Virus record (IMG/VR): IMGVR_UViG_2687453449_000006
Source of the DNA: a virus
Taxonomy: Duplodnaviria > Heunggongvirae > Uroviricota > Caudoviricetes
Reading direction: 5' to 3' (one strand)
Length of the DNA stretch: 22,611 nt
Positions within the stretch are counted from its first letter, which is position 1, and the number at the start of each line of letters is the position of its first letter. The notes under the pieces are model-generated. The model saw only the letters and a list, made by a program, of their open reading frames with translations, was not told the origin of the DNA and did no database searches. The translations under genes were made by a program, and so were the position numbers. Of the stretch, positions 1 to 22,611 are shown in pieces.

Positions 1-276
1 TTACCGACTGCGGCCTGAGTTTTTTAAGTGACGTAAAATCGTGTTGAGGCCAACGCCCATAATGCGGGCAGTTGCCCGGCATCCAACGCCATTCATGGCC
101 ATATCAATGATTTTCTGGTGCGTACCGGGTTGAGAAGCGGTGTAAGTGAACTGCAGTTGCCATGTTTTACGGCAGTGAGAGCAGAGATAGCGCTGATGTC
201 CGGCGGTGCTTTTGCCGTTACGCACCACCCCGTCAGTAGCTGAACAGGAGGGACAGCTGATAGAAACAGAAGCCAC
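1..276 (-). CDS. insA: IS1 InsA transposition regulator (91 aa)
   Basis: Translation [43 protein letters not shown]... matches IS1 InsA as I recall it, including the zinc-finger CPSC...CSHC motif; ATG at 276. Confidence 0.9.
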
Positions 277-331
277 TGGAGCACCTCAAAAACACCATCA
301 TACACTAAATCAGTAAGTTGGCAGCATCACC
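1..331 (-). mobile_element. IS1 insertion sequence, partial (left end with terminal inverted repeat; remainder lies outside the window)
   Basis: Positions 320-331 are the reverse complement of the IS1 terminal repeat GGTGATGCTGCC; the insA frame runs from 276 to the window edge, which coincides with the insA stop codon. insB and the other terminus are not in the window. Confidence 0.9.
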
Positions 332-534
332 TAACTAGCCATTTCAATGTAACAATTAACCCTTAAAATAAACCCAGAAGGTTATTAACTAAATCACATA
401 GAAAACCATCAATTATAGCATGTATAAAATAGGCGACAGCAACCCAATTACAAATTAATGGTTCCAGAATATCACATCAAAAAAACGCTGTATAATATTA
501 TAATTAACATGTAGACAACTTGTAATAAACATTA

Positions 535-1284
535 TCAGTCAATTGTTTTGTTTATTCCATCTGTGACGCCGATTATTTTCTCAAAATAATGAGATGGCGT
601 GACACCATAATAATCTTTAAATGCACATATGAAATATGAAGTACTGTTATAGCCACATTTCTGGGCTACGACATTGATAGAATAAGAGTTTGAAGTTATG
701 AGTTTTTTTGCATACCTCATCCTAGTATCTCTCAATATTTCAGTAAATGACGTTCCTTCATCCCTTAATCTTTTTTTTATTAAACTTTCACTCGTATAAA
801 TCAATTCCGCAATATCTTTTAAATGCCATTGCCGCTCAATATTAAAACTGATTATTCCAGTAATTTTACAGGTAAATGTATTTATATTTGTTAGTATAAA
901 TGAATTTACACTTTCGCGTTTTTTGAACATGGCAAGTAAGGATATACATAGTCTTTCTTTTAACCAAAGGGAGTGTGAGTCTGCTATTTTAATCCCTTCA
1001 AACAGAGAAAAAACAAGCGATAATGGAGGTTCCTCTTCAGCAATATAGCCATTCTTATCAAGAGTAAATTTGCCAGGCAGCTCATTATTCACGTCGATAA
1101 AAAAGGATAAACATGTTTTCTTATCTATATCAACAATTCTTAGTTTAGAGGGGCATACTGGTAACTCCCTTCTAATTTTGTCGCTTACAATAAACAATGA
1201 ATTTTTTTTGAACGAGATAACTCTCCTGTTTATAATTAAATCAAATGATTGACAGATGAAAACTACGGAGCAAACATAATCCAT
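535..1284 (-). CDS. appY: AraC-family transcriptional regulator AppY (249 aa)
   Basis: 249-aa ORF with a true ATG at 1284; C-terminal AraC-type HTH (..[27 protein letters not shown]..); N-terminus [21 protein letters not shown] matches AppY as recalled; strongly AT-rich coding sequence. Confidence 0.88.
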
Positions 1285-1860
1285 CTTGCACCTATCATAA
1301 AATTAAAACAAGTTGATAGCAGTCAAATAACAACCAATTAAATACACAATCATAATCAGGATGATGTGCATTTATATTTTTATACACAAAATTATAGTTT
1401 GCAAATTTTAATAAATTTCATTTAAGATTAAATTATTATATGTATATTGTTTTTTATTCTAACGTATTTCAAAGTTACATTTTTCAACGCTTACTATACT
1501 TTTTATTAACATAAACTCACTACAACGCACCTGAAACCTCTTGCTATATATATGTCAACCGTTTGAATTTAAAATAAAAAGAGTATCATTTTTACTTGCA
1601 TTTCTTATCAAGTCACATTCAACAACAGTAAAAAAACATTATTAGAACCATTCAATTAACAAAAAACCAACATCCAGCTTGCTTAATTTTTCTTTATTAA
1701 ACGACATTGAAAATCAATTGATAAAATACATCTAAACAACCTTTTGGGGCGCAAAAGCATAACATCAAACAAACAAATAACACACCGAAAAAACTCACAA
1801 TTAATAACCTATGATATACATACTGTTTATTATGGTTGAATAAGCCACTCGATATCTGGT
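1285..1860 (-). promoter_or_regulatory. Long AT-rich upstream/leader region of appY (likely promoter and nucleoid-protein-bound region)
   Basis: About 575 bp of very AT-rich non-coding sequence with no credible ORF, directly upstream of the appY ATG; no specific promoter elements were mapped. Confidence 0.4.
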
Positions 1861-1959
1861 GCTACGGAAGTGTCCACACGGTTTAGCAGCACCCGATACT
1901 TTTTCCAGGCTTCCAGCAACGAGTTTTCTTCCTCCGTTGCATATACAGCTCACCTTTTT

Positions 1960-2253
1960 TCACCCACGATTAACCAACAGCCAGACCAGCAGACACGCCA
2001 CCACCGGCACAGCAAAATCCATCAGGCTTGCCACATCCCATGCACGTGTATCAAAACCGCCCCACCACGGCATATTCATTCGCTTGCCATGCCCGAACAT
2101 TTCGATCCAGCGATATTCTGCCTGGGTGTGTTCACGCGCAATGAAGAACGTACAACCGGCTATCGCCCCGTAAGCCCAGTTCCCGGTAAAAAGACCAATC
2201 AGTAGCTGCGCAGCCACAGCACAAAGCGCATGAAGGAAAGGTGTTATATCCAT
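1960..2253 (-). CDS. Small hydrophobic protein (97 aa), two predicted transmembrane segments; function unknown
   Basis: ATG at 2253 preceded by a strong Shine-Dalgarno (AAGGAGG, reverse complement of 2257-2263) and starting 11 nt after the stop of the upstream ORF; hydrophobic stretches ALCAVAAQLLIGLFTGNWAYGAIAGCTFFIA and LMDFAVPVVACLLVWLLV. Confidence 0.55.
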   Translation of the reverse strand: MDITPFLHALCAVAAQLLIGLFTGNWAYGAIAGCTFFIAREHTQAEYRWIEMFGHGKRMNMPWWGGFDTRAWDVASLMDFAVPVVACLLVWLLVNRG

Positions 2254-2263
2254 TACTCCTCCT

Positions 2264-2968
2264 TTATCCGATATCGCTTCGGGAAACGGATAACAACTTT
2301 AATTCTGACTCAAGTTCATCAACTCTTTCAGTCAGCTTCTGGATATGGTGAATCAGTGGAACAACCAGACGTTCGTACATTACACCTTCGGCAACAAGGC
2401 CATTGCTGGAAATAGCTTCAGGAGCATCATCTTCGTTAGCTGGTCGCCAGTGTACAAACTGAGGGGCAATTTCTCCTACTTCCTCGGCAATCAATCCGTA
2501 GAATCCCCAGTCACGCCTGTCATTTTCGCATTGCGACCTGTACCACACAGGGCGCATCCTGAAAATGAGATCGGCGTGCTCTGAATCTATCGTCTCTACT
2601 GAATGTTTATAGCGAATAGACGATGTTGACCGCAGTACAGACGAAATTGCAGGGTCAGGATTAAGATAAAGGTTTGCCGCCGCTGTAGTCGTGCCCAATC
2701 CCCACATATAAAACGCTTCACGGCCAGTCAACGGGTAAAAATCTCCACCATAACGACCGCTTTCCAGATCGTTCACTTCCAGTTTGTTTTTCAGCTTATT
2801 ATCAACTTCAGTTTTTGTGTATCTGGTGCTGATATCCTGCTTTGCACTGGTCATATCAGTCTGAAGCGTTGATACTTTTCCGTTAATTGAGGAAATATCT
2901 TCCTTAGTTTTACTGACATCTCCCTTTAGCGTGGTGATATCTCCTGGAATTACTGTCGATGTAGCCAT
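2264..2968 (-). CDS. Tail-fiber-like protein (234 aa) with a C-terminal intramolecular-chaperone (peptidase S74-like) domain
   Basis: ATG at 2968 with SD GAGGGAG; C-terminal region SSIRYKHSVETIDSEHADLIFRMRPVWYRS...FYGLIAEEVGEIAPQFVHW...MYERLVVPLIHHIQKLTERVDELESEL resembles the S-D-x-R-x-K ... GLIAQEV ... coiled-coil pattern of endosialidase-chaperone domains (from memory, not searched). Confidence 0.55.
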   Translation of the reverse strand: MATSTVIPGDITTLKGDVSKTKEDISSINGKVSTLQTDMTSAKQDISTRYTKTEVDNKLKNKLEVNDLESGRYGGDFYPLTGREAFYMWGLGTTTAAANLYLNPDPAISSVLRSTSSIRYKHSVETIDSEHADLIFRMRPVWYRSQCENDRRDWGFYGLIAEEVGEIAPQFVHWRPANEDDAPEAISSNGLVAEGVMYERLVVPLIHHIQKLTERVDELESELKLLSVSRSDIG

Positions 2969-2977
2969 TTGTCTCCC

Positions 2978-3259
2978 TCACATCCAGCCACGAAGTTGAT
3001 GCTCAACAACAACCGCGTATTTATCGAATATTGACGATTTTTTTACATCATTAATGATGCGCACGTTTACAAAATATCCGTCTTCCTTAACACATACCGG
3101 TTCGCCATCTTCAGTCAGTTCTCCGGTTTCTTTGTACACGTTACCTATCACGTCAATAAGAATATCATCCTGCATCGACTCGTCATCATAATAGCCAATA
3201 CTCTCCATAAAGGCCGAAAAGTCGGCCCTGTCTGCAAATTTGAGTGTTAAATCTTTCAT
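2978..3259 (-). CDS. Acidic hypothetical protein (93 aa), translationally coupled to stf
   Basis: ATG at 3259-3257 overlaps the stf stop TGA at 3258-3256 (ATGA overlap); SD-like GGGGAGAG upstream; no recognisable family. Confidence 0.5.
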   Translation of the reverse strand: MKDLTLKFADRADFSAFMESIGYYDDESMQDDILIDVIGNVYKETGELTEDGEPVCVKEDGYFVNVRIINDVKKSSIFDKYAVVVEHQLRGWM

Positions 3260-5601
3260 TTAATACTCTCCCCCATTTGCGCATCAGTTAATTCTTTATG
3301 CCAGATACGCAGATTACGGATATGACCAAAAAGATGATACTCCCCATTAGTGCCCTGCCCTCCAATTCGCAATACTGCCCGTGGAACAATTGAAGTCCAT
3401 GTTGTTTTTGCCGCAACAGATAATTCACCATTACATACGGCCTGAACATCTCCATCAGCGCCACAACGGAAGCCTGAAATGATTTTCCTCTGGGTTGTTG
3501 CCACATATTTATTACACCCTCCCATAGAAATAAAAGGAGAACCGGCATCAGAGAAATTATTACCACGGAATCCATGCGTGAACAGACCATTTTCCTGATA
3601 ATCTTTAACATTAAAGATTAATGGTGATTTGCTGGGAGGGATATCCCAGTTTTTATTAACTTCAACAAGAGCACTGAATGGTAATCGGTGAATATTGTTT
3701 CTTACAGGTATTGTCACCATGTCGCTGGAGCGAGTGCCAGGAGCCCCTTCAGTAATGATAAATGACGTCCTGTACGACCCAATCTCCGCCTGAGGCATCG
3801 CAATATCTAACGTAGAGCCATTGGGGATAATACTGATTCCAGGCATCGCCAGGATTTCAAATCTTGAGCTGATTATCATTTCCGCATCTGCAAAAAGAGT
3901 GGCGGTAAACAACCACCATTCACCGACTCTTTCTGCCGTCACCGTCACATTATTTCCATGAACAACATTTCCCGTAACAGGATCCAGAACTGCATCTGAA
4001 TGAAAAACAAACGCACCATTATCAGACATTTTTCCGAACCTTGCACGACACCGGGAATTATCACTTTTCGTCAGACACGATATCGTCGTATAAGAACCTG
4101 CCGGGCAGGTGTAAGCATCATTCGTGTTTACAGCAATTGCCTGATATCCTTGTGCTGTCGGATTTTCATTAATAACAGTTATCCTTCCATAGTTAAACCC
4201 CTTATCACTGTCGAACGACTCAACAGACACACTACCCGTGTTATTCCATGCTTCTGGTGTATTTGAATTTCTGAAATAGTTTGTTCTCTGTCCTTCAATC
4301 AGCAAACCTTCTCGTTCAAATCGCGGTTCGTCAACTTCAGCAACGGTTAATACACCTGATTTATTAATGTATGTTGCACCTGATGCGCGTTTGAAGCTAA
4401 CAACCTTATCGGATGGCATTTTAATAACATCATCACCTACGGTTATTTGCTTATAACCAGGCGAAAAGCCAGCAAGCATATCCAGTGAATCGTTAAACGG
4501 TATCCACACATCAGGCAGTGGCTGTAAGACATATTTATACGGCTCTGCTGCCTGGCTTGCATACTCTCTGGCTGCATCCTCACTTGCTTTAGCTGCTGTC
4601 TGGCTTGCTGCCGATGCTTGCGCCGAGTTCGCCGCTGCAGTCTCGCTTGTCTTTGCATTGGTTTCACTGGTTTTTGCAGCTTTTTGACTGTTTGCTGATG
4701 CAGTGGCAGAAGCAGCCGCCGCACTTGCAGAACCAGCTGCAGCACTCTCGCTTTCGGCTGCTGCATCCTGACTGCTTTTCGCCGCAGTTTCGCTGGCTTT
4801 GGCATTTGTTTCGCTGGTCTTCGCTGCCGTCTGGCTGGACTTTGCGTTAGTTTCGCTCGTCTTCGCTGCTTTCTGGCTGTTAGCCGCAGCAGTTGCTGAT
4901 CCAGCTGCTGCAGTCGCAGAACCGGCTGCCGCGCTCTCGCTTTCGGCTGCTGCATTCTGGCTATTTTTCGCCGCAGTTTCACTGGCTTTGGCATTCGTTT
5001 CGCTGGTTTTCGCTGCCGTCTGGCTGGACTTTGCGTTGGTTTCGCTCGTCTTTGCGGCTGTCTCGCTGTTTTTCGCGTTGGTTTCTGATTTTTTGGCTGC
5101 TGTCGCGGAGTTTGCCGATGCAGTCTGCGAGGACGCTGCCGCCTGTGCGCTGTTAGCTGCATTCGTTTCTGAGGTTTTCGCCGCGTTCTTCGATGATGCC
5201 GCTGCAGTTTCGGATTTCTTTGCCGCCGCTGCGCTCTGAGAGGCGGCTTCGGCGTTGCGTGCCGCTTCTTCCACCATTGCCTCAAAACGACGCAATGCCT
5301 CCGGCATGACATCATCTTCCGTCATGGCACCGAGAAAATCATTCAGCGTACCTGGTCTGGAACCTTCATAGACGGTAATGGTTCCGGCATGTGAAGGCGG
5401 AAAACCTTCAACCAGCAGGGTGACGCTGTACTGGCCATGCTCAACATCCATGCTGTAACGCCCGGCTTCATCCGGATTTTCAGAGGCCACCGTGTTCACC
5501 AGTACCGTGGTGCTGTTACGCTTTGCCTTCAGTTGAATAGTGCAGTTCTGTATTGGTTTTCCCGCACCATCTTTCAGCACACCTGAAATCTGTACTGCCA
5601 T
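3256..5601 (-). CDS. stf: Side tail fiber protein, lambda Stf-like N-terminus, Ala/Ser/Thr-rich repetitive shaft, LamG/lectin-like C-terminal domain
   Basis: N-terminus MAVQISGVLKDGAGKPIQNCTIQLKAKRNSTTV...GRYSMDVEHGQYSV...FPPSHAGTITVYE matches lambda Stf as recalled; true ATG at 5601-5599 with SD GGAGTG (the track's M at 5607 is a GTG). C-terminal ...LRIGGQGTNGEYHLFGHIRNLRIWHKELTDAQM is typical of LamG-like jelly-roll domains. Confidence 0.85.
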   Translation of the reverse strand: MAVQISGVLKDGAGKPIQNCTIQLKAKRNSTTVLVNTVASENPDEAGRYSMDVEHGQYSVTLLVEGFPPSHAGTITVYEGSRPGTLNDFLGAMTEDDVMPEALRRFEAMVEEAARNAEAASQSAAAAKKSETAAASSKNAAKTSETNAANSAQAAASSQTASANSATAAKKSETNAKNSETAAKTSETNAKSSQTAAKTSETNAKASETAAKNSQNAAAESESAAAGSATAAAGSATAAANSQKAAKTSETNAKSSQTAAKTSETNAKASETAAKSSQDAAAESESAAAGSASAAAASATASANSQKAAKTSETNAKTSETAAANSAQASAASQTAAKASEDAAREYASQAAEPYKYVLQPLPDVWIPFNDSLDMLAGFSPGYKQITVGDDVIKMPSDKVVSFKRASGATYINKSGVLTVAEVDEPRFEREGLLIEGQRTNYFRNSNTPEAWNNTGSVSVESFDSDKGFNYGRITVINENPTAQGYQAIAVNTNDAYTCPAGSYTTISCLTKSDNSRCRARFGKMSDNGAFVFHSDAVLDPVTGNVVHGNNVTVTAERVGEWWLFTATLFADAEMIISSRFEILAMPGISIIPNGSTLDIAMPQAEIGSYRTSFIITEGAPGTRSSDMVTIPVRNNIHRLPFSALVEVNKNWDIPPSKSPLIFNVKDYQENGLFTHGFRGNNFSDAGSPFISMGGCNKYVATTQRKIISGFRCGADGDVQAVCNGELSVAAKTTWTSIVPRAVLRIGGQGTNGEYHLFGHIRNLRIWHKELTDAQMGESIK
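4560..5260 (-). repeat. In-frame tandem repeats inside stf (189-bp / 63-codon unit, about 2.5 copies, with 42-bp sub-repeats)
   Basis: The motif ctctcgctttcggctgctgca occurs at 4745 and 4934 (offset 189 bp) and the surrounding ~105 nt are near-identical; protein repeats AAKTSETNAKSSQTAAKTSETNAKASETAAK...AAAESESAAAGSA. Confidence 0.8.
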
Positions 5602-5659
5602 ATTCACTCCACAAATAAAAAAGGCGCCATTTCTGGCGCCCGTATCTGGGTTATAAAAT

Positions 5660-8506
5660 TCAGCTAATCATGATGCCTGCAGTGGCTTTCTTCATCACCA
5701 CAACCAGCAAATCGCTGATACTTGCTGTGGGATACCAGCCATTTACCAGCCATGCCGATACAGAAAATTCCAGTGTCATTACACCACTGCCTGCAGGCAT
5801 ATCAATAACACCCGTATATATCAGCGTATTATCCAGAGCCGTTCGGTTATAAATTTCAGCACCGTTTTTTCGTACTATCAGACGGCATGAGGAGTAGATA
5901 TCAGTATGATCTTGCTCATGTTTAGCGCCACTGAATGCCACCGCCGGAATAACAATTTGCCGGTCAAACGGCTGATCGTCATAAACCCTGACGGTAATGG
6001 TCCCTGATGGCCACCGCTCCGGTGCACGGGAGTCCCGGGGGAAAGCTTTGCCCACTGTTTTAACGAGATCGCCTTCAATCTGGTTCGCGGACAGTTTTCC
6101 CAGAACCCGGCAGTTCTCGTTAATCGTGACGTTGTTGAGCGTCCCGGAGTTCGCATTCACGTTACCGCTAATATCGGCATTTTTCGCCGTCAGCCGCCCG
6201 TCCGGTGTCAGGGAAAATGCCGGAGGATTACCGCCGCTGGTAATGGTGGGAGCCGTCAGATATTTCAGGAACACTTCGTTCATGAATATCTGATCGCCCT
6301 GACCAACAAACATCGGCTTTGTGTTGCCATTCGCAGGATTAATCATCGCAATCCTGTCCGCCGCCAGCAGCACCTGACTCTGCATACCGTCAGGGGTATT
6401 CTCAATACCGGCACCAATACCCGCGATATAAAGGCGTCCGTCCTGCATCTGCTGCAGCTTCACAGCCCACATGCTGTTCAGGTTATTATTTGTATCAACC
6501 TGAACCTTCTGTATCTGCTGGATTGCCGCACTCTGGTCTTCCAGTTTCTTATTGACGGTCTGCGTGATTTCATTACTGACATCCGTGATGGACGTTCTGA
6601 TTTCCGCCAGGTCAGGCGCAAGCTGACCGTTATCAATCTGCGTCCACAACTCCTGAGCCAGATGGGTTTTCCCTATCTCTCCTTTGAAAAAATTCAGATA
6701 GCCGGATGCATCATCACTCGGCTGGCCAACAGCCTCCACGAATGCCGATTTGCCAACGGTGTTCACACTGCGGATGTAAAAATAATAATCATGGCCCGGT
6801 TTGATATTGATACTGGCGGCTATCCAGTACAGCGCCGTGCCAAGATAGCGTGCTGTGGTTTCAACCTGCCTGATATCCGCAATCCGCTTTTCCGAGAACC
6901 AGAACTCAAACTGTACCGTCGGATCATAAACCGCAAGATGCGGCGTGGCGGTTATCTGAAAATACCCCGGTGTCAGCTCAATCTGCGACGGCGCTGCCGG
7001 TGCGGCAATCCGGAACGATACCGACGCCGGCTCGCCCTGCTGCCCCCACGCATTTACTGCCCGGACTGTCAGCCTGTAGTTCCCCAGAGCCAGTTGTGTG
7101 AAGCGGTAAGTGGTTTCCGTCGTCCGGGCCGTGCTGACCAGTCGCTCACGGCCGTCATCCGCTGCCACGGTCAGGCGAAGCAGGAAGCTCACGCCCTTCA
7201 CCACCTTCGGCGTATCCCAGCGGGCCAGCACCTGGTATTCCCCGCTGTCTGCGGTGACTTCTGCGGTCAGGTGCTGCACCGCTGGCGGCGTGACACCATT
7301 TACCGTGCCGCTCTGGTCGCCGTCAAAGTGCGCCCCGTTATCCACGATGGCCTCTTTTTCCGGTACATGCTGCACGGCGGTGATGGCATACGTGCCGTCG
7401 TCGTTCTCACGGATACTCACGCAGCGGAACAGGCGCTGGCGCAACGTCGGCAGCTTCAGCCCCCATACGCTGTATTCAGCAACGCCGTCAGGAACACGGC
7501 TCACTTTCACCTTCACGCCGTCGGTGACGGACTGAACCTCCACGCTGACCGGACTCCCCTGCCCGTCAACCAGGCTTATCAGCGTGGTGCCGGAAGATGG
7601 CAGCGTGATTTCACGGTCGAGCGTCAGCGTCCGGGTCTGGCTGTTTACCGCCAGCACGCGCCCGCCGGTGCGGATACCGGCATAGTCATCATCGCAGATT
7701 TCAATGACATCGCCCGGTACATGGCGAAGCCCTTCGGCACCCACGCTGAAGTCCACGGTCTGCGTTTCCAGCAGCTCCGTTTTAATCAGCCACAGCCCGG
7801 CGCGGTGTGCCTGCCCCCGGCTGGTACAGCCAAAGGCATCCATCTTCGTGACGTTACGACCGTAACGGAGAATGGCCTGCGTATCTTCAACAAGCTCTGT
7901 CGCCGTCTCCCAGCCGTTATTCGGGTCAATCCAGTTCACCTCAACGGCATTATGGCGGTCCTTCAGGGCGCTGAAGCTGTAGCGGAACGGCGCGCCATCA
8001 TCCGGCATCACCACATTACTGCGGTTATAGGTCCACACCTTATCTGATGGTCGGTCCTGCACGAACGTCAGCGTCTGCCCGTTCCATACCGGCATACAGC
8101 GCATCGCCGAGCAGAAATCACTGAGCACATCCCACGCCTTACGCTGCGTGGTCAGGTAGGCATTACAGGTGATGCGCGGCTCCGTGCCGCCAAAACCGTC
8201 CGGCACTGACTGGTCGCAGTACTGGCCGATGACATACAGCGCCCATTTATCCACATCCGCCGCACCAAGACGTTTCCCCATGCCGTAGCGCGGGTGGGTC
8301 AGCATATCCCACAGACACCAGGCCGGGTTGTTGCTGTATGCCGGCTTAAACGTTCCGTCCCAGATACCGCTGTATTGCCGCGTCTGCGGGTTATAGTTCG
8401 ACGGCACCTGCAGAATGCGCCCGCGAAGATGATAATTACGGCTCACCTGCTGGCTGCCGAACTGCTCCGAGTCCACCTGCACGCCGACCAGTGCCGTGTT
8501 CGGGTA
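5660..8506 (-). pseudogene. J: Tail tip / host specificity protein J, N-terminally truncated (C-terminal ~948 codons retained)
   Basis: Translation (..[41 protein letters not shown]... to ...[14 protein letters not shown]...) is collinear with lambda J as recalled. The frame is closed by a stop at 8507-8509 and has no in-frame ATG at its 5' end (first codon in the track is a GTG at 8482). Confidence 0.85.
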
Positions 8507-9011
8507 TCAGTTCATCCAGCGCGGCTGCTTTGTTCATGGCTTTGATGATATCCCGTTTCAGGAAATCAACATGTCGGTTTTCCAGTTCCGGAAAACGCCG
8601 CTGCACCGACAGGGGGATCCCGTCGAGAATACTGGCAATTTCACCTGCGATCCGCGACAGCACGAAAGTACAGAATGCGGTTTCCACCACTTCAGCGGAG
8701 TCTCTGGCATTTTTCAGCTCCTGTGCGTCGGCCTGCGCACGCGTAAGTCGATGGCGTTCGTACTCAATAGTCCCTGGCTGGAGATCTGTCTCGCTGGCCT
8801 GCCGCAGTTCTTCAACTTCCCGGCGCAGCTTTTCGTTCTCAATTTCAGCATCCCTTTCGGCATACCATCTTATAACGGCGGCAGAGTCATAAAGCACCTC
8901 ATTACCCTTGCCACCGCCTCGCAGAACGGGCATTCCCTGTTCCTGCCAGTTCTGAATGGTACGGATACTCGCACCGAAAATGTCAGCCAGCTGCTTTTTG
9001 TTGACTTCCAT
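8436..9011 (-). CDS. nohD: Terminase small subunit Nu1 homolog, C-terminally truncated and fused to 23 out-of-frame codons of J sequence (191 aa)
   Basis: ATG at 9011; residues 1-168 ([46 protein letters not shown]...[14 protein letters not shown]) match lambda Nu1 including the N-terminal winged HTH; after ...CTGATACC (about 8503) the sequence switches to J-derived DNA. Confidence 0.85.
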
Positions 9012-9260
9012 TGTTCATTCCACGGCCAAAAACAGAGAAAGGAAACGACAGAGGCCCAAAAGCTCGTTTTCAGCACCTGTCGTTTCCTTTCTTTTCAGGG
9101 GGTATTTTAAATAAAAACATTAAGTTACGACGAAGAAGAACGGAAATGCCTTAAACCGGAAAATTTTCATAAATAGCGAAAACCCGCGAGGTCGCCGCCC
9201 CGTAACCTGTCGGATCGCCGGAAAGGACCCGCAAAATGATAATAATTATCATCTACATGT
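9012..9260 (-). promoter_or_regulatory. Lambda-type cos region (cosB with R-site/IHF-site-like elements, cosN at 9189-9200, cosQ-side sequence to about 9260)
   Basis: The minus strand reads ...CCGGCGATCCGACAGGTTACGGGGCGGCGACCTCGCGGGTTTTCGCTATTTATGAAAATTTTCCGGTTTAAGG...GAAAGGAAACGACAGGTGCTGAAA..., almost identical to the lambda cohesive-end region as recalled; the 12-nt GGGCGGCGACCT is the reverse complement of 9189-9200. Confidence 0.8.
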
Positions 9261-9399
9261 CACAACGTGCATCTACGCCATCAAACCACGTCAAATAATC
9301 AATTATGACGCAGGTATCGTATTAATTGATCTGCATCAACTTAACGTAAAAACAACTTCAGACAATACAAATCAGCGACACTGAATACGGGGCAACCTC

Positions 9400-9594
9400 A
9401 TGTCAACTAAGAACAGAACCCGCAGAACAACAACCCGCAACATCCGCTTTCCTAACCAAATGATTGAACAAATTAACATCGCTCTTGAGCAAAAAGGGTC
9501 TGGGAATTTCTCAGCCTGGGTCATTGAAGCCTGCCGTCGGAGACTAACGTCAGAAAAGAGAGCATATACATCAATCCAGAGTGATGATGAATAA
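9400..9594 (+). CDS. ylcI: Small basic protein YlcI-like (64 aa), possible ribbon-helix-helix fold
   Basis: ATG at 9400; MSTKNRTRRTTTRNIRFPNQMIEQINIALEQKGSGNFSAWVIEACRRRL has a basic N-terminus followed by a beta-strand/helix/helix pattern; matches the DLP12 ylcI product as recalled. Confidence 0.7.
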   Translation: MSTKNRTRRTTTRNIRFPNQMIEQINIALEQKGSGNFSAWVIEACRRRLTSEKRAYTSIQSDDE

Positions 9595-9954
9595 ACATCC
9601 CGGTTTCTTCCACCATCGCACCGGAAAAGCGACTATGAGGGTAACCCTGCGTCTGTCAGCACAGTAAAACCCGGTGTGCATCGTTTTTGATTATTCCCGC
9701 ACACTCACGCAGAAGGAATTCCCCGTCGGGCTACGGTCATGGTTAATGCGGGAATACGGCGACGATACAGCGCAGCTAAAAGGGTAATGGACAGAAAGAG
9801 CGGTTTATTTCATTCCACAGGATTCTGAGTGCCCCCCCTCCTCCAATAGGCTGAGCATCCACCTATATAGTTTTAATTTTCATCAATCCATTTAACTATC
9901 GTTTAATTGTTGTCACATAGGATTCTGCCGTTTTTAACAATGCAGGATAATAAG

Positions 9955-10248
9955 ATGAAAAAAATGTTGTTTTCTGCCGCTCTGGCAATGCTTATTACAG
10001 GATGTGCTCAACAGACGTTTACTGTTGGAAACAAACCGACAGCAGTAACACCAAAGGAAACCATCACCCATCACTTCTTCGTTTCGGGAATTGGACAGGA
10101 GAAAACTGTTGATGCAGCCAAAATTTGTGGCGGCGCAGAAAATGTTGTTAAAACAGAAACCCAGCAAACATTCGTAAATGGATTGCTCGGTTTTATTACT
10201 TTAGGCATTTATACTCCGCTGGAAGCGCGTGTGTATTGCTCACAATAA
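9955..10248 (+). CDS. borD: Bor-family outer-membrane lipoprotein (97 aa)
   Basis: ATG at 9955 (the track start at 9907 is upstream, in frame); signal peptide plus lipobox MKKMLFSAALAMLITGC; sequence matches lambda Bor/DLP12 BorD as recalled. Confidence 0.9.
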   Translation: MKKMLFSAALAMLITGCAQQTFTVGNKPTAVTPKETITHHFFVSGIGQEKTVDAAKICGGAENVVKTETQQTFVNGLLGFITLGIYTPLEARVYCSQ

Positions 10249-10258
10249 TTGCATGAGT

Positions 10259-10276
10259 TGCCCATCGATATGGGCA
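10259..10276. terminator. Short hairpin between convergent bor and Rz (possible bidirectional terminator)
   Basis: TGCCCAT-cgat-ATGGGCA inverted repeat in the 31-bp gap between the bor stop (10246-10248) and the Rz stop (10280-10282). Confidence 0.35.
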
Positions 10277-10279
10277 GCT

Positions 10280-10741
10280 CTATCTGCACTGCTCATTAAT
10301 ATACTTCTGGGTTCCTTCCAGTTGTTTTTGCATAGTGATCAGCCTCTCTCTGAGGGTGAAATAATCCCGTTCAGCGGTGTCTGCCAGTCGGGGGGAGGCT
10401 GCATTATCCACGCCGGAGGCGGTGGTGGCTTCACGCACTGACTGACAGACTGCTTTGATGTGCAACCGACGACGACCAGCGGCAACATCATCACGCAGAG
10501 CATCATTTTCAGCTTTCGCATTAGCTAACTCCTTCGTGTATTTTTCATCCAGTGCAGCAACATCACGCTGGCGCATCTGCATGTCAGTAATTGCCGCGTT
10601 CGCCAGCTTCAGTTCTCTGGCATTTTTGTCGCGCTGGGCTTTGTAGGTAATGGCGTTATCACGGTAATGATTAACAGCCCATGACAGGCAGACGATGATG
10701 CAGATAACCAGAGCGGAGATAATCGCGGTTACTCTGTTCAT
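10280..10741 (-). CDS. rzpD: Rz i-spanin (153 aa)
   Basis: True ATG at 10741-10739 overlapping the endolysin stop (ATGA); N-terminal TM segment, coiled-coil, C-terminal ...YINEQCR; the track's M at 10753 is a GTG. Confidence 0.88.
10339..10521 (-). CDS. rzoD: Rz1 o-spanin lipoprotein embedded in the +1 frame of Rz (60 aa)
   Basis: ATG at 10521; lipobox LVVVGC and proline-rich stretch [15 protein letters not shown]; entirely nested inside rzpD. Confidence 0.85.
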
Positions 10742-11235
10742 TGCTGACCCCACAAACAGATTTCACGCTCAATCTCACGACGAGTCATGAGACCTTTCCA
10801 TTGCTTACCGCCAGCATATGTCCAGCGACGTAGCTGATCACATGCGCCTTTGATATCGCCCTGGTTTATTTTGCGAAGAAGCGTCGATGTTCTGAAATTG
10901 CCAGCGCCCACGTTGTAAACGAACGAGTAAAGAGCGCCGCGCGTTGTTTCCGGTATATCAACTTTTATGTACGGGTTAATTTGTCTGGCGACCGTGGCAA
11001 GGTCTTTATTCAGGAGGGCTTTGCATTCTGCTTTGGTATACGTTTTACCGAGCATGATGTCTTTTCCTGTATGCCCGTGACATACAGTCCATACACCAAC
11101 AATATCTTTGTATGGTATGTAGCTGACACCTTCCAGACCATCGTTACCACTTGGGCCAGTGATTAACACTGATGCTATAGCAATTGCTCCGCCACCAATA
11201 GCAGCAGCAACGGCTTTTCGTAATGATGGAGGCAT
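10738..11235 (-). CDS. rrrD: SAR endolysin (phage 21 R-type lysozyme, 165 aa)
   Basis: ATG at 11235; N-terminal signal-arrest-release segment [20 protein letters not shown] followed by a lysozyme domain; matches R21/RrrD as recalled. Confidence 0.9.
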
Positions 11236-11450
11236 TATTCACCTCTCGCAGCCTTGCGCTTATCTTCTTTAATCTTGAAATAAAGGTTTGTCAGGTACGT
11301 CAGCAGGCCAAATACCAGGCTACCCAGCACACCTATTGCTGCCCACTGTGAGGGCGTGACTTTATCGAGCAGCTGTAAAAACCAGTAACCGGCACTACCT
11401 GCTGAGGTGCCATAGGCGACACCCGTTGTTAACTTATCCATGGATTTCAT
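11235..11450 (-). CDS. essD: Pinholin S21-type holin/antiholin with dual-start motif (71/68 aa)
   Basis: ATG at 11450 and a second ATG three codons later (MKSMDK...), two TM segments, charged C-terminus [13 protein letters not shown]; the track's longer 86-aa form begins at a TTG. Confidence 0.88.
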
Positions 11451-12038
11451 AACCCCACCTCGCAGACAAAGCGGGTGTAAATTGAGGGAATACAACGTAT
11501 CGCAAAAAAGCAGAAACGTAACAGACTCGGAGTCAGTGAATAACTCAGGTATTGAGTTATCAGCTAATATCGAGACTCAAAAAATGGAAAAACCAGCTCG
11601 ACGGCGGGTTTAAGCTGTGTGACGAAGTAACCACTCTTAACAGCATAACCAATTTTTTACGTACGTAAACCACTGAATGATATTTATGAGAATGCTACCG
11701 AGTGTTCAAAACACCACCACAAATATATAAGAAAACCTCAACAAATAACCAATAAATAATTTCCGGCGTTATTTTTAGTTGATTTAAATTAAACCACTGA
11801 ATTATAGAACCCCCATAAATAACAGCCATTAATATAAATTAGCTAATAGGTTTATTTTTGTTCAAATAAGAGCCATAAATAGGTTTCGATAGAAAAAGTT
11901 CAGATAAAAATAGAGATCTACTTCACAAATTAAATGAGAAACTAAAACTTACATCTTGAAATAATCACATTGATTAGATGAATATTTATCGCGCAGTGAC
12001 ATCATTTTTTAATAATAGTTCAAAAAAAAGGGCTCACG

Positions 12039-13121
12039 ATGAAAAAATTAACAGTGGCAATTTCTGCTGTAGCTGCATCAGTACTGATGGCGATGTCTGC
12101 TCAGGCAGCTGAAATTTATAATAAAGACAGTAACAAGCTGGATCTGTACGGGAAAGTTAATGCCAAGCACTACTTTTCCTCTAACGATGCAGATGATGGT
12201 GATACTACTTATGCCCGTCTTGGCTTCAAAGGTGAAACCCAAATCAACGATCAACTGACTGGTTTCGGTCAGTGGGAATATGAATTCAAAGGCAACCGCG
12301 CTGAATCTCAAGGTTCCTCCAAAGACAAAACCCGTCTTGCATTTGCAGGCCTGAAATTCGGTGACTACGGCTCAATCGATTACGGCCGTAACTACGGTGT
12401 AGCATACGACATCGGTGCGTGGACTGACGTTCTGCCAGAATTCGGTGGCGATACCTGGACCCAAACAGATGTGTTCATGACTGGTCGCACCACTGGTGTT
12501 GCAACCTATCGTAACAACGACTTCTTTGGTCTGGTCGATGGCCTGAACTTTGCTGCTCAGTATCAGGGTAAAAATGACCGCACTGACGTAACTGAAGCCA
12601 ATGGTGATGGTTTCGGTTTCTCCACTACTTATGAGTATGAAGGATTCGGCGTGGGTGCAACCTATGCTAAATCAGATCGCACTGACGGTCAGGTCGCCTA
12701 TGGTAAGAGCAAATTCAATGCCTCCGGCAAAAATGCGGAAGTATGGGCTGCAGGCCTGAAATATGATGCGAACAATATCTATCTGGCTACCACATATTCT
12801 GAAACTCAGAATATGACCGTTTTTGGTAATAACCATATTGCAAACAAAGCACAAAACTTTGAAGCAGTAGCACAATATCAGTTTGACTTCGGTCTGCGAC
12901 CATCTGTTGCTTACCTTCAGTCAAAAGGTAAAGACCTTGGTGTTCATGGTGACCGAGACTTAGTCAAGTATGTCGATGTCGGTGCTACTTACTACTTTAA
13001 TAAAAACATGTCCACTTTTGTTGATTACAAAATCAACTTAATTGACGATAGTAAGTTTACCAAAACAGCTGGTATTGATACCGACGACATCGTCGCTGTA
13101 GGTCTGGTGTATCAGTTCTAA
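12039..13121 (+). CDS. nmpC: Outer-membrane general porin NmpC (OmpC/OmpF family), apparently intact (360 aa)
   Basis: ATG at 12039; signal peptide [30 protein letters not shown]; porin signature with C-terminal ...VAVGLVYQF; uninterrupted 360-codon frame. Confidence 0.9.
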
Positions 13122-13257
13122 TCTGATTACGAAAAAGATATGTTGCGGGAGGCTTTGCCTCCCCAACATATAAGTGGCTCCCTCAAGCCACTTCCTTTAG
13201 AAGCACAACCTTGCTTCTAACTATATAAACCTTCTGTTATATATTACCCTTTATTTT

Positions 13258-13290
13258 TGGGGGCGTCTCAACGCCCCATTTTTAATAATT
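13258..13290. terminator. Rho-independent terminator, probably bidirectional (nmpC 3' end / late-promoter region)
   Basis: TTTTTGGGGGCGTCTCAACGCCCCATTTTT: 6-bp GC-rich stem flanked by T-runs on the plus strand and A/T on the complement; additional hairpins at about 13143-13165, 13170-13195 and 13198-13222. Confidence 0.55.
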
Positions 13291-13310
13291 TTTAGTAAAC
13301 AATTGGCATA

Positions 13311-13694
13311 TTAATTAGAGTTATTAACAACGATATCCATCTCTAACCGGATATCTAATGCCATTAACATCCCTTCAATTATGCCCTCAGCCTTCTGTAA
13401 CCTTTTCCCGATATAACCATCAGAGCAGCAATGCTTACCTGCCAGTGACATGAATGTCATACCGACTACATAATAATCTACTAATAAATCATGCAAATCG
13501 CTGTTGTTCTTTTTCAGACGGGCCATGCACCCGCAAATGATCATCGCGTCATCGTCACAACATTGTGGGCGAGATTTTACTTTTGAAGGAATTAATCCCT
13601 TAAAACCGGCGGCAATGGACGACCAGGTCACATCTTCATGATTATTAGCCGCCCACGCTCCCCAACGCTCAAGAACCATCTGAATATCACGCAT
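13311..13694 (-). CDS. quuD: Late-gene antiterminator Q (127 aa)
   Basis: ATG at 13694 ([22 protein letters not shown]...); Cys-rich zinc-binding region [16 protein letters not shown]; the track's M at 13709 is a TTG. Confidence 0.85.
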
Positions 13695-13779
13695 CAACTT
13701 ACTCCACAAAACTCAGACCAGAACGCCAATTACAAGCAAAAATCAACAAAACAGTATTAGTTGATTGTTATCTCTGACT

Positions 13780-13920
13780 TCATACTCCTGCTCCTGTCAG
13801 TGTTTTGGCGTAATTCTTCAGTATTCGGTAATCGGTCAAAACAGAACCGGGGAAACGATATAAGCGCAGGCGCATCCAGCGGTGGCGAAGAAGTTCTGCC
13901 ATATAAAACTCAAACATCAT
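13780..13920 (-). CDS. ylcG: Small protein YlcG-like (46 aa)
   Basis: Hand-translated [46 protein letters not shown]; its ATG (13920-13918) overlaps the rusA stop (13919-13917); sits between rusA and Q as ylcG does in DLP12. Confidence 0.5.
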
Positions 13921-14279
13921 TCATCTCCCTGTTCAGTGATGGTCAGTTCCAGCTTTCCACCTTTGACAACCGGCATCTTCACAACGCGGTAATCAACGAC
14001 CTGAGCATCATCCAGCCAGAAACCTGCTTTGGTGAGTGCGTCAAAAGCGGCCTTTTGTAGATTATCCAGGTCACGGCGACGGCGATCCGGCATGTGACAC
14101 TCAATGCGGATTTTCACAGGCATAGCCAGGCCGATATCCAGCATTGCGTTTTTAATGATTCGGGCGACGTTTTCGCGGTATGCCTGCCCCTCTGCGCTGA
14201 TGTGCGTGCGCCCGCGATTATGGCGGTAATAGCGATTATTGCTCGGCGGCCAGGGTAATGTGATATTGTAGGTATTCAC
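13917..14279 (-). CDS. rusA: Holliday junction resolvase RusA (120 aa)
   Basis: [50 protein letters not shown]... matches RusA as recalled; the start is a GTG at 14279-14277 overlapping the ybcO stop. Confidence 0.88.
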
Positions 14280-14566
14280 GCCTTAATTACCCCCTCTTTC
14301 AGCCAGATAACCTGCGTTCTCGCCATACCTTCCAGCGCGCATTCTTTTGCATATCCAGCGTCAACAAAATGCGTGCGACGGTCGATCTCGTCGTGACAGG
14401 CAGAACATGCAATGGTGGCAATCAGGTCTGGCGGTTTGATACCGGTACCGCACAATCCAGCCAGCCGGATATGTGCCAGTACAGACGTTTCAGGATTGCC
14501 ATTACATACGCCAGGGATTCTTACCTGGCATTCCCGACCACGCGCTGCTTTTCTCAAATCAGCCAT
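14276..14566 (-). CDS. ybcO: NinG/DUF1364-like putative nuclease YbcO (96 aa)
   Basis: ATG at 14566 ([34 protein letters not shown]...CSACHDEID); Cys-rich; overlaps the ninE 3' end by 8 nt. Confidence 0.8.
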
Positions 14567-14729
14567 GATTCCTCCTTGCTGCCAGTCGCAACCATTTTTT
14601 ATCAACCAGGCTGGCGGTATATCCGAGCAGTGTTGGTATTTCGGATGGTTTCAGCTCAGGCTTACGCTTACGACGATTTGGTACTTTGTAGATGTGTCCG
14701 TTCATGACACGAATAAGCGGTGTAGCCAT
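14559..14729 (-). CDS. ninE: NinE-like small basic protein (56 aa)
   Basis: Hand-translated [56 protein letters not shown]; its ATG overlaps the ybcN stop (TAATG). Confidence 0.65.
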   Translation of the reverse strand: MATPLIRVMNGHIYKVPNRRKRKPELKPSEIPTLLGYTASLVDKKWLRLAARRNHG

Positions 14730-15184
14730 TACGCCTCCTGCTTATCACGCAGCAGCTGGAACTCGCAGCTCTGCGGAATAGTCAGGTGGCAGCCAATATT
14801 CATCGCCCAGGCTTCAACCTTACACAGGAAGACATACATCTCTCCGGTATCAAGGTCGGAGGTATGGCGTAACGACTGGATAGTGGTGATATCACCGGTT
14901 ACGACATCAACCAGGTCTTTGGTTTCATAACCGAGATATGTGTGTTTGAGAGCATCTTTTACCCAAGCTGGAGTGGCGAACGTTTTACCCCTGCTGATGA
15001 GGTATTCACTGATTTCGCTGTACCACATGTGGCTGAGTGCATTCTGGGAAAGACTGCGTTTCTCACGCCACGGTTTAAGCACCATGCGAAAGCATTTGCC
15101 CTCCTCCAGATAAGGCTGGATCTGCCGACCGATAGCGGTGAAGTTGCCGCGATGTAATTTGATGCCGTCTTGTGAGAGGTTCAC
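14729..15184 (-). CDS. ybcN: NinB-family recombination protein YbcN (151 aa)
   Basis: 151-codon frame beginning at a GTG (15184-15182) with SD GGAGGTG upstream; an in-frame stop lies immediately upstream so no ATG alternative exists; matches YbcN/NinB as recalled. Confidence 0.8.
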
Positions 15185-15307
15185 GCTTCACCTCCGCAGA
15201 GGTCAAACGCTAGATGCAAAGAATTGCAGGTGCATTTCTGCATCTGTGAAGGGAGAAGAGAGTTTGGATTGTATGTGCGCATAAACGTCCCCGTTTAGCG
15301 CAGAAGT

Positions 15308-15336
15308 CACCGGAGTTGTTCAGGCTCCGGTGACAT
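15308..15336. other. Perfect 10-bp inverted repeat (stable hairpin) in the ybcM-ybcN intergenic region
   Basis: GTCACCGGAG-ttgttcagg-CTCCGGTGAC, about 65-90 nt downstream of the ybcM stop; not followed by a U-run on the minus strand, so it is not a canonical intrinsic terminator. Confidence 0.4.
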
Positions 15337-15398
15337 AATTATGCCGTGTTGATTTCCCAAAATCAAAATCGATAGAATTGCTCCTTCTTAAAACACTT

Positions 15399-16196
15399 TT
15401 ACTCTCTGGAAGCTTTTCTTATCTCTCTTGGTGTTATATTAAAACGATTATGAAATCTTTCAGTAAAACGAGAAGGACACTTATAACCATTTTCTCTGGC
15501 AATCTCGCTTATAGGTTTTACCGTCGTTTGTATAGCAGACAACGCATTATTTAACCTCACATCGTCCAGTATACTTTGGAAACTTACCCCCTCGCTTGCT
15601 AGACGGCGATGTAATGTAGAAACAGAAATGTAGAGATATCGAGCAACCTTGTTTGCTGTCCATTTTGTGCCGGGTTCGGATAGCAGCAGGTTATAACAAC
15701 GACTTATCAATGATTGTTTACTATATGATAAAAGTAAATGATTAACATGATTCACTCCTAACGAAAGTAGAACGCCCATTGCTAAGTGCTCCTGAATTTT
15801 AGTTGAGAAGCCTCGGGAAACAGATGTTTTTAGTTGCTCCCAACAATATATTAACTCAGGATTCTGAGGTAAAAAGAAACTTGTTTTGTTACGTATTTGA
15901 TCAGTTACCGTATAAAGTTTTTGGAAACTCTCAATTAAATCAATGGGTAAGTAAAGCATTTCTGCAAGATAAAGCCCTGCTTCAGGATAATTCTCAATAT
16001 AAAATTCATAACCACAAGGAAATAATATTATTTGATTATTATCAACAGTTAAAGTATGCGTCTCCCAATTGATAACTTTCTTTCCCTGACGGATACGACA
16101 CAAAGCTGGCATAAGAGGCTTAACCCTATGAATCTCATGATGTTTATGCATCCGTATTTCTTCGATCTTTAAGTTAGTCTTACCTCTTGCCAGCAT
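15399..16196 (-). CDS. ybcM: AraC-family transcriptional regulator YbcM (265 aa)
   Basis: ATG at 16196; C-terminal AraC HTH (...[42 protein letters not shown]...); AT-rich. Confidence 0.85.
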
Positions 16197-16205
16197 ACTC
16201 TCACC

Positions 16206-16757
16206 CTACTTTATCTCATAAACTGGTGTTATCTCAGCGGTTGCGATTTTATTAGCATTAAGCATATAACCAACTAACGCTCCGCTGGAGTTAGAATCTA
16301 CAGGAATCTTTTCAGTTTTTAGAGCCCATACTTTAAACTGGTAATGATGTGGTTTATCTCCTTTAGGAGGACATGCGCCACCAAACCCAGCATAGCCAAA
16401 ATCATTTCGGCCTTGAACAGCACCAGTCGGCAGTTTTGTTCCATCACGTCTCCCTGCATCAACGGGCAAATATGTTACTGTTGCTGGAATATTAACAACA
16501 GTCCAATGCCACCAACCACTGCCTGTAGGTGCATCTGGATCATATACAGTTACGGCAAAGCTTTTGGTACCTTCAGGAACACCAGACCAGGTTAATGAGG
16601 GCGATGTATTACCACCTTCACACCCAAATCCAGAAAAGACATGAGACGTTGTAAGTTGCTCTCCTGTTTTTATTTCATTACTAGTGACCTGAAATGCTGC
16701 AGCCTGCGCAGAAAATGTTATGAATGCCAATACAGTTGAAACGATAAGTGTTTTCAT
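16206..16757 (-). CDS. ybcL: Periplasmic PEBP/RKIP-family protein YbcL (183 aa)
   Basis: ATG at 16757; signal peptide MKTLIVSTVLAFITFSAQA; PEBP-like core (...YDPDAPTGSGWWHW...GFGGACPPKGDKPHHYQFKVWAL...). Confidence 0.85.
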   Translation of the reverse strand: MKTLIVSTVLAFITFSAQAAAFQVTSNEIKTGEQLTTSHVFSGFGCEGGNTSPSLTWSGVPEGTKSFAVTVYDPDAPTGSGWWHWTVVNIPATVTYLPVDAGRRDGTKLPTGAVQGRNDFGYAGFGGACPPKGDKPHHYQFKVWALKTEKIPVDSNSSGALVGYMLNANKIATAEITPVYEIK

Positions 16758-16974
16758 AAAAACCTCTTTGTTATGACCTATCGTTATTTTATTTGATATT
16801 CCTTTATCTCATTATGCATAAAGGCGCAATGTTCATGCAAAAGCAATCACAATTGTACCCCCAACCCAATTATTTGCCACAATATACACAAAGCACATTG
16901 ATACTATCTAAAAACTCTGCTTTATTATTAGTAATACCTACGAAAGTCGGTGTTATTTTTTAACCTACCATTCA

Positions 16975-17022
16975 AAATACGTGACATACACCATTTTGCT
17001 CATAATAATTTGTCACGTATTT
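16975..17022. promoter_or_regulatory. Perfect 12-bp inverted repeat with 24-bp spacer in the ybcK-ybcL intergenic region (candidate regulator or recombinase binding site)
   Basis: AAATACGTGACA (16975-16986) ... TGTCACGTATTT (17011-17022), about 220 bp upstream of the ybcL start and 200 bp downstream of the ybcK stop. Confidence 0.35.
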
Positions 17023-17221
17023 TCAGTATTTGAATCTGCGACCAAGAGTTCTCACCTAACAAATGATTAAGATTGTATAGCTCATTTACTACCCCAATAC
17101 AGCCGTACAAAACTCGCTTGTGGGAGCAAACAAAGTAATTACCCATTAAGTTTCGTTAAAGATAATTAATTCTGTCTTGCACTTTATCACCATAGCATAA
17201 CTTAAAATCCGAGATCATTAT

Positions 17222-18748
17222 TTAGAAATAAATCTCACCATCAACCATATATTTGAGAGCACTTATCGCCTGCTGGGCGGATATTACTTTCATTAAAGGA
17301 TAGTGTTTAAAAACAATGCCATTCATAAAATAGATATCACAGGTTTTATTATCCGTATTAATTATGATTTTTTCGAATGTTTTATAGGCAAGTGTACGGC
17401 ATAACTCTCGTCCATTTTTACTGGTTAAGTCAATAGCATAAAAATCACTGAATGAATTTACACCTTTACTCTTCAAAGTTTTCAATGATACCGAAGCCCT
17501 TCGTAATTCCTTATCTAATAGTCTTATTTTCTCTGCTATAGCGGTAACTTCAGGCGCGACAGACAATGCAACGATTAAATTATTAATTTTCATCTGAAGC
17601 TCAATAATTTTTAACTCTAAAGTTTCATTAGCATCTTTCTTGTTTTCAACTGGTTGAATTTTGCTACAATTAAAAAGCAATTCATTAATGATATTATAAT
17701 CAACCAAATCTCTTTTTATTGATGGCCTGTCACATCGATGTAATCTTCTCATCGGACAAACATAATAGCCATGCAAACTTCCAGATACCGCATGAACAAT
17801 CATGGTATTACCACAAGCCTCACACTTCATAACTGTTCGAAGTAGATTTATTAGCATAGGATTCTTGCTACTATTGCTAATACCAAAAGGTGCCAACCGA
17901 ATTTCCTGTACAGCGTAAAACAAATCATCTGATATGACTCTGGGATAATAGCCAGCGATTTCACTTATCCCTTTCCCTCTTGCACGATATGAAGGTACGC
18001 ATATACCTATCAGAGCTTTATTCGCTAATAATTTTTCAATTACAGAAGGTCCCCATGCACTTTCTTTTCCTGAGAAATTCTTTACAGCATGATCATTTAA
18101 ATACTTGGCTATTGCATTCAATGAGCGCCTTTCCATCCTGAGTTTAAAAATTAGCTCAATAGTTTTCACCCTGTCGGGGTCTGGAACAAAAGCCGTTCTT
18201 TTGTCATCTAAGGAGAGCCATCTCGGACAAGACGCCGTCATAATCGTACCTGATTCCAGTGCATCCTGCCGTTTTTTCTTCCATGATAATTTAACCCGAC
18301 TTGACTTTATCTCGCTTTCTTCATTTGCCCTTTGTGCTATAAGTATGGCTTTTATTAATGAATATGGCTCATTCAAAGAGTCAATATTATAGACTGTATT
18401 GTCGCAAAGAGTTATAACATCAATACCGTGATTCAAAATCAATTTCAGACGTTCAATCGCTTCACCGACTTTTTCTCTTGAAAGTCTGTCCAGACTTTCA
18501 ACTAACAATGTAGTTCCTGGCAATATATAACCATGCTCTATAGCATCTAAAAATTCCGAAAAAGCTCCTGATTGTGCATGCTTTCCTTTGAATGCACTTA
18601 ATCCTAAATCTTCATATGTTATGGTATCAAGATAATAATCACTATTTACCTTTAACCATTCAGCAATAAGTCTTCTCTGTCGGTTTAATGAGTCGCCAGA
18701 CATCTGACCTGGTGATGAAAATCGCATATATGCTATGGCTTTTTTCAT
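17222..18748 (-). CDS. ybcK: Large serine recombinase family protein YbcK (508 aa)
   Basis: ATG at 18748 with SD AGGTG; N-terminal resolvase-type catalytic motif AYMRFSSPGQ...R; central recombinase domain; Cys cluster CEACGNT...CPMRRLHRC (zinc ribbon); C-terminal coiled-coil region. Confidence 0.85.
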   Translation of the reverse strand: MKKAIAYMRFSSPGQMSGDSLNRQRRLIAEWLKVNSDYYLDTITYEDLGLSAFKGKHAQSGAFSEFLDAIEHGYILPGTTLLVESLDRLSREKVGEAIERLKLILNHGIDVITLCDNTVYNIDSLNEPYSLIKAILIAQRANEESEIKSSRVKLSWKKKRQDALESGTIMTASCPRWLSLDDKRTAFVPDPDRVKTIELIFKLRMERRSLNAIAKYLNDHAVKNFSGKESAWGPSVIEKLLANKALIGICVPSYRARGKGISEIAGYYPRVISDDLFYAVQEIRLAPFGISNSSKNPMLINLLRTVMKCEACGNTMIVHAVSGSLHGYYVCPMRRLHRCDRPSIKRDLVDYNIINELLFNCSKIQPVENKKDANETLELKIIELQMKINNLIVALSVAPEVTAIAEKIRLLDKELRRASVSLKTLKSKGVNSFSDFYAIDLTSKNGRELCRTLAYKTFEKIIINTDNKTCDIYFMNGIVFKHYPLMKVISAQQAISALKYMVDGEIYF

Positions 18749-18946
18749 GGTGACACCTGCTAACGTATGCTTTTATAAACCTTAGTGGTGGGATATAATT
18801 TTTGTTTAATTTTTATTTAAAAAGACAATTAAGGTCACATTATCTTGAATATACAACAATAATCGTATTGCAATTTTCTTACGCCATAATCTTGAAAGCA
18901 CAAAAGAATACATAAAAAATAAAGACATTAACAAAAAGCATAAAAC

Positions 18947-18975
18947 GAGGCTCATATAAATATAAGAGCCTCCAT
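18947..18975 (-). terminator. Rho-independent terminator downstream of emrE
   Basis: Minus strand reads GAGGCTC-ttatatttatat-GAGCCTC followed by GTTTTATGCTTTTTG (U-rich), about 30 nt after the emrE stop. Confidence 0.5.
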
Positions 18976-19002
18976 ATTTTAGTCGTTTAGAAACAAATTA
19001 TT

Positions 19003-19335
19003 TTAATGTGGTGTGCTTCGTGACAATAAATTAATAACCAACACACCGGCACAAATCAACATCATGCCTATAATGGCTGGCAGGTCCAGCCGTTGGCCGA
19101 AAAATCCCCATAACAGTAAGCTAATCAGGACAATACCGACTCCTGACCAGATACCATAAGCAATCCCTGTAGGAATATAAGCCAGCGTCTGAGCTAATAA
19201 CCAGAATGATGCACAATAACAAATAATTGTACCAACAGATGGCCATAACCGTGTAAAACCTTCTGAAAACTTCATTAAGGTTGTACCAATGACCTCTGCA
19301 AGTATTGCACCACCAAGATAAATATAAGGGTTCAT
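19003..19335 (-). CDS. emrE: SMR-family multidrug efflux transporter EmrE (110 aa)
   Basis: ATG at 19335 (MNPYIYLGGAILAEVIGTTLMKFSEGFTRLWPSV...); four TM helices with the conserved Glu14; the track's longer ORF begins at an upstream TTG. Confidence 0.9.
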   Translation of the reverse strand: MNPYIYLGGAILAEVIGTTLMKFSEGFTRLWPSVGTIICYCASFWLLAQTLAYIPTGIAYGIWSGVGIVLISLLLWGFFGQRLDLPAIIGMMLICAGVLVINLLSRSTPH

Positions 19336-19350
19336 AGCATATTCTTTCCT

Positions 19351-19386
19351 GTTCAAACTGGAGAGAATTGTACTACAGTTTGAACT
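19351..19386 (-). other. 10-bp perfect inverted repeat immediately upstream of the emrE ribosome-binding site
   Basis: GTTCAAACTG (19351-19360) ... CAGTTTGAAC (19377-19386) with a 16-nt spacer, in the 67-nt gap between ren and emrE. Confidence 0.35.
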
Positions 19387-19402
19387 CAACTCACCTGTTT
19401 CA

Positions 19403-19705
19403 TCATTGTGTTCCCATTGATGTTCTTTTATATACCCTCAGTACCCGTTTCATCGCGGCACTCTGGCGACACTCCTTAAAAATCAGATTCGTGCTCACCT
19501 TTCCTTCCCGTTCTTCTCTGGTAGCGAACCGGTAATACACCGTTCGCCAGACCTTACCATCAACGACCAGGATTCCTGCCCGCGCCATTTTAGCCGCAGC
19601 CTGATTTATGCTGGTTACGGTTGCACCTGTTACCGCGGCAACGTCCTGTGCACAGAAGCTCTTATGCGTCCCCAGGTAATGAATAATTGCCTCTTTGCCC
19701 GTCAT
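19403..19705 (-). CDS. renD: Ren-like protein (lambda Ren homolog, 100 aa)
   Basis: ATG at 19705; MTGKEAIIHYLGTHKSFCAQDVAAVTGATVTSINQAAAKMARAGILVVDGKVWRTVYYRFATREEREGK... matches lambda Ren as recalled; its start overlaps the end of the P fragment, as in lambda. Confidence 0.8.
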   Translation of the reverse strand: MTGKEAIIHYLGTHKSFCAQDVAAVTGATVTSINQAAAKMARAGILVVDGKVWRTVYYRFATREEREGKVSTNLIFKECRQSAAMKRVLRVYKRTSMGTQ

Positions 19706-19940
19706 ACACTTGATCCTTTCAGTCCGAACTTAGCTTTGATTTCTGCGATCTTCGCCAGAGCCTGTGCACGATTTAGAGGTCTACCGCCCATGACAGGAAG
19801 TTGTTTTACTGGTTCAGGTATCGCCTCACCACGGTTAATTCGCGCGGTCATACAGGACAGTTCATCGGCAGCCTTGCGCCGTAATTCCGCGTCAGTCAGC
19901 GCATTGGCCCGCATGTTCTGGTACAAGTTGGTAACCAACC
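19702..19940 (-). pseudogene. Replication protein P, C-terminal fragment only (~78 codons)
   Basis: ..TNLYQNMRANALTDAELRRKAADEL..TARINRGEAIPEPVKQLPVMGGRPLNRAQALAKIAEIKAKFGLKG..V matches the lambda P C-terminus as recalled; no ATG (the track start is a TTG); homology ends at about 19940. Confidence 0.75.
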
Positions 19941-19948
19941 AGTAAGCA

Positions 19949-20314
19949 ATGGGATATGCCTCTGGTTATGTCTGGTTGAATCCACCATACAGCAATATTT
20001 CCCCTTTTGTGAAAAAGGCAGCCACTGAAAACAAATTCAGCAGTGTGGGATGTGTAATGTTATTACCTGCTGACACATCTGTCGGATGGTTTCATGAAGC
20101 GATACAAACCGCCAGTGAGGTCAGATTCATCACGGCAGGACGACTGGCATTTATTAACCCACTCACCGGGAAACACGTCAGTGGAAATAATAAAGGCTCG
20201 ATGCTCATTATCTGGCACCCATACCCCCGTACACACTGCCACTTTACGACCGTTGATCGTGGAGAGTTGATGGCGTTCGGCTCAAGGATTCTTGCCCGTC
20301 GGGAGGCTGCATGA
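19949..20314 (+). pseudogene. Phage Dam-type DNA N6-adenine methyltransferase, C-terminal fragment (121 codons)
   Basis: GYVWLNPPYSNISPFVKKA... contains the (D/N)PPY catalytic motif at the extreme N-terminus of the frame, with an in-frame stop immediately upstream (19943-19945); the N-terminal AdoMet-binding region is missing. The frame begins with an ATG but is judged a 5'-truncated remnant. Confidence 0.55.
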
Positions 20315-20394
20315 CAACCACGGAATGCATTTTTCTGGCAGCGGGCTTCATATTCTGTGTGCTTATGCTTGCCGACATGGGACTTGTTCAATGA
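20311..20394 (+). CDS. Small hydrophobic peptide (27 aa), translationally coupled on both sides
   Basis: SD GGGAGG (20301-20306) then ATG at 20311, which overlaps the stop of the methyltransferase-fragment frame (ATGA); MTTTECIFLAAGFIFCVLMLADMGLVQ; its stop overlaps the next ATG (ATGA). Too short for the ORF track. Confidence 0.35.
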   Translation: MTTTECIFLAAGFIFCVLMLADMGLVQ

Positions 20395-20606
20395 CACCTC
20401 AGCAGGAAAACGCCCTTCGCAGCATAGCCCGTCAGGCTAATTCTGAAATCAAAAAAGCCAGACAGCAGTTTCCGGATAAAAACGTCGATGACATTTGCCG
20501 TAGCGTACTGAAGAAGCACCGCGAAACGGTAACGCTGATGGGATTCACACCGACTCATTTAAGCCTGGCGATCGGCATGTTAAACGGCGTCTTTAAGGAG
20601 CGATGA
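20391..20606 (+). CDS. Hypothetical protein (71 aa)
   Basis: ATG at 20391 (MTPQQENALRSIARQANSEIKKARQQFPDKNVDDICRSVLKKHRETVTLMGFTPTHLSLAIGMLNGVFKER); the track's longer version starts at a TTG at 20292. Confidence 0.5.
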   Translation: MTPQQENALRSIARQANSEIKKARQQFPDKNVDDICRSVLKKHRETVTLMGFTPTHLSLAIGMLNGVFKER

Positions 20607-20698
20607 ACATGAAAAGCAAAATCATCAGGGAGCTACAGGCTCCTTTTTTATTATTCGCATTCACCCTCAAGCGTATTAACCAACAATTCAGGGATTAA
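20603..20698 (+). CDS. Small ORF (31 aa) with a strong SD, translationally coupled to the upstream ORF
   Basis: TAAGGAG (20594-20600) then ATG at 20603 overlapping the upstream stop (ATGA); MNMKSKIIRELQAPFLLFAFTLKRINQQFRD. Confidence 0.35.
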   Translation: MNMKSKIIRELQAPFLLFAFTLKRINQQFRD

Positions 20699-20704
20699 TG
20701 GAAG

Positions 20705-20923
20705 ATGGCAGACATCATTGATTCAGCATCAGAAATCGAAGAATTACAGCGCAATACAGCAATAAAAATGCGTCGTCTGAACCACCAGGTTATATCTGCC
20801 ACTCATTGTTGTGAGTGTGGCGATCCCATAGATGAACGAAGACGCCTGGCCGTTCAGGGTTGTCGGACTTGTGCAAGCTGCCAGGAGGAGATCGAACTTA
20901 AGAACAAACAATGGGGATTGTGA
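20705..20923 (+). CDS. TraR/DksA-family C4 zinc-finger protein (72 aa)
   Basis: ATG at 20705; CxC-x17-CxxC (..SATHCCECGDPIDERRRLAVQGCRTCASCQEE..) characteristic of phage TraR-like proteins. Confidence 0.75.
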   Translation: MADIIDSASEIEELQRNTAIKMRRLNHQVISATHCCECGDPIDERRRLAVQGCRTCASCQEEIELKNKQWGL

Positions 20924-20970
20924 TGGCCTCAAAGCAGCAAATTTCAACATCGTCCAACTGAGGTGTAAAA

Positions 20971-21249
20971 ATGTTCAGAATCATTTTGCCTAACACCTGG
21001 TACGTCGACCACCACGGCACTCCCTGCAAAATCCTGCGTTCTACCCACAACAAAGTTCACTACATCCGAAAAGGCAGAACATGTATCGCCAGCATGTTCC
21101 GCTTTAATCATGACTTTGAACCTGTGAATAAAGCTGATGCAGATCGGATAGCAGAAGAGATCGAAACGGCAGAACACATTAAGAAGTTACGTGACATGCG
21201 TTCAAAAAGCAGAGGTAACCATGGAATCATACAGCCTCACACTCGATGA
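20971..21249 (+). CDS. Hypothetical protein (92 aa)
   Basis: ATG at 20971 preceded by GAGGTG; no recognisable motif; overlaps the start of the xis-like ORF by 29 nt. Confidence 0.5.
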   Translation: MFRIILPNTWYVDHHGTPCKILRSTHNKVHYIRKGRTCIASMFRFNHDFEPVNKADADRIAEEIETAEHIKKLRDMRSKSRGNHGIIQPHTR

Positions 21250-21592
21250 GGCCTGTCAGTTTCTTAAGATATCCAGACCAACCGCCACCAACTGGATACG
21301 AACAGGCCGCCTACAGGCAACACGTAAAGATCCAACCAAGCCAAAATCTCCTTACCTCACAACACGGCAAGCCTGCATTGCGGCGCTTCAGTCTCCGCTG
21401 CATACTGTCCAGGTGAGCGCGGGTGATGGCATAACAGAGGAAAGAAAATGTCACTCTTCCGCAGAAATGAAATATGGTATGCCTCGTATTCGCTCCCGGG
21501 CGGGAAACGAATTAAGGAATCTCTTGGCACAAAGGACAAGCGGCAAGCTCAGGAGTTGCACGACAAGCGAAAAGCAGAACTCTGGCGAGTAG
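21221..21592 (+). CDS. xisD: Excisionase-like HTH protein (Xis/AlpA family); 3' extent uncertain
   Basis: ATG at 21221 with SD GAGGT; N-terminal [29 protein letters not shown] typical of excisionase-family DNA-binding domains. The frame runs 124 codons and overlaps the int start by about 145 nt, which is long for an excisionase. Confidence 0.5.
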
Positions 21593-22611
21593 AAAAGCTA
21601 GGGGATTTACCTGATGTCACTTTTGAAGAGGCCTGCCTAAGATGGCTTGAGGAAAAAGCTGATAAAAAATCTCTCGATTCAGATAAAAGCCGGATTGAGT
21701 TCTGGCTTGAACATTTTGAGGGTATAAGGCTTAAAGATATCTCGGAGGCAAAGATTTACTCTGCTGTAAGCAGAATGCATAACAGAAAGACGAAAGAAAT
21801 ATGGAAACAGAAAGTTCAGGCCGCCATCAGGAAAGGTAAAGAACTGCCTGTTTATGAACCAAAGCCAGTACCAACTCAGACAAAGGCAAAGCATCTTGCC
21901 ATGATAAAGGCCATTCTCCGTGCTGCAGAACGCGACTGGAAGTGGCTGGAAAAAGCGCCTGTCATCAAGATACCAGCGGTCAGAAACAAGCGAGTCAGAT
22001 GGCTGGAAAAGGAGGAAGCAAAACGCCTTATTGATGAGTGCCCCGAACCACTGAAATCTGTCGTCAAGTTTGCGCTGGCAACTGGTCTGAGAAAGTCGAA
22101 CATCATAAATCTGGAATGGCAACAAATCGACATGCAGCGACGAGTTGCCTGGGTGAATCCAGAAGAGAGCAAATCAAACCGCGCCATTGGTGTGGCGCTG
22201 AACGATACCGCCTGTAAAGTGTTGCGTGATCAAATAGGCAAGCATCACAAATGGGTGTTTGTACATACCAAGGCGGCTAAGCGAGCAGATGGAACATCAA
22301 CGCCTGCGGTCAGGAAGATGCGCATCGACAGCAAGACATCATGGCTATCAGCTTGTCGTCGTGCAGGAATTGAAGATTTCCGTTTCCATGACCTCAGACA
22401 CACCTGGGCAAGCTGGCTGATTCAGTCAGGCGTCCCATTATCAGTGCTTCAGGAAATGGGCGGATGGGAGTCCATAGAAATGGTTCGTAGGTATGCTCAC
22501 CTTGCGCCTAATCATTTGACAGAGCATGCGAGGAAAATAGACGACATTTTTGGTGATAATGTCCCAAATATGTCCCACTCTGGAATTATGGAGGATATAA
22601 AGAAGGCGTAA
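21448..22611 (+). CDS. intD: Tyrosine-type site-specific integrase (387 aa), DLP12 IntD-like
   Basis: ATG at 21448 with SD AGAGGA; C-terminal catalytic region ...[42 protein letters not shown]... (R..HxxR..Y tyrosine-recombinase signature); the stop is at the window edge. Confidence 0.9.

Follow-up and report, generated by a model that had tools for sequence, protein, structure and literature searches.

A candidate two-segment lateral-fibre module and an independent membrane-protein gene downstream of stf in a defective DLP12-locus prophage of Escherichia coli

The window, that is, the whole stretch of DNA analysed (22,611 nucleotides; IMG/VR record IMGVR_UViG_2687453449_000006), carries a defective lambdoid prophage at the DLP12 locus of an E. 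coli B-type strain, and the locus described below is 100 % identical to that of REL606 and other E. coli B genomes. The head genes and most of the tail genes are missing, and Nu1 is joined to a J that has lost its N-terminal part, which makes the prophage defective. The cassette under study forms the 3' end of the late operon, and its region is flanked by a tfa fragment and by the end of an IS1. As an earlier note on this DNA had reported, three open reading frames, all of them intact, are found downstream of the side tail fibre gene stf (Table 1).

Table 1. Coordinates of the genes and features of the cassette within the window.
Feature	Position	Strand	Description
stf	3256-5607	-	783 aa, proximal side tail fibre
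93-aa gene	2978-3259	-	acidic protein; ATGA overlap with stf
234-aa gene	2264-2968	-	short distal fibre protein (putative) with S74 C-terminus
Ser116...Lys121 codons (SSIRYK)	2606-2623	-	Ser-Lys dyad predicted to carry out S74 autoproteolysis
97-aa gene (UniRef name Ybl63)	1960-2253	-	three-helix inner-membrane protein (predicted)
Shine-Dalgarno and spacer	2254-2263	-	AGGAGGAGTA; direct sequence reading, from the 234-aa stop to the 97-aa start
tfa 3' remnant	about 1830-1940	-	REL606 annotation of the identical locus; sequence past the 97-aa stop

Read directly in the sequence, the ATGA is the stop codon of stf overlapping the start codon of the 93-aa gene. The 93-aa and 234-aa genes are separated by 9 nt (GGGAGACAA), and the 10 nt between the 234-aa and 97-aa genes (AGGAGGAGTA) hold a near-consensus Shine-Dalgarno, AGGAGG; the overlap described previously thus stands, whereas the gaps, given as 9-11 nt, are really 9 and 10 nt. 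The exact 93-, 234-, and 97-aa proteins are each found on about 1000 or more contigs; the three small genes go far beyond chance open reading frames, are real, and are very common in E. coli prophages. Their base composition is not uniform, with a GC content of 53.4 % for the 97-aa gene, against 40.4 % for the 93-aa gene, 45.0 % for the 234-aa gene, and 42.8 % for the C-terminal domain of stf. The cassette stands at the place of lambda tfa, as had been proposed, with the correction that a 3' remnant of tfa itself lies just downstream. This remnant, annotated at the identical locus of REL606 as 'tail fiber assembly protein, incomplete, missing N-terminus', is the scar of an older stf-tfa arrangement and the sole Tfa-like sequence at the locus. 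In agreement with the claim that none of the three proteins resembles Tfa, searches of Pfam, NCBIfam, and PHROGs returned no Tfa/Caudo_TAP family match for any of them.

Stf begins with the PF08400 attachment domain (Pfam E 5.9e-67), continues with an Ala/Ser-rich, repetitive shaft, and terminates in a domain of about 420 aa (nt 3259-4530), with QPLPDVWIPFNDSLDM at its start and FGHIRNLRIWHKELTDAQMGESIK at its end. Residues 436-627 match the NCBIfam family NF048003 'phage head spike fiber domain' (66.8 bits, cut-off 36), and the protein also matches phrog_1419, a tail protein family, while a sequence search of the PDB with the C-terminal domain gave no meaningful match. Using tblastn, the family of this domain can be found in 218 phage records, with 32-52 % identity over 424 aa, and the domains of phage 21, ESCO3, IrisVonRoten Gp22, and KarlJaspers Gp37 can be aligned with it end to end. 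These alignments place at the end of Stf the QPLPDVWIPFNDSLDM...FGH.RN.RIWHK.L domain by which a proximal fibre of this type is recognized. Stf may be regarded as a proximal fibre with a lectin-like C-terminal domain, the homologous domain of IrisVonRoten Gp22 being described as 'galectin-like' in BASEL.

The protein encoded next is acidic, as previously noted (pI 4.3), and belongs to phrog_1361 (E 2.4e-46), to which PHROGs assigns no function; it has no match in Pfam, NCBIfam, or PADLOC and no meaningful match in a sequence search of the PDB. Tblastn detects its family in 183 phage records whose taxon profile matches that of the 218 records of the stf C-terminal domain, and in all 18 records present in both tblastn tables the small gene starts 0-3 nt past this domain. 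At the window locus too, a gene of the 92-aa phrog_1361 type lies directly past a proximal fibre gene, the arrangement that defines the module discussed below. The AF2 model, which is of low confidence (pLDDT 56.7), has the order beta-alpha-beta-beta-beta-alpha-beta. A third homologue search, with a profile including the divergent 92-aa protein of phage 21, returned the same close relatives only and an alignment that was no deeper. Judged from this co-occurrence, the 93-aa protein is probably a dedicated chaperone or adaptor of the stf C-terminal domain.

Regarding the 234-aa protein, it had been suggested that its C-terminus is S74-like and that it is a stand-alone fibre protein of this kind, and both suggestions find support. 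Residues 116-172 match positions 1-57 of the 58 positions of PF13884 (Peptidase_S74) with 27.1 bits, above the gathering cut-off of 22, and the start of the domain harbors the predicted catalytic serine with a lysine five residues downstream, namely Ser116 and Lys121, both invariant across five homologues down to 29 % identity. The C-terminus is also similar to that of 8hqz_d, an L-shaped tail fibre of solved structure (E 1.6e-7), and in the alignment TSSIRYK falls on TSGIEYK. The layout of the protein comprises a conserved N-terminal peptide with a putative docking role at residues 1-24 (MATSTVIPGDITTLKGDVSKTKED), a coiled coil at residues ~7-65, whose stretch from 7 to 59 is similar to the trimeric one of P22 gp26 (E 0.005), a short tip, and the C-terminal S74 intramolecular chaperone (IMC) at residues 116-234 (nt 2267-2623), so that the S74 domain is the C-terminal half of what appears to be a trimeric fibre. 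Over its whole length, the protein can be aligned with the final 238 positions of phrog_3299, a profile of 1385 positions with no assigned function that also matches the stf shaft; in PADLOC only a sub-threshold CorA-like match was obtained (E 0.015). Short S74 proteins of this family can be found in 47 T1-like phage records at a coverage of at least 80 %. The BASEL annotators name the short S74 homologue 'putative lateral tail fiber chaperone', not fibre, an annotation that runs against the overall reading given below.

The N-terminal peptide and the IMC of the 234-aa protein are common to the 345-351-aa fibres of 2G7b, Tritos, and ESCO3, in which the middle part differs, and are also found in IrisVonRoten Gp24 and KarlJaspers Gp35; the combination of a peptide M.T.T.IP.DI..LK with a C-terminal IMC, which marks a distal fibre, is thus present in the window protein. 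The order of stf C-terminal domain, gene of about 92 aa, and S74 fibre recurs in the lambdoid phages PhiR49_1, 2G7b, and Tritos as well as in ESCO3 (Nonagvirus), KarlJaspers (T1-like), and IrisVonRoten (T5-like), while phage 21 exhibits the stf C-terminal domain and the 92-aa gene in the absence of an S74 gene. Plaque-forming or inducible phages carry the same genes with 91-96 % protein identity, and the pair of 93-aa and 234-aa genes (at least 80 % coverage) is found in 719 of 5426 complete E. coli genomes. Lateral fibres can consist of one polypeptide or of at least two proteins (PMC8594841), and the fibre of IrisVonRoten has been modelled with AlphaFold-Multimer as a galectin-like-ended proximal fibre carrying a distal IMC fibre (PMC11990801). 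Taken together, comparative sequence data indicate that the stf C-terminal domain, the 93-aa gene, and the S74 fibre gene constitute a mobile two-segment lateral-fibre module. The idea of an alternative fibre-tip or assembly module at the tfa position therefore finds support in the same order in other coliphages, but the module is not undescribed as a kind, since this order is also that of the BASEL phages IrisVonRoten (Gp22-23-24), with its published model (PMC11990801), and KarlJaspers (Gp37-36-35). The literature searched on lambdoid stf with an IMC, on stf chaperones, and on exclusion morons contains nothing specific to these proteins, and the papers on DT57C LtfA/LtfB describe branched fibres and not a small protein of the 93-aa type.

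The 97-aa protein is a membrane protein, as had been deduced, with a GRAVY of 0.53, modelled helices at residues 4-23, 26-53, and 74-96 (AF2, pLDDT 93.7), and two TMDs annotated in the record of its 95 % identical homologue from phage 21. It falls into phrog_1443 (E 2.8e-58), a family with neither an assigned function nor a lysis annotation in PHROGs. No match was found in Pfam, NCBIfam, or PADLOC, no meaningful match by sequence search of the PDB, nothing informative by fold searches, and no paper mentioning Ybl63 by literature search; the statement that neither the 93-aa nor the 97-aa protein could be matched to a characterised system holds for Pfam, NCBIfam, and PADLOC families. The family nevertheless forms 423 clusters at 50 % identity, all of about 100 aa, with 55-65 % identity from E. 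coli to Aeromonas and Comamonas, and its motif REHTQAEYRWIE...G.GKR.NMPWWGGFD is nearly invariant across alpha-, beta-, gamma-, and deltaproteobacteria. The C-terminal tails of the homologues are rich in Arg and Lys, which argues for a cytoplasmic C-terminus and a periplasmic loop, and the invariant motif probably faces the periplasm. A Cor/Llp-type lipobox ([LVI][ASTVI][GAS]C) is absent, the sole early cysteine, C11, being preceded by H-A-L; the protein is not a lipoprotein of the Cor/Llp type, and Alphaproteobacteria have non-phage chromosomal homologues. Nor does it fit a class I holin, despite its three predicted helices: it terminates in NRG, and the window has no endolysin gene next to its own.

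That the three genes form one system, as originally proposed, does not hold: by distribution, genomic contexts, and GC content, they split into the fibre module and the 97-aa gene, which is a unit independent of it. Of the 5426 complete E. coli genomes, 1900 have the 97-aa gene and 719 the 93/234-aa pair. It accompanies stf and the 92-aa gene in phage 21, where the S74 gene is absent, and is retrieved by tblastn from many other lambdoid records, while the modules of ESCO3, KarlJaspers, and IrisVonRoten, the three virulent-phage copies examined, lack it. Its homologues can be found past a P22-like tailspike and ahead of int, past P2-like fibre or assembly genes, past J in Comamonas, past tail fibre or spike genes in Leclercia, Desulfovibrio, Chelativorans, and Pantoea, and between avd and an upstream phrog_2889 gene (no assigned function; weak match to the tail-protein family phrog_5302) that we read as Mtd-like (DGR). 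Others, in Alphaproteobacteria including sphingomonads, are chromosomal, beside ligA/prmA, pnp, or herA, and are not phage genes. With 53.4 % GC next to neighbours of 40-45 %, the gene has the deviating base composition of a moron; unlike a classical moron, it is joined in the window to the late operon by its 10-nt gap, with no promoter or terminator predicted around it. In the P22-like phage Gally, a terminator with a 9-bp stem follows the tailspike gene and precedes the 97-aa homologue, ahead of which there is also a weak promoter-like site, although the counts of such sites are not above those of shuffled controls.

The reading that we favor, at a probability of about 0.62, is that the cassette is a mobile two-segment lateral-fibre module followed by an independent 97-aa cargo directed at the envelope, in a defective DLP12-locus prophage. 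The 93-aa protein, coupled translationally to stf, would be the partner of the C-terminal domain, most likely as a folding or assembly chaperone, or else as an adaptor that is retained. The 234-aa protein would be a minimal distal fibre trimerised by its coiled coil and docked by its 24-residue N-terminal peptide to the proximal fibre or to the partner of the latter. By homology, the S74 IMC would drive folding, after which the Ser116/Lys121 dyad is predicted to cut at Ser116 and leave a stub of ~115 residues. The 97-aa gene would travel as independent cargo beside the receptor-binding genes of many temperate phages, and its product would most likely have a function directed at the host envelope that helps the lysogen or infected cell, e.g., by blocking the entry of a superinfecting phage. 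It had been pointed out that this position is typical of exclusion and conversion genes, and the gene does lie directly past receptor-binding protein (RBP) genes; superinfection exclusion itself is a guess, and the chromosomal copies in Alphaproteobacteria point to a cellular role, not necessarily an anti-phage one. Modification of O-antigen, which the P22-like position beside an O-acetylase could evoke, was considered but seems unlikely, since the protein is conserved to the same degree in sphingomonads, which are not known to have LPS, and beside RBPs whose specificities are unrelated.

Alternatively, the 234-aa protein could be a free-standing S74 chaperone that folds or trimerises Stf in trans and stays outside virions. 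The IMC is about half of the protein, only 115 residues stand ahead of the predicted cleavage site, homologues are named 'putative lateral tail fiber chaperone' (in BASEL) or 'chaperone of endosialidase', and in T1-like phages the short form makes up a stable family of its own, with the 47 records cited above. However, the same 24 N-terminal residues head bona fide distal fibres, namely IrisVonRoten Gp24, with its 574 aa and two RBDs, as well as the 345-351-aa fibres of 2G7b, Tritos, and ESCO3, and phage 21 has no S74 gene beside its stf C-terminal domain and 92-aa gene, so that Stf folding there needs none. Known S74 domains, such as the IMCs of endosialidase and T5 pb1, act in cis, and a chaperone acting in trans is considered unlikely. 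That the locus is inert debris of a defective prophage with no present function could be hypothesized from the loss of head and tail genes and from the tfa and IS1 flanks; against this, all three open reading frames are intact and identical in many strains, plaque-forming or inducible phages keep the genes at the 91-96 % protein identity given above, and length and motifs are kept in distant homologues. Most dN/dS estimates lie at 0.15-0.28 and two p93 comparisons near 1, although these rest on few substitutions, too few to be decisive. Very little credence is given to this explanation.

With regard to the 97-aa protein, a functional part in the fibre module, as a membrane-anchored assembly factor or a Cor/Llp-like receptor-masking protein, would fit with phage copies lying always directly past receptor-binding genes and with the 10-nt coupling to the 234-aa gene in the window. 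It is nonetheless improbable considering the three virulent-phage copies of the module that lack the gene, the 55-65 % identity kept from E. coli to Aeromonas and Comamonas beside unrelated RBP types of differing specificity, the non-phage chromosomal copies in sphingomonads, the absence of a lipobox, and a GC content that differs from that of the module. A holin-like or lysis-timing membrane protein, for its part, is suggested by three predicted helices in about 100 aa, as in class I holins, and by one Comamonas prophage in which small membrane ORFs and an Rz-like spanin come immediately after the homologue. In the examples examined, however, the gene comes last in the late operon, directly past RBP genes, or stands past a P22-like tailspike, while lambdoid and P22-like phages have their own lysis cassettes elsewhere; in addition, the window protein has NRG at its end and no charged C-terminal tail, the alphaproteobacterial chromosomal copies have no lysis genes nearby, and phrog_1443 bears no lysis annotation, which makes a role in lysis quite improbable. 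The preferred reading of the 97-aa gene as independent, envelope-directed cargo can be extended, tentatively, to a broader proposal in which Ybl63 is an ancient, uncurated family of three-helix inner-membrane proteins with a putative periplasmic catalytic or binding motif (TQAEYRWIE...NMPWWGGFD), captured repeatedly by phages and conferring a broad, receptor-independent envelope phenotype, while separately the 93-aa protein represents a new chaperone or adaptor class. The family could be of cellular origin and could have been taken up by temperate phages of several morphotypes that park it behind their receptor-binding genes, and the phenotype could be, e.g., a block to the entry of superinfecting DNA or the modification of a conserved envelope component. 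As to the 93-aa family, its members could be tail-fibre chaperones or adaptors specific to lectin-domain lateral fibres.

The fibre part of the locus is ordinary, whereas the 97-aa family offers a real, if modest, lead. The fibre module is among the commonest exchangeable host-range cassettes of coliphages, being found in lambdoid, T1-, T5-, 9g-, and rV5-like phages, and defective prophages such as that of the window are its reservoirs. The stf C-terminal domain and the 93-aa gene travel together, with or without a docking distal fibre, and knowledge of this unit can be put to direct use when lambda-based delivery particles are engineered or host range is deduced from sequence. About one in three complete E. 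coli genomes has the 97-aa family, frequently as more than one copy, and the family is conserved from Sphingomonas to E. coli in the absence of any curated family; if it is true that the protein alters phage susceptibility or the envelope, it would provide a very widespread lysogenic-conversion function missed by current catalogues of defence systems.

Among known systems, the position of the 97-aa gene directly past RBP genes, where it either closes the late operon or precedes int, and its coding for a small envelope protein, are shared with the exclusion and conversion genes llp of T5, cor of phi80/T1, gtrABC of P22, Z/fun of P2, and gp15 of HK97. In contrast to these, the 97-aa protein has no sequence resemblance to any of them, is not a lipoprotein, is found with RBPs of unrelated specificity, and has chromosomal alphaproteobacterial homologues. 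The 93-aa gene resembles the small partners in the lambda Stf/Tfa, T4 gp37/gp38, and Mu S/U pairs, being located directly downstream of the fibre gene, translationally coupled to it, and strictly co-inherited with its C-terminal domain, but the protein is half the size of Tfa and without sequence similarity to Tfa/Caudo_TAP, and the tfa remnant is separate and downstream. Like the IMCs of endosialidase and T5 pb1, that of the 234-aa protein combines the Pfam domain with a Ser-x4-Lys dyad at the C-terminus of a coiled-coil fibre protein, although here the carrier is very short and cleavage is predicted.

The closest counterparts are found in two BASEL phages. In KarlJaspers (Bas06, Drexlerviridae), Gp35 (225 aa) is homologous to the 234-aa protein over the full length, with 61 % identity, Gp36 belongs to the 92-aa family (54 %), and Gp37 carries the same C-terminal domain as stf; tunus, tonn, SECphi27, and JK16 are other T1-like phages of this type. 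Unlike the window prophage, these phages are virulent and do not have the 97-aa gene, and Gp35 is annotated as a putative chaperone, not a fibre. IrisVonRoten (Bas32, Tequintavirus) does not have the 97-aa gene either, whereas the window phage is a temperate lambdoid and defective, and the IrisVonRoten Gp24, of 574 aa with two RBDs, contrasts with a window distal protein of 234 aa almost without a receptor-binding body. Nevertheless, the proximal Gp22, the Gp23 of 92 aa, and the T-shaped distal Gp24 with an IMC of IrisVonRoten (PMC11990801) are encoded in the order of the window. The stf-type C-terminal domain (QPLPDVWIPFNDSLDM...FGHIRNFRIWHKELTD) is present, Gp23 is homologous to the 93-aa protein with 38 % identity, and the distal fibres have in common their N-terminal peptide (MVTKTVIPTDITKLKN and MATSTVIPGDITTLKG) and a PF13884 domain at the end.

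In E. coli B strains (REL606 and many others), the prophage at the DLP12 locus matches the window at 100 % identity. It is defective, having lost its head genes along with most of the tail genes. The three ORFs found downstream of the proximal side tail fibre gene stf, and the layout of their junctions as set out in the earlier note, are borne out by the sequence: an ATGA overlap joins stf to the 93-aa ORF, a 9-nt gap precedes the 234-aa ORF, and a 10-nt gap with AGGAGG precedes the 97-aa ORF. Downstream of the 97-aa gene and ahead of appY, a 3' fragment of tfa persists, suggesting that an older stf-tfa arrangement was displaced through recombination by the stf/93/234/97 block. An IS1-associated rearrangement distinguishes the strain from REL606, as the REL606 match starts only at position 332 and, beyond appY, REL606 has ompT/envY. 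The stf shaft (4633-5104) contains nested tandem repeats, with a 189-nt period (x2.3) and sub-repeats of 21 and 42 nt, which encode KTSETNAK-type Ala/Ser-rich segments; shaft length varies among related phages.

Features of the fibre locus, in their order along the minus strand
Feature	Position	Strand	Remark
Nu1, terminase small subunit	8436-9011	-	joined directly to truncated J
Truncated J (without N-terminus)	5660-8482	-	start overlapped by Nu1
stf	3256-5607	-	
93-aa ORF	2978-3259	-	
234-aa ORF	2264-2968	-	
97-aa ORF	1960-2253	-	
tfa 3' fragment	~1830-1940	-	between 97-aa gene and appY
appY	535-1284	-	followed by IS1 end
IS1 end	1-331		with InsA ORF (1-276); abuts appY side

The fibre genes can be found in a fixed order in related phages, namely an stf with the same ~420-residue C-terminal domain, a ~92-aa gene and a fibre gene with a Peptidase_S74 intramolecular chaperone (IMC) domain. 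Carriers include the lambdoid phages PhiR49_1, 2G7b and Tritos, the virulent Nonagvirus ESCO3, the T1-like KarlJaspers (Gp37-36-35) and the T5-like IrisVonRoten (Gp22-23-24). The stf C-domains align from QPLPDVWIPFNDSLDM to FGH.RN.RIWHK.L, and stf residues 436-627 match the NCBIfam 'head spike fiber' domain. The 93-aa protein, for which no match was found in Pfam or NCBIfam, belongs to phrog_1361 (function unassigned). By tblastn, its family is present in 183 phage records (lambdoid, Drexlerviridae, Dhillonvirus, Queuovirinae, T5-like and rV5-like) and the stf C-domain in 218, with nearly equal taxon counts. The two are co-inherited, the 93-aa family gene starting 0-3 nt past the end of the stf C-domain in 18/18 records listed in both tables. 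Since phage 21 has stf and a 92-aa gene without an S74 gene, the family is tied to the stf domain and not to the distal fibre. Coliphage-type stf C-domain and 93-aa genes are also borne by eight 'Campylobacter phage' and two to four 'Listeria phage' records with genomes of T5-like or rV5-like size, which look mislabelled or contaminated.

The S74-like C-terminus suspected in the 234-aa protein was recovered by Pfam Peptidase_S74 at residues 116-172 (27.1 bits vs a gathering threshold of 22). The protein matches the C-terminus of the solved L-shaped tail fibre 8hqz_d (E 1.6e-7), its TSSIRYK being aligned with TSGIEYK, and the Ser/Lys dyad, S116 and K121, is invariant in homologues down to 29 % identity. 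Over residues 7-59 it resembles the P22 needle protein gp26 in its trimeric coiled coil, and its full length aligns to the final 238 of the 1385 positions in phrog_3299, a profile without assigned function that matches the stf shaft too. Judged from these matches, the 234-aa protein is the counterpart of a longer fibre's distal end, here encoded by its own gene. The distal fibre is modular: the first 24 residues and the IMC are common to the S74 proteins of these phages, and the middles are entirely different (345-351 aa in total in 2G7b, Tritos and ESCO3), which is the signature expected of a modular fibre with a putative docking peptide.

Contrary to the single three-gene cassette proposed earlier, the 97-aa gene is a unit separate from the fibre module, because its GC content differs (53.4 % vs 40-45 %), it was not found with the module copies of the virulent phages ESCO3, KarlJaspers and IrisVonRoten, and complete E. 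coli genomes carry it more often (1900 of 5426, with a median of two copies) than the 93+234 pair (719). The family is independent and broad, with 423 clusters at 50 % identity, all of ~100 aa and without any domain fusion; its members in four proteobacterial classes retain the motif RE.TQAEYRWIE..G.G.R.NMPWWGGFD almost unchanged. Profile searches gave no family match in Pfam, NCBIfam or PADLOC, fold searches no informative match and a literature search no paper, in agreement with the earlier failure to match the protein to a characterised system; its sole name is UniRef 'Ybl63'. Structure prediction yielded a confident AF2 model with three helices (pLDDT 93.7). The Arg/Lys-rich C-terminal tails of homologues point to a cytoplasmic C-terminus, which would place the conserved loop in the periplasm.

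The surroundings of this gene are diverse. P22-like phages have the homologue between the tailspike gene and int, and in Gally a strong terminator precedes it. In vB_EcoP-611R6 (locus L013, 2405-4288), the order is tailspike, OafA/YrhL-type O-acetylase, short tail-fibre fragment, 97-aa homologue and integrase, the homologue occupying the classical seroconversion slot. In Aeromonas and in Halomonas phage phiHAP-1 it comes after P2-like genes for fibres or their assembly, in Leclercia, Desulfovibrio, Chelativorans and Pantoea after genes for tail fibres or spikes, and in a Comamonas prophage after J, ahead of an Rz-like spanin. In Comamonas nitrativorans (locus L043, 2785-4691) and Pigmentiphaga (L045), it lies between a phrog_2889 gene (function unassigned, weak tail-protein match) and avd; with the former read as an Mtd-like target and avd an accessory gene, this places the homologue within a diversity-generating retroelement cassette. 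In Sphingomonadaceae and other Alphaproteobacteria, the surroundings are ordinary and chromosomal (ligA/prmA, pnp, herA), with no phage genes near the homologues at ligA (L077, L080) or pnp (L057, L062); each context being common to two independent genomes, a vertically inherited cellular gene is suggested. Among lambdoid phages, the cargo adjoining the gene differs, which makes the gene the boundary of a variable moron region: directly beyond it, phage 21 (L002, 1535-4984) has sitABCD, and 2G7b and PhiR49_1 (L003/L006, 92-1045) have ompT together with genes for a methyltransferase and an alpha/beta hydrolase.

It can be proposed that a lectin-like domain, needing or carrying the 93-aa partner, forms the end of the Stf trimer, and that the 234-aa protein trimerises via its coiled coil, is folded by the IMC, is then cut at Ser116 and attaches as a short distal stub by way of its N-terminal peptide. 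The BASEL coliphage annotation, by which it would be a trans-acting chaperone, is less likely, given that the putative docking peptide is shared with the longer distal fibres and that phage 21 has no S74 gene. From the inner membrane, the 97-aa protein may act on some conserved component of the envelope in a way that favours the lysogen or infected cell, the leading guess being that superinfecting phages are excluded; its distribution speaks against a fibre-specific factor and a holin-like protein, both less likely. That the whole is inert debris is contradicted by ORFs that are intact and conserved in viable phages. The prophage being defective, the cassette cannot build virions; it could still donate fibre genes through recombination. 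Temperate phages reportedly acquire DNA from defective prophages, going by the title of one study (PMC3945230).

The interpretation in the earlier note is partly right. The 93-aa partner and, above all, the membrane protein of 97 aa belong to uncharacterised families that merit bench work. The fibre genes are an ordinary and already modelled kind of module, for which the BASEL papers supply the published frame: lateral fibres can be one polypeptide or several proteins (PMC8594841), and the distal IMC fibre of IrisVonRoten has been modelled as joined to a proximal fibre with a C-terminal galectin-like domain (PMC11990801). Nothing in the evidence points to a categorically new system; the order in IrisVonRoten is that of the window, with an S74 fibre of 574 aa there vs 234 aa here.

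Follow-up and report, generated by a model that had tools for sequence, protein, structure and literature searches.

A nine-heptad tandem repeat in the shaft of a DLP12 side tail fibre gene, its copy-number alleles and its lectin-like C-terminal end

The side tail fibre gene (stf) encoded in the stretch of viral DNA analysed here (22,611 nucleotides, referred to as the window) raises the question of whether the repetition in its shaft is a genuine tandem array by which fibre length can change in frame, and of what kind of fibre such a shaft belongs to. The explanation put forward here, which is regarded as likely when taken as a whole, is that this is the stf of DLP12, that its shaft gains and loses whole units, that it ends in lectin-like domains, that its product forms the proximal portion of a fibre that branches, and that the gene serves as a reservoir allele. 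The features on which the argument relies are collected in Table 1.

Table 1. Features of the stf locus, in positions of the window
Feature	Position	Strand	Basis or remark
stf (side tail fibre / proximal fibre gene)	3256-5601	-	781 aa from ATG 5601; ORF list and translation
stf stop codon	3256-3258	-	program-made ORF begins instead with GTG at 5607
Remnant of tail tip gene J (C-terminal 940 aa)	5660-8482	-	Pfam J domains without the N-terminal FNIII-A_GpJ domain
Nu1-like small terminase gene	8436-9011	-	Phage_Nu1 match; abutted by the J remnant
GC-rich hairpin then T-run, terminator-like	5622-5641	-	between J stop and stf start; consensus scan only
N-terminal collar / tail-attachment domain, lambda Stf type	5209-5601	-	aa 1-131; PF08400 phage_tail_N
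Heptad-repeat region	4546-5298	-	21-nt periodicity; homologous lambda region 102-393 described as coiled coil
Longest alternative-frame ORF, judged spurious	4443-5315	-	ORF list
Other alternative-frame ORFs, judged spurious	4605-4850, 4799-5239, 4893-5156	+	ORF list
189-bp (63-codon, 9-heptad) tandem array	4633-5070	-	Tandem Repeats Finder (TRF)
Unit A	4912-5100	-	aa 168-230
Unit B	4723-4911	-	aa 231-293
Unit C, degenerate	4534-4722	-	aa 294-356
Near-identical core of unit B	4742-4861	-	pairs with 4931-5050 in unit A, 111/120 identical (92.5%)
Conserved adapter region	4267-4545	-	aa ~353-445; motifs PLPDVWIPFNDSLDM, FKRASxATYINKSG, DEPRFExxGLLIEGQRTN
Beta-sandwich domain D1, 'GTA head spike fiber' domain	3727-4302	-	aa 434-625
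C-terminal LamG/pentraxin-like beta-sandwich domain D2	3259-3759	-	aa 615-781
93-aa gene, overlaps stf stop codon	2978-3259	-	PHROG 1361; conserved alongside this fibre type
234-aa distal tail fibre protein	2264-2968	-	conserved N-terminal peptide; C-terminal intramolecular chaperone domain; PHROG tail-fibre families
97-aa hydrophobic protein, last in conserved cassette	1960-2253	-	PHROG 1443

The stf product is 100% identical to REL606 ECB_RS02690 (WP_000290529), annotated as a 'prophage tail fiber N-terminal domain-containing protein', and the host element is DLP12, a defective lambda-like prophage, in an E. coli B-type strain. The gene lies directly downstream of the remnant of J, for which the RefSeq note reads 'missing N-terminus' (an intact J of a relative was used for comparison); intact relatives show the order J-lom-stf. 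The head and tail genes that were once located between the J remnant and the Nu1-like gene are deleted, and just one 111-nt pseudogene fragment of tfa is found near stf, downstream of it. The prophage is without head genes and without most tail genes, so stf is unable to build a virion here, and is best regarded as an intact reservoir allele for infecting lambdoid phages via recombination. Defective prophages, including DLP12, have been described to give DNA to lambda through homologous recombination, with tail fibre regions being exchanged at Rac and Qin (PMC3945230).

At its beginning, the protein is clearly of the lambda type. The match to PF08400 reaches 224 bits (E 5.8e-67) against a cut-off of 26.6, and the protein shares 58.6% identity with lambda orf-401 over residues 1-272 (E 5e-75; the lambda reference is NC_001416, while the record named 'Lambda_2E9' is not lambda). 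The collar role of this N-terminal domain is taken from the Ur-lambda structure (PMC12617516). For the C-terminal 434 residues (348-781), in contrast, no similarity could be detected to orf-401, orf-314 or tfa of lambda (best E > 1), and identity profiles exhibit clear mosaic breakpoints, with module boundaries near residues 360 and 440. An earlier note, made from the letters alone, had described a lambda-like N-terminus followed by a non-lambda C-terminus and had attributed this to domain swapping, and the data agree with it on both counts. The Stf of Gifsy-1, which binds Gal II of the LPS core (PMC12312913), was considered as a functional model and discarded, as it is reported to be ~51% identical to Ur-lambda Stf, with conserved residues spread through its domains, and so has a lambda-type tip.

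Between these two ends extends a shaft composed of heptad repeats of Ala, Ser, Thr, Glu and Lys, in which position 3 is Ser in 32 of the 33 heptads and position 7 is Ala in 30 of them. The corresponding region of lambda Stf (102-393) has been described as the proximal (trimeric) coiled coil (PMC12617516), and with Ser and Ala at two core positions, the shaft of the window protein would also form a trimeric coiled coil. Over the same region lie the four alternative-frame ORFs of Table 1, whose translations are low-complexity sequences rich in R/Q/K or in A/L/F/V, and none of which is annotated by PGAP/RefSeq; as previously claimed, these long false ORFs are yielded by the repeat, a point of practical relevance for annotation. 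Lambda likewise has an antisense 'orf206b' within stf.

Superimposed on the heptads there is a longer period. TRF reports 2.3 copies of a 189-bp unit with 83% matches, no indels and a score of 610, with periods of 21 and 42 bp nested across 4552-5104, and a separate repeat search aligned 4633-4821 with 4822-5010 at 81%. Units A and B are identical at 158 of 189 positions; unit C, which matches B at 115 of 189, is for this reason counted as degenerate. When the shaft was compared with itself, the best 189-nt self-match comprised 162 identities, as against 119 +/- 4.4 (maximum 142) after shuffling its 33 heptad (21-nt) blocks in 2000 rounds, none of which reached 162. The 189-bp repeat is more than chance and stands far above the heptad background, and the in-frame repeat that the earlier note had proposed for the shaft is confirmed. 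Two of the details in that proposal need to be corrected. The stretches of about 105 nt that it called nearly identical are real, but this wording was slightly generous, since the best 105-nt window holds 97/105 identities (92.4%) and the best 120-nt window holds 111/120, and exact matches between units extend over 29 nt at most. Sub-repeats do exist inside the unit, but their basic period is 7 residues and not 14.

The copy number of this unit varies in nature. In a set of protein cluster representatives, which is not a random population sample, shaft length is divisible by 7 in 168 among 171-172 homologues. Lengths peak at 252 aa (two units, 108 clusters), 189 aa (one unit, 43) and 315 aa (three units, 6), and the classes differ by exactly 63 aa. 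The 4 shafts out of 172 that are not a multiple of seven indicate either that the phase rule is not absolute or that there are errors in some sequences. At the DNA level, TRF detected 3.2 copies in one relative (L002) and no 189-bp array in another (L003). The same C-terminal allele as that of the window occurs with one unit (P0003), two (P0002, like the window itself) and three (P0001), and the copy classes cut across several C-terminal allele groups; among deposited phage isolates, IdasGreatGrand carries one unit and PhiR49_1 carries two. A spread-sampled megablast survey of complete E. coli genomes was set aside for copy number, as its output cannot reliably separate the copy classes. Of two partial-coverage megablast matches, that in IHE3034 is a 2-unit allele whose distal shaft end differs, and that in EcPF40 is a pseudogene that is interrupted by an internal stop and has another shaft.

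The composition of the units points to the way in which this variation may have been originated. Sites diagnostic of A or B show that the 3-copy allele has a middle unit resembling B at the 5' end and A at the 3' end, while the 1-copy allele has a single unit resembling A at the 5' end and B at the 3' end. These are as expected for reciprocal A/B hybrids, products of unequal exchange, and the near-identical core shared by both units is the likely crossover zone. The hybrids bear directly on a different interpretation, according to which one ancient duplication left the repeat behind as a static relic and lengths vary solely by whole-module mosaic swapping between phages. Tail fibre genes are indeed highly mosaic, as the boundaries near residues 360 and 440 illustrate, and a spread of copy classes over different C-terminal alleles is also a product of recombination between modules. 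However, a B-head/A-tail unit in the 3-copy form and an A-head/B-tail unit in the 1-copy form constitute a prediction of intra-array unequal exchange, the 2-copy and 3-copy alleles compared share 92-100% identity in their flanking shaft sequence, and the steps of exactly 63 aa also speak against a relic, which is considered improbable.

It could also be argued that the assembly of short reads or metagenomes collapsed or expanded the repeat and thereby created the copy-number variants as artefacts. Tandem repeats are a classic source of misassembly, and P0001, P0003 and P0004, which are among the closest length variants, are singletons from ENA metagenome contigs of 3-4 kb. Nevertheless, short-read assemblers should resolve this array because exact identity between units does not exceed 29 nt, under the usual k-mer sizes; in addition, the extra unit of the 3-copy alleles bears substitutions of its own, 11 contigs carry the 1-copy protein P0203, 3-copy alleles are located on contigs of 300-580 kb, and the 1-unit form is present in an isolated phage (IdasGreatGrand). 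Misassembly is for these reasons given very little credence. Unequal exchange within the array is thus the preferred reading, and the natural alleles with one, two and three units and their hybrid junctions, brought out by the copy-number comparison, support what had been suggested from the window alone, namely that slipped or unequal recombination changes the length of the fibre in frame. With units placed head to tail, a unit length that is a multiple of three and a copy number varying among close alleles, the array has the properties of a VNTR.

In the mechanism proposed, the lambda-type collar domain would anchor the fibre to the tail, and is followed by the shaft, the adapter and what appear to be two ConA/LamG-like beta-sandwiches. 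A block of 63 residues, exactly nine heptads, is tandemly duplicated within the shaft. The units share a core of ~120 nt (92.5% identical), and for this reason one whole unit could be gained or lost when they misalign during homologous recombination (or through slippage). Such a change would preserve both the reading frame and the heptad phase, giving rise to fibres with one, two or three units, whose shafts would measure roughly 28, 37 and 47 nm at ~0.148 nm per coiled-coil residue. The rate of exchange between units is probably low, since perfect inter-unit identity is limited to 29 nt or less, which argues for rare events rather than phase variation. Both the recombination pathway and any effect of fibre length on fitness are inferred. 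Copy number could be selectively neutral, and the same 346-aa distal fibre accompanies both 1-copy and 3-copy alleles, so there is no sign of length compensation. A bolder proposal, held to be doubtful, sees in the nine-heptad unit a 'reach tuner': recurrent unequal exchange, perhaps mediated by Red/Rad52-type recombinases of phages, which are tolerant of diverged repeats, would lengthen or shorten the side fibre in steps of ~9 nm, selection would match the reach of the fibre to the depth of the host O-antigen or capsule or to the length of the central J fibre, and temperate lambdoid phages would exchange the same shaft/adapter module with virulent T5-like ones. If this were true, fibre length would be a second axis of host range, evolvable apart from the swapping of receptor-binding domains.

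The C-terminal part had been described as a LamG-like domain. This description stands with respect to the fold, which is LamG/ConA-like (a jelly-roll beta-sandwich of the ConA-like superfamily), but the C-terminal 434 residues appear to comprise three parts, an adapter of ~90 aa and two beta-sandwich domains, and not one LamG domain. The first of these domains, D1, is recognised by NCBIfam NF048003 with 66.8 bits (cut-off 36), with residues 434-625 aligned to positions 1-181 of the 182 in the profile. In the case of PF13385 (Laminin_G_3), the match to the stf product covers the last 57 residues only and, with 15.9 bits and an E of 0.015, misses the gathering threshold of 27.6; among homologues, 15 of 42 match at E <= 0.01, the best at 5.6e-06. 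A direct sequence search of the 434 residues against PDB chains returned nothing meaningful (best E 0.13 and 0.62). Judging from fold neighbours and from the literature on the RcGTA spike fibre and on phage IrisVonRoten, D1 and D2 probably bind a surface glycan.

The adapter immediately precedes the lectin domains, and no other part of the protein is as well conserved across phage families. Its columns are nearly invariant across 42 homologues, and it is 90-98% identical to gp22 of the T5-like phage IrisVonRoten and 75-85% identical to lambdoid alleles whose downstream domains show 22-58% identity; its pLDDT as a monomer is low. By analogy with the homologous T5-like module (PMC11990801), the adapter is proposed to be the junction or docking region for a distal fibre.

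A candidate for this distal fibre is encoded downstream. After stf, the order of a gene for ~93 aa and a fibre gene with an S74 chaperone domain is kept in lambdoid prophages, isolated lambdoid phages and a T5-like phage, and the ~93-aa gene occupies the same position in all of them; the protein of the window is 38% identical to IrisVonRoten gp23 (E 2e-23). The 234-aa protein matches PF13884 (Peptidase_S74) with 27.1 bits (cut-off 22), is 95.7% identical to its homologue in PhiR49_1, and has a MATSTVIPGDITTLK-type N-terminus, the first 32 residues of which are common to the 346-aa variant. Distal fibres of this kind have only their first ~15-32 residues in common, which suggests that these constitute an attachment peptide. 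Copies of the 97-aa protein, 93-96% identical, follow the cassette in the relatives compared. In the proposed arrangement, these genes would provide a small conserved protein and, as a separate product, a distal fibre that carries an autochaperone domain and would dock near the adapter. For the homologous T5-like module, it has been modelled that the proximal fibre carries a T-shaped distal fibre, while its galectin-like domain is a possible additional receptor binder (PMC11990801). Accordingly modelled on that system, the stf product is probably the proximal fibre of a branched fibre, and its lectin-like domain may be only an accessory receptor binder.

Another view, implicit in the earlier note, is that the fibre is unbranched and has the lectin-like C-terminus as its only receptor-binding tip, the 93-aa and 234-aa genes being unrelated morons or an independent fibre. 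ConA-like, LamG and CBM40-like folds typically bind carbohydrate, D1 belongs to the same domain family as the RcGTA head spike fibre, which binds capsular polysaccharide (PMC10218006), and the relative 'Lambda_2E9' has stf and the 92-aa and 97-aa genes but lacks the distal fibre gene. On the contrary, the gene order conserved across lambdoid and T5-like phages, the restriction of similarity among distal fibres to a putative attachment peptide, the conservation of the region just upstream of the lectin domains, and the modelling of the homologous T5-like proteins as a proximal fibre plus a T-shaped distal fibre (PMC11990801) make this view rather unlikely. The branched fibre is therefore retained, and the designation of the C-terminus as the receptor-binding part in the earlier note is probably incomplete, as the conserved downstream cassette encodes a separate distal fibre with its own chaperone domain. 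LtfA/LtfB of DT57C was rejected as the closest branched fibre, as LtfA ends in an S74 chaperone domain and the stf product does not.

Much of this was already known: the gene is annotated, the domain families are catalogued, the mosaicism of fibres is textbook knowledge, and the lectin-like C-terminal domain and the branched arrangement are known from the homologous T5-like module. The contribution made here is that the putative coiled-coil shaft of a widespread E. coli Stf lineage acts as an in-frame minisatellite with one, two or three nine-heptad units; a limited literature search found no prior description of variation in the repeat number of the Stf shaft, which is a weak negative. For the engineering of lambda-based particles with chimeric Stf, the shaft appears to tolerate being lengthened or shortened by 63 residues at a time, and the adapter offers a natural site for fusions. 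Taken together, the novelty is modest, and the locus represents an instructive but ordinary case of modular phage fibre evolution that opens no new biological question by itself.

Among known systems, the Stf of lambda (Ur-lambda) is alike in its position downstream of J, its PF08400 collar and its heptad shaft rich in Ala, Ser, Thr and Glu. However, the lambda shaft is without a 189-bp tandem array, and its tip is T4 gp37-like, needs Tfa and binds OmpC, while that of the window protein consists of lectin-like beta-sandwiches; neither a T4 gp37-like tip nor a cognate Tfa was found for the stf product.

The module of IrisVonRoten (Bas32), which consists of proximal gp22, gp23 and T-shaped distal gp24 (PMC11990801), shares its gene order with the window. 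Besides the adapter (aa 361-440, at the 90-98% mentioned above), gp22 is 62-78% identical in the shaft and ~47% in the C-terminal domains, and its own C-terminus is a galectin-like extra domain (PMC11990801). In contrast, its N-terminal attachment domain is of the T5 type (8-22% identity) and not of the lambda type, and its shaft shows only 21/42-bp sub-repeats, without the 189-bp array. The 234-aa protein shares with gp24 the N-terminal peptide and the C-terminal chaperone region, residues 86-228 being aligned to gp24 445-569 and no other part aligning. As it holds 234 aa versus the 574 aa of gp24, it would be too short to accommodate both receptor-binding domains of the latter, the Gp12-like RBD1 and the T5-like RBD2 (PMC11990801).

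The head spike fibre of the Rhodobacter capsulatus RcGTA (rcc01080), which is beta-rich, lectin-like and two-lobed (PMC10218006), resembles D1, as this domain exceeds the NF048003 cut-off. Nevertheless, the RcGTA domain is located on capsid spikes and anchored by a 10-residue N-terminal peptide, whereas D1 has been joined onto the end of a tail fibre shaft of the lambda type.

Other length-variable repeat shafts include the pseudo-repeats of the adenovirus fibre and the segmented coiled coil of T4-type fibritin (gpwac). In fibrous shafts of this kind, repeat number alters length in frame, leaving the attachment and receptor-binding ends untouched. A paper on T4-type fibritin is referenced in PMC10713586. 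Unlike in those shafts, the unit here is a defined nine-heptad block, and reciprocal unequal exchange is seen in the sequences of very close alleles.

The shaft of the side tail fibre encoded by stf holds a true 189-bp in-frame tandem repeat, as an earlier note on this DNA had claimed. Tandem Repeats Finder places this period at 4633-5070 (2.3 copies, 83% matches, no indels, score 610), underlain by 21- and 42-bp periods spanning 4552-5104, and a second repeat search agrees on the 189-bp array. Since similar heptads make up the whole shaft, the fitting null model shuffles its 33 heptad blocks; the best 189-nt self-match is 162, compared to 119 +/- 4.4 (maximum 142) after shuffling, and none of 2000 shuffles reaches the observed value. 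The 63-residue unit comprises exactly nine heptads, with Ser at position 3 in 32 of the 33 and Ala at position 7 in 30, and small residues in such a 3/4 spacing are the hallmark of a coiled-coil core. Two details need correction. The basic protein period is seven residues rather than the 14 of the sub-repeats reported earlier, and the near identity described over about 105 nt stands only in part, the best such window between units matching at 97 positions (111 in the best 120-nt stretch) with a longest perfect match of 29 nt.

Features of the stf region (nucleotide positions in the window; aa, residues of the stf product)
Feature	Position	Strand	Remarks
stf ORF	3256-5607	-	From the ORF list; encloses the interval 4560-5260 singled out in the earlier note
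Unit A	4912-5100	-	158/189 identical to unit B
Unit B	4723-4911	-	158/189 identical to unit A
Third unit	4534-4722	-	Just 61% identity to unit B
Collar plus shaft	aa 1-360	-	88-100% identity to lambdoid relatives (windowed identity)
Adapter	4267-4545, aa 361-440 (~353-445)	-	75-85% identity to lambdoid relatives
Lectin-like domains	aa 441-760	-	Just 12-58% identity to any compared allele
97-aa protein	1960-2253	-	Hydrophobic N-terminal half; PHROG 1443; last gene of the fibre cassette

The repeat also generates spurious reading frames, as proposed: four alternative-frame ORFs translate to low-complexity sequence and are absent from the PGAP annotation. The lambda annotation likewise has an antisense ORF, orf206b, inside stf. 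RefSeq splits the stf homologue of E. coli IHE3034 (L009 1034-3391) into two pseudogene fragments and leaves the shaft unannotated, while the DNA is a single uninterrupted 785-codon frame; annotation by homology appears to fail on the repeat-rich shaft.

The comparison of copy number among relatives reveals alleles with one, two, and three units at both protein and DNA level. Close relatives found by homologue search, which share the C-terminus, measure 845, 782, and 718 aa and differ from one another by one 63-residue block within the array. Shaft length, measured in 171-172 homologues from one conserved motif (MVEE) to another (PLPDVW), is divisible by seven in 168, with peaks of 43 cluster representatives at 189 aa, 108 (the window's stf among them) at 252 aa, and 6 at 315 aa. 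Four homologues (P0194, P0210, P0004, and P0050) have lengths of 208, 218, 225, and 255 aa, which would put a stutter in the heptad phase; they may stem from errors in sequencing or assembly, or be discontinuities that the shaft tolerates. A 3-unit allele lies on a 302-kb contig (3.2 copies of the 189-bp period, 91% matches), while no 189-bp array is found in the DNA of a 1-unit allele, present on 11 contigs, or in true lambda. Complete phage genomes deposited as isolates include both the 1-unit (IdasGreatGrand) and the 2-unit form (PhiR49_1), and the copy classes spread over several different C-terminal allele groups. That these variants arose as an assembly artefact is unlikely, given that exact identity between units extends to at most 29 nt and that the extra units bear their own substitutions.

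The 31 sites separating units A and B in the window serve to trace the origin of the units in these natural alleles. The array of the 3-unit allele opens with an A-like unit and closes with a B-like one; its middle unit resembles B for the first ~92 nt and mainly A from position 104 on. The lone unit of the 1-unit allele is the reciprocal hybrid, A-like at the start and B-like over the final ~25 nt. Such hybrids are what would be expected from unequal crossing-over or slipped pairing inside the near-identical core, and they bear out the proposed in-frame change of fibre length. Units A and B would mispair during recombination or replication, and nine heptads would be gained or lost with reading frame and heptad phase preserved. 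A coiled coil rises ~0.148 nm per residue, which would make one unit worth ~9 nm of shaft. The distal fibre is the same in the 1- and 3-unit alleles compared, which argues against simple length compensation.

The probable start of stf is the ATG at 5601 (MAVQISGVLKDG...), giving a product of 781 aa. The gene matches ECB_RS02690 of E. coli B REL606, annotated as 'prophage tail fiber N-terminal domain-containing protein', at 100% identity, as it does copies in many other E. coli genomes; at least 80% of stf is present in 113 complete genomes. The surrounding annotation identifies the host element as the defective lambdoid prophage DLP12: a ybcK-type recombinase, ybcL/M/N, ninE, rusA, quuD, a porin, essD-rrrD-rzpD, a Nu1-like small terminase, J without its N-terminus, stf, three small genes, a tfa fragment, and appY. 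The prophage has no head genes and lacks most of those for the tail, so this stf copy is unable to build a virion. The J tail-tip gene (5660-9011 region, minus strand) lacks its N-terminal ~200 residues and overlaps the adjoining terminase gene; therefore, a single deletion seems to have removed all head and most tail genes, sparing the fibre cassette. Phage Rad52-type recombinases recombine ~88% identical sequences with short perfect stretches, and lambda receives DNA from defective prophages such as DLP12 (PMC3945230), which makes both unequal exchange in the array and a 'reservoir' role for the cryptic stf copy plausible.

The spacer from the stop codon of J to the start codon of stf contains a GC-rich hairpin with an 8-bp stem, followed by TTTTTTATTT (5622-5641, minus strand). 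With this terminator-like element ahead of it, stf might need Q-type antitermination for its expression. At the other edge of interest, bases 1-331 match, in reverse orientation and at 100% identity, an end of IS1, namely of the IS1A copy that interrupts the porin gene of REL606; the window's nmpC-type porin gene (12039-13121; 360 aa, Porin_1) is intact. The window is thus not REL606 itself and comes from an E. coli B-like strain with other IS1 positions.

Windowed identity divides stf into three modules with two junctions, so domain swapping is real. Residues 1-272 are 58.6% identical to lambda orf-401, confirming a lambda Stf-like N-terminus, while residues 348-781 resemble none of lambda orf-401, orf-314, and tfa (best E > 1). 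With gp22 (L005 3915-6305), a lateral fibre protein of IrisVonRoten, which is a virulent T5-like phage, the adapter shares 90-98% identity and the shaft 62-78%; the N-terminus of gp22 is unrelated. Judged by sequence, shaft and adapter are common to temperate and virulent phages. This likeness looks like a fairly recent exchange; one published study found no recent temperate-virulent mosaics, excepting tail fibre genes as a special case.

C-termini 45-52% identical to that of stf were found by translated search of phage genomes in T5-like phages, Dhillonvirus, and other siphoviruses. A PDB sequence search of this part returned no relative, and its sole Pfam match is Laminin_G_3, below threshold and at the extreme C-terminus, a family matched by 15 of 42 homologues. 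NCBIfam assigns residues 434-625 to the 'GTA head spike fiber' domain; in RcGTA, the head spike fibre attaches to capsular polysaccharide (PMC10218006). AlphaFold2 models residues 348-781 as all-beta (mean pLDDT 76.5; ~90 for residues 442-607), and BFVD structural neighbours include many uncultured-phage proteins labelled ConA-like superfamily (~370-450 aligned columns), so that the model favours the LamG-like fold suggested earlier.

The stf gene overlaps the next one by 4 nt, and three genes follow, for proteins of 93, 234, and 97 aa, the second of which carries a Peptidase_S74 intramolecular chaperone domain. The order stf, ~92-aa gene, chaperone-bearing fibre recurs in lambdoid prophages, isolated lambdoid phages, and IrisVonRoten (gp22-gp23-gp24), and the 93-aa protein is 38% identical to gp23. 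The distal fibres are of unequal length and have essentially only the first 15-32 residues and the chaperone region at the C-terminus in common. The BASEL follow-up paper models gp24 of IrisVonRoten as the distal fibre, T-shaped and borne by the proximal fibre gp22, whose galectin-like C-terminus may be an additional receptor-binding domain (PMC11990801); this phage can cross the O16 O-antigen barrier (PMC11990801; PMC8594841). By homology, the best reading of the stf product is that of a proximal fibre bearing an accessory lectin domain. Its C-terminus, previously taken as the receptor-binding part, would accordingly not be the sole receptor binder. The 97-aa gene, which comes after these three genes in lambdoid relatives, is kept even in a relative without the distal fibre gene (L006), and its product is 93-96% identical across prophages with differing fibre genes. 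Just past it, the intact 3- and 1-unit relatives (L002 and L003) carry a Pin/Hin-type resolvase/invertase gene (about 10460-11050), in place of which the window has the tfa fragment and appY.

The observation in the earlier note is correct, and its interpretation is right for the most part, with natural alleles in support. The copy-number series with reciprocal junctions is an apparently undescribed detail that should not surprise a specialist, and everything that stf combines is of a well-known kind: the mosaic side tail fibre of lambdoid type, the receptor-binding domain with a ConA-like fold, and the repeat that keeps frame within a fibrous shaft.

Follow-up and report, generated by a model that had tools for sequence, protein, structure and literature searches.

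The described systems that stand closest to the locus studied here are the DLP12 prophage of Escherichia coli K-12, phage lambda with its cos site and small terminase subunit gpNu1, and the cos-type phage-inducible elements (PICIs), together with cosmids. Lambda has a packaging range of 38-52 kb, with a minimum of about 38 kb, and Little and Gottesman in 1971 and Sternberg and Weisberg in 1975 are said to have described packaging in situ that starts from a lambda prophage still in the chromosome and yields "doc" particles. Our locus would resemble that situation in that packaging would start from a single chromosomal cos and run unidirectionally into adjacent host DNA; the lambda prophage, however, supplies its own terminase and heads, whereas the DLP12 locus would need a helper. 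Termination of lambda packaging requires a second, downstream cosQ and cosN; otherwise translocation continues and the event is abortive (PMC4856287). The C-terminal part of the small subunit (TerS, residues 100-181) binds the large subunit, TerL (PMC6739421, PMC9611059).

For DLP12, the argU site is listed both in K-12 and in B (PMC3032704, Table 2). In K-12, the cos-nu1 region of DLP12 stimulates recombination between lambda and the prophage, with junctions that cluster at cos, and DLP12 nu1 is functional in lambda (PMC3945230). Ten of the 12 LTEE populations have lost a DLP12-like locus, which points to its dispensability (PMC4173774). Cos-type PICIs such as EcCICFT073, like cosmids, share with our locus a lambda-like cosQ and cosN, the lack of a terminase and a dependence on the helper's enzyme (PMC6739421). 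PICIs, however, excise, replicate, carry their own cosB and an Rpp adaptor, and are of a size that can be packaged, whereas at the present locus cosB is that of the helper, a replication module and Rpp are lacking, and the one cos is chromosomal.

Identity of the locus

We analyzed a 22,611-nt stretch of DNA (IMG/VR record IMGVR_UViG_2687453449_000006; hereafter the window). It carries the long-known defective lambdoid prophage DLP12 at its argU site, in the form of the E. coli B / C / ATCC 8739 lineage. Window positions 332-22611 match REL606 536929-559985 with 100% identity, save for an IS1 in the porin gene of REL606. The gene order common to the two is intD...ybcK-ybcL-ybcM-ybcN-ninE-ybcO-rusA-ylcG-quuD-porin-essD-rrrD-rzpD-iss-ylcI-nu1-J'-stf...appY, adjoining a tRNA-Arg gene. 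The integrase gene intD (21448-22611) lies at the prophage end, and the tRNA-Arg gene of REL606 is found 16 bp further out, which is the arrangement of a DLP12 integrated at argU. From the REL606 and K-12 annotations, the order also follows that of K-12 (ybcK...rusA-ylcG-quuD-nmpC-essD-rrrD-rzpD-bor-ylcI-nohD...appY). Megablast of the window against the K-12 segment aligns positions 8503-9611 at 97.9% and 9901-13046 at 91.1%, and the same block is labeled "cryptic prophage DLP12" in the K-12 annotation.

The truncated state of the locus is already present in RefSeq, which lists a "terminase small subunit" and a "tail tip protein, missing N-terminus," the J remnant (J') being marked "incomplete; missing N-terminus." The junction described below is ordinary, already known prophage decay. 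The comparison of the B and K-12 genomes by Studier et al. in 2009 reportedly covers the DLP12 region as well.

A deletion joins nu1 to the middle of J

Alignment with lambda shows that nucleotide homology to nu1 stops at window position 8503, equivalent to lambda 699 (lambda 699-1 corresponds to window 8503-9200 at 97.9% by blastn), and that homology to J starts at window 8509/8506, equivalent to lambda 16135/16138, with the J frame shifted relative to the nu1 frame. In a three-way alignment, the two homologies share a 4-bp microhomology, TACC, at 8503-8506 on the minus strand (lambda 696-699 in nu1 and 16138-16141 in J), or six of seven bases if TGnTACC is counted; a random join would show such microhomology of at least 4 bp with a probability of ~0.016. 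The deletion is equivalent to lambda bp 700-16137, about 15.4 kb, and a tblastn search of the window (E ≤ 1e-3) found no match to lambda A, W, B, C, D, E, FI, FII, Z, U, V, G, H, M, L, K, or I. The initial annotation had read the locus as a single deletion that joins nu1 directly to the middle of J, with the packaging, head and tail-shaft genes between them missing, and had named alignment to lambda as the means to define the breakpoint and any microhomology. Our alignments bear out this reading: The breakpoint is 699::16138, at TACC; the DNA left of 8503 is J, from residue 212 onward; residues 171-181 of Nu1 are replaced; and the window holds no homologue of the lambda genes from A to I.

A 120-bp junction-spanning probe has 100% matches in 65 of 5426 complete E. 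coli genomes, which thus carry exactly this junction, always in the chromosome; REL606, BL21(DE3), C41/C43, E. coli C, ATCC 8739, and ATCC 11303 are among them. Since these 65 genomes are independent, an assembly or chimera artifact is ruled out.

We propose that one illegitimate-recombination event at TACC in DLP12 joined nu1 to mid-J. Such an event would account for the loss of the final 11 codons of nu1, of all the genes listed above together with nu3 (after C) and T (after G), and of the first 211 codons of J. Still present are an intact lambda-type cos, an altered nu1 ORF, and a start-less J fragment followed by the tail-fiber module. With the remaining DLP12 genes, no self-packaging of DNA is possible.

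The chimeric Nu1 reading frame

The chimeric nu1 ORF (8436-9011, minus strand) encodes 191 amino acids. Its nu1-derived part (8503-9011) comprises Nu1 codons 1-170, with J supplying the last base of codon 170, and is followed by a novel tail of 21 codons and a TAA stop (8436-8501), in which J DNA is translated in the wrong frame. A chimeric product of 191 residues had been foreseen, but with a split into 168 lambda-like codons and a 23-residue tail; BLASTP and translation place it at 170 and 21. Lambda Nu1 (181 amino acids) aligns with residues 1-170 of the chimera with 167/170 identities (98%), and BLASTP gives no alignment to lambda Nu1 past residue 170.

The protein covers the whole of the Pfam family Phage_Nu1 (PF07471, 1-164 of 164; E = 2.9e-101, 336 bits), including the N-terminal wHTH. 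The native C-terminus is lost, its last 11 residues (171-181, GLLSEYIEQSG) being replaced by 21 unrelated ones. No homologue of gpA, the large terminase subunit, was detected adjacent to nu1 or elsewhere in the window (tblastn). The predicted product would thus keep the parts for DNA binding and self-association intact, with the extreme C-terminus swapped inside the region that binds the large terminase. PADLOC labels the chimeric Nu1 as mad1 (E = 1e-11); we reject the label, since the match is limited to the shared wHTH and lambda Nu1 and K-12 NohD match equally.

The cos site

A complete lambda-type cos region is located at 9020-9257 (minus strand). By alignment, it corresponds to lambda bp 48446-182, the segment on which pOER plasmids rely for a functional cos (PMC4856287). 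Over these 238 bp there are 11 differences from lambda, of which 10 are substitutions and the other is a 1-bp deletion between R2 and R1; a single difference from the deposited phage PhiR42_1, outside the sub-sites, so that cosQ, cosN, and cosB are identical in the two; and none from the DLP12 of strain 20AR0300. Infection assays make use of phages from this same PhiR panel (PMC13190303).

The arrangement of the sub-sites is that of lambda, with cosQ upstream, cosB between cosN and nu1, and lambda spacing. The packaging-termination element cosQ, which we take from the work of the Feiss laboratory to be the heptamer GGGTCCT, is found at 9224-9230 (minus strand) and is identical to lambda 48473-48479. 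On the same strand, cosB extends over 9035-9150, with R3 at 9150-9135, R2 at 9097-9081, R1 at 9051-9035, and I1 between R3 and R2; these R-site coordinates are approximate. R2 and R1 are identical to those of lambda, and R3 carries G54A, a variant common to PhiR42_1 and 20AR0300 DLP12. We judge the effect of G54A on R3 only by the fact that a deposited phage genome carries it too. The nicking site cosN (9187-9207, minus strand) is a single exact match in the window to the 21 nt of lambda, GGTTACGGGGCGGCGACCTCG, where none is expected by chance. The 12-nt cohesive-end sequence, GGGCGGCGACCT, is read at 9200-9189 on the minus strand, the overhang sequence being that given in PMC9611059.

The initial description of cosQ, cosN, and cosB as almost lambda-identical therefore holds. 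Measured against lambda cos and gpNu1, the locus has the same order and the same spacing to the nu1 ATG, save for the 1-bp deletion between R2 and R1; it differs from lambda in having no gpA partner and no second cos, in G54A at R3, and in the replaced C-terminus of Nu1. A promoter and terminator scan of positions 8300-9700 returned weak consensus matches only (three, versus 1.1 expected), the best promoter-like one just upstream of cosQ; we give these no weight.

Truncated J and the tail-fiber module

The 5′-truncated tail-tip (host-specificity) gene J′ occupies 5660-8506 on the minus strand and corresponds to lambda J residues 212-1132. As the initial annotation had estimated, the homology runs for about 948 codons with no ATG at its 5′ end: 948 codons are open from 8506 to 5663, with the stop at 5662-5660, and the gene has no proper start. 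In frame, a start codon first appears at 8482 (GTG), and no Shine-Dalgarno-like sequence was seen by eye 5′ of it. J′ has 79% identity to lambda J 212-1132, the match being nearly complete as far as about residue 810, with divergence in the C-terminal part that binds the receptor, and it contains the Pfam domains Phage-tail_3, Ig_J, Ig_J_second, Phage_Tail_Tip, and Ig_GpJ_C.

Over the full length of J′, the J gene of phage PhiR46_1 is 96.5% identical; the 97 differences include neither indels nor stops and give a dN/dS of 0.083. This low ratio and the lack of indels indicate that the divergence of J′ predates its inactivation and suggest that the deletion is recent. The fully open frame of 948 codons could hint at selection instead of recency. 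We set aside the dN/dS value as a sign of selection on J′ after the deletion, since all carriers are near-identical.

Downstream of J′ is a tail-fiber module (1844-5607, minus strand), delimited from the ORF list, the REL606 annotation, and blastn to lambda stf and tfa. It consists of an stf-like gene (3256-5607), small ORFs (2978-3259, 2264-2968, 1960-2253), and, near 1844-1941, a fragment of tfa.

Deletions in other DLP12 lineages

K-12 DLP12 (qsr′; nohD-aaaD-tfaD) has the same integration site, the same order from intD to ylcI, a lambda-type cos, and a loss of head and tail genes. Residues 1-170 of Nu1 agree with K-12 NohD at 168/170 positions and with the NohD of 20AR0300 at 170/170. K-12 differs in that it keeps a 181-residue NohD and 308 bp of A joined to tfa, with no J and no stf, whereas the B-type prophage has the chimeric Nu1, J′, and stf; neither could have given rise to the other. 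The endpoints of the deletions are lambda 699::16138 in the B type, 1018::22119 in K-12, and 2271::14804, together with a second deletion, in 20AR0300. Judged from these sequences, decay has been independent in the three lineages.

The 20AR0300 prophage shares nu1 and cos with the B type, along with the 3′ end of J and stf (99.9%). Between nu1 and J, it still contains 1.56 kb of A and a fragment across the K-I overlap. The sharing of both flanks, with remnants of A and of K-I between them, argues for an internal deletion of one ancestral prophage.

Probable consequences of the retained cos and alternative readings

In our view the locus is very probably a decay scar in DLP12, made by a single deletion at TACC. 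The structure is seen directly in the alignments; that the cos is probably still cleavable and that packaging would be non-productive is what we infer. Cleavage by a terminase supplied in trans is plausible, given the recombination data for K-12 DLP12 (PMC3945230) and the identity of the cos sub-sites with those of a deposited phage genome. Terminase from a lambda-type phage, or from DE3 in BL21(DE3), would probably bind cosB and nick cosN in the chromosome, and packaging would then run from nu1 through J′, stf, and appY to ompT. The window has one cosN and the element is about 21 kb long, so that two directly oriented cos sites some 38-52 kb apart are not available; in REL606, a search that allowed up to 3 mismatches and followed the packaging direction for 64.9 kb beyond cos found no second cosN-like site. 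Because there is no downstream cos, termination would fail, the packaging event would be abortive, and no normal transducing particle would form. The realistic outcome would be that terminase makes a double-strand break and thereby promotes homologous exchange between phage and prophage, which could involve the lysis genes, cos, nu1 in its 5′ part, and J/stf alleles. Abortive packaging, or the cos-stimulated recombination documented for K-12 DLP12, is the likely result.

The initial annotation had also proposed that a prophage keeping a packaging site but no packaging machinery could be packaged in trans. The first half of that statement stands; we regard it as very unlikely that a lambda-type helper packages and transduces the locus in the manner of a satellite or cosmid, and productive packaging by a helper is not plausible. 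A cosQ, cosN, and cosB that match a deposited phage genome are all present, a cloned lambda cos makes plasmids transferable by lambda, and lambda and phi80 mobilize cos-bearing PICIs (PMC6739421). Against these points stand the single cosN, where termination needs another downstream (PMC4856287), and the lack of a replication module. In that region, lambda homology is confined to 40041-40555 (the P C-terminus and ren), blast against lambda found no homology to the O gene or ori in the window, and RefSeq describes the P remnant as "replication protein P, missing N-terminus," so that an excised circle could not form concatemers. The sole HTH gene beside int is a truncated pseudogene, probably the remnant of an excisionase; the element, at about 21 kb, is below the lambda minimum of about 38 kb; and it has no Rpp-like or capsid-redirecting gene. 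A further alternative, which concerns the junction itself, is illegitimate recombination between two different phages, such as one entering the cell and one already resident there as a prophage. The best phage matches do differ on its two sides (nu1/cos 99.7% to PhiR42_1; J′ 96.5% to PhiR46_1), but such a difference is uninformative given lambdoid mosaicism, and with 20AR0300 pointing to one ancestral prophage that held the whole block, we find a two-phage origin highly improbable.

We give still less credence to a domesticated anti-phage function, in which the chimeric Nu1 would poison an incoming lambda-type terminase, the chromosomal cos would act as a decoy, or both. The intact wHTH and Pfam Nu1 domain, and an altered stretch that falls within the TerL-binding residues, are compatible with it, as is the ability of TerS look-alikes to block lambda packaging, as the Rpp proteins of PICIs do (PMC6739421). 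The cos and the 5′ part of nu1 have moreover been kept in three independently deleted DLP12 lineages, a survival that could be due to chance, the events being few, or to selection. Yet Nu1 is full-length and normal in K-12 and 20AR0300, so the chimeric tail is not conserved; the mad1 match is no more than the general wHTH resemblance; the ORF lies in a late operon and would be expected to be silent without Q-type antitermination; the locus has been lost repeatedly in the LTEE (PMC4173774); and the carriers are so nearly identical that selection cannot be judged from them. It is equally hard to credit that the lone cos and the nu1 5′ part were kept by selection as a "terminase trap," the chromosomal cos attracting the terminase of an infecting lambda-type phage and the B-type chimeric Nu1 forming dead-end complexes; were it so, phage yield would be lowered or recombination channeled.

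As a decay scar, the locus is mostly of slight significance, a textbook case of prophage decay in the heavily sequenced strains REL606, BL21(DE3), and E. coli C. The B, K-12, and 20AR0300 variants of DLP12 offer clean, datable, independent deletions of the microhomology type that could serve studies of prophage erosion. In BL21(DE3), the lambda-derived DE3 with its terminase genes coexists with the orphan DLP12 cos, so that breaks at DLP12 are conceivable when DE3 late genes are expressed; this is a practical curiosity rather than a discovery.

Identity of the locus and the nu1::J junction

Megablast searches of complete E. coli genomes, run with the region and with the whole window, matched window 332-22611 at 100% identity to positions 536929-559985 of E. 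coli B REL606; the sole difference is an IS1 within the REL606 porin gene. The equivalent K-12 block is annotated "cryptic prophage DLP12," and DLP12 at argU is tabulated for both K-12 and B (PMC3032704). The prophage occupies the minus strand of the window. From the int end, the REL606 annotation gives tRNA-Arg, intD and, further on, P', ren, emrE, ybcK, ybcL, ybcM, ybcN, ninE, ybcO, rusA, ylcG, quuD, porin, essD, rrrD, rzpD, iss(bor), ylcI, and "terminase small subunit," followed by "phage tail tip protein (incomplete; missing N-terminus)," tail-fibre genes, a tfa fragment, appY, and ompT.

At the nucleotide level, window 9200-8503 is homologous to nu1 (lambda 1-699) and homology to J begins at 8509/8506 (lambda 16135/16138), which bears out the deletion from nu1 to the middle of J described in the initial annotation. 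The alignment to lambda proposed there as a check places the breakpoint, and in a three-way alignment TACC is common to both parents at the join (TGATACC vs. TGCTACC). Since microhomology of at least 4 bp is expected at only ~1.6% of random joins, the junction looks like short-homology illegitimate recombination. The missing DNA amounts to 15,442 bp in lambda coordinates; as had been claimed, the genes between nu1 and J are gone, and nowhere in the window does tblastn detect a counterpart of lambda A, W, B, C, D, E, FI, FII, Z, U, V, G, H, M, L, K, or I.

A 120-bp junction-centred probe detects this B-type junction, in one piece at 100%, in 65 of 5426 complete genomes, among them REL606, BL21(DE3) and many derivatives, E. 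coli C, ATCC 8739, and ATCC 11303. The nu1::J junction is real, shared, and already annotated. Two other DLP12 lineages carry different deletions (blastn vs. lambda). The K-12 type joins lambda 1-1018 (full nohD and 308 bp of A, annotated "aaaD") to lambda 22119 (tfa); its junction probe matches at most 365 genomes, a maximum given that pieces lying apart can be merged into one match. The 20AR0300 type, found in four genomes with its junction probe, joins lambda 1-2271 (nohD and 1.56 kb of A) to 14804-15277 (the K-I overlap), from which a second deletion extends into J's 3' third. In nu1, cos, and the J 3' end/stf, this type matches the window at 99.9% or 100%. Because both other types keep A DNA that is absent from the B type, and lack J DNA that it keeps (window ~6705-8506), the B-type deletion is independent of theirs and goes back to a fuller common ancestor. 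The junction might instead have arisen between phages, but the intermediate content of 20AR0300 DLP12 makes internal deletion the more parsimonious reading.

Several minor features accompany the locus. Window 1-331 is part of an IS1, 100% identical to the REL606 IS1A copy, with a 91-aa ORF (1-276, minus strand) that is probably InsA; it lies downstream of appY, where REL606 runs on towards ompT. In the collection, no complete genome matches the window over its whole length; the source strain is therefore a relative of the B/C type that carries an additional IS1 downstream of appY. ATCC 8739 (Crooks; NZ_CP043852.1, 158545-180823) matches 99% of the window at 99.9% identity, nu1::J junction included; DLP12 at argU is absent from the published list for Crooks (PMC3032704, Table 2). 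The nmpC-type porin gene of DLP12 is intact in the window (12039-13121, plus strand; 360 aa); its K-12 and REL606 counterparts are disrupted by IS5 and IS1, respectively. A second deletion junction lies in the early region (19702-20314), between what is left of replication gene P, a C-terminal fragment (19702-19947, minus strand; with ren, lambda 40041-40555), and a DNA adenine methyltransferase fragment truncated at its 5' end (19946-20314, plus strand). The immunity region, O gene, and replication origin are missing. In BLR(DE3), a BL21 derivative (NZ_CP020368.1; equivalent to window 5149-22611), the match ends at ~5149 inside stf: J', the 5'-truncated J gene, is present, and the remaining stf, tfa, and appY are absent, in keeping with the ompT-minus deletion of BL21. 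BL21(DE3), with three matches to the junction probe against one in BL21, carries a second nu1/J copy that presumably lies in the DE3 prophage, in which case it would hold a lambda terminase gene set beside the orphan DLP12 cos.

The chimeric small terminase and the cos site

The ORF at 8436-9011 (minus strand) translates to 191 aa and is named "terminase small subunit" in RefSeq. The initial annotation was right that it is a chimera; its lengths (168 codons and a 23-residue tail) are corrected by BLASTP and translation to 170 and 21, residues 1-170 having 167/170 identities with lambda Nu1 and no alignment beyond. The ORF covers Pfam Phage_Nu1 end to end, and retains the wHTH and its central part; the change falls inside the TerL-binding region (residues 100-181) (PMC6739421, PMC9611059). 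Its partner gpA is not encoded in the window (tblastn, lambda A).

We aligned cos from the window, lambda, phage PhiR42_1, K-12 DLP12, and 20AR0300 DLP12. Identity with lambda is complete in the cosQ heptamer, over 21 bp spanning cosN (the 12-nt cohesive-end sequence among them), and in R2 and R1; R3 has a single transition (G54A). Over the equivalent of lambda 48446-182, which contains cosQ, cosN, and cosB (PMC4856287), 11 differences from lambda agree with the nearly lambda-identical cos reported from the sequence. Only one difference, upstream of cosQ, separates the window from PhiR42_1, a complete phage genome deposit (host ECOR13) with intact nu1 and A; phages of its PhiR panel serve in infection assays (PMC13190303). 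From this near-match we judge the window cos likely to be competent for lambda-type terminase.

The J remnant

Left of the junction, 948 open codons (J', 5660-8506, minus strand) align to lambda J residues 212-1132 and contain the Pfam domains of J, the receptor-binding domain at the C-terminus among them; RefSeq treats the remnant in some assemblies as a truncated pseudogene, in others as a CDS. Along its whole length, J' has 96.5% identity with J of phage PhiR46_1. None of the 97 differences is an indel or a stop, and dN/dS is 0.083, which indicates divergence built up while J was a working gene; the carriers of the junction are all near-identical, so these data carry no information on post-deletion selection. 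There is no sign of post-truncation decay of J', and on the scale of its divergence from PhiR46_1 J the deletion is, by this comparison, recent. The C-terminal part (5660-6700, minus strand) diverges from lambda J at about residue 812, with a 28-residue insertion, and matches J of PhiR46_1 and PhiR55_1, which suggests a receptor specificity unlike lambda's.

Packaging and recombination capacity

In lambda, packaging is initiated at cosN/cosB and terminated only by a downstream cos with cosQ and cosN; without one, translocation runs on and the packaging event fails (PMC4856287). The window has one cosN, and no second cosN-like site (≤3 mismatches) occurs in the 64.9 kb of REL606 downstream in the packaging direction, which leads from nu1 through J', appY, and ompT to the ent genes. 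The prophage (~21 kb) lacks the O gene and origin, has P only as its C-terminal part, and next to int carries nothing but a truncated HTH pseudogene that is probably left from an excisionase gene. A helper terminase could probably cut the window cos; with a single cosN, no replication module, and ~21 kb, a helper could not, as far as these features indicate, package the locus in a normal particle. The in-trans packaging first proposed is therefore overstated, although the structure on which it was built stands.

A satellite or cosmid-like element fails as a description for want of a replication module and a second cos, and its size is unsuitable. That the locus serves in defence or as a "terminase trap" is highly improbable: the PADLOC mad1 match is to the generic Nu1 wHTH and is equalled by lambda Nu1, a normal Nu1 persists in K-12 and 20AR0300, and the DLP12-like locus was lost in 10/12 LTEE populations (PMC4173774). 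The nu1::J feature is ordinary, already catalogued prophage decay.

K-12 DLP12 recombines with lambda ~100-fold more frequently than Rac or Qin do, cos adjoins half of the lambda x DLP12 junctions that were sequenced, and recombinants with DLP12 nu1 are viable (PMC3945230). The B type could still donate the first 509 bp of nu1 to lambda by cos-adjacent recombination as in K-12, and J'/stf, diverged at its receptor-binding end, would provide a second patch of homology. The stf-like gene (3256-5607) contains an internal direct repeat (4633-4881 vs. 4822-5070, minus strand; 84% identity, 189 bp offset).

Follow-up and report, generated by a model that had tools for sequence, protein, structure and literature searches.

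Several families of small ribbon-helix-helix (RHH) proteins have been described, among them Arc and Mnt of phage P22, CopG and the N-terminal domain of NikR, with a core of approximately 45-50 residues. Arc and Mnt are encoded in the immunity region and have known operators. In phage lambda, bor and lom are counter-oriented to the late operon and have a GC content below that of their flanks (PMC7067206); both encode envelope proteins with known expression in the lysogen. The Rpp proteins of PICI, winged-HTH and coiled-coil proteins encoded next to PICI cos, mimic the DNA-binding domain of lambda TerS (PMC9026076). The Escherichia coli K-12 prophages DLP12 and Qin each carry, in the same place beside nohD and nohA respectively, a gene of the DUF3950 family (YlcI and YnfO). 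This family is already catalogued and has no assigned function, and the literature searched contained no functional study of ylcI, ynfO or DUF3950 and no protein-level or DNA-binding evidence for them.

The stretch of DNA analysed here (22,611 nucleotides, referred to as the window) corresponds, at 100% identity, to DLP12 of E. coli B, a defective lambda-like prophage. The ylcI product matches Pfam DUF3950 (PF13132; 72.8 bits, curated cutoff 25), NCBIfam YlcI_YnfO_N (NF041551; 37.6 bits, curated cutoff 30) and PHROG 949 (1.2e-35). An earlier note on this DNA described it as a small protein with a basic N-terminus, encoded by a gene directed away from cos and nu1, and both points are borne out: the N-terminus (MSTKNRTRRTTTRN) is basic, K, R or N making up 7 of the first 13 residues, and the gene lies on the strand opposite nu1 and beyond cosN (Table 1). 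The same note held that lambda has no gene in this position, which is incorrect. Lambda carries the same 64-aa ORF at 48109-48303 (complement) of NC_001416, identical at 62 of 64 residues (Q60K and D63E), merely unannotated in both NC_001416 and J02459. The layout of phage 434 is exactly that of the window. The first 59 residues of K-12 YlcI are identical to those of the window protein, and the 388-bp cos-containing upstream region is 98% identical in K-12 DLP12 and Qin.

Table 1. Features of the nu1-bor region, in window coordinates.
Feature	Position	Strand	Remarks
nu1 (nohD), small-terminase gene	8436..9011	-	Pfam Phage_Nu1 2.9e-101, positions 1-164 of 164; divergent from ylcI
cosB region with terminase-binding repeats	9012..9188	-	Inverted repeat 9036-9092; 98% identical to K-12 DLP12 and Qin
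cosN, 12-nt cohesive end	9189..9200	-	GGGCGGCGACCT on late strand; lambda and 434 linear genome ends align to 9201
cosQ	9224..9230	-	GGGTCCT on late strand; position transferred from phage 434 annotation via alignment
Fur box	9232..9250	+	CAAAATGATAATAATTATC; 16/19 to consensus; abuts cosQ
Sigma-70 promoter-like site	9236..9263	-	GTGACA - 16 nt - TATCAT; 10/12, consensus match only; -10 inside Fur box
Inverted repeat upstream of ylcI	9298..9330		ATCAATTATGACG - 7 nt - CGTATTAATTGAT; 70-100 bp upstream of ylcI; candidate operator
ylcI	9400..9594	+	ATG ORF, 64 aa plus stop; DUF3950 / YlcI-YnfO family; also in lambda, phage 434, K-12 DLP12 and Qin
YlcI conserved core, residues 13-50	9436..9549	+	Putative beta-strand RNIRFP, helix A, G-S-G-N-F-S turn, helix B
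ylcI-bor interval, 360 bp	9595..9954		No credible ORF; mosaic joint; 99.7% identical to phage 434
Conserved non-coding block	9597..9777		Part A 9597-9666, part B 9667-9777; ~180 bp; travels with ylcI
Inverted repeat inside part B	9692..9756		TATTCCCGCA - 45 nt - TGCGGGAATA
Poly-C tract (C7)	9832..9838		~115 bp upstream of bor ATG; length varies between isolates
bor / iss, lipoprotein gene	9955..10248	+	ATG 9955; Pfam Lambda_Bor 6.4e-31; RefSeq name iss; same strand as ylcI

In lambdoid phages, ylcI is a true gene under strong constraint. The lambda-type copies are ~98% identical in DNA and alone cannot separate coding from DNA-level constraint. Relative to the diverged copies in BP-4795 and L004, dS is 0.8-2.6, with synonymous sites near saturation, and dN is 0.07-0.10; across the first 52 codons, diverged copies show 26 synonymous and 8 non-synonymous differences and dN/dS is 0.03-0.15. 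The motif IRF...NFSAWV..AC is kept by 25 diverged homologues, in which I15, R16, F37 and V41 are invariant, F17, S38, W40, A44 and C45 are at least 90% conserved and N36 is nearly conserved; both parts, IRF(P) and NFS(A/S)WV..AC, are present in the window protein. The tail beyond approximately residue 50 differs between alleles. A non-functional chance ORF, kept only through the conserved cos-adjacent DNA, would be compatible with the high identity among lambda-type copies, the missing annotation in the two lambda reference records, the weak Shine-Dalgarno sequence in the window and the lack of a consensus promoter. That reading is effectively refuted by the excess of dS over dN in the L004 and BP-4795 comparisons. 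Homologues at 33-57% identity also speak against it, since they retain the motif in genomic surroundings that are unrelated, and the HK97-type copies have good ribosome-binding sites.

The earlier note also saw in YlcI a strand-helix-helix pattern reminiscent of CopG/Arc-type DNA binders. An AlphaFold2 model of the monomer (mean pLDDT 69) has an extended N-terminus (residues 13-18) followed by helices 19-32 and 37-60; the beta-ribbon is not formed, as expected without a partner chain. The turn G33-S34-G35-N36-F37-S38 leading into the second helix is of the RHH glycine type, with S/T/N at the start of helix B, the phosphate-contacting position in RHH proteins. Among the best 50 Foldseek matches in the PDB, all with E values of at least 0.7, most are RHH proteins or RHH domains, including CopG-family StnY, NikR, Arc, CopG, MazE, ParD, VapB and CopA_SO. 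For the NikR, Arc, CopG and StnY matches the rmsd is ~1.1-1.9 Å over 35-44 aligned columns, and target-normalised TM-scores reach 0.74 among the Foldseek matches, at the same E values. A CopG-family entry, 9kkd, was found by both the fold search and a profile search (E 0.64, sub-threshold). Pfam RHH_6 matched 1 of 25 DUF3950 members (E 0.09), and weak PHROG matches were Arc-like (E 0.21) and HicB-like. Significant similarity to an RHH family was not found by hhalign or by PDB profile, Pfam or PHROG searches; a PDB sequence search with the single YlcI sequence returned spurious uL16 matches only, and PDB sequence and profile searches found no solved structure for DUF3950. An RHH fold is the favoured prediction, with no single score significant.

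YlcI is like Arc, Mnt, CopG and the NikR N-terminal domain in size, in its putative strand-helix-turn-helix order and in having a G-x-x-N/S turn ahead of helix B, but has no significant sequence similarity to them. N-[IL]-R-[FW]-P is in register with Arc, hhalign aligning N14-I-R-F-P18 with Arc N11-L-R-W-P15 (P = 0.014, probability 3%). The Arc structure 1PAR is among the fold matches, and N11 and R13 are the base-contact residues of Arc; given this register, N14 and R16 are likely base-contacting residues of YlcI. What sets YlcI apart from these proteins is its long, basic N-terminal arm and a C-terminal tail that varies. Whereas Arc and Mnt have known operators in the immunity region, YlcI, a putative DNA binder, is encoded at the lysis/packaging junction.

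The assignment of cosB in Table 1 is one that we take from the established anatomy of lambda cos. The Fur box next to cosQ is unique in the window, and its pattern matched in 0 of 100 shuffles. Gel shift and in-vivo Fur selection show that Fur binds the Qin (nohA) copy; for the DLP12 (nohB) copy, the same study gives a strong prediction (PMC2189734). The literature searched yielded nothing of use on a link of ydfO or ybcV to the Fur regulon. The promoter-like site is aimed through cosQ, cosN and cosB into nu1, and because the Fur box overlaps it, the earlier idea of a regulated divergent nu1 transcript unexpectedly gains support, at the level of prediction. The inverted repeat upstream of ylcI, which might serve as an operator, is kept in lambda, 434, K-12 DLP12 and Qin and is missing upstream of the HK97-type copies. 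On the + strand, no consensus sigma-70 promoter was found upstream of ylcI and no terminator was predicted after it. Across all three contexts, the upstream DNA of lambda-type and HK97-type copies has no 8-10-mer in common. A local upstream operator common to both is excluded, as this DNA is not shared and the putative DNA-reading strand is identical.

In the window, as in lambda, 434, K-12 DLP12 and Qin, ylcI is antisense to the genes S-R-Rz...nu1, and in lambda-type phages it lies 170 bp from cosQ. In BP-4795 and the L004 prophage, 41 bp separate the DUF3950 gene from the divergent genes HNH-TerS-TerL, and the terminase is unrelated; its direct neighbour in HK97-type phages is the HNH gene and not a lambda-type cos. 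Regardless of terminase type, the gene occupies the lysis/packaging junction in antisense to the late operon in every context. Late mRNA crosses the ylcI region (PMC10695390), and a convergent overlap of ybcW and ylcI transcripts, indirect evidence for transcription of ylcI, is reported from K-12 RNA-seq (PMC12288877). Antisense placement is typical of accessory loci (PMC7067206). Like bor and lom, ylcI has a GC content below that of its flanks, with values of 0.41-0.44 for the cos-ylcI region and 0.38-0.43 for bor against 0.52-0.58 for nu1 and 0.48-0.55 for Rz, and bor adjoins it on the same strand. Of the features expected of a moron, counter-orientation and deviant GC are thus present, and a consensus promoter and terminator were not found. 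It differs from bor and lom in encoding a putative DNA binder and, compared with a typical moron, is under much stronger constraint and much more fixed in position.

ylcI is a real and conserved gene, counter-oriented and fixed in position. For its time of expression, DNA binding, target and physiological role, what we infer is a tentative reading, the one we prefer, in which YlcI is an accessory RHH regulator of lambdoid phages that represses ahead of the first packaging gene and is no component of packaging. No other gene at the junction runs against the 27-kb late transcript, and ylcI would therefore need its own promoter, from which it would be made when late transcription is off or low, in the prophage or the early phase. 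Expressed outside the late operon in this way, it would be a moron-type accessory regulator, comparable to the neighbouring bor, and not part of the packaging machine. The protein would most likely be an RHH dimer contacting DNA through the N-terminal beta-ribbon (residues ~13-18), assisted by the basic arm (residues 4-13). Our committed guess is that it would be a sequence-specific repressor acting at the junction before the first packaging gene, nu1 here and HNH-terS in HK97-type phages. Repression may help to keep the terminase silent in the lysogen, where cutting of chromosomal cos would be harmful, and the promoter that could need silencing is the promoter-like site at the Fur box aimed at nu1.

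Genes for DUF3950 proteins are also carried by cf-PICI-like phage satellites, on the strand opposite int-alpA and the replication-packaging genes, so that the family is common to helper-type phages and these satellites (PMC13612085). The start of the DUF3950 gene adjoins the start of the replication gene block in L004 and L010. Two of the satellite homologues, P0251 and P0193, are fusions with an N-terminal TerS HTH, which has 61-66% identity to TerS of the BP-4795 type. This domain resembles the DNA-binding domain of a BP-4795-type helper TerS much as PICI Rpp mimics lambda TerS, though unlike Rpp the fusions combine an RHH-like domain with a Terminase_2 HTH and are encoded beside int-alpA on the opposite strand. 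It is conceivable, if unlikely, that YlcI is instead a trans-acting competition factor, with the prophage protein binding DNA or protein of incoming phages or resident satellites and the satellite homologues targeting the helper, in exclusion, satellite control or packaging redirection. The distribution of the family, the fusion to a mimic of the helper-type TerS domain with its precedent in Rpp (PMC9026076) and an orientation of ylcI suited to lysogenic expression (PMC7067206) all point this way, and the lack of a conserved local operator across contexts fits a target elsewhere. The strands differ, however, being RNIRFPNQ in phage copies and KGIRFPHE in satellite copies, so a common target is not implied; the lambda-type protein, including that of the window, has no TerS-like domain, YlcI has no match among the PADLOC defence models, and no phenotype has been reported for ylcI.

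The earlier note had itself suggested that a DNA-binding protein beside the packaging site could act at cos; YlcI would then be a packaging accessory, bound in or close to cos, perhaps next to cosQ, that modulates terminase. The short distance to cosQ in lambda-type phages, the conserved place beside the first packaging gene across terminase types and, indirectly, the homologues fused to a small-terminase DNA-binding domain are in line with this, but we consider it improbable and disfavour it. All packaging proteins come from the late transcript, to which ylcI is antisense, and in HK97-type phages, where the gene abuts HNH, the DNA between it and the packaging genes is unrelated. To our knowledge, defined in-vitro lambda packaging (terminase, IHF and proheads) and minimal cos fragments also work without a YlcI-like factor. 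We regard it as very improbable that YlcI is an RHH protein that has no DNA target and acts as an adaptor for other proteins or an orphan relative of antitoxins, which might bind terminase or a distant toxin. Many of the RHH fold matches are antitoxins (MazE, ParD, VapB and CopA_SO), one weak PHROG match is HicB-like and the C-terminal tail is variable, but no toxin-like ORF is adjacent in the contexts examined, the downstream DNA being ORF-free here and the neighbours elsewhere being DUF1398, HNH or Rz, and the most constrained parts are the putative DNA-reading strand and the N-terminus of helix B. The preferred reading, an accessory repressor, could be extended to an overlooked regulatory layer at the entrance of the packaging operon, common to helper phages including lambda and to capsid-forming satellites. 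The prophage copy would silence terminase, e.g. at a Fur-controlled promoter beside cosQ, and the satellite TerS-fusion copies would be Rpp-like redirectors or blockers of helper packaging in HNH-type phages. This extension is a long shot.

The finding is real but modest, as the family is catalogued and the gene is also in lambda, though unannotated. If YlcI is a DNA-binding regulator, then lambda, the best-studied phage, has a constrained regulatory gene close to cos that is missing from its reference annotation. The missing annotation would explain why ylcI does not appear in the table of annotated genes from a recent genome-wide CRISPRi screen of lambda. The same role would tie together the Fur site next to nohA/nohB, long known and unexplained, a counter-oriented gene with a fixed place at the lysis/packaging junction in two packaging systems that are unrelated, and the DUF3950-TerS fusion proteins of capsid-forming satellites. 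If ylcI is only a marginal accessory gene, the value is limited to a correction of the lambda annotation and the assignment of DUF3950 to the RHH fold.

The interval between ylcI and bor had been described as free of credible ORFs, and this holds: the longest are 37, 29 and 28 aa, and tblastn found no trace of YbcV, YbcW, YdfO, lambdap78 or lambdap79 in it. L004 and BP-4795 retain the 37-aa ORF (9674-9787), but in lambda and K-12 indels interrupt it, and it was rejected as a gene. The comparison with K-12 DLP12 that had been proposed did reveal additional ORFs there; K-12 DLP12 and lambda, unlike the window, carry ybcW and ybcV (lambdap79/78) between ylcI and bor. E. coli B and phage 434 are without this module, leaving the 360-bp joint. 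In Qin, the gene 58 bp beyond ynfO is ydfO (DUF1398). The gap is not featureless, and consists of an ancestral convergent Rz-ylcI intergenic block, the conserved non-coding segment in Table 1, and the upstream region of the inserted bor moron (9778-9954). In BP-4795 and the L004 prophage, DNA with 82-89% identity to the block directly follows the DUF3950 gene; part B also has counterparts, at 82-83% identity, in lambda (46865-46974) and, in K-12, between borD and ybcV. Two IMG/VR loci have extra DNA between parts A and B, where lambda and K-12 carry ybcW-ybcV. As the block is missing from Qin, it cannot be a universal YlcI target. Rfam gave no match at gathering thresholds in the whole window, with only noise (E up to 5) in 9000-10300, and folding of the block gave z-scores near 0 (+0.14 for one strand, -0.12 for the other), with no sign of a structured RNA. 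Both arms of the inverted repeat in part B jointly become TATTCCCGGA in lambda and K-12, and its stem is interrupted by 2 mismatches in L004 and BP-4795.

The window layout was found in 53 of 80 close IMG/VR relatives, with 359-365 bp between ylcI and bor. These are near-identical copies only, and the scan gives layout statistics and no new diversity. Among otherwise near-identical IMG/VR prophages and phage 434, the poly-C tract upstream of bor varies in length, with C6 in 20 loci, C7 in 8, C8 in 8 and C10 in 2.

The genes around cos are arranged as listed in the table below. Over the 1,249 bases around ylcI the window is 100% identical to DLP12 of E. coli B (REL606, BL21), and the stretch from cosN through bor is 99.5% identical to phage 434 and many 'Lambda_ev' phages. 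In the late-gene, cos and nu1 stretch the + strand carries just two genes, ylcI and bor, and this layout is the commonest among close relatives and that of phage 434. The ylcI ORF lies where the earlier note had placed it and, from the positions of cos and nu1, is directed away from both, as had been proposed.

Features of the late-gene, cos and nu1 region (window positions)
Feature	Position	Strand	Details
nu1	8436-9011	-	
Cohesive-end sequence	9189-9200		lambda and 434 genome ends align to 9201
cosQ	9224-9230		placed through the lambda/434 genome-end alignment at 9201
Fur box	9232-9250		CAAAATGATAATAATTATC; 19 bp, 16/19 to consensus; two bases from cosQ
Promoter-like site	Fur box/site span 9232-9263	-	GTGACA, 16 nt, TATCAT; -10 overlaps Fur box
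Inverted repeat	9298-9330		13-bp arms; conserved in all lambda-type copies
ylcI	ATG 9400, stop 9592-9594	+	64 aa
bor	begins 9955	+	Pfam Lambda_Bor, 6.4e-31
S, R, Rz late genes	Rz 10280-10753	-	followed by cos, then nu1

Within window 5660-9011, nu1 has an intact Nu1 domain (positions 1-164 of 164) and is followed, with an overlap of 47 bp, by a 940-aa ORF. The C-terminal sequence of this ORF, judged by eye, we take to resemble a J-type tail-fibre protein of lambda. Were this right, a deletion would have removed the genes from A to the 5' part of J, leaving cos, nu1 and ylcI as relics in a defective prophage.

The ylcI ORF is a real gene and an already catalogued DUF. Its product scores 72.8 bits against Pfam DUF3950 (cutoff 25) and 37.6 bits against NCBIfam YlcI_YnfO_N (cutoff 30), and is assigned to PHROG 949 (function unknown). 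Lambda-type copies are too alike to inform dN/dS, and copies from the HK97-type prophage at locus L004 and from Stx phage BP-4795 were used. Over the first 52 codons, synonymous and non-synonymous differences number 26 versus 8 for L004 and 19 versus 10 for BP-4795; against the window these give dS 0.9-2.6, dN 0.07-0.09 and dN/dS 0.03-0.09 (0.03-0.15 for all informative pairs). Residues I15, R16, F17, F37, S38, W40, V41, A44 and C45 are kept in homologues at 33-57% identity, and the tail beyond about residue 50 is replaced between alleles. The family is narrow, with just 143 clusters (50% identity) among 1.84 billion representatives reaching E <= 0.001, most of them lambda-allele copies with frameshifts on ~3.5-kb contigs. 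Hundreds of database 'YlcI' proteins on ~3.3-3.6-kb contigs (P0001-P0259; OR974317, OR974324, MW057783), labelled Staphylococcus aureus, Veillonella, Klebsiella or 'Campylobacter phage', are frameshifted or error-laden lambda-allele copies, a pattern consistent with contamination by the nanopore lambda control amplicon.

Lambda itself carries ylcI, a new result that corrects the statement that it has no gene here. NC_001416 48109-48303 (complement) is a 64-aa ORF with 62 of 64 residues identical (lambda versus window differences Q60K and D63E), and the ~200 bp from the ORF to the right genome end are 95% identical to the window. No CDS is annotated at this position in NC_001416 or J02459; ylcI is annotated in phage 434 and several RefSeq relatives. 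In a genome-wide CRISPRi table of lambda, organized by annotated genes, the last gene before cos is lambdap79 (NC_001416 47738-47944), and the ylcI-like ORF directly after it has no entry; knock-down of lambdap79 scored as essential, which the authors attribute to polarity on the late transcript (PMC10695390).

Gene order in K-12 DLP12 is borD, ybcV, ybcW, ylcI, 388 bp, nohD, and lambda has the same order; Qin has nohA, 388 bp, ynfO, 58 bp, ydfO. In BP-4795 and the L004 prophage the packaging module is an unrelated one (HNH, Terminase_2 TerS, TerL); here too the DUF3950 gene alone is counter-oriented in the interval from the lysis cassette to the first packaging gene, with 41 bp separating it from the start codon of HNH. 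Since placement is the same next to unrelated packaging modules, what is conserved is location at the lysis/packaging junction on the strand antisense to the late operon, rather than proximity to a lambda-type cos. No 8-10-mer is common to all three upstream regions, and the upstream DNA is unrelated between lambda-type and HK97-type contexts; despite this, the putative DNA-reading strand TTTRNIRFPN is identical between them. The Qin genes ynfO and ydfO are co-directional, a DUF1398 (YdfO-like) gene is also found nearby in lambda and K-12 DLP12, and one database protein, P0165, is a YnfO-DUF1398 fusion. DUF3950 and DUF1398 may be functionally linked (P0165; L009 4257-4958).

A ribbon-helix-helix (RHH) fold, as suggested in the earlier note, is favoured for YlcI. 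Built on a 25-sequence alignment, the AlphaFold2 monomer (mean pLDDT 69) shows two helices (19-32 and 37-60) after an extended N-terminus; no fold match reached significance (best Foldseek E-value against PDB 0.7). The top Foldseek matches are mainly RHH proteins or domains, namely CopG-family StnY, NikR, Arc, CopG, MazE, ParD, CopA_SO and pCXC100 ParB; NikR, Arc, CopG and StnY superpose at an rmsd of about 1.1-1.9 A across 35-44 aligned columns (E not significant). A profile search finds the same CopG-family PDB entry as Foldseek (E 0.64), and all Pfam and PHROG matches to RHH families are sub-threshold. In the Arc-operator complex N11 and R13 contact bases. Alignment with hhalign (P = 0.014) sets YlcI N14-I-R-F-P18 on Arc N11-L-R-W-P15, a register that would place N14 and R16 at these base-contact positions and I15 and F17 at core positions. 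On this evidence the reasoned assignment, which is new here, is favoured rather than proven.

The Fur box beside cosQ is unique in the window and was matched in none of 100 shuffles. From the overlapping promoter-like site, transcription would pass cosQ, cosN and cosB and enter nu1. The K-12 equivalents rank with the strongest Fur sites predicted for that genome (nohB, 25.3 bits; nohA, 22.3 bits at -233); the Qin site at nohA is backed by gel shift and in-vivo selection for Fur binding, and the nohB site in DLP12 is a strong prediction (PMC2189734). These sites were assigned to nohA and nohB alone because neither ynfO nor ylcI had been annotated when that work was done. The putative Fur-box promoter is a lead rather than a result, and the 9298-9330 inverted repeat is a candidate operator only by inference. 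Neither a consensus sigma-70 promoter for ylcI nor a terminator after it was found; in K-12, overlapping convergent transcription of ybcW and ylcI has been reported (PMC12288877).

An ORF scan agreed that the 360 bp before bor (9595-9954) hold no credible ORF. Comparison with K-12 DLP12 for additional ORFs identified ybcV and ybcW between borD and ylcI, and a search of 9595-9954 found no remnant of these genes or of lambdap78/79. The interval is a mosaic, described here for the first time as a module joint. Positions 9597-9777 match, at 82-89% identity, the DNA that directly follows the DUF3950 gene in BP-4795 and L004; there the equivalent ends 11 bp from the Rz stop. The distal part (9667-9777) matches lambda 46865-46974 and K-12 DNA between bor and ybcV at 82-83% identity; counterparts of the block were located at L008 2507-2617, L013 4400-4580 and L004 9782-9958. 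Of the 80 close relatives in IMG/VR, 53 share the window layout, 21 have ylcI and the block without bor, 2 have extra DNA between 9666 and 9667, and 4 lack the block and have ybcW. On the simplest reading, 9597-9777 would be the ancestral intergenic region between convergent Rz and ylcI, bor with its upstream region (9778-9954) one insertion, and ybcW-ybcV of lambda and K-12 another at the 9666/9667 joint. The ~180-bp non-coding block, which travels with the DUF3950 gene and is divided at 9666/9667 by inserted genes in other phages, looks like module-boundary sequence at a moron insertion hotspot. It has no Rfam match and an unexceptional folding energy. A 10-bp inverted repeat within it (arms 9692-9701 and 9747-9756, 45-nt spacer) has one concerted change in lambda and is broken in two other phages. 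Outside the block, a poly-C tract (9832-9838), about 115 bp upstream of bor/iss, is C6, C7, C8 or C10 among otherwise near-identical prophages and phage 434, which could be slipped-strand variation or homopolymer sequencing error.

YlcI is small, basic and probably an RHH protein, and its gene is fixed on the antisense strand ahead of the packaging genes. The GC content of ylcI is low, as in bor (0.41-0.44 versus 0.52-0.58 for nu1). Late mRNA crosses ylcI (PMC10695390), and YlcI would therefore need a separate transcript, made while late transcription is low. Our leading reading, held at a little under an even chance, is the general model in which YlcI acts as an accessory RHH regulator and is produced in the prophage or at an early phase. 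Such a regulator would most likely repress transcription entering the packaging genes, a specific target of which we are much less confident.

Foremost among the alternatives, though rather unlikely, is a trans-acting factor in competition or satellite cross-talk. Of three satellites examined, L004 and Pasteurella element Pmp7 carry packaging or capsid genes and are cf-PICI-like, and L010 is an int-primase island on a short contig; in each, DUF3950 genes are opposite in strand to the int-alpA, replication and packaging genes. Less probable again is the cos-binding packaging accessory of the earlier note. The sole evidence tying the family to packaging is that two of the satellite proteins, P0251 and P0193, also match the Terminase_2 N-terminal HTH above gathering score; their TerS-like portion shares 61-66% identity with BP-4795-type TerS and 53-58% with the TerS of the L004 satellite itself. 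These DUF3950-TerS fusions resemble PICI Rpp in its TerS-domain mimicry (PMC9026076), and count as leads, not as results. That YlcI is a protein adaptor or an orphan antitoxin is more doubtful still, and that ylcI is a non-gene is barely conceivable with the dN/dS ratios found.

L004 (CP027459.1, 3713563-3725925) comprises a cf-PICI-like satellite at 90-8040, with int, an alpA-like gene, primase, TerS and capsid, and the HK97-type prophage at 8040-12160, into the terL of which the satellite appears to be inserted. The two DUF3950 genes of the satellite run counter to every other gene that it carries; one of them encodes P0251, the TerS N-terminal HTH of which is 64-66% identical to prophage-type TerS. 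In Pmp7 (L012; OR544138), the 224-aa 'transcriptional repressor' annotated at 4435-5109 (- strand) overlaps in antisense a DUF3950 coding sequence of the + strand that is clear but lacks annotation (tblastn match 4853-5011); this sequence starts MATGNKNNKSLKKGIRFPHELIQQI, continues ...NFSSWVIDAC to a stop at 5032, and lies inside a longer GTG ORF (4778-5032). The repressor annotation is probably wrong.

What the first reader, a model, noticed from the sequence alone, without database searches (positions are those of the whole stretch)
15399..18940. AT-rich cargo island inside the prophage carrying a large serine recombinase (ybcK) with PEBP and AraC genes, plus a perfect 12-bp inverted repeat
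ybcK encodes a complete large serine recombinase (catalytic Ser motif, recombinase domain, zinc ribbon, coiled coil) even though the prophage already has a tyrosine integrase at its end. It lies in a markedly AT-rich block with ybcL and ybcM, between emrE and the nin region. The 12-bp perfect inverted repeat at 16975-17022 could be a recombinase or regulator site. This block may be the footprint of a second integrative element, or a DNA-inversion/regulatory module whose substrate is unknown.
Basis: partly seen in the sequence, partly recalled or inferred. Interest (0 to 1): 0.5.

Follow-up and report, generated by a model that had tools for sequence, protein, structure and literature searches.

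The report
Known DLP12 prophage cargo genes ybcK-ybcL-ybcM
This is the already annotated ybcK-ybcL-ybcM cargo region of the E. coli DLP12 lambdoid prophage: a patchwork of independently swapped gene modules, one of which is an intact serine recombinase kept by selection whose DNA target is still unknown, and the nearby inverted repeat does not look like that target.

Summary
The window is E. coli C DLP12 (100% match). ybcK is a complete large serine recombinase (LSR): catalytic R9/S11/D87/R88/R91, recombinase domain, 4-Cys zinc ribbon, coiled coil. The block is 36% GC against 47-48% in its flanks. The inverted repeat has 13-nt, not 12-nt, perfect arms (16974-16986 / 17011-17023, 24-nt spacer; about 3% of shuffles match it).

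The block is not one element. emrE, ylcJ-ybcK and ybcL-ybcM occur apart in thousands of E. coli genomes. At least about ten different cargoes replace ybcLM downstream of ybcK. No att-like ends, inversion isoforms or recent excision products were found.

ybcK is under strong purifying selection (dN/dS 0.07-0.10) and is carried by deposited, named lambdoid phages that, where the end of the prophage was seen, have their own tyrosine integrases. It moves between phages as a gene-sized module (68-nt leader plus ORF).

The repeat lies in a 268-bp spacer unique to the DLP12 arrangement. It is absent from every other ybcK context. It is not the YbcM operator, has no second copy, and is invariant, so comparison says nothing about its function.

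All genes are already annotated and YbcL and YbcM are characterised. YbcK's substrate remains open.

The parts
15338..15366 (-). Promoter-like TTGATT-17-CATAAT at the fixed nin-side boundary of the variable cargo slot. It reads into ylcH-ybcN.
   Evidence: Found by the promoter scan. All 13 cargo variants become homologous again exactly at this -35 hexamer, window 15366-15368.
15399..16196 (-). ybcM, an AraC-family regulator that autoregulates ybcLM.
   Evidence: Pfam HTH_18 and HTH_AraC. RefSeq annotation. ChIP-exo and an H2O2-survival phenotype are reported in PMC8464067.
16206..16757 (-). ybcL, a periplasmic PEBP/RKIP-like protein.
   Evidence: Pfam PBP, E = 3e-42. Annotation. The uropathogenic E. 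coli variant suppresses neutrophil migration (PMC4810123).
16825..16858 (.). YbcM ChIP-exo binding site, the strongest of that protein's 12 sites in the genome.
   Evidence: The PMC8464067 dataset gives 570015-570048 with signal/noise 357. Those coordinates are in NC_000913.2 numbering, shown by the position of csrB. They map to 68-101 nt upstream of the ybcL ATG.
16852..16880 (-). ybcLM promoter, GTGGCA-17-TACAAT.
   Evidence: Promoter scan. The same hexamers are reported as a constitutive RpoD promoter in an H-NS-bound spacer (PMC3946193).
16913..17180 (.). A 268-bp orphan spacer ('segment C') that carries the inverted repeat and is found only in the DLP12-type arrangement.
   Evidence: Junctions mapped by blastn. 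A 316-bp query spanning this spacer and its repeat (window 16900-17215) matches 675 of 5,426 genomes, close to the 671 that hold the full block, always as a single copy. It is present only in DLP12-type phage and plasmid-collection records.
16974..17023 (.). Perfect 13-nt inverted repeat, AAAATACGTGACA-N24-TGTCACGTATTTT.
   Evidence: As RNA it folds at -19.3 kcal/mol, z = -2.6. It is invariant in the three copies aligned, from E. coli C, K-12 and HS-02.
17222..18748 (-). ybcK, a 508-aa large serine recombinase.
   Evidence: dN/dS is 0.07-0.10.
18810..18838 (-). ybcK promoter, GTGACC-17-TAAAAA, lying inside ylcJ.
   Evidence: The sequence was read. The hexamers and H-NS binding are from PMC3946193. 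A Rho-dependent terminator in the ybcK leader is reported in PMC4150792.
18806..18955 (-). ylcJ, a 49-aa hydrophobic small protein that always accompanies ybcK in E. coli phages.
   Evidence: Pfam YlcJ, E = 2e-35. Annotation.
18947..18972 (-). Hairpin GAGGCTC-N12-GAGCCTC just after emrE, a likely emrE terminator.
   Evidence: Read directly from the sequence. Function is inferred, not tested.
19003..19335 (-). emrE, an SMR efflux pump. It is the one cargo module shared by all the arrangements.
   Evidence: Pfam Multi_Drug_Res..
16913..18995 (.). A 2,083-bp indel (segment C + ybcK + ylcJ) relative to the emrE-ybcLM islet found at the fliE/yedF locus.
   Evidence: Locus L003 matches window 15182-16912 and 18996-19411, with only 4 bp between the two matches.

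Best explanation
The block is the annotated ybcK-ybcL-ybcM part of the cargo ('moron') region of DLP12-type lambdoid phages. It sits at the ren|nin junction, co-oriented with the early-right operon. It is a composite, not a single element.

The modules:
1. emrE.
2. ylcJ-ybcK.
3. A cargo slot. Here it holds a 268-bp spacer followed by the self-regulated ybcL-ybcM operon. In sister phages it holds about ten other cargoes.

The modules are reshuffled by ordinary lambdoid mosaic recombination, with junctions at functional boundaries. The nin-side junction is always at the -35 hexamer of a conserved promoter-like site.

YbcK is a catalytically intact large serine recombinase maintained by selection. 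It is not the prophage's integrase. It travels between temperate phages of Enterobacterales as a gene-sized module (leader plus ORF) and lands in the two classic cargo positions: the start of the nin region, or just after the tail-fibre genes.

Inferred, not shown: YbcK is made mainly during early lytic or infection-stage transcription, because in the lysogen it is silenced by H-NS, Rho and Hfq/polyphosphate. It would then act as a site-specific recombinase on a DNA target that is not next to its gene.

The 13-nt inverted repeat belongs to the spacer upstream of the ybcLM promoter, not to ybcK. Its most likely role is a weak A-tract/stem/T-tract hairpin that insulates ybcLM from ybcK read-through. 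It may have no role at all.
For: Identity and annotation.

Modularity:
- 671 genomes have the full block, about 700 have ybcK only, and about 2,300 have emrE-ybcLM only.
- Example contexts are an O157 prophage at icd, a prophage remnant beside trkG, and the fliE/yedF islet.
- Exact junctions were mapped.

Variable slot:
- 80 IMG/VR loci show gaps of about 280 to 2,555 bp between ybcK and ylcH-ybcN.
- The contents are unrelated to one another.
- The right boundary is always 15366-15368, at TTGATT-17-CATAAT.
- The left boundaries differ: 41, 66 and about 280-490 nt after the ybcK stop.
- The ren|nin junction also varies in a phage that lacks ybcK (PhiR5_1).

YbcK intact and selected.

YbcK in deposited phage genomes: ybcK lies between ren and the nin genes in phages 4A7, 1W, Turner and the PhiR phages. 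A tyrosine integrase at the prophage end was seen directly in E. coli C, the O157 prophage and the Pantoea prophage.

Gene-sized mobility:
- Recombinases 77-84% identical to the prophage-end Atlantibacter copy sit internally, in the order O/P - cargo - LSR - DinI - DUF1367 - NinG - Q.
- DNA homology between end-located and internal loci covers only the 68-nt leader plus the ORF, and stops at the stop codon.

Silencing: PMC3946193 (H-NS and promoters), PMC4150792 (Rho terminator) and PMC10954037 (Hfq/polyphosphate).

Placement of the repeat:
- It lies 199 nt after the ybcK stop and about 95 nt upstream of the ybcLM -35.
- As RNA it folds at -19.3 kcal/mol, z = -2.6.
- Canonical terminators occupy the equivalent position after the recombinase gene in 4A7 and in loci L008 and L012.
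Against: - No substrate for YbcK was identified, so its activity is inferred from sequence, fold and selection only.
- The repeat's geometry (two symmetric 13-nt arms about 37 bp centre to centre, in a 50-bp site about 200 bp from the recombinase gene) resembles the outer zinc-ribbon-binding motifs of serine-integrase attP sites. A fossil or active att site is therefore not excluded.
- As a terminator the hairpin is poor. The stem is AU-rich, the loop is 24 nt, there are only four U residues, and the terminator scan did not call it.
- Four relatives lie at prophage ends (Yersinia, Atlantibacter, Erwinia, Ewingella). In two loci, Atlantibacter (a prophage-end copy) and Kluyvera, the gene lies next to a copy of the ssrA 3' end. 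This would also fit an integrase role in those phages.
- The direction of the 2,083-bp indel, insertion or deletion, is unresolved.
Confidence: 0.7

Rival explanations
1. ybcK plus the inverted repeat is an intact integrase-attP module captured from another phage. It would give DLP12-type phages a second, serine-integrase route of integration, with the 50-bp repeat as attP.
For: - YbcK is an integrase-type large serine recombinase under purifying selection.
- The repeat is 50 bp long, symmetric at its outer 13 nt, and about 200 bp from the gene, which is typical attP geometry and distance (established knowledge of the A118, PhiC31 and Bxb1 sites; not tested here).
- The repeat is unlikely by chance.
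- Several relatives lie at prophage ends, and in two loci (Atlantibacter, Kluyvera) the gene lies beside an ssrA att core.
Against: - The repeat is absent from all other ybcK arrangements in E. coli (4A7, O157 and PSS-08 types, and about ten IMG/VR variants), although those alleles are 96-98% identical and equally constrained.
- The inner 12 nt on each side of the centre are not symmetric; only 15 of the 25 positions on each side are symmetric overall.
- None of the 80 IMG/VR ybcK loci shows chromosomal DNA downstream of ybcK: wherever the contig extends far enough, the ylcH-ybcN flank follows within about 0.3-2.6 kb.
- No second copy or split copy of the repeat exists in E. coli genomes or in the GTDB representative genomes.
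- Homology between distant loci stops at the stop codon.
Confidence: 0.1
2. ylcJ-ybcK, with or without its 3' flank, is a small self-mobilising serine-recombinase element of about 2.1 kb that inserted just after the emrE stop codon.
For: - There is a clean 2,083-bp indel relative to the fliE-locus emrE-ybcLM islet, with only 4 unmatched bp at the empty site.
- In 4A7 a 38-nt, 84% identical direct repeat of the emrE 3' end lies 283-320 nt after the ybcK stop, bracketing a unit of about 2,073 bp.
- In locus L119 a 181-nt, 86% identical direct repeat of the DUF1367 5' end brackets a 3-kb insert carrying LSR, KGG and DinI.
Against: - The two 3' flanks (DLP12 segment C, and the common flank in 4A7/PSS-08, which is an antirepressor C-terminal remnant) are not homologous beyond about 41-72 nt.
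- The joined ends of the 2,083-bp segment show no symmetry of the kind seen in att sites (by inspection).
- The empty site occurs only at 81-89% identity in 2,628 genomes, never at 95% or more, so there has been no recent excision.
- Serine recombinases do not create long direct repeats. Repeats of 38-181 nt at 84-86% identity fit illegitimate or homologous joins between different phages better.
- Across genera only the leader and the ORF are shared.
Confidence: 0.07
3. YbcK drives the cargo turnover in the slot next to it, as a serine-recombinase analogue of an integron platform.
For: - A hypervariable slot begins within 41-490 nt of the ybcK stop and always ends at the same nucleotide, give or take 1.
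- In other genera the recombinase also sits among cargo genes: an autotransporter, DinI, KGG, a methylase and SIR2.
Against: - The fixed boundary coincides with the -35 of a promoter-like site, which is a functional boundary and not a recognisable recombination site.
- The ybcK-side boundaries are scattered.
- Cargo ends share no motif.
- The same junction is variable in a phage without ybcK.
- This pattern is what ordinary lambdoid mosaicism produces.
Confidence: 0.05
4. The inverted repeat is a binding site for a host or phage regulator or nucleoid protein that controls ybcLM, or it is a chance feature of AT-rich DNA with no function.
For: - It lies about 95-145 bp upstream of the ybcLM -35, in a spacer reported as H-NS-bound.
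- Similar repeats arise in about 3% of shuffles of the window.
- The fliE-locus ybcLM copies do without it.
Against: - It is not the YbcM site, which maps to 16825-16858.
- No known palindromic operator has 13-nt arms 24 nt apart (my own knowledge, not tested).
- There is no sequence variation to test for constraint.
Confidence: 0.3

Closest known systems
Phage serine integrases (SPbeta SprA/YokA, Listeria A118 Int, PhiC31 Int, Bxb1 Int)
   Same: YbcK has the same four-part architecture: catalytic domain with the Ser/Arg/Asp set, a long alpha-E helix, a recombinase domain, and a zinc ribbon with an embedded coiled coil. The profile match has E = 7e-21 and Foldseek gives E = 3e-18 over the full length. 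It belongs to PHROG 95, 'integrase'.
   Different: - Identity is only 14-21%, and plain phmmer finds no PDB relative.
- The gene is internal to the prophage rather than at its end.
- The E. coli C prophage, and the O157 and Pantoea prophages whose ends were seen, integrate with a tyrosine integrase.
- No attP/attB pair and no directionality factor is known or detectable.
Lambdoid 'morons' / lysogenic-conversion cargo (lambda bor and lom; DLP12's own emrE, nmpC and borD/iss)
   Same: The block is AT-rich relative to the phage backbone. It has its own promoters and is silenced by H-NS. It is inserted between conserved genes at the ren|nin junction, and it is variably present among otherwise near-identical phages.
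   Different: One cargo gene encodes a full-size site-specific recombinase rather than a host-fitness factor. The region is a chain of three separately exchangeable units.
Serine DNA invertases of cryptic prophages and phages (Pin of e14, PinQ, PinR, Gin, Cin, Hin)
   Same: They share the serine-recombinase catalytic domain (PHROG 125 'DNA invertase' matches residues 1-258). They are also prophage-borne, and some relatives sit right after tail-fibre genes.
   Different: Invertases are about 190 aa with a C-terminal HTH, and they flank an invertible segment bounded by inverted crossover sites. YbcK is 508 aa with a zinc ribbon and coiled coil. Here the repeat arms are 24 nt apart, and no inverted form was seen.
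Large serine recombinases of small cargo elements (TnpX of Tn4451, TndX of Tn5397, CcrAB of SCCmec)
   Same: In those systems too, a large serine recombinase is linked to a resistance or accessory cargo inside a larger replicon.
   Different: Those elements have defined ends, circular intermediates and a conserved crossover dinucleotide. No such ends were found here.
YbcL (PEBP/RKIP homologue) and YbcM (AraC-type regulator) of E. coli K-12 and uropathogenic E. coli
   Same: These are the same genes: 99.9% DNA identity to K-12.
   Different: None. The uropathogenic variant that suppresses neutrophil migration (PMC4810123) may correspond to the ybcK-less emrE-ybcLM arrangement seen at the fliE/yedF locus of, for example, a dog prostatic-abscess isolate. 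This link is my inference; the phylogroup and pathotype of those strains were not checked.

Membership tests
Large serine recombinase (serine integrase) - protein family | N-terminal resolvase-type catalytic domain with the nucleophilic Ser and the conserved Arg/Asp/Arg set. | tested here: met
   Pfam Resolvase, E = 5.5e-19. R9, S11, D87, R88 and R91 are invariant in 33 family members.
Large serine recombinase (serine integrase) - protein family | Recombinase domain followed by a zinc-ribbon domain with four Cys and an embedded coiled coil. | tested here: met
   Pfam Recombinase and Zn_ribbon_recom. C309, C312, C331 and C339 are nearly invariant. Helices 370-397 and 401-426 appear in the model. 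The profile aligns to SPbeta and A118 through the coiled coil, and the fold search agrees.
Large serine recombinase (serine integrase) - working system | A cognate attP/attB pair (about 40-50 bp, imperfect dyad around a 2-bp crossover), normally with attP next to the gene. | tested here: inconclusive
   The only candidate is the 50-bp repeat. It is absent from all other ybcK contexts, has no partner copy and has an asymmetric inner half. Binding was not testable.
Large serine recombinase (serine integrase) - working system | The gene lies at the end of the integrated element, and the element is bounded by attL and attR. | tested here: not met
   ybcK is internal, between ren/emrE and the nin genes. 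The prophage ends carry IntD and tRNA-Arg. The gene is internal in the same way in O157, 4A7, Pantoea, L119, L123 and L125.
Large serine recombinase (serine integrase) - working system | Demonstrated recombination activity. | not testable with these tools
   No recombinase study of YbcK was found among 30 papers that mention it.
Lambdoid moron / cargo region | Base composition distinct from the flanking phage genes. | tested here: met
   GC is 0.36 against 0.47-0.48.
Lambdoid moron / cargo region | Present or absent, or replaced, in otherwise homologous phages, with junctions between conserved genes. | tested here: met
Lambdoid moron / cargo region | Own transcription signals, independent of the phage operons. 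| tested here: met
   Promoter hexamers were found at 16880-16852 and 18838-18810. They match the published constitutive RpoD promoters (PMC3946193). YbcM autoregulation is reported in PMC8464067. Whether the block has its own terminators is inferred only.
Serine DNA-invertase switch (Hin/Gin/Pin type) | A small recombinase (about 190 aa) with a C-terminal HTH. | tested here: not met
   YbcK is 508 aa with integrase-type C-terminal domains.
Serine DNA-invertase switch (Hin/Gin/Pin type) | An invertible segment bounded by inverted crossover sites, with both orientations found in populations. | tested here: not met
   The repeat arms enclose only 24 nt. Of the 675 genomic copies of the 316-bp region, 669 are at least 99% identical to the window. 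The three copies aligned have an identical spacer in the same orientation. No long inverted repeats flank any segment of the block.
Discrete integrative element inside the prophage | Defined ends (att-like or direct repeats) bounding the whole block, and empty sites in close relatives. | tested here: not met
   No bounding repeats were found. The block splits into modules with different distributions. Empty sites for the 2,083-bp segment exist only in old lineages at 81-89% identity.

The most novel reading that the evidence does not exclude
YbcK-family large serine recombinases would be a distinct class of accessory phage recombinases. They are kept under strong selection in Enterobacterales temperate phages, several of which are seen to integrate with tyrosine integrases. 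They are expressed with the early genes and act in trans on a target that is not next to the gene, for example a secondary attachment site, a resident prophage, or a competitor's or the host's DNA. In this reading the DLP12 50-bp repeat is a captured or fossil attP-like site for such an enzyme.
Probability: 0.1. Interest if true: 0.65.

Novelty: already known. Interest (0 to 1): 0.28.

Why it matters
E. coli K-12 and about a quarter of complete E. coli genomes (roughly 1,400 of 5,426) carry an intact large serine recombinase under strong purifying selection. No substrate has ever been assigned to it, even though it sits in one of the best-studied prophages. If its target were found, that could reveal a second recombination system acting on lambdoid phages or their hosts, and it could add an Enterobacterales-native serine integrase to the genome-engineering toolbox.

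As it stands, the locus itself is ordinary, annotated cargo. This analysis mainly removes the tempting link between ybcK, the neighbouring ybcLM genes and the inverted repeat.

Tried and rejected
1. The repeat as the YbcM operator. Rejected: the ChIP-exo site maps to 16825-16858, about 115 bp away.

2. The repeat as a constant companion of ybcK. Rejected: it is absent from the 4A7, O157 and PSS-08 arrangements and from about ten IMG/VR variants. No analogous repeat follows the gene in the O157 or 4A7 arrangements, and the downstream flanks of the recombinase loci from other genera share no sequence with the DLP12 spacer.

3. A second copy of the repeat.
- None was found in 5,426 E. coli genomes with a 316-bp query, and none in the phage or plasmid collections.
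- An 11-nt-arm pattern scan of 185,579 species genomes hit only E. coli, one contaminant contig, and unrelated paired palindromes in Opitutaceae.

4. The 24-nt palindrome inside ybcK (18478-18501) as an enhancer-like site. Rejected: it encodes the ESLDRLS catalytic motif and is not palindromic in eight homologues.

5. The 2,083-bp indel as an active excisable element. Rejected: no empty site exists at 95% identity or more, and the ends lack symmetry.

6. Integron-like capture at a fixed site. Rejected: the fixed boundary is the -35 of a promoter-like site, and the other boundary is scattered.

7. ybcK as a decaying pseudogene. Rejected: dN/dS is 0.07-0.10, the ORF is intact in all five alleles compared, and the gene is present in deposited phage genomes.

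8. An anti-phage defence role. PADLOC gave no hit for any of the four proteins tested (YbcK, YbcL, YbcM, YlcJ).

9. A structured RNA in the ybcK-ybcL spacer. Rfam gave no hit at either the gathering threshold or E <= 1.

10. Whether the prophage-end relatives (Atlantibacter, Yersinia, Erwinia, Ewingella) are the sole integrases of their prophages. Left unresolved: only 10 kb of flank is available, and no isolated phage carries a relative at 40-60% identity.

Full report
**What the window is.** The 3.5-kb region is 100% identical to E. coli C (NZ_CP029371.1) and 99.9% identical to K-12 MG1655. RefSeq annotation places it in the DLP12-type lambdoid prophage, which is integrated beside tRNA-Arg with the tyrosine integrase IntD at its end. 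The window reads in the reverse of the K-12 orientation.

All genes of the block lie on the - strand, co-oriented with ren, the nin genes and quuD, that is, with the early-right operon:
- ybcM 15399-16196
- ybcL 16206-16757
- ybcK 17222-18748
- ylcJ 18806-18955
- emrE 19003-19335

**Checking the observation: YbcK.** YbcK (508 aa) matches Pfam Resolvase, Recombinase and Zn_ribbon_recom. In an alignment of 33 relatives at 29-97% identity, R9, S11, D87, R88 and R91 are invariant. The four zinc-ribbon cysteines (C309, C312, C331, C339) are nearly invariant.

Plain phmmer finds nothing in the PDB. A family profile, however, aligns to the SPbeta and A118 serine integrases through the recombinase domain, zinc ribbon and coiled coil. 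The AlphaFold model (mean pLDDT 82.9) shows a catalytic domain, a long alpha-E helix, a recombinase domain, a zinc ribbon, a two-helix coiled coil at 370-426 and a small C-terminal sheet. Its best structural matches are the SPbeta, PhiC31, Bxb1 and A118 integrases. PHROGs files it under 'integrase'.

**Checking the observation: composition and repeat.** The block is 36.0% GC, against 46.8% and 47.7% on its two sides. In 300 composition-preserving shuffles of the window, 8 contained a repeat at least this good.

**The block is a mosaic, not one element.** Of 5,426 complete E. coli genomes:
- 671 hold the whole block;
- about 700 hold ybcK without ybcLM;
- about 2,300 hold ybcLM at about 92% identity without ybcK.

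Example contexts:
- An O157:H7 prophage at icd carries ren-emrE-ylcJ-ybcK followed directly by ylcH-ybcN.
- A prophage remnant beside trkG carries an antirepressor remnant and a hypothetical gene in the slot.
- Another prophage, and phage 4A7, carry an alpha/beta hydrolase there.
- Other strains, for example a dog prostatic-abscess isolate, carry emrE-ybcL-ybcM as an islet at the fliE/yedF locus beside IS remnants.

Mapping the junctions by blastn gives five segments:
- emrE (18996-19411), shared by all arrangements.
- ylcJ-ybcK (17181-18995), shared by all prophage types but absent from the fliE islet.
- A 268-bp 'segment C' (16913-17180) that holds the repeat and is found only in the DLP12 arrangement.
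- The ybcLM module (15369-16912), shared with the fliE islet.
- The nin flank (15368 and below).

The fliE islet matches 15182-16912 and 18996-19411 with only 4 bp between the matches. It therefore differs from DLP12 by a clean 2,083-bp indel.

**A hypervariable slot with one fixed edge.** Eighty IMG/VR loci that carry ybcK at 97-100% identity show gaps from about 280 to about 2,555 bp between ybcK and ylcH-ybcN. They hold at least about ten mutually unrelated cargoes.

Every variant regains homology at window 15366-15368. This is exactly the -35 hexamer of a conserved promoter-like TTGATT-17-CATAAT that reads into ylcH-ybcN.

The ybcK-side edge is not fixed. It lies 41 nt after the stop codon in DLP12 compared with the others, 66 nt in O157 compared with 4A7, and about 280-490 nt among the rest. 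Most of the rest share a 3' flank that is a P22-type antirepressor C-terminal remnant. One variant has an extra insert of about 1.3 kb, 53 nt after the stop.

The same ren|nin junction is also variable in a phage without ybcK (PhiR5_1). One edge pinned to a functional boundary and one scattered edge is what ordinary lambdoid mosaic recombination gives. It is not what a site-specific cassette system would give.

**Is ybcK alive?** Pairwise Nei-Gojobori estimates between the C/K-12, O157, 4A7 and PSS-08 alleles give dS up to 0.15 with dN/dS of 0.07-0.10. All five ORFs compared are intact.

The gene is present in deposited phage genomes (4A7, 1W, Turner, the PhiR phages), between ren and the nin genes. 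Of the prophages inspected, the one in E. coli C lies beside tRNA-Arg and the one in O157 beside icd, each with a tyrosine integrase at its end; a third ybcK-carrying prophage remnant lies beside trkG. So ybcK is not tied to one integration site and is not these prophages' integrase. It is also not a decaying remnant.

**The wider family.** Relatives at 40-61% identity and about 505-522 aa are common in Enterobacterales. Their positions fall into groups:
- Internal, between the replication genes and Q: Pantoea (with a tyrosine integrase at the prophage end), L119, L123 and L125.
- Just after the tail-fibre and tail-assembly genes at a prophage end: Yersinia, Atlantibacter (540 bp from the 3' end of ssrA), Erwinia and Ewingella.
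- In a plasmid- or ICE-like context in Citrobacter koseri.

Both phage positions are the classic cargo sites of lambdoid genomes. The neighbours are typical cargo: an autotransporter, DinI, KGG, a DNA methylase and SIR2.

Recombinases 77-84% identical to the end-located Atlantibacter protein sit internally in other phages. DNA homology between the end-located and internal loci covers only a 68-nt leader plus the ORF, and stops at the stop codon. The gene therefore moves as a gene-sized mosaic module without att-bearing flanks.

Two observations keep an integrase role open for some members:
- In Atlantibacter and Kluyvera a copy of the ssrA 3' end, about 154 nt of shared sequence and a terminator lie next to the gene, in opposite orientations.
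- In L119 a 181-nt, 86% identical direct repeat of the DUF1367 5' end brackets a 3-kb insert carrying LSR, KGG and DinI.

Both are explained at least as well by cargo sitting near a tyrosine-integrase attP, and by joins between different phages.

**The inverted repeat: where it occurs.** It lies 199 nt after the ybcK stop. The published ybcLM promoter (GTGGCA-17-TACAAT) is at window 16880-16852, so the repeat is about 95-145 nt upstream of its -35.

The strongest YbcM ChIP-exo site in the genome is given as 570015-570048, in NC_000913.2 numbering (shown by the position of csrB). It maps to window 16825-16858. The repeat is therefore not the YbcM operator.

The 316-bp region around the repeat occurs in 675 genomes, always once, close to the 671 that hold the full block. 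It occurs only in DLP12-type records of the phage and plasmid collections. A pattern scan of 185,579 species genomes found it only in E. coli, apart from a contaminant contig and unrelated paired 19-bp palindromes in Opitutaceae.

None of the other ybcK arrangements has an analogous repeat. The repeat is invariant in the three copies aligned, including the most divergent one listed, so comparative data cannot speak to constraint.

**The inverted repeat: what it might be.** As RNA it forms a 13-bp stem with an inner 6-bp stem (-19.3 kcal/mol, z = -2.6). It has the A4-stem-T4 layout of a bidirectional terminator. However, the stem is AU-rich, the loop is long, and the terminator scan does not call it. 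Canonical terminators occupy the equivalent position after the recombinase gene in 4A7, Atlantibacter and Kluyvera.

Its geometry (50 bp, symmetric outer 13 nt) also resembles a serine-integrase attP. Against that, the inner halves are asymmetric, with only 15 of 25 positions per side symmetric in total. No Rfam family matches.

**Tests of mobility.**
- No direct or inverted repeats bound the block.
- The joined ends of the 2,083-bp segment show no dyad symmetry.
- A chimeric 'empty-site' query finds full-length matches in 2,628 genomes, all at 81-89% identity and none at 95% or more. There is therefore no sign of recent excision.
- A 38-nt, 84% identical copy of the emrE 3' end lies 283-320 nt after ybcK in 4A7. 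It hints at an old join at the end of emrE, but the 3' flanks in 4A7 and DLP12 are unrelated.
- A perfect 11+11 palindrome inside ybcK (18478-18501) encodes the ESLDRLS motif and is not conserved as a palindrome in eight homologues.
- PADLOC finds no defence-system match.

**What is already known.**
- YbcL is a crystallised periplasmic PEBP/RKIP homologue. Its uropathogenic E. coli variant suppresses neutrophil migration (PMC4810123).
- YbcM is an AraC-type regulator that binds its own promoter and affects peroxide survival (PMC8464067).
- The ybcK and ybcLM promoters are constitutive RpoD promoters in H-NS-bound spacers (PMC3946193).
- The ybcK leader holds a Rho-dependent terminator (PMC4150792).
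- ybcK DNA is bound by Hfq in a polyphosphate-dependent way (PMC10954037).
- Overexpressing ybcK raises sabinene tolerance, by an unexplained route (PMC7181518).
- None of the 30 papers that mention ybcK tests recombination.

**Verdict.** The interpretation as a second integrative element or an inversion module is not supported.

The region is known, annotated prophage cargo built from independently exchanged modules. YbcK is a real large serine recombinase maintained by selection, and its substrate is unknown. The inverted repeat is a local feature of a spacer unique to DLP12 and cannot be tied to YbcK.

The open question of what YbcK recombines is genuine. The tools here cannot answer it, and it needs the binding, expression and long-read experiments listed under the next steps.

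Noticed in passing
window 9036-9051 / 9077-9092: This is the strongest inverted repeat in the window: 16-nt perfect arms with a 25-nt spacer, 25-80 bp upstream of the terminase small-subunit gene nohD (8436-9011, - strand). From knowledge of lambda cosB (inverted R3/R2 sites around an IHF site), it is probably the pair of terminase-binding R elements of the DLP12 cos region.
   Followed up: partly
window 15338-15368: All cargo variants downstream of ybcK end at the same nucleotide, give or take 1. That nucleotide is the -35 hexamer of a conserved promoter-like TTGATT-17-CATAAT reading into ylcH-ybcN. The hexamers also form a TTGAT-N8-ATCAA dyad that is conserved across variants.
   Followed up: partly
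L098-L117 (Opitutaceae MAG contigs), e.g. L100 407-454: The pattern scan turned up about 18 loci in Verrucomicrobiota (Opitutaceae) genomes. Each carries two copies of a 19-bp perfect palindrome, TGTCACGTAATACGTGACA, spaced about 45 bp apart. They look like paired operators of an unknown regulator and are unrelated to the E. coli repeat.
   Followed up: no
L119 9652-9851 and 12633-12831: A direct repeat of about 200 nt (86% identical), made of the 5' end of a DUF1367 nin-region gene, brackets a 3-kb insert. The insert carries a recombinase 59% identical to YbcK, a KGG stress protein and DinI, in a lambdoid prophage.
   Followed up: partly
L008 11916-12097 and L012 11680-11864: In Atlantibacter and Kluyvera the recombinase gene lies within 110-540 bp of a copy of the ssrA 3' end, about 154 nt of shared sequence and a GC-rich terminator. 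The orientation relative to the gene is opposite in the two genera. In Atlantibacter the ssrA copy is the intact tmRNA gene.
   Followed up: partly
L004 5737-5774 and 7810-7847 (phage 4A7): A 38-nt, 84% identical duplicate of the emrE 3' end lies 283-320 nt after the ybcK stop. It brackets a ylcJ-ybcK unit of about 2,073 bp, close in size to the 2,083-bp indel seen between DLP12 and the fliE-locus islet.
   Followed up: partly
window 18478-18501: A perfect 11+11 palindrome (TTGAAAGTCTG-GA-CAGACTTTCAA) lies inside ybcK and encodes the catalytic ESLDRLS motif. It is the most symmetric 50-bp site in the window, but it is not conserved as a palindrome in eight homologues, so it is probably a coincidence of codon choice.
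   Followed up: yes
window 12039-13121: The DLP12 porin gene (nmpC, annotated here as ompC-like, 360 aa) is intact in E. coli C. From memory, it is interrupted by IS5 in K-12. K-12 also has IS3 inside renD, whereas ren is intact in this window.
   Followed up: no
L065-L095 slot variants, e.g. L095 about 11160-12500: One ybcK variant carries an extra insert of about 1.3 kb exactly 53 nt after the ybcK stop codon. It is probably an IS element and was not identified.
   Followed up: no

Follow-up and report, generated by a model that had tools for sequence, protein, structure and literature searches.

Results

The window, that is, the whole stretch of 22,611 nucleotides that was analysed, is a complete DLP12 defective prophage, with appY (535-1284) towards one end and the intD stop codon (22611) at the other. 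Its sequence matches E. coli C (NZ_CP029371) at 100% identity; in that record the tRNA-Arg gene (argU) lies 15 bp past intD and ompT/envY lie beyond appY. Every aligned base of E. coli B REL606 is also identical, and the porin gene of REL606 contains an IS1 that is absent from the window. The element has the features of DLP12: integration at argU next to the tRNA-Arg gene with intD at one end and appY at the other, the characteristic gene set (PGAP names and Pfam), and a defective content in which the immunity/replication module, the head genes and the tail-shaft genes are absent. The PGAP annotation of the E. coli C record includes emrE, ybcK/L/M/N, ninE, ybcO, rusA, ylcG and quuD, followed by an nmpC-type porin, essD-rrrD-rzpD, iss/bor, ylcI, nohD, tail-fibre remnants and appY, with nohD forming a fusion with a truncated tail-tip gene. 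An Rfam scan of the entire window found no family that reached its gathering score. Ramisetty and Sudhakari (2019, PMC6379469) reported that 74% of 638 strains have DLP12 at argU. The features relevant to this analysis are the following.

19403..19705, minus strand: ren, intact, 100 aa, directly 3' of the P remnant (ORF; PGAP "protein ren", WP_000145915.1, E. coli C record)
19702..19945, minus strand: P', C-terminal remnant of a lambda-type replication protein P (Pfam, alignment, PGAP pseudogene)
19944..19945, no strand: deletion junction with a 2-bp AA microhomology (alignment to intact P and intact methylase)
19946..20314, plus strand: remnant of a Dam-type methylase, phage N6-adenine methyltransferase (Pfam, tblastn, alignment, PGAP pseudogene)
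20391..20606, plus strand: orf61-like hypothetical gene of the early-left arm (PGAP, WP_000188870.1; also in intact prophages and PhiR30_1)
20705..20923, plus strand: TraR/DksA zinc-finger gene of the early-left arm (Pfam PF01258; PGAP)
20971..21249, plus strand: DUF4222 gene of the early-left arm (Pfam PF13973; PGAP)
21221..21592, plus strand: xis-like HTH_17 ORF, open, 123 aa from the ATG at 21221 (Pfam PF12728; aligned with a 116-aa EC7 homologue)
21448..22611, plus strand: intD integrase; the window ends at its stop codon (ORF, annotation)
13311..13694, minus strand: quuD (Q antiterminator), full length (Pfam PF06530, positions 1-118 of 118, E=8.5e-54; PGAP)
10280..11450, minus strand: lysis cassette, with essD 11235-11450, rrrD 10738-11235 and rzpD 10280-10741 (Pfam, PGAP)

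The xis-like ORF overlaps the start of intD, and PGAP marks only 21221-21286 of it, as a fragment. Q is full length, and the holin (PF04971), the lysozyme (PF00959) and Rz (PF03245) each covered their whole Pfam profile. These end-to-end matches bear out the proposal, made earlier from the nucleotide sequence, that Q and the lysis cassette are apparently intact. The early elements that feed Q, namely pR and, where present, N, belong in intact relatives to an interval that is wholly deleted here.

Two truncated genes meet at the junction. The minus-strand ORF at 19702-19938 matched PF06992 (lambda P) at profile positions 120-162 of 162 (E=1.2e-7), and the plus-strand ORF at 19949-20314 (121 aa) matched PF05869 (phage Dam) at positions 60-168 of 169 (E=4.9e-35) and has the catalytic (D/N)PPY motif, as NPPY, at residues 11-14. 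Nucleotide alignments gave 96-99% identity between 19702-19944 and the 3' ends of intact P genes, and 98-99% identity between the DNA from 19944 onwards and the 3' two thirds of one intact methylase gene of 558 bp; a tblastn comparison of the intact methylase with the window covered residues 64-185 at 99.2%. The junction was located to the base by aligning the window to intact P (O157 Xuzhou21 and EC7) and to the intact methylase (EC7). The P-derived DNA stops at ...CCAGT (19943), the AA at 19944-19945 is common to both parents, and the methylase-derived GCAATGGG begins at 19946; up to 19945, P' is 98.6% identical to the intact P of O157 Xuzhou21. The retained portions are P residues 154-233 (80 of the 233 codons) and methylase codons 64-185 of 185. 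P' has lost its native start and the O-binding N-terminal two thirds, and antisense methylase DNA lies upstream of it. The methylase has lost its native start, its N-terminal third and the first 59 profile positions; the ATG at 19949 corresponds to Met65, an internal residue of the 185-aa protein, a TAA at 19943-19945 closes the frame upstream, and antisense P DNA takes the place of the normal pL-driven operon. A sequence-only reading of this DNA had described C-terminal fragments of P and of a methyltransferase placed head-to-head. Both fragments are found where it had placed them, and its breakpoints (about 19940 and 19949) lie within 5 bp of the true junction. A search of the PDB by sequence with the full-length methylase, for a structure on which to map the motifs lost by truncation, returned no meaningful match.

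Neither an IS, a transposase gene, a terminal inverted repeat, a target duplication nor a flanking direct repeat was detected at the junction by repeat search and annotation. The 401-bp sequence that spans it is present with 100% identity in 35 of 5426 complete E. coli genomes, among them C, B REL606, other B derivatives, ATCC 11303, NCTC10537 and assorted isolates. Because the identical junction recurs in these 35 complete genomes, an assembly artefact was rejected. In RefSeq, PGAP labels both P' and the methylase remnant "incomplete; missing N-terminus", and on the strength of their sequences we regard the two as probably inert leftovers.

Relatives that have the same int arm and an intact early region show what lies between the two breakpoints. 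Their spacing is 6.9-7.4 kb: 6,856 bp in the argU prophage of strain 2016C-3878, 7,113 bp in EC7 (thrW prophage) and 7,424 bp in the live phage PhiR30_1 (PV340558), a complete 47-kb phage that is propagated on E. coli C and is 99.06% identical to window positions 19944-22611. The gene order is emrE-ren-P-O-YdaT-cro-like-S24 repressor...gam-bet-exo-DUF1317-methylase...intD-argU in 2016C-3878, and int, DUF4222, TraR, orf61, methylase, orf60a, exo, bet, gam, kil, cI, cro, cII, O, P, ren in PhiR30_1. Both share with the window the int-xis-DUF4222-TraR-orf61-methylase arm (99.06-99.25% identity over 19944-22611) as well as a ren-P and ybcO-rusA-ylcG-Q backbone of the same type, which in 2016C-3878 also includes emrE and ybcK. 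However, both keep the 6.9-7.4 kb missing from the window, including full P, O and cI. In the intact relatives this interval contains the P N-terminus, O, YdaT/cII, cro, cI, kil, gam, bet, exo and DUF1317, and also pL, pR and, where present, N.

The whole window was then compared by tblastn with 25 early proteins of three immunity types (P, O, YdaT, cII, cro, cI, N, ral, cIII, kil, gam, bet, exo, DUF1317 and methylase), and the only matches were P from about residue 152 to 233 and methylase residues 64-185. YbcM, of the AraC family (Pfam), and AppY are the only further proteins of regulator type in the element, and neither is a cI/Cro-type repressor. The earlier claim that the immunity/replication region is wholly absent is therefore upheld on both sides, since intact relatives hold it between the two breakpoints and the tblastn search of the window found no repressor, cro or O elsewhere in the element.

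The DLP12 prophage of E. coli K-12 is also integrated at argU. Its intD is 99.8% identical to that of the window, as are emrE-ybcK-ybcL-ybcM-ybcN-ninE-ybcO-rusA-ylcG-quuD and the lysis genes, and window positions 15876-19616 are 99.76% identical to K-12. K-12 likewise lacks the immunity/replication module and has a head-to-head scar on a C-terminal remnant of P, but the scar is a different one. In K-12, 312 bp of P remain, which exceeds the P remnant of the window by 68 bp, and they abut a 279-bp C-terminal remnant of exo. A second K-12 deletion extends from the start of DUF1317 to a point in the xis-like gene that corresponds to about window position 21349; the exo frame continues into the first bases of DUF1317, which are joined to that point. 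Consequently, K-12 lacks the methylase remnant and the orf61, TraR and DUF4222 genes, all four of which the window keeps, whereas the exo remnant and those 68 bp of P, both present in K-12, are missing from the window. Since each element retains DNA that the other lost, neither scar can have given rise to the other. In total, 315 genomes have the K-12-type scar, compared with 35 for the window type. The K-12 P'/exo' piece is 2-2.6% diverged from its counterpart in strain WP4-S18-ESBL-08, while the K-12 flanks are 0.24% diverged; this divergence, about ten times that of the flanks, points to lambdoid mosaicism. The suggestion that K-12 might represent another decay path was correct. The earlier reading had also placed an IS3 and exonuclease and P pseudogenes at the K-12 locus. 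The exo and P remnants are present there, and IS3 sits inside ren and not at the junction; ren is intact in the window.

Other relatives were sought with two chimeric queries. One of them, an intact methylase N-terminus joined to window 19944-21800 (into intD), matched about 225 genomes that have an intact methylase beside a DLP12-type int. Four genomes have an arm at least 99.7% identical to that of the window, and all four are scarred, with none retaining an intact early region. WP4-S18-ESBL-08 and EC6563 have the arrangement ren-P' (447 bp)/gam' (114 bp)-bet-exo-DUF1317-intact 185-aa methylase, a scar present in only 2 genomes; TUM9803 has P' (606 bp)/bet' (204 bp) and a different nin region; and the scar of FG92-1 is ybcO'/exo. 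The second query, the backbone of the window joined to intact P-O, showed that ybcK-emrE-ren-P-O is intact in 978 genomes, the best of them only 99.1% identical.

WP4-S18-ESBL-08 and the window are nearly identical in element and host, share most protein accessions, and have both lost the immunity region. Over 18.9 kb the prophages show 4 mismatches and 1 gap (0.02%), and over 17.6 kb of chromosomal flank WP4-S18-ESBL-08 and E. coli C show 5 mismatches (0.03%). The window lacks a 2,103-bp segment of WP4-S18-ESBL-08 (L005 18199-20301), while WP4-S18-ESBL-08 lacks a 3,349-bp tail-gene segment (window 5156-8504); there are no further structural differences. B and C, with 0-1 mismatch, are nearer to each other than either is to WP4-S18-ESBL-08, and the B/C scar was for this reason placed after the split from that strain. 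No strain that branches between WP4-S18-ESBL-08 and B/C was found. The P' (606 bp)/bet' scar of TUM9803, a strain whose host flank differs by 0.12%, cannot nest with the P' (447 bp)/gam' scar of WP4-S18-ESBL-08. Because these two scars are non-nested in near-identical hosts, independent losses of the module do occur.

Consensus promoter and terminator scans of the junction and of the region from the lysis genes to ren gave counts at or below the shuffled expectation. The argument on transcription given below rests for this reason on the lambda paradigm and on the K-12 literature.

Discussion

The results taken together make us highly confident that the junction at 19944-19945 is a deletion scar, that the element lacks the immunity/replication module, and that the two flanking gene remnants are inert. 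All the DNA from P codon 153 to methylase codon 63 has been lost, including O and the origin, pR, pL and any N. The scar probably arose by illegitimate recombination at the AA microhomology within DLP12, in the form of this prophage that is carried by E. coli B, C and their relatives.

How many events produced the scar is a separate question. The sequence-only reading had taken the arrangement as the signature of one deletion; the deletion scar stands, and the single event is not established, since WP4-S18-ESBL-08 has an enclosing P' (447 bp)/gam' scar. We lean slightly towards a two-step course, in which the present B/C junction would be of second generation, on the basis of the sequence comparison with that strain. 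The ancestor shared with WP4-S18-ESBL-08 would already have had the P' (447 bp)/gam' scar and lost the immunity region, and the B/C lineage would then have deleted another 2,103 bp across it. We infer this order of events from the comparison; by event count, the one-step and two-step courses are equally parsimonious. Somewhat short of an even chance, and still quite plausible, is a single deletion of about 7 kb from a repressor-proficient DLP12-type prophage, independent of the scars of other strains. The breakpoints map cleanly on intact relatives, 6.9-7.4 kb apart and with one 2-bp microhomology; intact sources are common, as judged from the 978 genomes with ybcK-emrE-ren, full P and O; and the non-nested P' (606 bp)/bet' and P' (447 bp)/gam' scars are known independent single losses in close relatives. 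Nevertheless, the closest relative found already bears an immunity-less scar that encloses that of B/C, so that a one-step origin would need two separate immunity deletions within 0.02-0.03% divergence, and none of the four genomes with a left arm at least 99.7% identical is intact. The mosaicism of lambdoid prophages adds that recombination may blur descent.

That same mosaicism raises the possibility that another defective lambdoid prophage supplied the scar ready-made, through homologous recombination. Exchanges of this kind are suggested by TUM9803, whose left arm is 99.9% identical to that of the window and yet is accompanied by another nin region and a P' of only 92% identity, and by the central P'/exo' piece of K-12 with its tenfold flank divergence. 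For the junction studied here we consider an import very unlikely. The annotation shows the same P' and methylase remnants at all 35 occurrences, and the two that were inspected, C and B REL606, are DLP12 at argU; on both sides of the junction the similarity to WP4-S18-ESBL-08 equals that found elsewhere in the prophage and in the chromosome, with no local jump in divergence; and the junction occurs in none of 50,697 phage records and at no other locus. Still less probable is an adjacent deletion made by an IS that was lost later, an idea that would follow the analogy with the IS3 of K-12. Insertion sequences are indeed active around this locus, as shown by the IS3 in K-12 ren, the IS1 in the REL606 porin gene and IS3-family insertions in other argU prophages, but there is no IS, terminal inverted repeat or target duplication at or near 19944, the parents are joined directly with only AA in common, and clean loss of an IS is rare. 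The base-exact junction effectively refuted an IS-mediated deletion. Finally, the 121-aa frame at 19949 might be a complete functional small protein, either a minimal methylase or a member of another family, as it is open, starts with an ATG and keeps the catalytic NPPY. The sequence comparisons make this the least credible of the proposals. The frame aligns colinearly with residues 65-185 of a 185-aa protein (99% identity) that occurs in hundreds of genomes and in a live phage; its Pfam match starts only at profile position 60 of 169; upstream of it are antisense P DNA and an in-frame TAA; and its normal promoter, pL, is deleted. The earlier reading had named a complete protein of a different family at 19949 as a finding that would count against it, and the comparison instead returned a truncated PF05869 methylase.

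With the deletion reading preferred, the state of the late genes can be considered. In the lambdoid scheme, Q is transcribed from pR through the terminators of the nin region only with N antitermination, and transcripts from pR' reach the lysis genes only with Q. Extrapolating from this scheme, we infer that after the joint loss of pR and N, Q would be expressed at most at a trickle and pR' transcripts would end at tR'. Loss of the repressor would be harmless because the promoters under its control were deleted too. Late-gene silence without a repressor had been presented as a puzzle; it ceases to be one with pL, pR and N deleted together and with the cassette of K-12 being regulated. Literature on K-12 agrees with this picture: rusA, which shares its strand with quuD and lies two genes upstream of it, is described as "normally quiescent", with activation when IS2 or IS10 inserts upstream (PMC1636454), and essD-rrrD-rzpD show regulated expression under Q, RpoE and Hha and influence vesiculation and biofilm (PMC7918800). 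By analogy, the lysis cassette of the window would be no time bomb, yet not strictly silent.

The finding is correct and also ordinary, as it is an instance of well-understood prophage decay: it belongs to the known decay of DLP12, and both remnants are already RefSeq pseudogenes. The absence of the immunity region from DLP12 has reportedly been known since the original description of this prophage. Among open papers, none was found that gives the B/C breakpoints or describes the set of alternative scars, and the exact breakpoints of the loss are now set for the DLP12 of E. coli B and C. A practical consequence is that "DLP12" gene lists are not interchangeable between K-12 and B/C because their decay paths differ. 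B and C keep the methylase remnant, orf61, the TraR-like gene, DUF4222 and an open xis-like frame, and K-12 keeps the exo remnant.

The argU prophage may have at least five head-to-head scars, namely P' (606 bp)/bet', P' (447 bp)/gam', P' (312 bp)/exo', P' (about 246 bp)/methylase' and ybcO'/exo. Four of these five types end inside P, and several are found in hosts whose flanks diverge by just 0.03-0.12%. Survivors of replicative killing by trapped lambda prophages are known from the lambda literature. We tentatively propose, while holding it to be less probable than its negation, that DLP12-type prophages were repeatedly and independently "grounded" by selection against in situ replication and lysis (replicative killing), with stepwise erosion afterwards. 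If repeated grounding is true, argU offers a natural time series of prophage domestication. The window resembles the "grounded" cryptic prophages described before (PMC6379469) in that the repressor/origin module is deleted while cargo (emrE, porin, bor/iss, appY) and the lysis cassette are kept. Its mechanism is no different from that of grounded cryptic prophages in general, and the window is one more case with breakpoints of its own. The occurrence of several scars at one locus in near-identical hosts is mildly useful for the study of prophage domestication, the principle being known. Erosion continues beside the scar, as BL21(DE3) has lost, relative to REL606 and the window, a further approximately 272 bp (19632-19903) that comprise the N-terminus of ren and all but 42 bp of P'.

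Deletion Scars at argU and Elsewhere

Two other argU prophages carry scars with different partners. In that of TUM9803 (L010, 8436-11286), a P remnant of 606 bp is joined to a bet remnant of 204 bp, and in that of FG92-1 (L011, 11202-11963), a ybcO remnant of 90 bp is joined to exo. Because the 90-bp ybcO remnant is common to both, the FG92-1 scar seems to derive from the TUM9803 form by a secondary deletion. Another scar was found at icd in O157:H7 Xuzhou21 (L004, 9604-13297), where a prophage with the order ybcK-emrE-ren-P has a truncated O gene directly adjoining a different xis/int pair. Loss of the immunity region beside an emrE-bearing nin region therefore also occurs outside argU.

BL21(DE3) (L009) and its relatives C41, C43, BLR and BL21-Gold have an extra deletion of about 272 bp (window 19632-19903), with a 2-bp overlap. 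The N-terminus of ren is lost with it, only 42 bp of the P remnant are left, and the methylase remnant is unaffected.

The P/methylase junction of the E. coli B and C type is also present in NZ_CP043852.1, which is labelled ATCC 8739. In the E. coli W genome paper (PMC3032704), however, Table 2 gives no element at argU for Crooks/ATCC 8739. The discrepancy must lie in the strain labels or in the assemblies.

A Second Scar at nohD

The late region of the window includes a second scar at 8503-8506, which joins the 3′ end of nohD to an N-terminally truncated tail-tip (J-like) gene. In WP4-S18-ESBL-08 (L005), the closest relative, the nohD-side breakpoint lies 2-3 bp from that of the window, but the partner is the tail-fibre gene at window position 5155 (5155/5156; L005 6758/6759). 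An intact terminase A region continues from the same nohD point in FG92-1 (L011 5430) and TUM9803 (L010 2664). The nohD-side ends of two distinct deletions are no more than 3 bp apart, a coincidence whose cause may be a hotspot for breakage or a secondary deletion that only just removed the old scar.

Integration and Surface Genes

The following frame runs into the integrase gene:

21221-21592, xis-like HTH_17 frame, open, 123 codons

The frame and the start of intD share 145 bp, and the PGAP annotation has just a 66-bp fragment there, described as "missing C-terminus". Since the frame is open over its 123 codons and colinear with a 116-amino-acid homologue in EC7, a relative with a thrW prophage, the DLP12 element of the window may still encode an excisionase.

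One porin gene lies between quuD and essD:

12039-13121, opposite strand, nmpC-type porin gene, intact, 360 amino acids

In contrast to this copy, that of the E. coli B strain REL606 is interrupted by IS1, so the window cannot come from REL606; the K-12 gene is split by IS5. Within the gene for the tail-fibre N-terminus, a direct repeat of about 249 bp (4633-4881 and 4822-5070) has overlapping copies that are 84% identical.

What the first reader, a model, noticed from the sequence alone, without database searches (positions are those of the whole stretch)
19949..20923. Chain of four translationally coupled ORFs (ATGA overlaps) ending in a TraR-like zinc finger, including a 27-aa hydrophobic peptide
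Start and stop codons overlap as ATGA at 20311-20314, 20391-20394 and 20603-20606, linking the methyltransferase-fragment frame to a 27-aa hydrophobic peptide, a 71-aa protein and a 31-aa peptide; two of these have near-consensus Shine-Dalgarno sequences. The TraR-like gene follows 6 nt later. Such tight coupling of very small ORFs is typical of early-left morons such as host-takeover, toxin-like or anti-defense peptides. The two small peptides are too short to be in the ORF track and would be missed by most annotators.
Basis: seen in the sequence. Interest (0 to 1): 0.6.

Follow-up and report, generated by a model that had tools for sequence, protein, structure and literature searches.

The report
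Lambda exo-xis gene chain in DLP12
This stretch is the well-known "exo-xis" early gene block of lambda-like phages, stranded without its promoter in the DLP12 prophage remnant of E. coli B/C; the one new point is that the 27-codon hydrophobic reading frame looks like a real, overlooked gene, present in phage lambda itself.

Summary
ATGA overlaps lie at 20311, 20391 and 20603, and the TraR-like gene starts 6 nt after the 31-aa ORF. Only 8 of 2000 shuffles give three such junctions.

The window is the DLP12 cryptic prophage of E. coli B/C. The chain is the conserved core of the lambdoid exo-xis (pL) operon, cut off from pL by a deletion joining P' to dam'. The block 20311-20900 is 95-99% identical in about 180 phages, including lambda, 434, 21 and Stx phages.
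- **71-aa ORF:** lambda orf61 in its intact form. Lambda's copy is frameshifted.
- **TraR-like gene:** 90% identical to lambda Orf73, an experimentally shown RNA-polymerase-binding regulator.
- **31-aa ORF:** it spans the published predicted terminator t2. It shows no protein-level constraint (6 synonymous, 13 nonsynonymous). Its first ATG is GTG or GTT in 95 of 196 loci, and the conserved start is ATG 20609 (29 aa).
- **27-aa ORF:** intact in 196 of 196 loci, with invariant ATGA at both ends. It shows purifying selection in its own frame only (11 synonymous, 7 nonsynonymous, P=0.002). It lies under the 5' extensions annotated for orf61, which appear to be artefacts. No paper found describes it.

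Verdict: mostly known biology, with a modest new gene call.

The parts
19946..20314 (+). dam' : 3' two-thirds of a phage Dam (N6-adenine) methyltransferase gene. It is a pseudogene fragment. Its left end is the DLP12 deletion junction with P' (minus strand, 19702-19947).
   Evidence: Pfam PF05869 E=4.9e-35, covering profile positions 60-168 of 169. PGAP marks it 'incomplete, missing N-terminus' in REL606. The full 185-aa gene is present in phage PhiR30_1.
20301..20306 (+). Shine-Dalgarno GGGAGG, 4 nt upstream of the 27-aa ORF start. It is present only in the dam context.
   Evidence: In the orf63 context there is no good SD, so initiation there would depend on the ATGA coupling.
20311..20394 (+). 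27-codon ORF, MTTTECIFLAAGFIFCVLMLADMGLVQ. It is a candidate small single-pass membrane peptide gene. Its start overlaps the upstream stop and its stop overlaps the orf61 start (both ATGA).
   Evidence: Intact in 196 of 196 loci, with an identical peptide in 176. 11 synonymous and 7 nonsynonymous variants, codon positions [5,2,11], P=0.002. The other five frames give P 0.04-0.9. Synonymous alleles are the commoner ones (Mann-Whitney P=0.018). Kyte-Doolittle 19-residue window score 2.33. 100% identical in lambda at 31008..30925c.
20391..20606 (+). orf61 family gene in its intact 71-aa form (WP_000188870). Predicted to be a soluble three-helix protein.
   Evidence: PHROG 303 E=4.7e-36. Homologues at 35-48% identity are 69-75 aa long and start at the same Met. 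In L087 the same ATG follows an unrelated 250-aa gene. AF2 pLDDT 78.5 with three helices. No specific fold match.
20595..20600 (+). Shine-Dalgarno AAGGAG, 8 nt upstream of the invariant ATG 20609.
   Evidence: The CPT annotation of phages 21 and 434 places the RBS and a 29-aa CDS here.
20603..20698 (+). 31-aa ORF (conserved form 29 aa from ATG 20609). It is probably translated, but its peptide sequence is not under constraint. It covers terminator t2 and ends next to the orf73 ribosome-binding site.
   Evidence: 6 synonymous and 13 nonsynonymous variants, codon positions [6,6,7], P=0.43. One nonsense and one frameshift allele. Start 20603 is ATG in 101 loci, GTG in 93 and GTT in 2. A review reports a 31-aa ORF found by lambda ribosome profiling, and this is the only 31-aa ATG ORF in that lambda region.
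20627..20655 (+). Intrinsic-terminator-like hairpin AGGGAGCUACAGGCUCCUU followed by UUUUAUUAUU. This is the predicted terminator t2 of lambda and Phi24B. The predicted promoter p1 overlaps it.
   Evidence: Pattern scan. It forms in the MFE fold of 20607-20704. The sequence is identical to t2 in Bloch et al. 2014, who saw lower mRNA downstream of it in lambda. 2 of 24 sites are variable against 18 of 74 in the rest of the spacer (P=0.14).
20705..20923 (+). orf73 homologue: a TraR/DksA-family C4 zinc-finger protein of 72 aa (WP_000763373).
   Evidence: PF01258 35.2 bits against a cut-off of 24.9. 64 of 71 residues identical to lambda Orf73. Motifs D3-x-x-D6-x-A8 and C35xxC38...C56xxC59 are read from the sequence. 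It matches solved TraR and YbiI chains. 33 synonymous and 29 nonsynonymous variants, P=2e-5.

Best explanation
Window 19949-20923 is the promoter-distal core of the lambdoid early-left 'exo-xis' operon, preserved in the DLP12 cryptic prophage of E. coli B/C.

Gene order (shown):
1. dam' , a truncated pseudogene.
2. A 27-codon hydrophobic-peptide gene.
3. orf61, in its 71-aa native length.
4. A short ORF of 29/31 codons that lies over the predicted terminator t2.
5. orf73, a TraR homologue.

How it works in an intact phage (inferred). The block is transcribed from pL with N antitermination. The two invariant ATGA stop/start overlaps make ribosomes that finish the upstream gene (orf63 or dam) reinitiate on the 27-codon ORF. 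Those that finish the 27-codon ORF reinitiate on orf61, which has only a weak SD. The three products are thus made together.

The 27-aa product is most likely a single-pass inner-membrane peptide whose sequence matters. Selection on the sequence is shown; membrane location and function are inferred. orf61 is a soluble three-helix protein of unknown target. The 29/31-codon ORF is probably translated, but only the act of translation is useful. Ribosomes crossing the t2 hairpin and stopping 6 nt before orf73 would keep transcription and orf73 translation going (inferred).

Orf73 then binds the RNA polymerase secondary channel and shuts down rRNA and r-protein promoters. This was shown for lambda Orf73, which is 90% identical to the protein encoded here.

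In this window the deletion has removed pL, N and everything up to the middle of dam. The chain is therefore probably silent or only weakly expressed.
For: **Identity and context**
- The window is 100% identical to the REL606, E. coli C and ATCC 8739 DLP12 region.
- Pfam and PHROG assignments.
- The block 20311-20900 is 95-99% identical in about 180 phage records, with homology starting exactly at ATGA 20311. There are two unrelated upstream contexts.
- 90% identity to lambda Orf73, whose function is described in PMC9239242.

**orf61 gene model**
- Distant homologues are 69-75 aa long and start at the same Met.
- The same ATG is used after unrelated genes.
- The 5'-extension frame has 3 synonymous and 15 nonsynonymous variants.
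- That frame is closed by TGA at 20322-20324 in the majority haplotype.
- Lambda's ATG 31024 is ACG in 45 loci.

**27-aa ORF**
-, as listed under parts.
- No indel in 106 haplotypes.

**29/31-aa ORF and t2**
-.

**Chain not due to chance**
-.
Against: - No direct translation or protein evidence for the 27-aa peptide was available. Liu et al. 2013 is not held. The peptide was not found in the Sakai RIBOseq supplements or in the full-text library.
- The selection test rests on only 18 variant alleles in a block that is 95-99% identical. The alleles are not phylogenetically independent counts.
- The 27-aa ORF is absent next to distant orf61 homologues and in the L087 arrangement. It is therefore not needed for orf61 expression.
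- The peptide has no basic residue and a net charge of -2, which is unusual for a membrane anchor.
- The role proposed for translation across t2 is untested. Conservation of the hairpin relative to its flanks is not significant (P=0.14).
- Expression in DLP12 itself is unknown.
Confidence: 0.7

Rival explanations
1. The 27-codon frame is not a gene. The stretch 20311-20390 is the 5' part of a longer orf61, as in current annotations: 61 aa in lambda, 93 aa in Phi24B and many gene calls, 104 aa from TTG 20292 here.
For: - Lambda NC_001416 annotates orf61 from 31024.
- CPT lambda imm434 annotates it from 30994.
- The 93-aa form represents a cluster of 1695 sequences, and the PHROG 303 profile is 101 positions long.
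- The frame is open in the window.
Against: - In that frame there are 3 synonymous and 15 nonsynonymous variants, with 11 of 18 at first codon positions.
- Three different starts are in use. The lambda ATG is ACG in 45 loci. The frame is closed by TGA at 20322-20324 in the majority haplotype.
- Homologues at 35-48% identity have no extension.
- The same Met is used after unrelated genes.
- Published models leave residues 1-23 of the 93-aa form out of the fold statistics.
Confidence: 0.08
2. The 27-codon ORF is translated only as a coupling device that delivers ribosomes to the weakly initiating orf61. The peptide itself has no function.
For: - ATGA is invariant at both ends.
- orf61 has only a weak SD.
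- No homologue or family exists for the peptide.
- It is absent next to other orf61 relatives, which are instead coupled directly to the upstream gene.
Against: A pure coupling ORF should tolerate amino-acid changes. Instead, synonymous changes are in excess (P=0.002), the common alleles are synonymous, and 176 of 196 loci encode the identical peptide. The neighbouring 29/31-codon ORF shows what an unconstrained translated ORF looks like in the same block (6 synonymous, 13 nonsynonymous).
Confidence: 0.17
3. The 31-aa (29-aa) ORF encodes a functional small protein, as the first reader proposed and as the CPT label 'putative secreted protein' implies.
For: - Open in 194 of 196 loci.
- ATG 20609 is invariant, with AAGGAG 8 nt upstream.
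- Annotated in phages 21, 434, 1H12 and SfI.
- A review cites lambda ribosome profiling as finding a 31-aa ORF in this region. This is the only 31-aa ATG ORF there.
Against: - 6 synonymous and 13 nonsynonymous variants, with a flat codon-position profile [6,6,7].
- Common nonsynonymous alleles: T->I in 18 haplotypes, R->M in 11, S->N in 10.
- One nonsense and one frameshift allele.
- Not hydrophobic enough for a membrane segment or signal peptide (best 19-residue window 0.97).
- The DNA is accounted for by terminator t2, the predicted promoter p1 and the orf73 RBS.
Confidence: 0.15
4. The 27-aa peptide is a type-I-toxin-like or holin-like membrane-damaging peptide, that is, a toxin or host-killing moron.
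For: It is short and very hydrophobic. It lies in a region known to affect host survival and lysis timing (PMC8614690).
Against: - No promoter of its own and no conserved antisense transcription unit. The only minus-strand promoter-like site nearby (20317-20288) straddles the mosaic junction. It therefore cannot be the same site in the orf63 context, where the sequence upstream of 20311 is unrelated.
- It has no basic residues, unlike most type I toxins (own knowledge).
- It is carried by 3144 of 5426 complete E. coli genomes without disruption.
- No sequence family match.
Confidence: 0.1

Closest known systems
Exo-xis region of bacteriophage lambda and Stx phages (orf60a-orf63-orf61-orf73-ea22; Wegrzyn and Donaldson laboratories)
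   Same: It is the same DNA. Window 20311-20900 aligns to lambda 31008-30418 at 97%. It has the same order orf61 -> t2/p1 -> orf73 and the same position between the recombination genes and xis/int.
   Different: - Here the block is preceded by a dam fragment instead of orf60a/orf63, as in phage PhiR30_1.
- It has lost pL.
- orf61 is intact here (71 aa), whereas lambda has a +1 insertion.
- The literature does not describe the 27-codon ORF and treats that stretch as part of orf61.
F-plasmid TraR / lambda Orf73 (DksA-like RNA polymerase secondary-channel regulators)
   Same: C4 zinc finger, N-terminal DxxDxA motif, about 72 aa, and 90% identity to lambda Orf73.
   Different: The C-terminal 12 residues differ, because the mosaic boundary lies at 20900. 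Activity of this allele has not been tested. It scores below the NCBIfam TIGR02419 cut-off (54.6 against 59.7 bits).
Translational coupling through overlapping stop/start codons (for example trpB-trpA AUGA; own knowledge)
   Same: AUGA overlaps at successive gene junctions. The downstream genes have weak or absent SD sequences.
   Different: Coupling has not been measured here. One coupled partner is only 27 codons long.
Small hydrophobic bacterial and phage proteins of under 50 aa (for example KdpF, AcrZ, type I toxins; own knowledge)
   Same: Similar length, and one hydrophobic helix long enough to span a membrane.
   Different: No sequence similarity to any of them. Acidic with no basic residue. 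Embedded in an operon and coupled on both sides. No partner is known.

Membership tests
TraR/DksA C4 zinc-finger family (lambda Orf73 group) | Pfam PF01258 above the gathering score | tested here: met
   35.2 bits against a cut-off of 24.9. PHROG 54 E=2.8e-25. NCBIfam TIGR02419 gives 54.6 bits, just below its 59.7 cut-off.
TraR/DksA C4 zinc-finger family (lambda Orf73 group) | N-terminal DxxDxA motif and four zinc-binding cysteines (CxxC...CxxC) | tested here: met
   D3-I-I-D6-S-A8 and C35-x2-C38 ... C56-x2-C59, read from the translation. The importance of these motifs is described in PMC9239242.
TraR/DksA C4 zinc-finger family (lambda Orf73 group) | Close sequence identity to the experimentally characterised lambda Orf73 | tested here: met
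   64 of 71 residues identical.
TraR/DksA C4 zinc-finger family (lambda Orf73 group) | Binds the RNA polymerase secondary channel and inhibits rrnB P1 | not testable with these tools
   Shown for lambda Orf73 only.
Lambdoid orf61 family (PHROG 303) | Significant profile match and family-typical length | tested here: met
   E=4.7e-36, matching profile positions 23-93. 18 homologues at 32-48% identity to the query are 69-78 aa long and share the same N-terminus.
ZapA cell-division protein (the name NCBI gives some members) | Pfam PF05164 above the gathering score | tested here: not met
   16.1 bits against a cut-off of 23.8, covering only residues 3-35. No ZapA among the fold matches.
Homeodomain-like DNA-binding fold (proposed for Phi24B Orf61 in PMC8614690) | Significant structural match to homeodomains | tested here: inconclusive
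Phage Dam methyltransferase (PF05869) | Full-length domain | tested here: not met
   Only profile positions 60-168 of 169 are present. PGAP marks it as a pseudogene.
Protein-coding gene (27-codon ORF) | Excess of synonymous change in its own frame only, with no frame disruption among relatives | tested here: met
   11 synonymous and 7 nonsynonymous variants against an expected synonymous fraction of 0.27, P=0.002. The other five frames give P of 0.04 or more. Intact in 196 of 196 loci.
Protein-coding gene (27-codon ORF) | Evidence of translation or of a protein product | not testable with these tools
No hit in the searched supplements.
Protein-coding gene under selection (29/31-codon ORF) | Excess of synonymous change, with no disruption among relatives | tested here: not met
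   6 synonymous and 13 nonsynonymous variants, P=0.43. One nonsense and one frameshift allele.
Rho-independent terminator (t2) | G+C-rich hairpin followed by a U-tract on the transcribed strand | tested here: met
   8-pair stem at 20627-20645 followed by TTTTATTATT. It forms in the MFE fold. It is identical to the ARNold/RNAmotif prediction. Termination activity itself was not tested.
Moron (independent transcription unit inserted in a prophage) | Own promoter and terminator flanking the insert, with variable presence between conserved genes | tested here: not met
   No promoter-like site on the + strand in 19600-21500. The block is a conserved core present in about 180 phages.
Type I toxin-antitoxin | Small hydrophobic toxin ORF with an overlapping or adjacent antisense RNA gene | tested here: inconclusive
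   The hydrophobic peptide is present. No conserved antisense promoter or terminator pair was seen. Toxicity was not tested.

The most novel reading that the evidence does not exclude
Phage lambda and most E. coli lambdoid phages, including Stx phages, carry an unrecognised 27-codon gene between orf63 (or dam) and orf61. It would encode an acidic single-pass membrane peptide made by termination-reinitiation. Lambda's own orf61 is frameshifted, and the published orf61 deletions remove this ORF. The 'orf61' phenotypes reported for lambda (altered prophage induction and lysis timing) would then be due to this peptide rather than to Orf61.
Probability: 0.2. Interest if true: 0.55.

Novelty: new member of a known kind. 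Interest (0 to 1): 0.35.

Why it matters
The exo-xis region influences the lysis-lysogeny behaviour and induction of Shiga-toxin phages, and its small genes are being dissected one at a time.

If the 27-codon ORF is a real gene and orf61 really starts at the downstream ATG, three things follow:
- Published orf61 deletion and frameshift mutants hit two genes at once.
- Structural models built on the 93-aa sequence include 22 residues that are never made.
- Lambda's own orf61 is a pseudogene.

This is a useful correction to the map of a model phage. It is not a new kind of biology. For this window itself, the chain is a stranded remnant in DLP12.

Tried and rejected
- **Liu et al. 2013 lambda ribosome profiling:** not held. 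I rely on a secondary citation.
- **Peptide strings in the literature:** nothing in the full-text search, the Sakai RIBOseq supplements or a UPEC preprint, which has no supplements held.
- **Database homology search with the 27-aa peptide:** tblastn against phages found only near-identical copies.
- **Family searches:** Pfam, PHROGs and NCBIfam gave nothing for either small peptide.
- **Profile-based locus search with distant orf61 homologues:** failed for lack of a conserved stretch.
- **Genome-contig scan for divergent copies:** returned mainly lambda spike-in contamination, so no deeper divergence was gained.
- **Fold search of the 71-aa model:** only generic helical bundles.
- **RNA structure over the 27-codon ORF and the orf61 start:** not better than shuffles (z=+0.52). 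A structure-opening coupling model is not supported.
- **Programmed -1 frameshift fusing the 27-aa peptide to Orf61:** considered and rejected, because reading the sequence shows no X XXY YYZ slippery site.
- **Minus-strand ORF 20244-20378 as the source of the 3-nt periodicity:** considered, because its third positions coincide with those of the 27-codon ORF. That frame scores worse (8 synonymous, 10 nonsynonymous, P=0.04) and contains a stop in the consensus. The ORF also crosses the mosaic junction at 20311.
Full report
**1. The observation**

- A 121-codon frame (19949-20314) ends in TGA inside ATGA at 20311-20314.
- A 27-codon ORF (20311-20394, MTTTECIFLAAGFIFCVLMLADMGLVQ) ends inside ATGA at 20391-20394.
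- A 71-codon ORF (20391-20606) ends inside ATGA at 20603-20606.
- A 31-codon ORF (20603-20698) is followed 6 nt later by a 72-codon ORF (20705-20923).

GGGAGG lies 4 nt before ATG 20311. AAGGAG (20595-20600) is only 2 nt before ATG 20603 but 8 nt before a second ATG at 20609. Three ATGA junctions, each linking ORFs of at least 27 codons, were reached in 8 of 2000 dinucleotide-preserving shuffles. The arrangement is therefore real and not a chance pattern.

**2. Where the window comes from**

The stretch 19700-21450 is 100% identical to E. coli B REL606, E. coli C, ATCC 8739 and many other strains. In REL606 it is the DLP12 prophage next to tRNA-Arg. The gene order there is ybcK, ylcJ, emrE, ren and P' on the minus strand. 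On the plus strand follow dam', a 71-aa hypothetical protein, the TraR/DksA regulator, a DUF4222 protein, a broken excisionase and intD.

PGAP marks both P and the Dam methyltransferase as incomplete, and they meet at 19946/19947. Pfam confirms that the 121-aa frame covers only positions 60-168 of the 169-position Dam profile. The plus strand from 19949 is therefore the tail of a lambdoid early-left operon. Its promoter pL, N and all genes down to mid-dam have been deleted. A simple promoter scan finds no promoter-like site on the + strand of 19600-21500.

**3. What the block is**

The sub-block 20311-20900 is found at 95-99% identity in about 180 phage records. These include lambda, 434, 21, HK630 and many Stx phages. 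It is also in 3144 of 5426 complete E. coli genomes.

Homology to lambda starts exactly at the A of ATGA 20311, which corresponds to lambda 31008, and runs to 20900, which corresponds to lambda 30418. Among 208 fetched loci there are only two upstream contexts. One is the 3' end of orf63 (lambda, 434, 21, Stx phages). The other is the 3' end of dam (this window, PhiR30_1). Both end in the same ATGA.

This is the 'exo-xis region' studied by the Wegrzyn and Donaldson laboratories. The family is confined to Escherichia. Hits in other genera are 48-kb low-coverage lambda contigs, that is, contamination.

**4. The TraR-like gene**

It passes Pfam PF01258 (35.2 against 24.9 bits). It has the DxxDxA motif and the four cysteines, and it matches solved TraR and YbiI chains. 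It is 64/71 identical to lambda Orf73.

Lambda Orf73 has been shown to bind RNA polymerase at the DksA site. It inhibits rrnB P1 with an IC50 of about 50 nM, activates amino-acid biosynthesis promoters and increases phage yield (PMC9239242).

**5. The 71-aa gene and the 5' extensions**

The 71-aa ORF is lambda orf61 in its intact form. Lambda, HK630 and DE3 carry one extra base after the equivalent of 20450. As a result, the annotated lambda orf61 (31024-30839c) consists of three pieces: a 5' extension, 20 genuine codons and a frameshifted tail. A review had already noted that lambda Orf61 'appears to be truncated'.

Public records use three different starts: lambda 31024, CPT lambda imm434 30994, and the ATG equivalent to 20391 in CPT 434 and 21. 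Many gene calls give 93-104 aa. Four observations show that ATG 20391 is the true start.
- (a) Eighteen homologues at 32-48% identity are 69-78 aa long and align from their first residues.
- (b) In L087 the same ATG follows an unrelated 250-aa gene, with homology beginning only at 20409. In Cronobacter-type and metagenomic relatives it overlaps the stop of an MT-A70 methylase.
- (c) In the extension frame, natural variants are 3 synonymous and 15 nonsynonymous, mostly at first codon positions.
- (d) The lambda start ATG is ACG in 45 loci. The frame is also closed by TGA at 20322-20324 in the majority haplotype.

**6. The 27-codon ORF**

I collected 196 loci (106 haplotypes) that span the block. 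The ORF is intact in all 196, and ATGA is invariant at both ends. 176 loci encode the identical peptide.

Of 18 variant alleles in 20314-20390, 11 are synonymous in this frame. The codon positions are [5,2,11], the expected synonymous fraction is 0.27 and the binomial P is 0.002. The other two forward frames give 3/15 and 5/13 (synonymous/nonsynonymous). The best reverse frame gives 8/10 and contains a stop. Synonymous alleles are also the commoner ones, present in up to 40 haplotypes, whereas nonsynonymous alleles are present in 1-4 (Mann-Whitney P=0.018).

The signal is as strong as for the accepted genes in the same alignment: orf61 19/21 (P=0.007) and orf73 33/29 (P=2e-5). The peptide has a 19-residue Kyte-Doolittle window of 2.33, enough for a membrane span, and a net charge of -2.

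It is 100% conserved in lambda at 31008-30925c. There it lies under the annotated 5' end of orf61, so published orf61 deletions remove it too. It is deposited as a 'hypothetical protein' and seen on 981 contigs. It is not annotated by RefSeq or by the CPT re-annotations. It was not found in the searched literature.

It is absent next to distant orf61 relatives. It is therefore a lineage-specific addition, not an obligate leader for orf61.

My reading is that it is a real small gene for a membrane peptide, translated by reinitiation after orf63 or dam and handing ribosomes on to orf61. Selection on its sequence is shown. Translation, membrane location and function are inferred.

**7. The 31-codon ORF**

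In the same alignment it has 6 synonymous and 13 nonsynonymous alleles, spread evenly over codon positions (P=0.43). Several nonsynonymous alleles are common, and there is one nonsense and one frameshift allele. Its first ATG is GTG or GTT in 95 of 196 loci, while ATG 20609 is invariant. The conserved ORF is therefore 29 codons, as annotated in phages 21 and 434.

The DNA is otherwise explained. 20627-20655 is a terminator-like hairpin plus T-tract. It is identical to terminator t2 predicted by Bloch et al. 2014, who also predicted promoter p1 over it. They measured lower mRNA for orf73, ea22 and ea8.5 than for the upstream ORFs in lambda. The 3' end of the ORF carries the orf73 ribosome-binding site.

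A review states that lambda ribosome profiling found ORFs of 7 and 31 aa in this conserved region. This is the only 31-aa ATG ORF there, so it is probably translated.

I conclude that translation is likely but the peptide is not a selected product. Ribosome passage over t2 may favour read-through and orf73 translation. That idea is inferred and untested.

**8. Comparison with what is known, and verdict**

The chain as a whole, the TraR homologue, orf61, t2 and the small downstream ORF are all in the literature or in curated phage annotations.

The 'moron', 'toxin-like' and 'anti-defence' labels are not supported. There is no independent transcription unit and no conserved antisense partner. 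No family match for either small peptide was found in Pfam, PHROGs or NCBIfam; the PADLOC library was not searched.

What is new:
- evidence that the 27-codon ORF is under protein-level selection;
- evidence that the orf61 5' extensions are artefacts;
- the observation that lambda's orf61 is broken, which together mean that 'orf61' mutants need re-interpretation.

In this particular window the genes sit in a promoterless prophage remnant and may not be expressed at all. Interest is modest.

Noticed in passing
Lambda NC_001416 30839-31024 (L003); window equivalent after 20450: The lambda reference, HK630 and DE3 have a 1-nt insertion inside the 71-aa orf61 frame. The annotated 61-aa lambda orf61 is therefore a 5' extension plus 20 real codons plus a frameshifted tail. 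Phages 434 and 21 have the intact 71-aa gene, as do most of the Stx-phage and prophage loci examined.
   Followed up: yes
L213-L226 and others (genome-contig hits): Assemblies of Shewanella, Bradyrhizobium, Pseudomonas, Paenibacillus, Oceanobacillus, Kitasatospora and others contain low-coverage contigs (up to about 48 kb) with the lambda-specific frameshift. These are almost certainly lambda control-DNA contamination in public genomes.
   Followed up: partly
window 20391-20606: NCBI names many members of this family 'cell division protein ZapA'. The only support is a sub-threshold Pfam hit (16.1 against 23.8 bits) over residues 3-35. The name looks spurious.
   Followed up: yes
L231-L234: Distant orf61 homologues (35-48% identity) directly follow an MT-A70 methyltransferase gene, with overlapping stop and start. 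A methylase-orf61 adjacency thus recurs with two unrelated methylase families (Dam here).
   Followed up: partly
window 20698-20721: A 7-codon ORF (MEDGRHH; MKDGRHH in lambda 30620-30597) starts in TAATG at the stop of the 31-aa ORF and overlaps the orf73 start. It may be the 7-aa ORF that a review attributes to lambda ribosome profiling. Another 7-aa candidate exists at lambda 30830-30807.
   Followed up: no
Lambda 30392-30395 (L003/L235): The orf73 stop and the ea22 start also overlap as ATGA in lambda, so the coupling pattern continues downstream in intact phages. In this window the block diverges at 20900, and orf73 is followed by a DUF4222 gene after a 47-nt gap.
   Followed up: no
window 21191-21592: The excisionase-like ORF (HTH_17 at its N-terminus) is called a pseudogene lacking its C-terminus by PGAP. 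Its long reading frame overlaps the start of intD.
   Followed up: no
window 18806-18955 (minus strand): The 49-aa ORF between ybcK and emrE is annotated in REL606 as YlcJ. This shows that RefSeq does annotate some very small proteins in this prophage when a model exists.
   Followed up: no
window 20900: The right-hand mosaic boundary of the conserved block falls inside orf73, 8 codons (including the stop) before its end. As a result, the C-terminal tails of Orf73 differ between phage groups (EEIELKNKQWGL here, EDLELISKQRGSK in lambda).
   Followed up: partly
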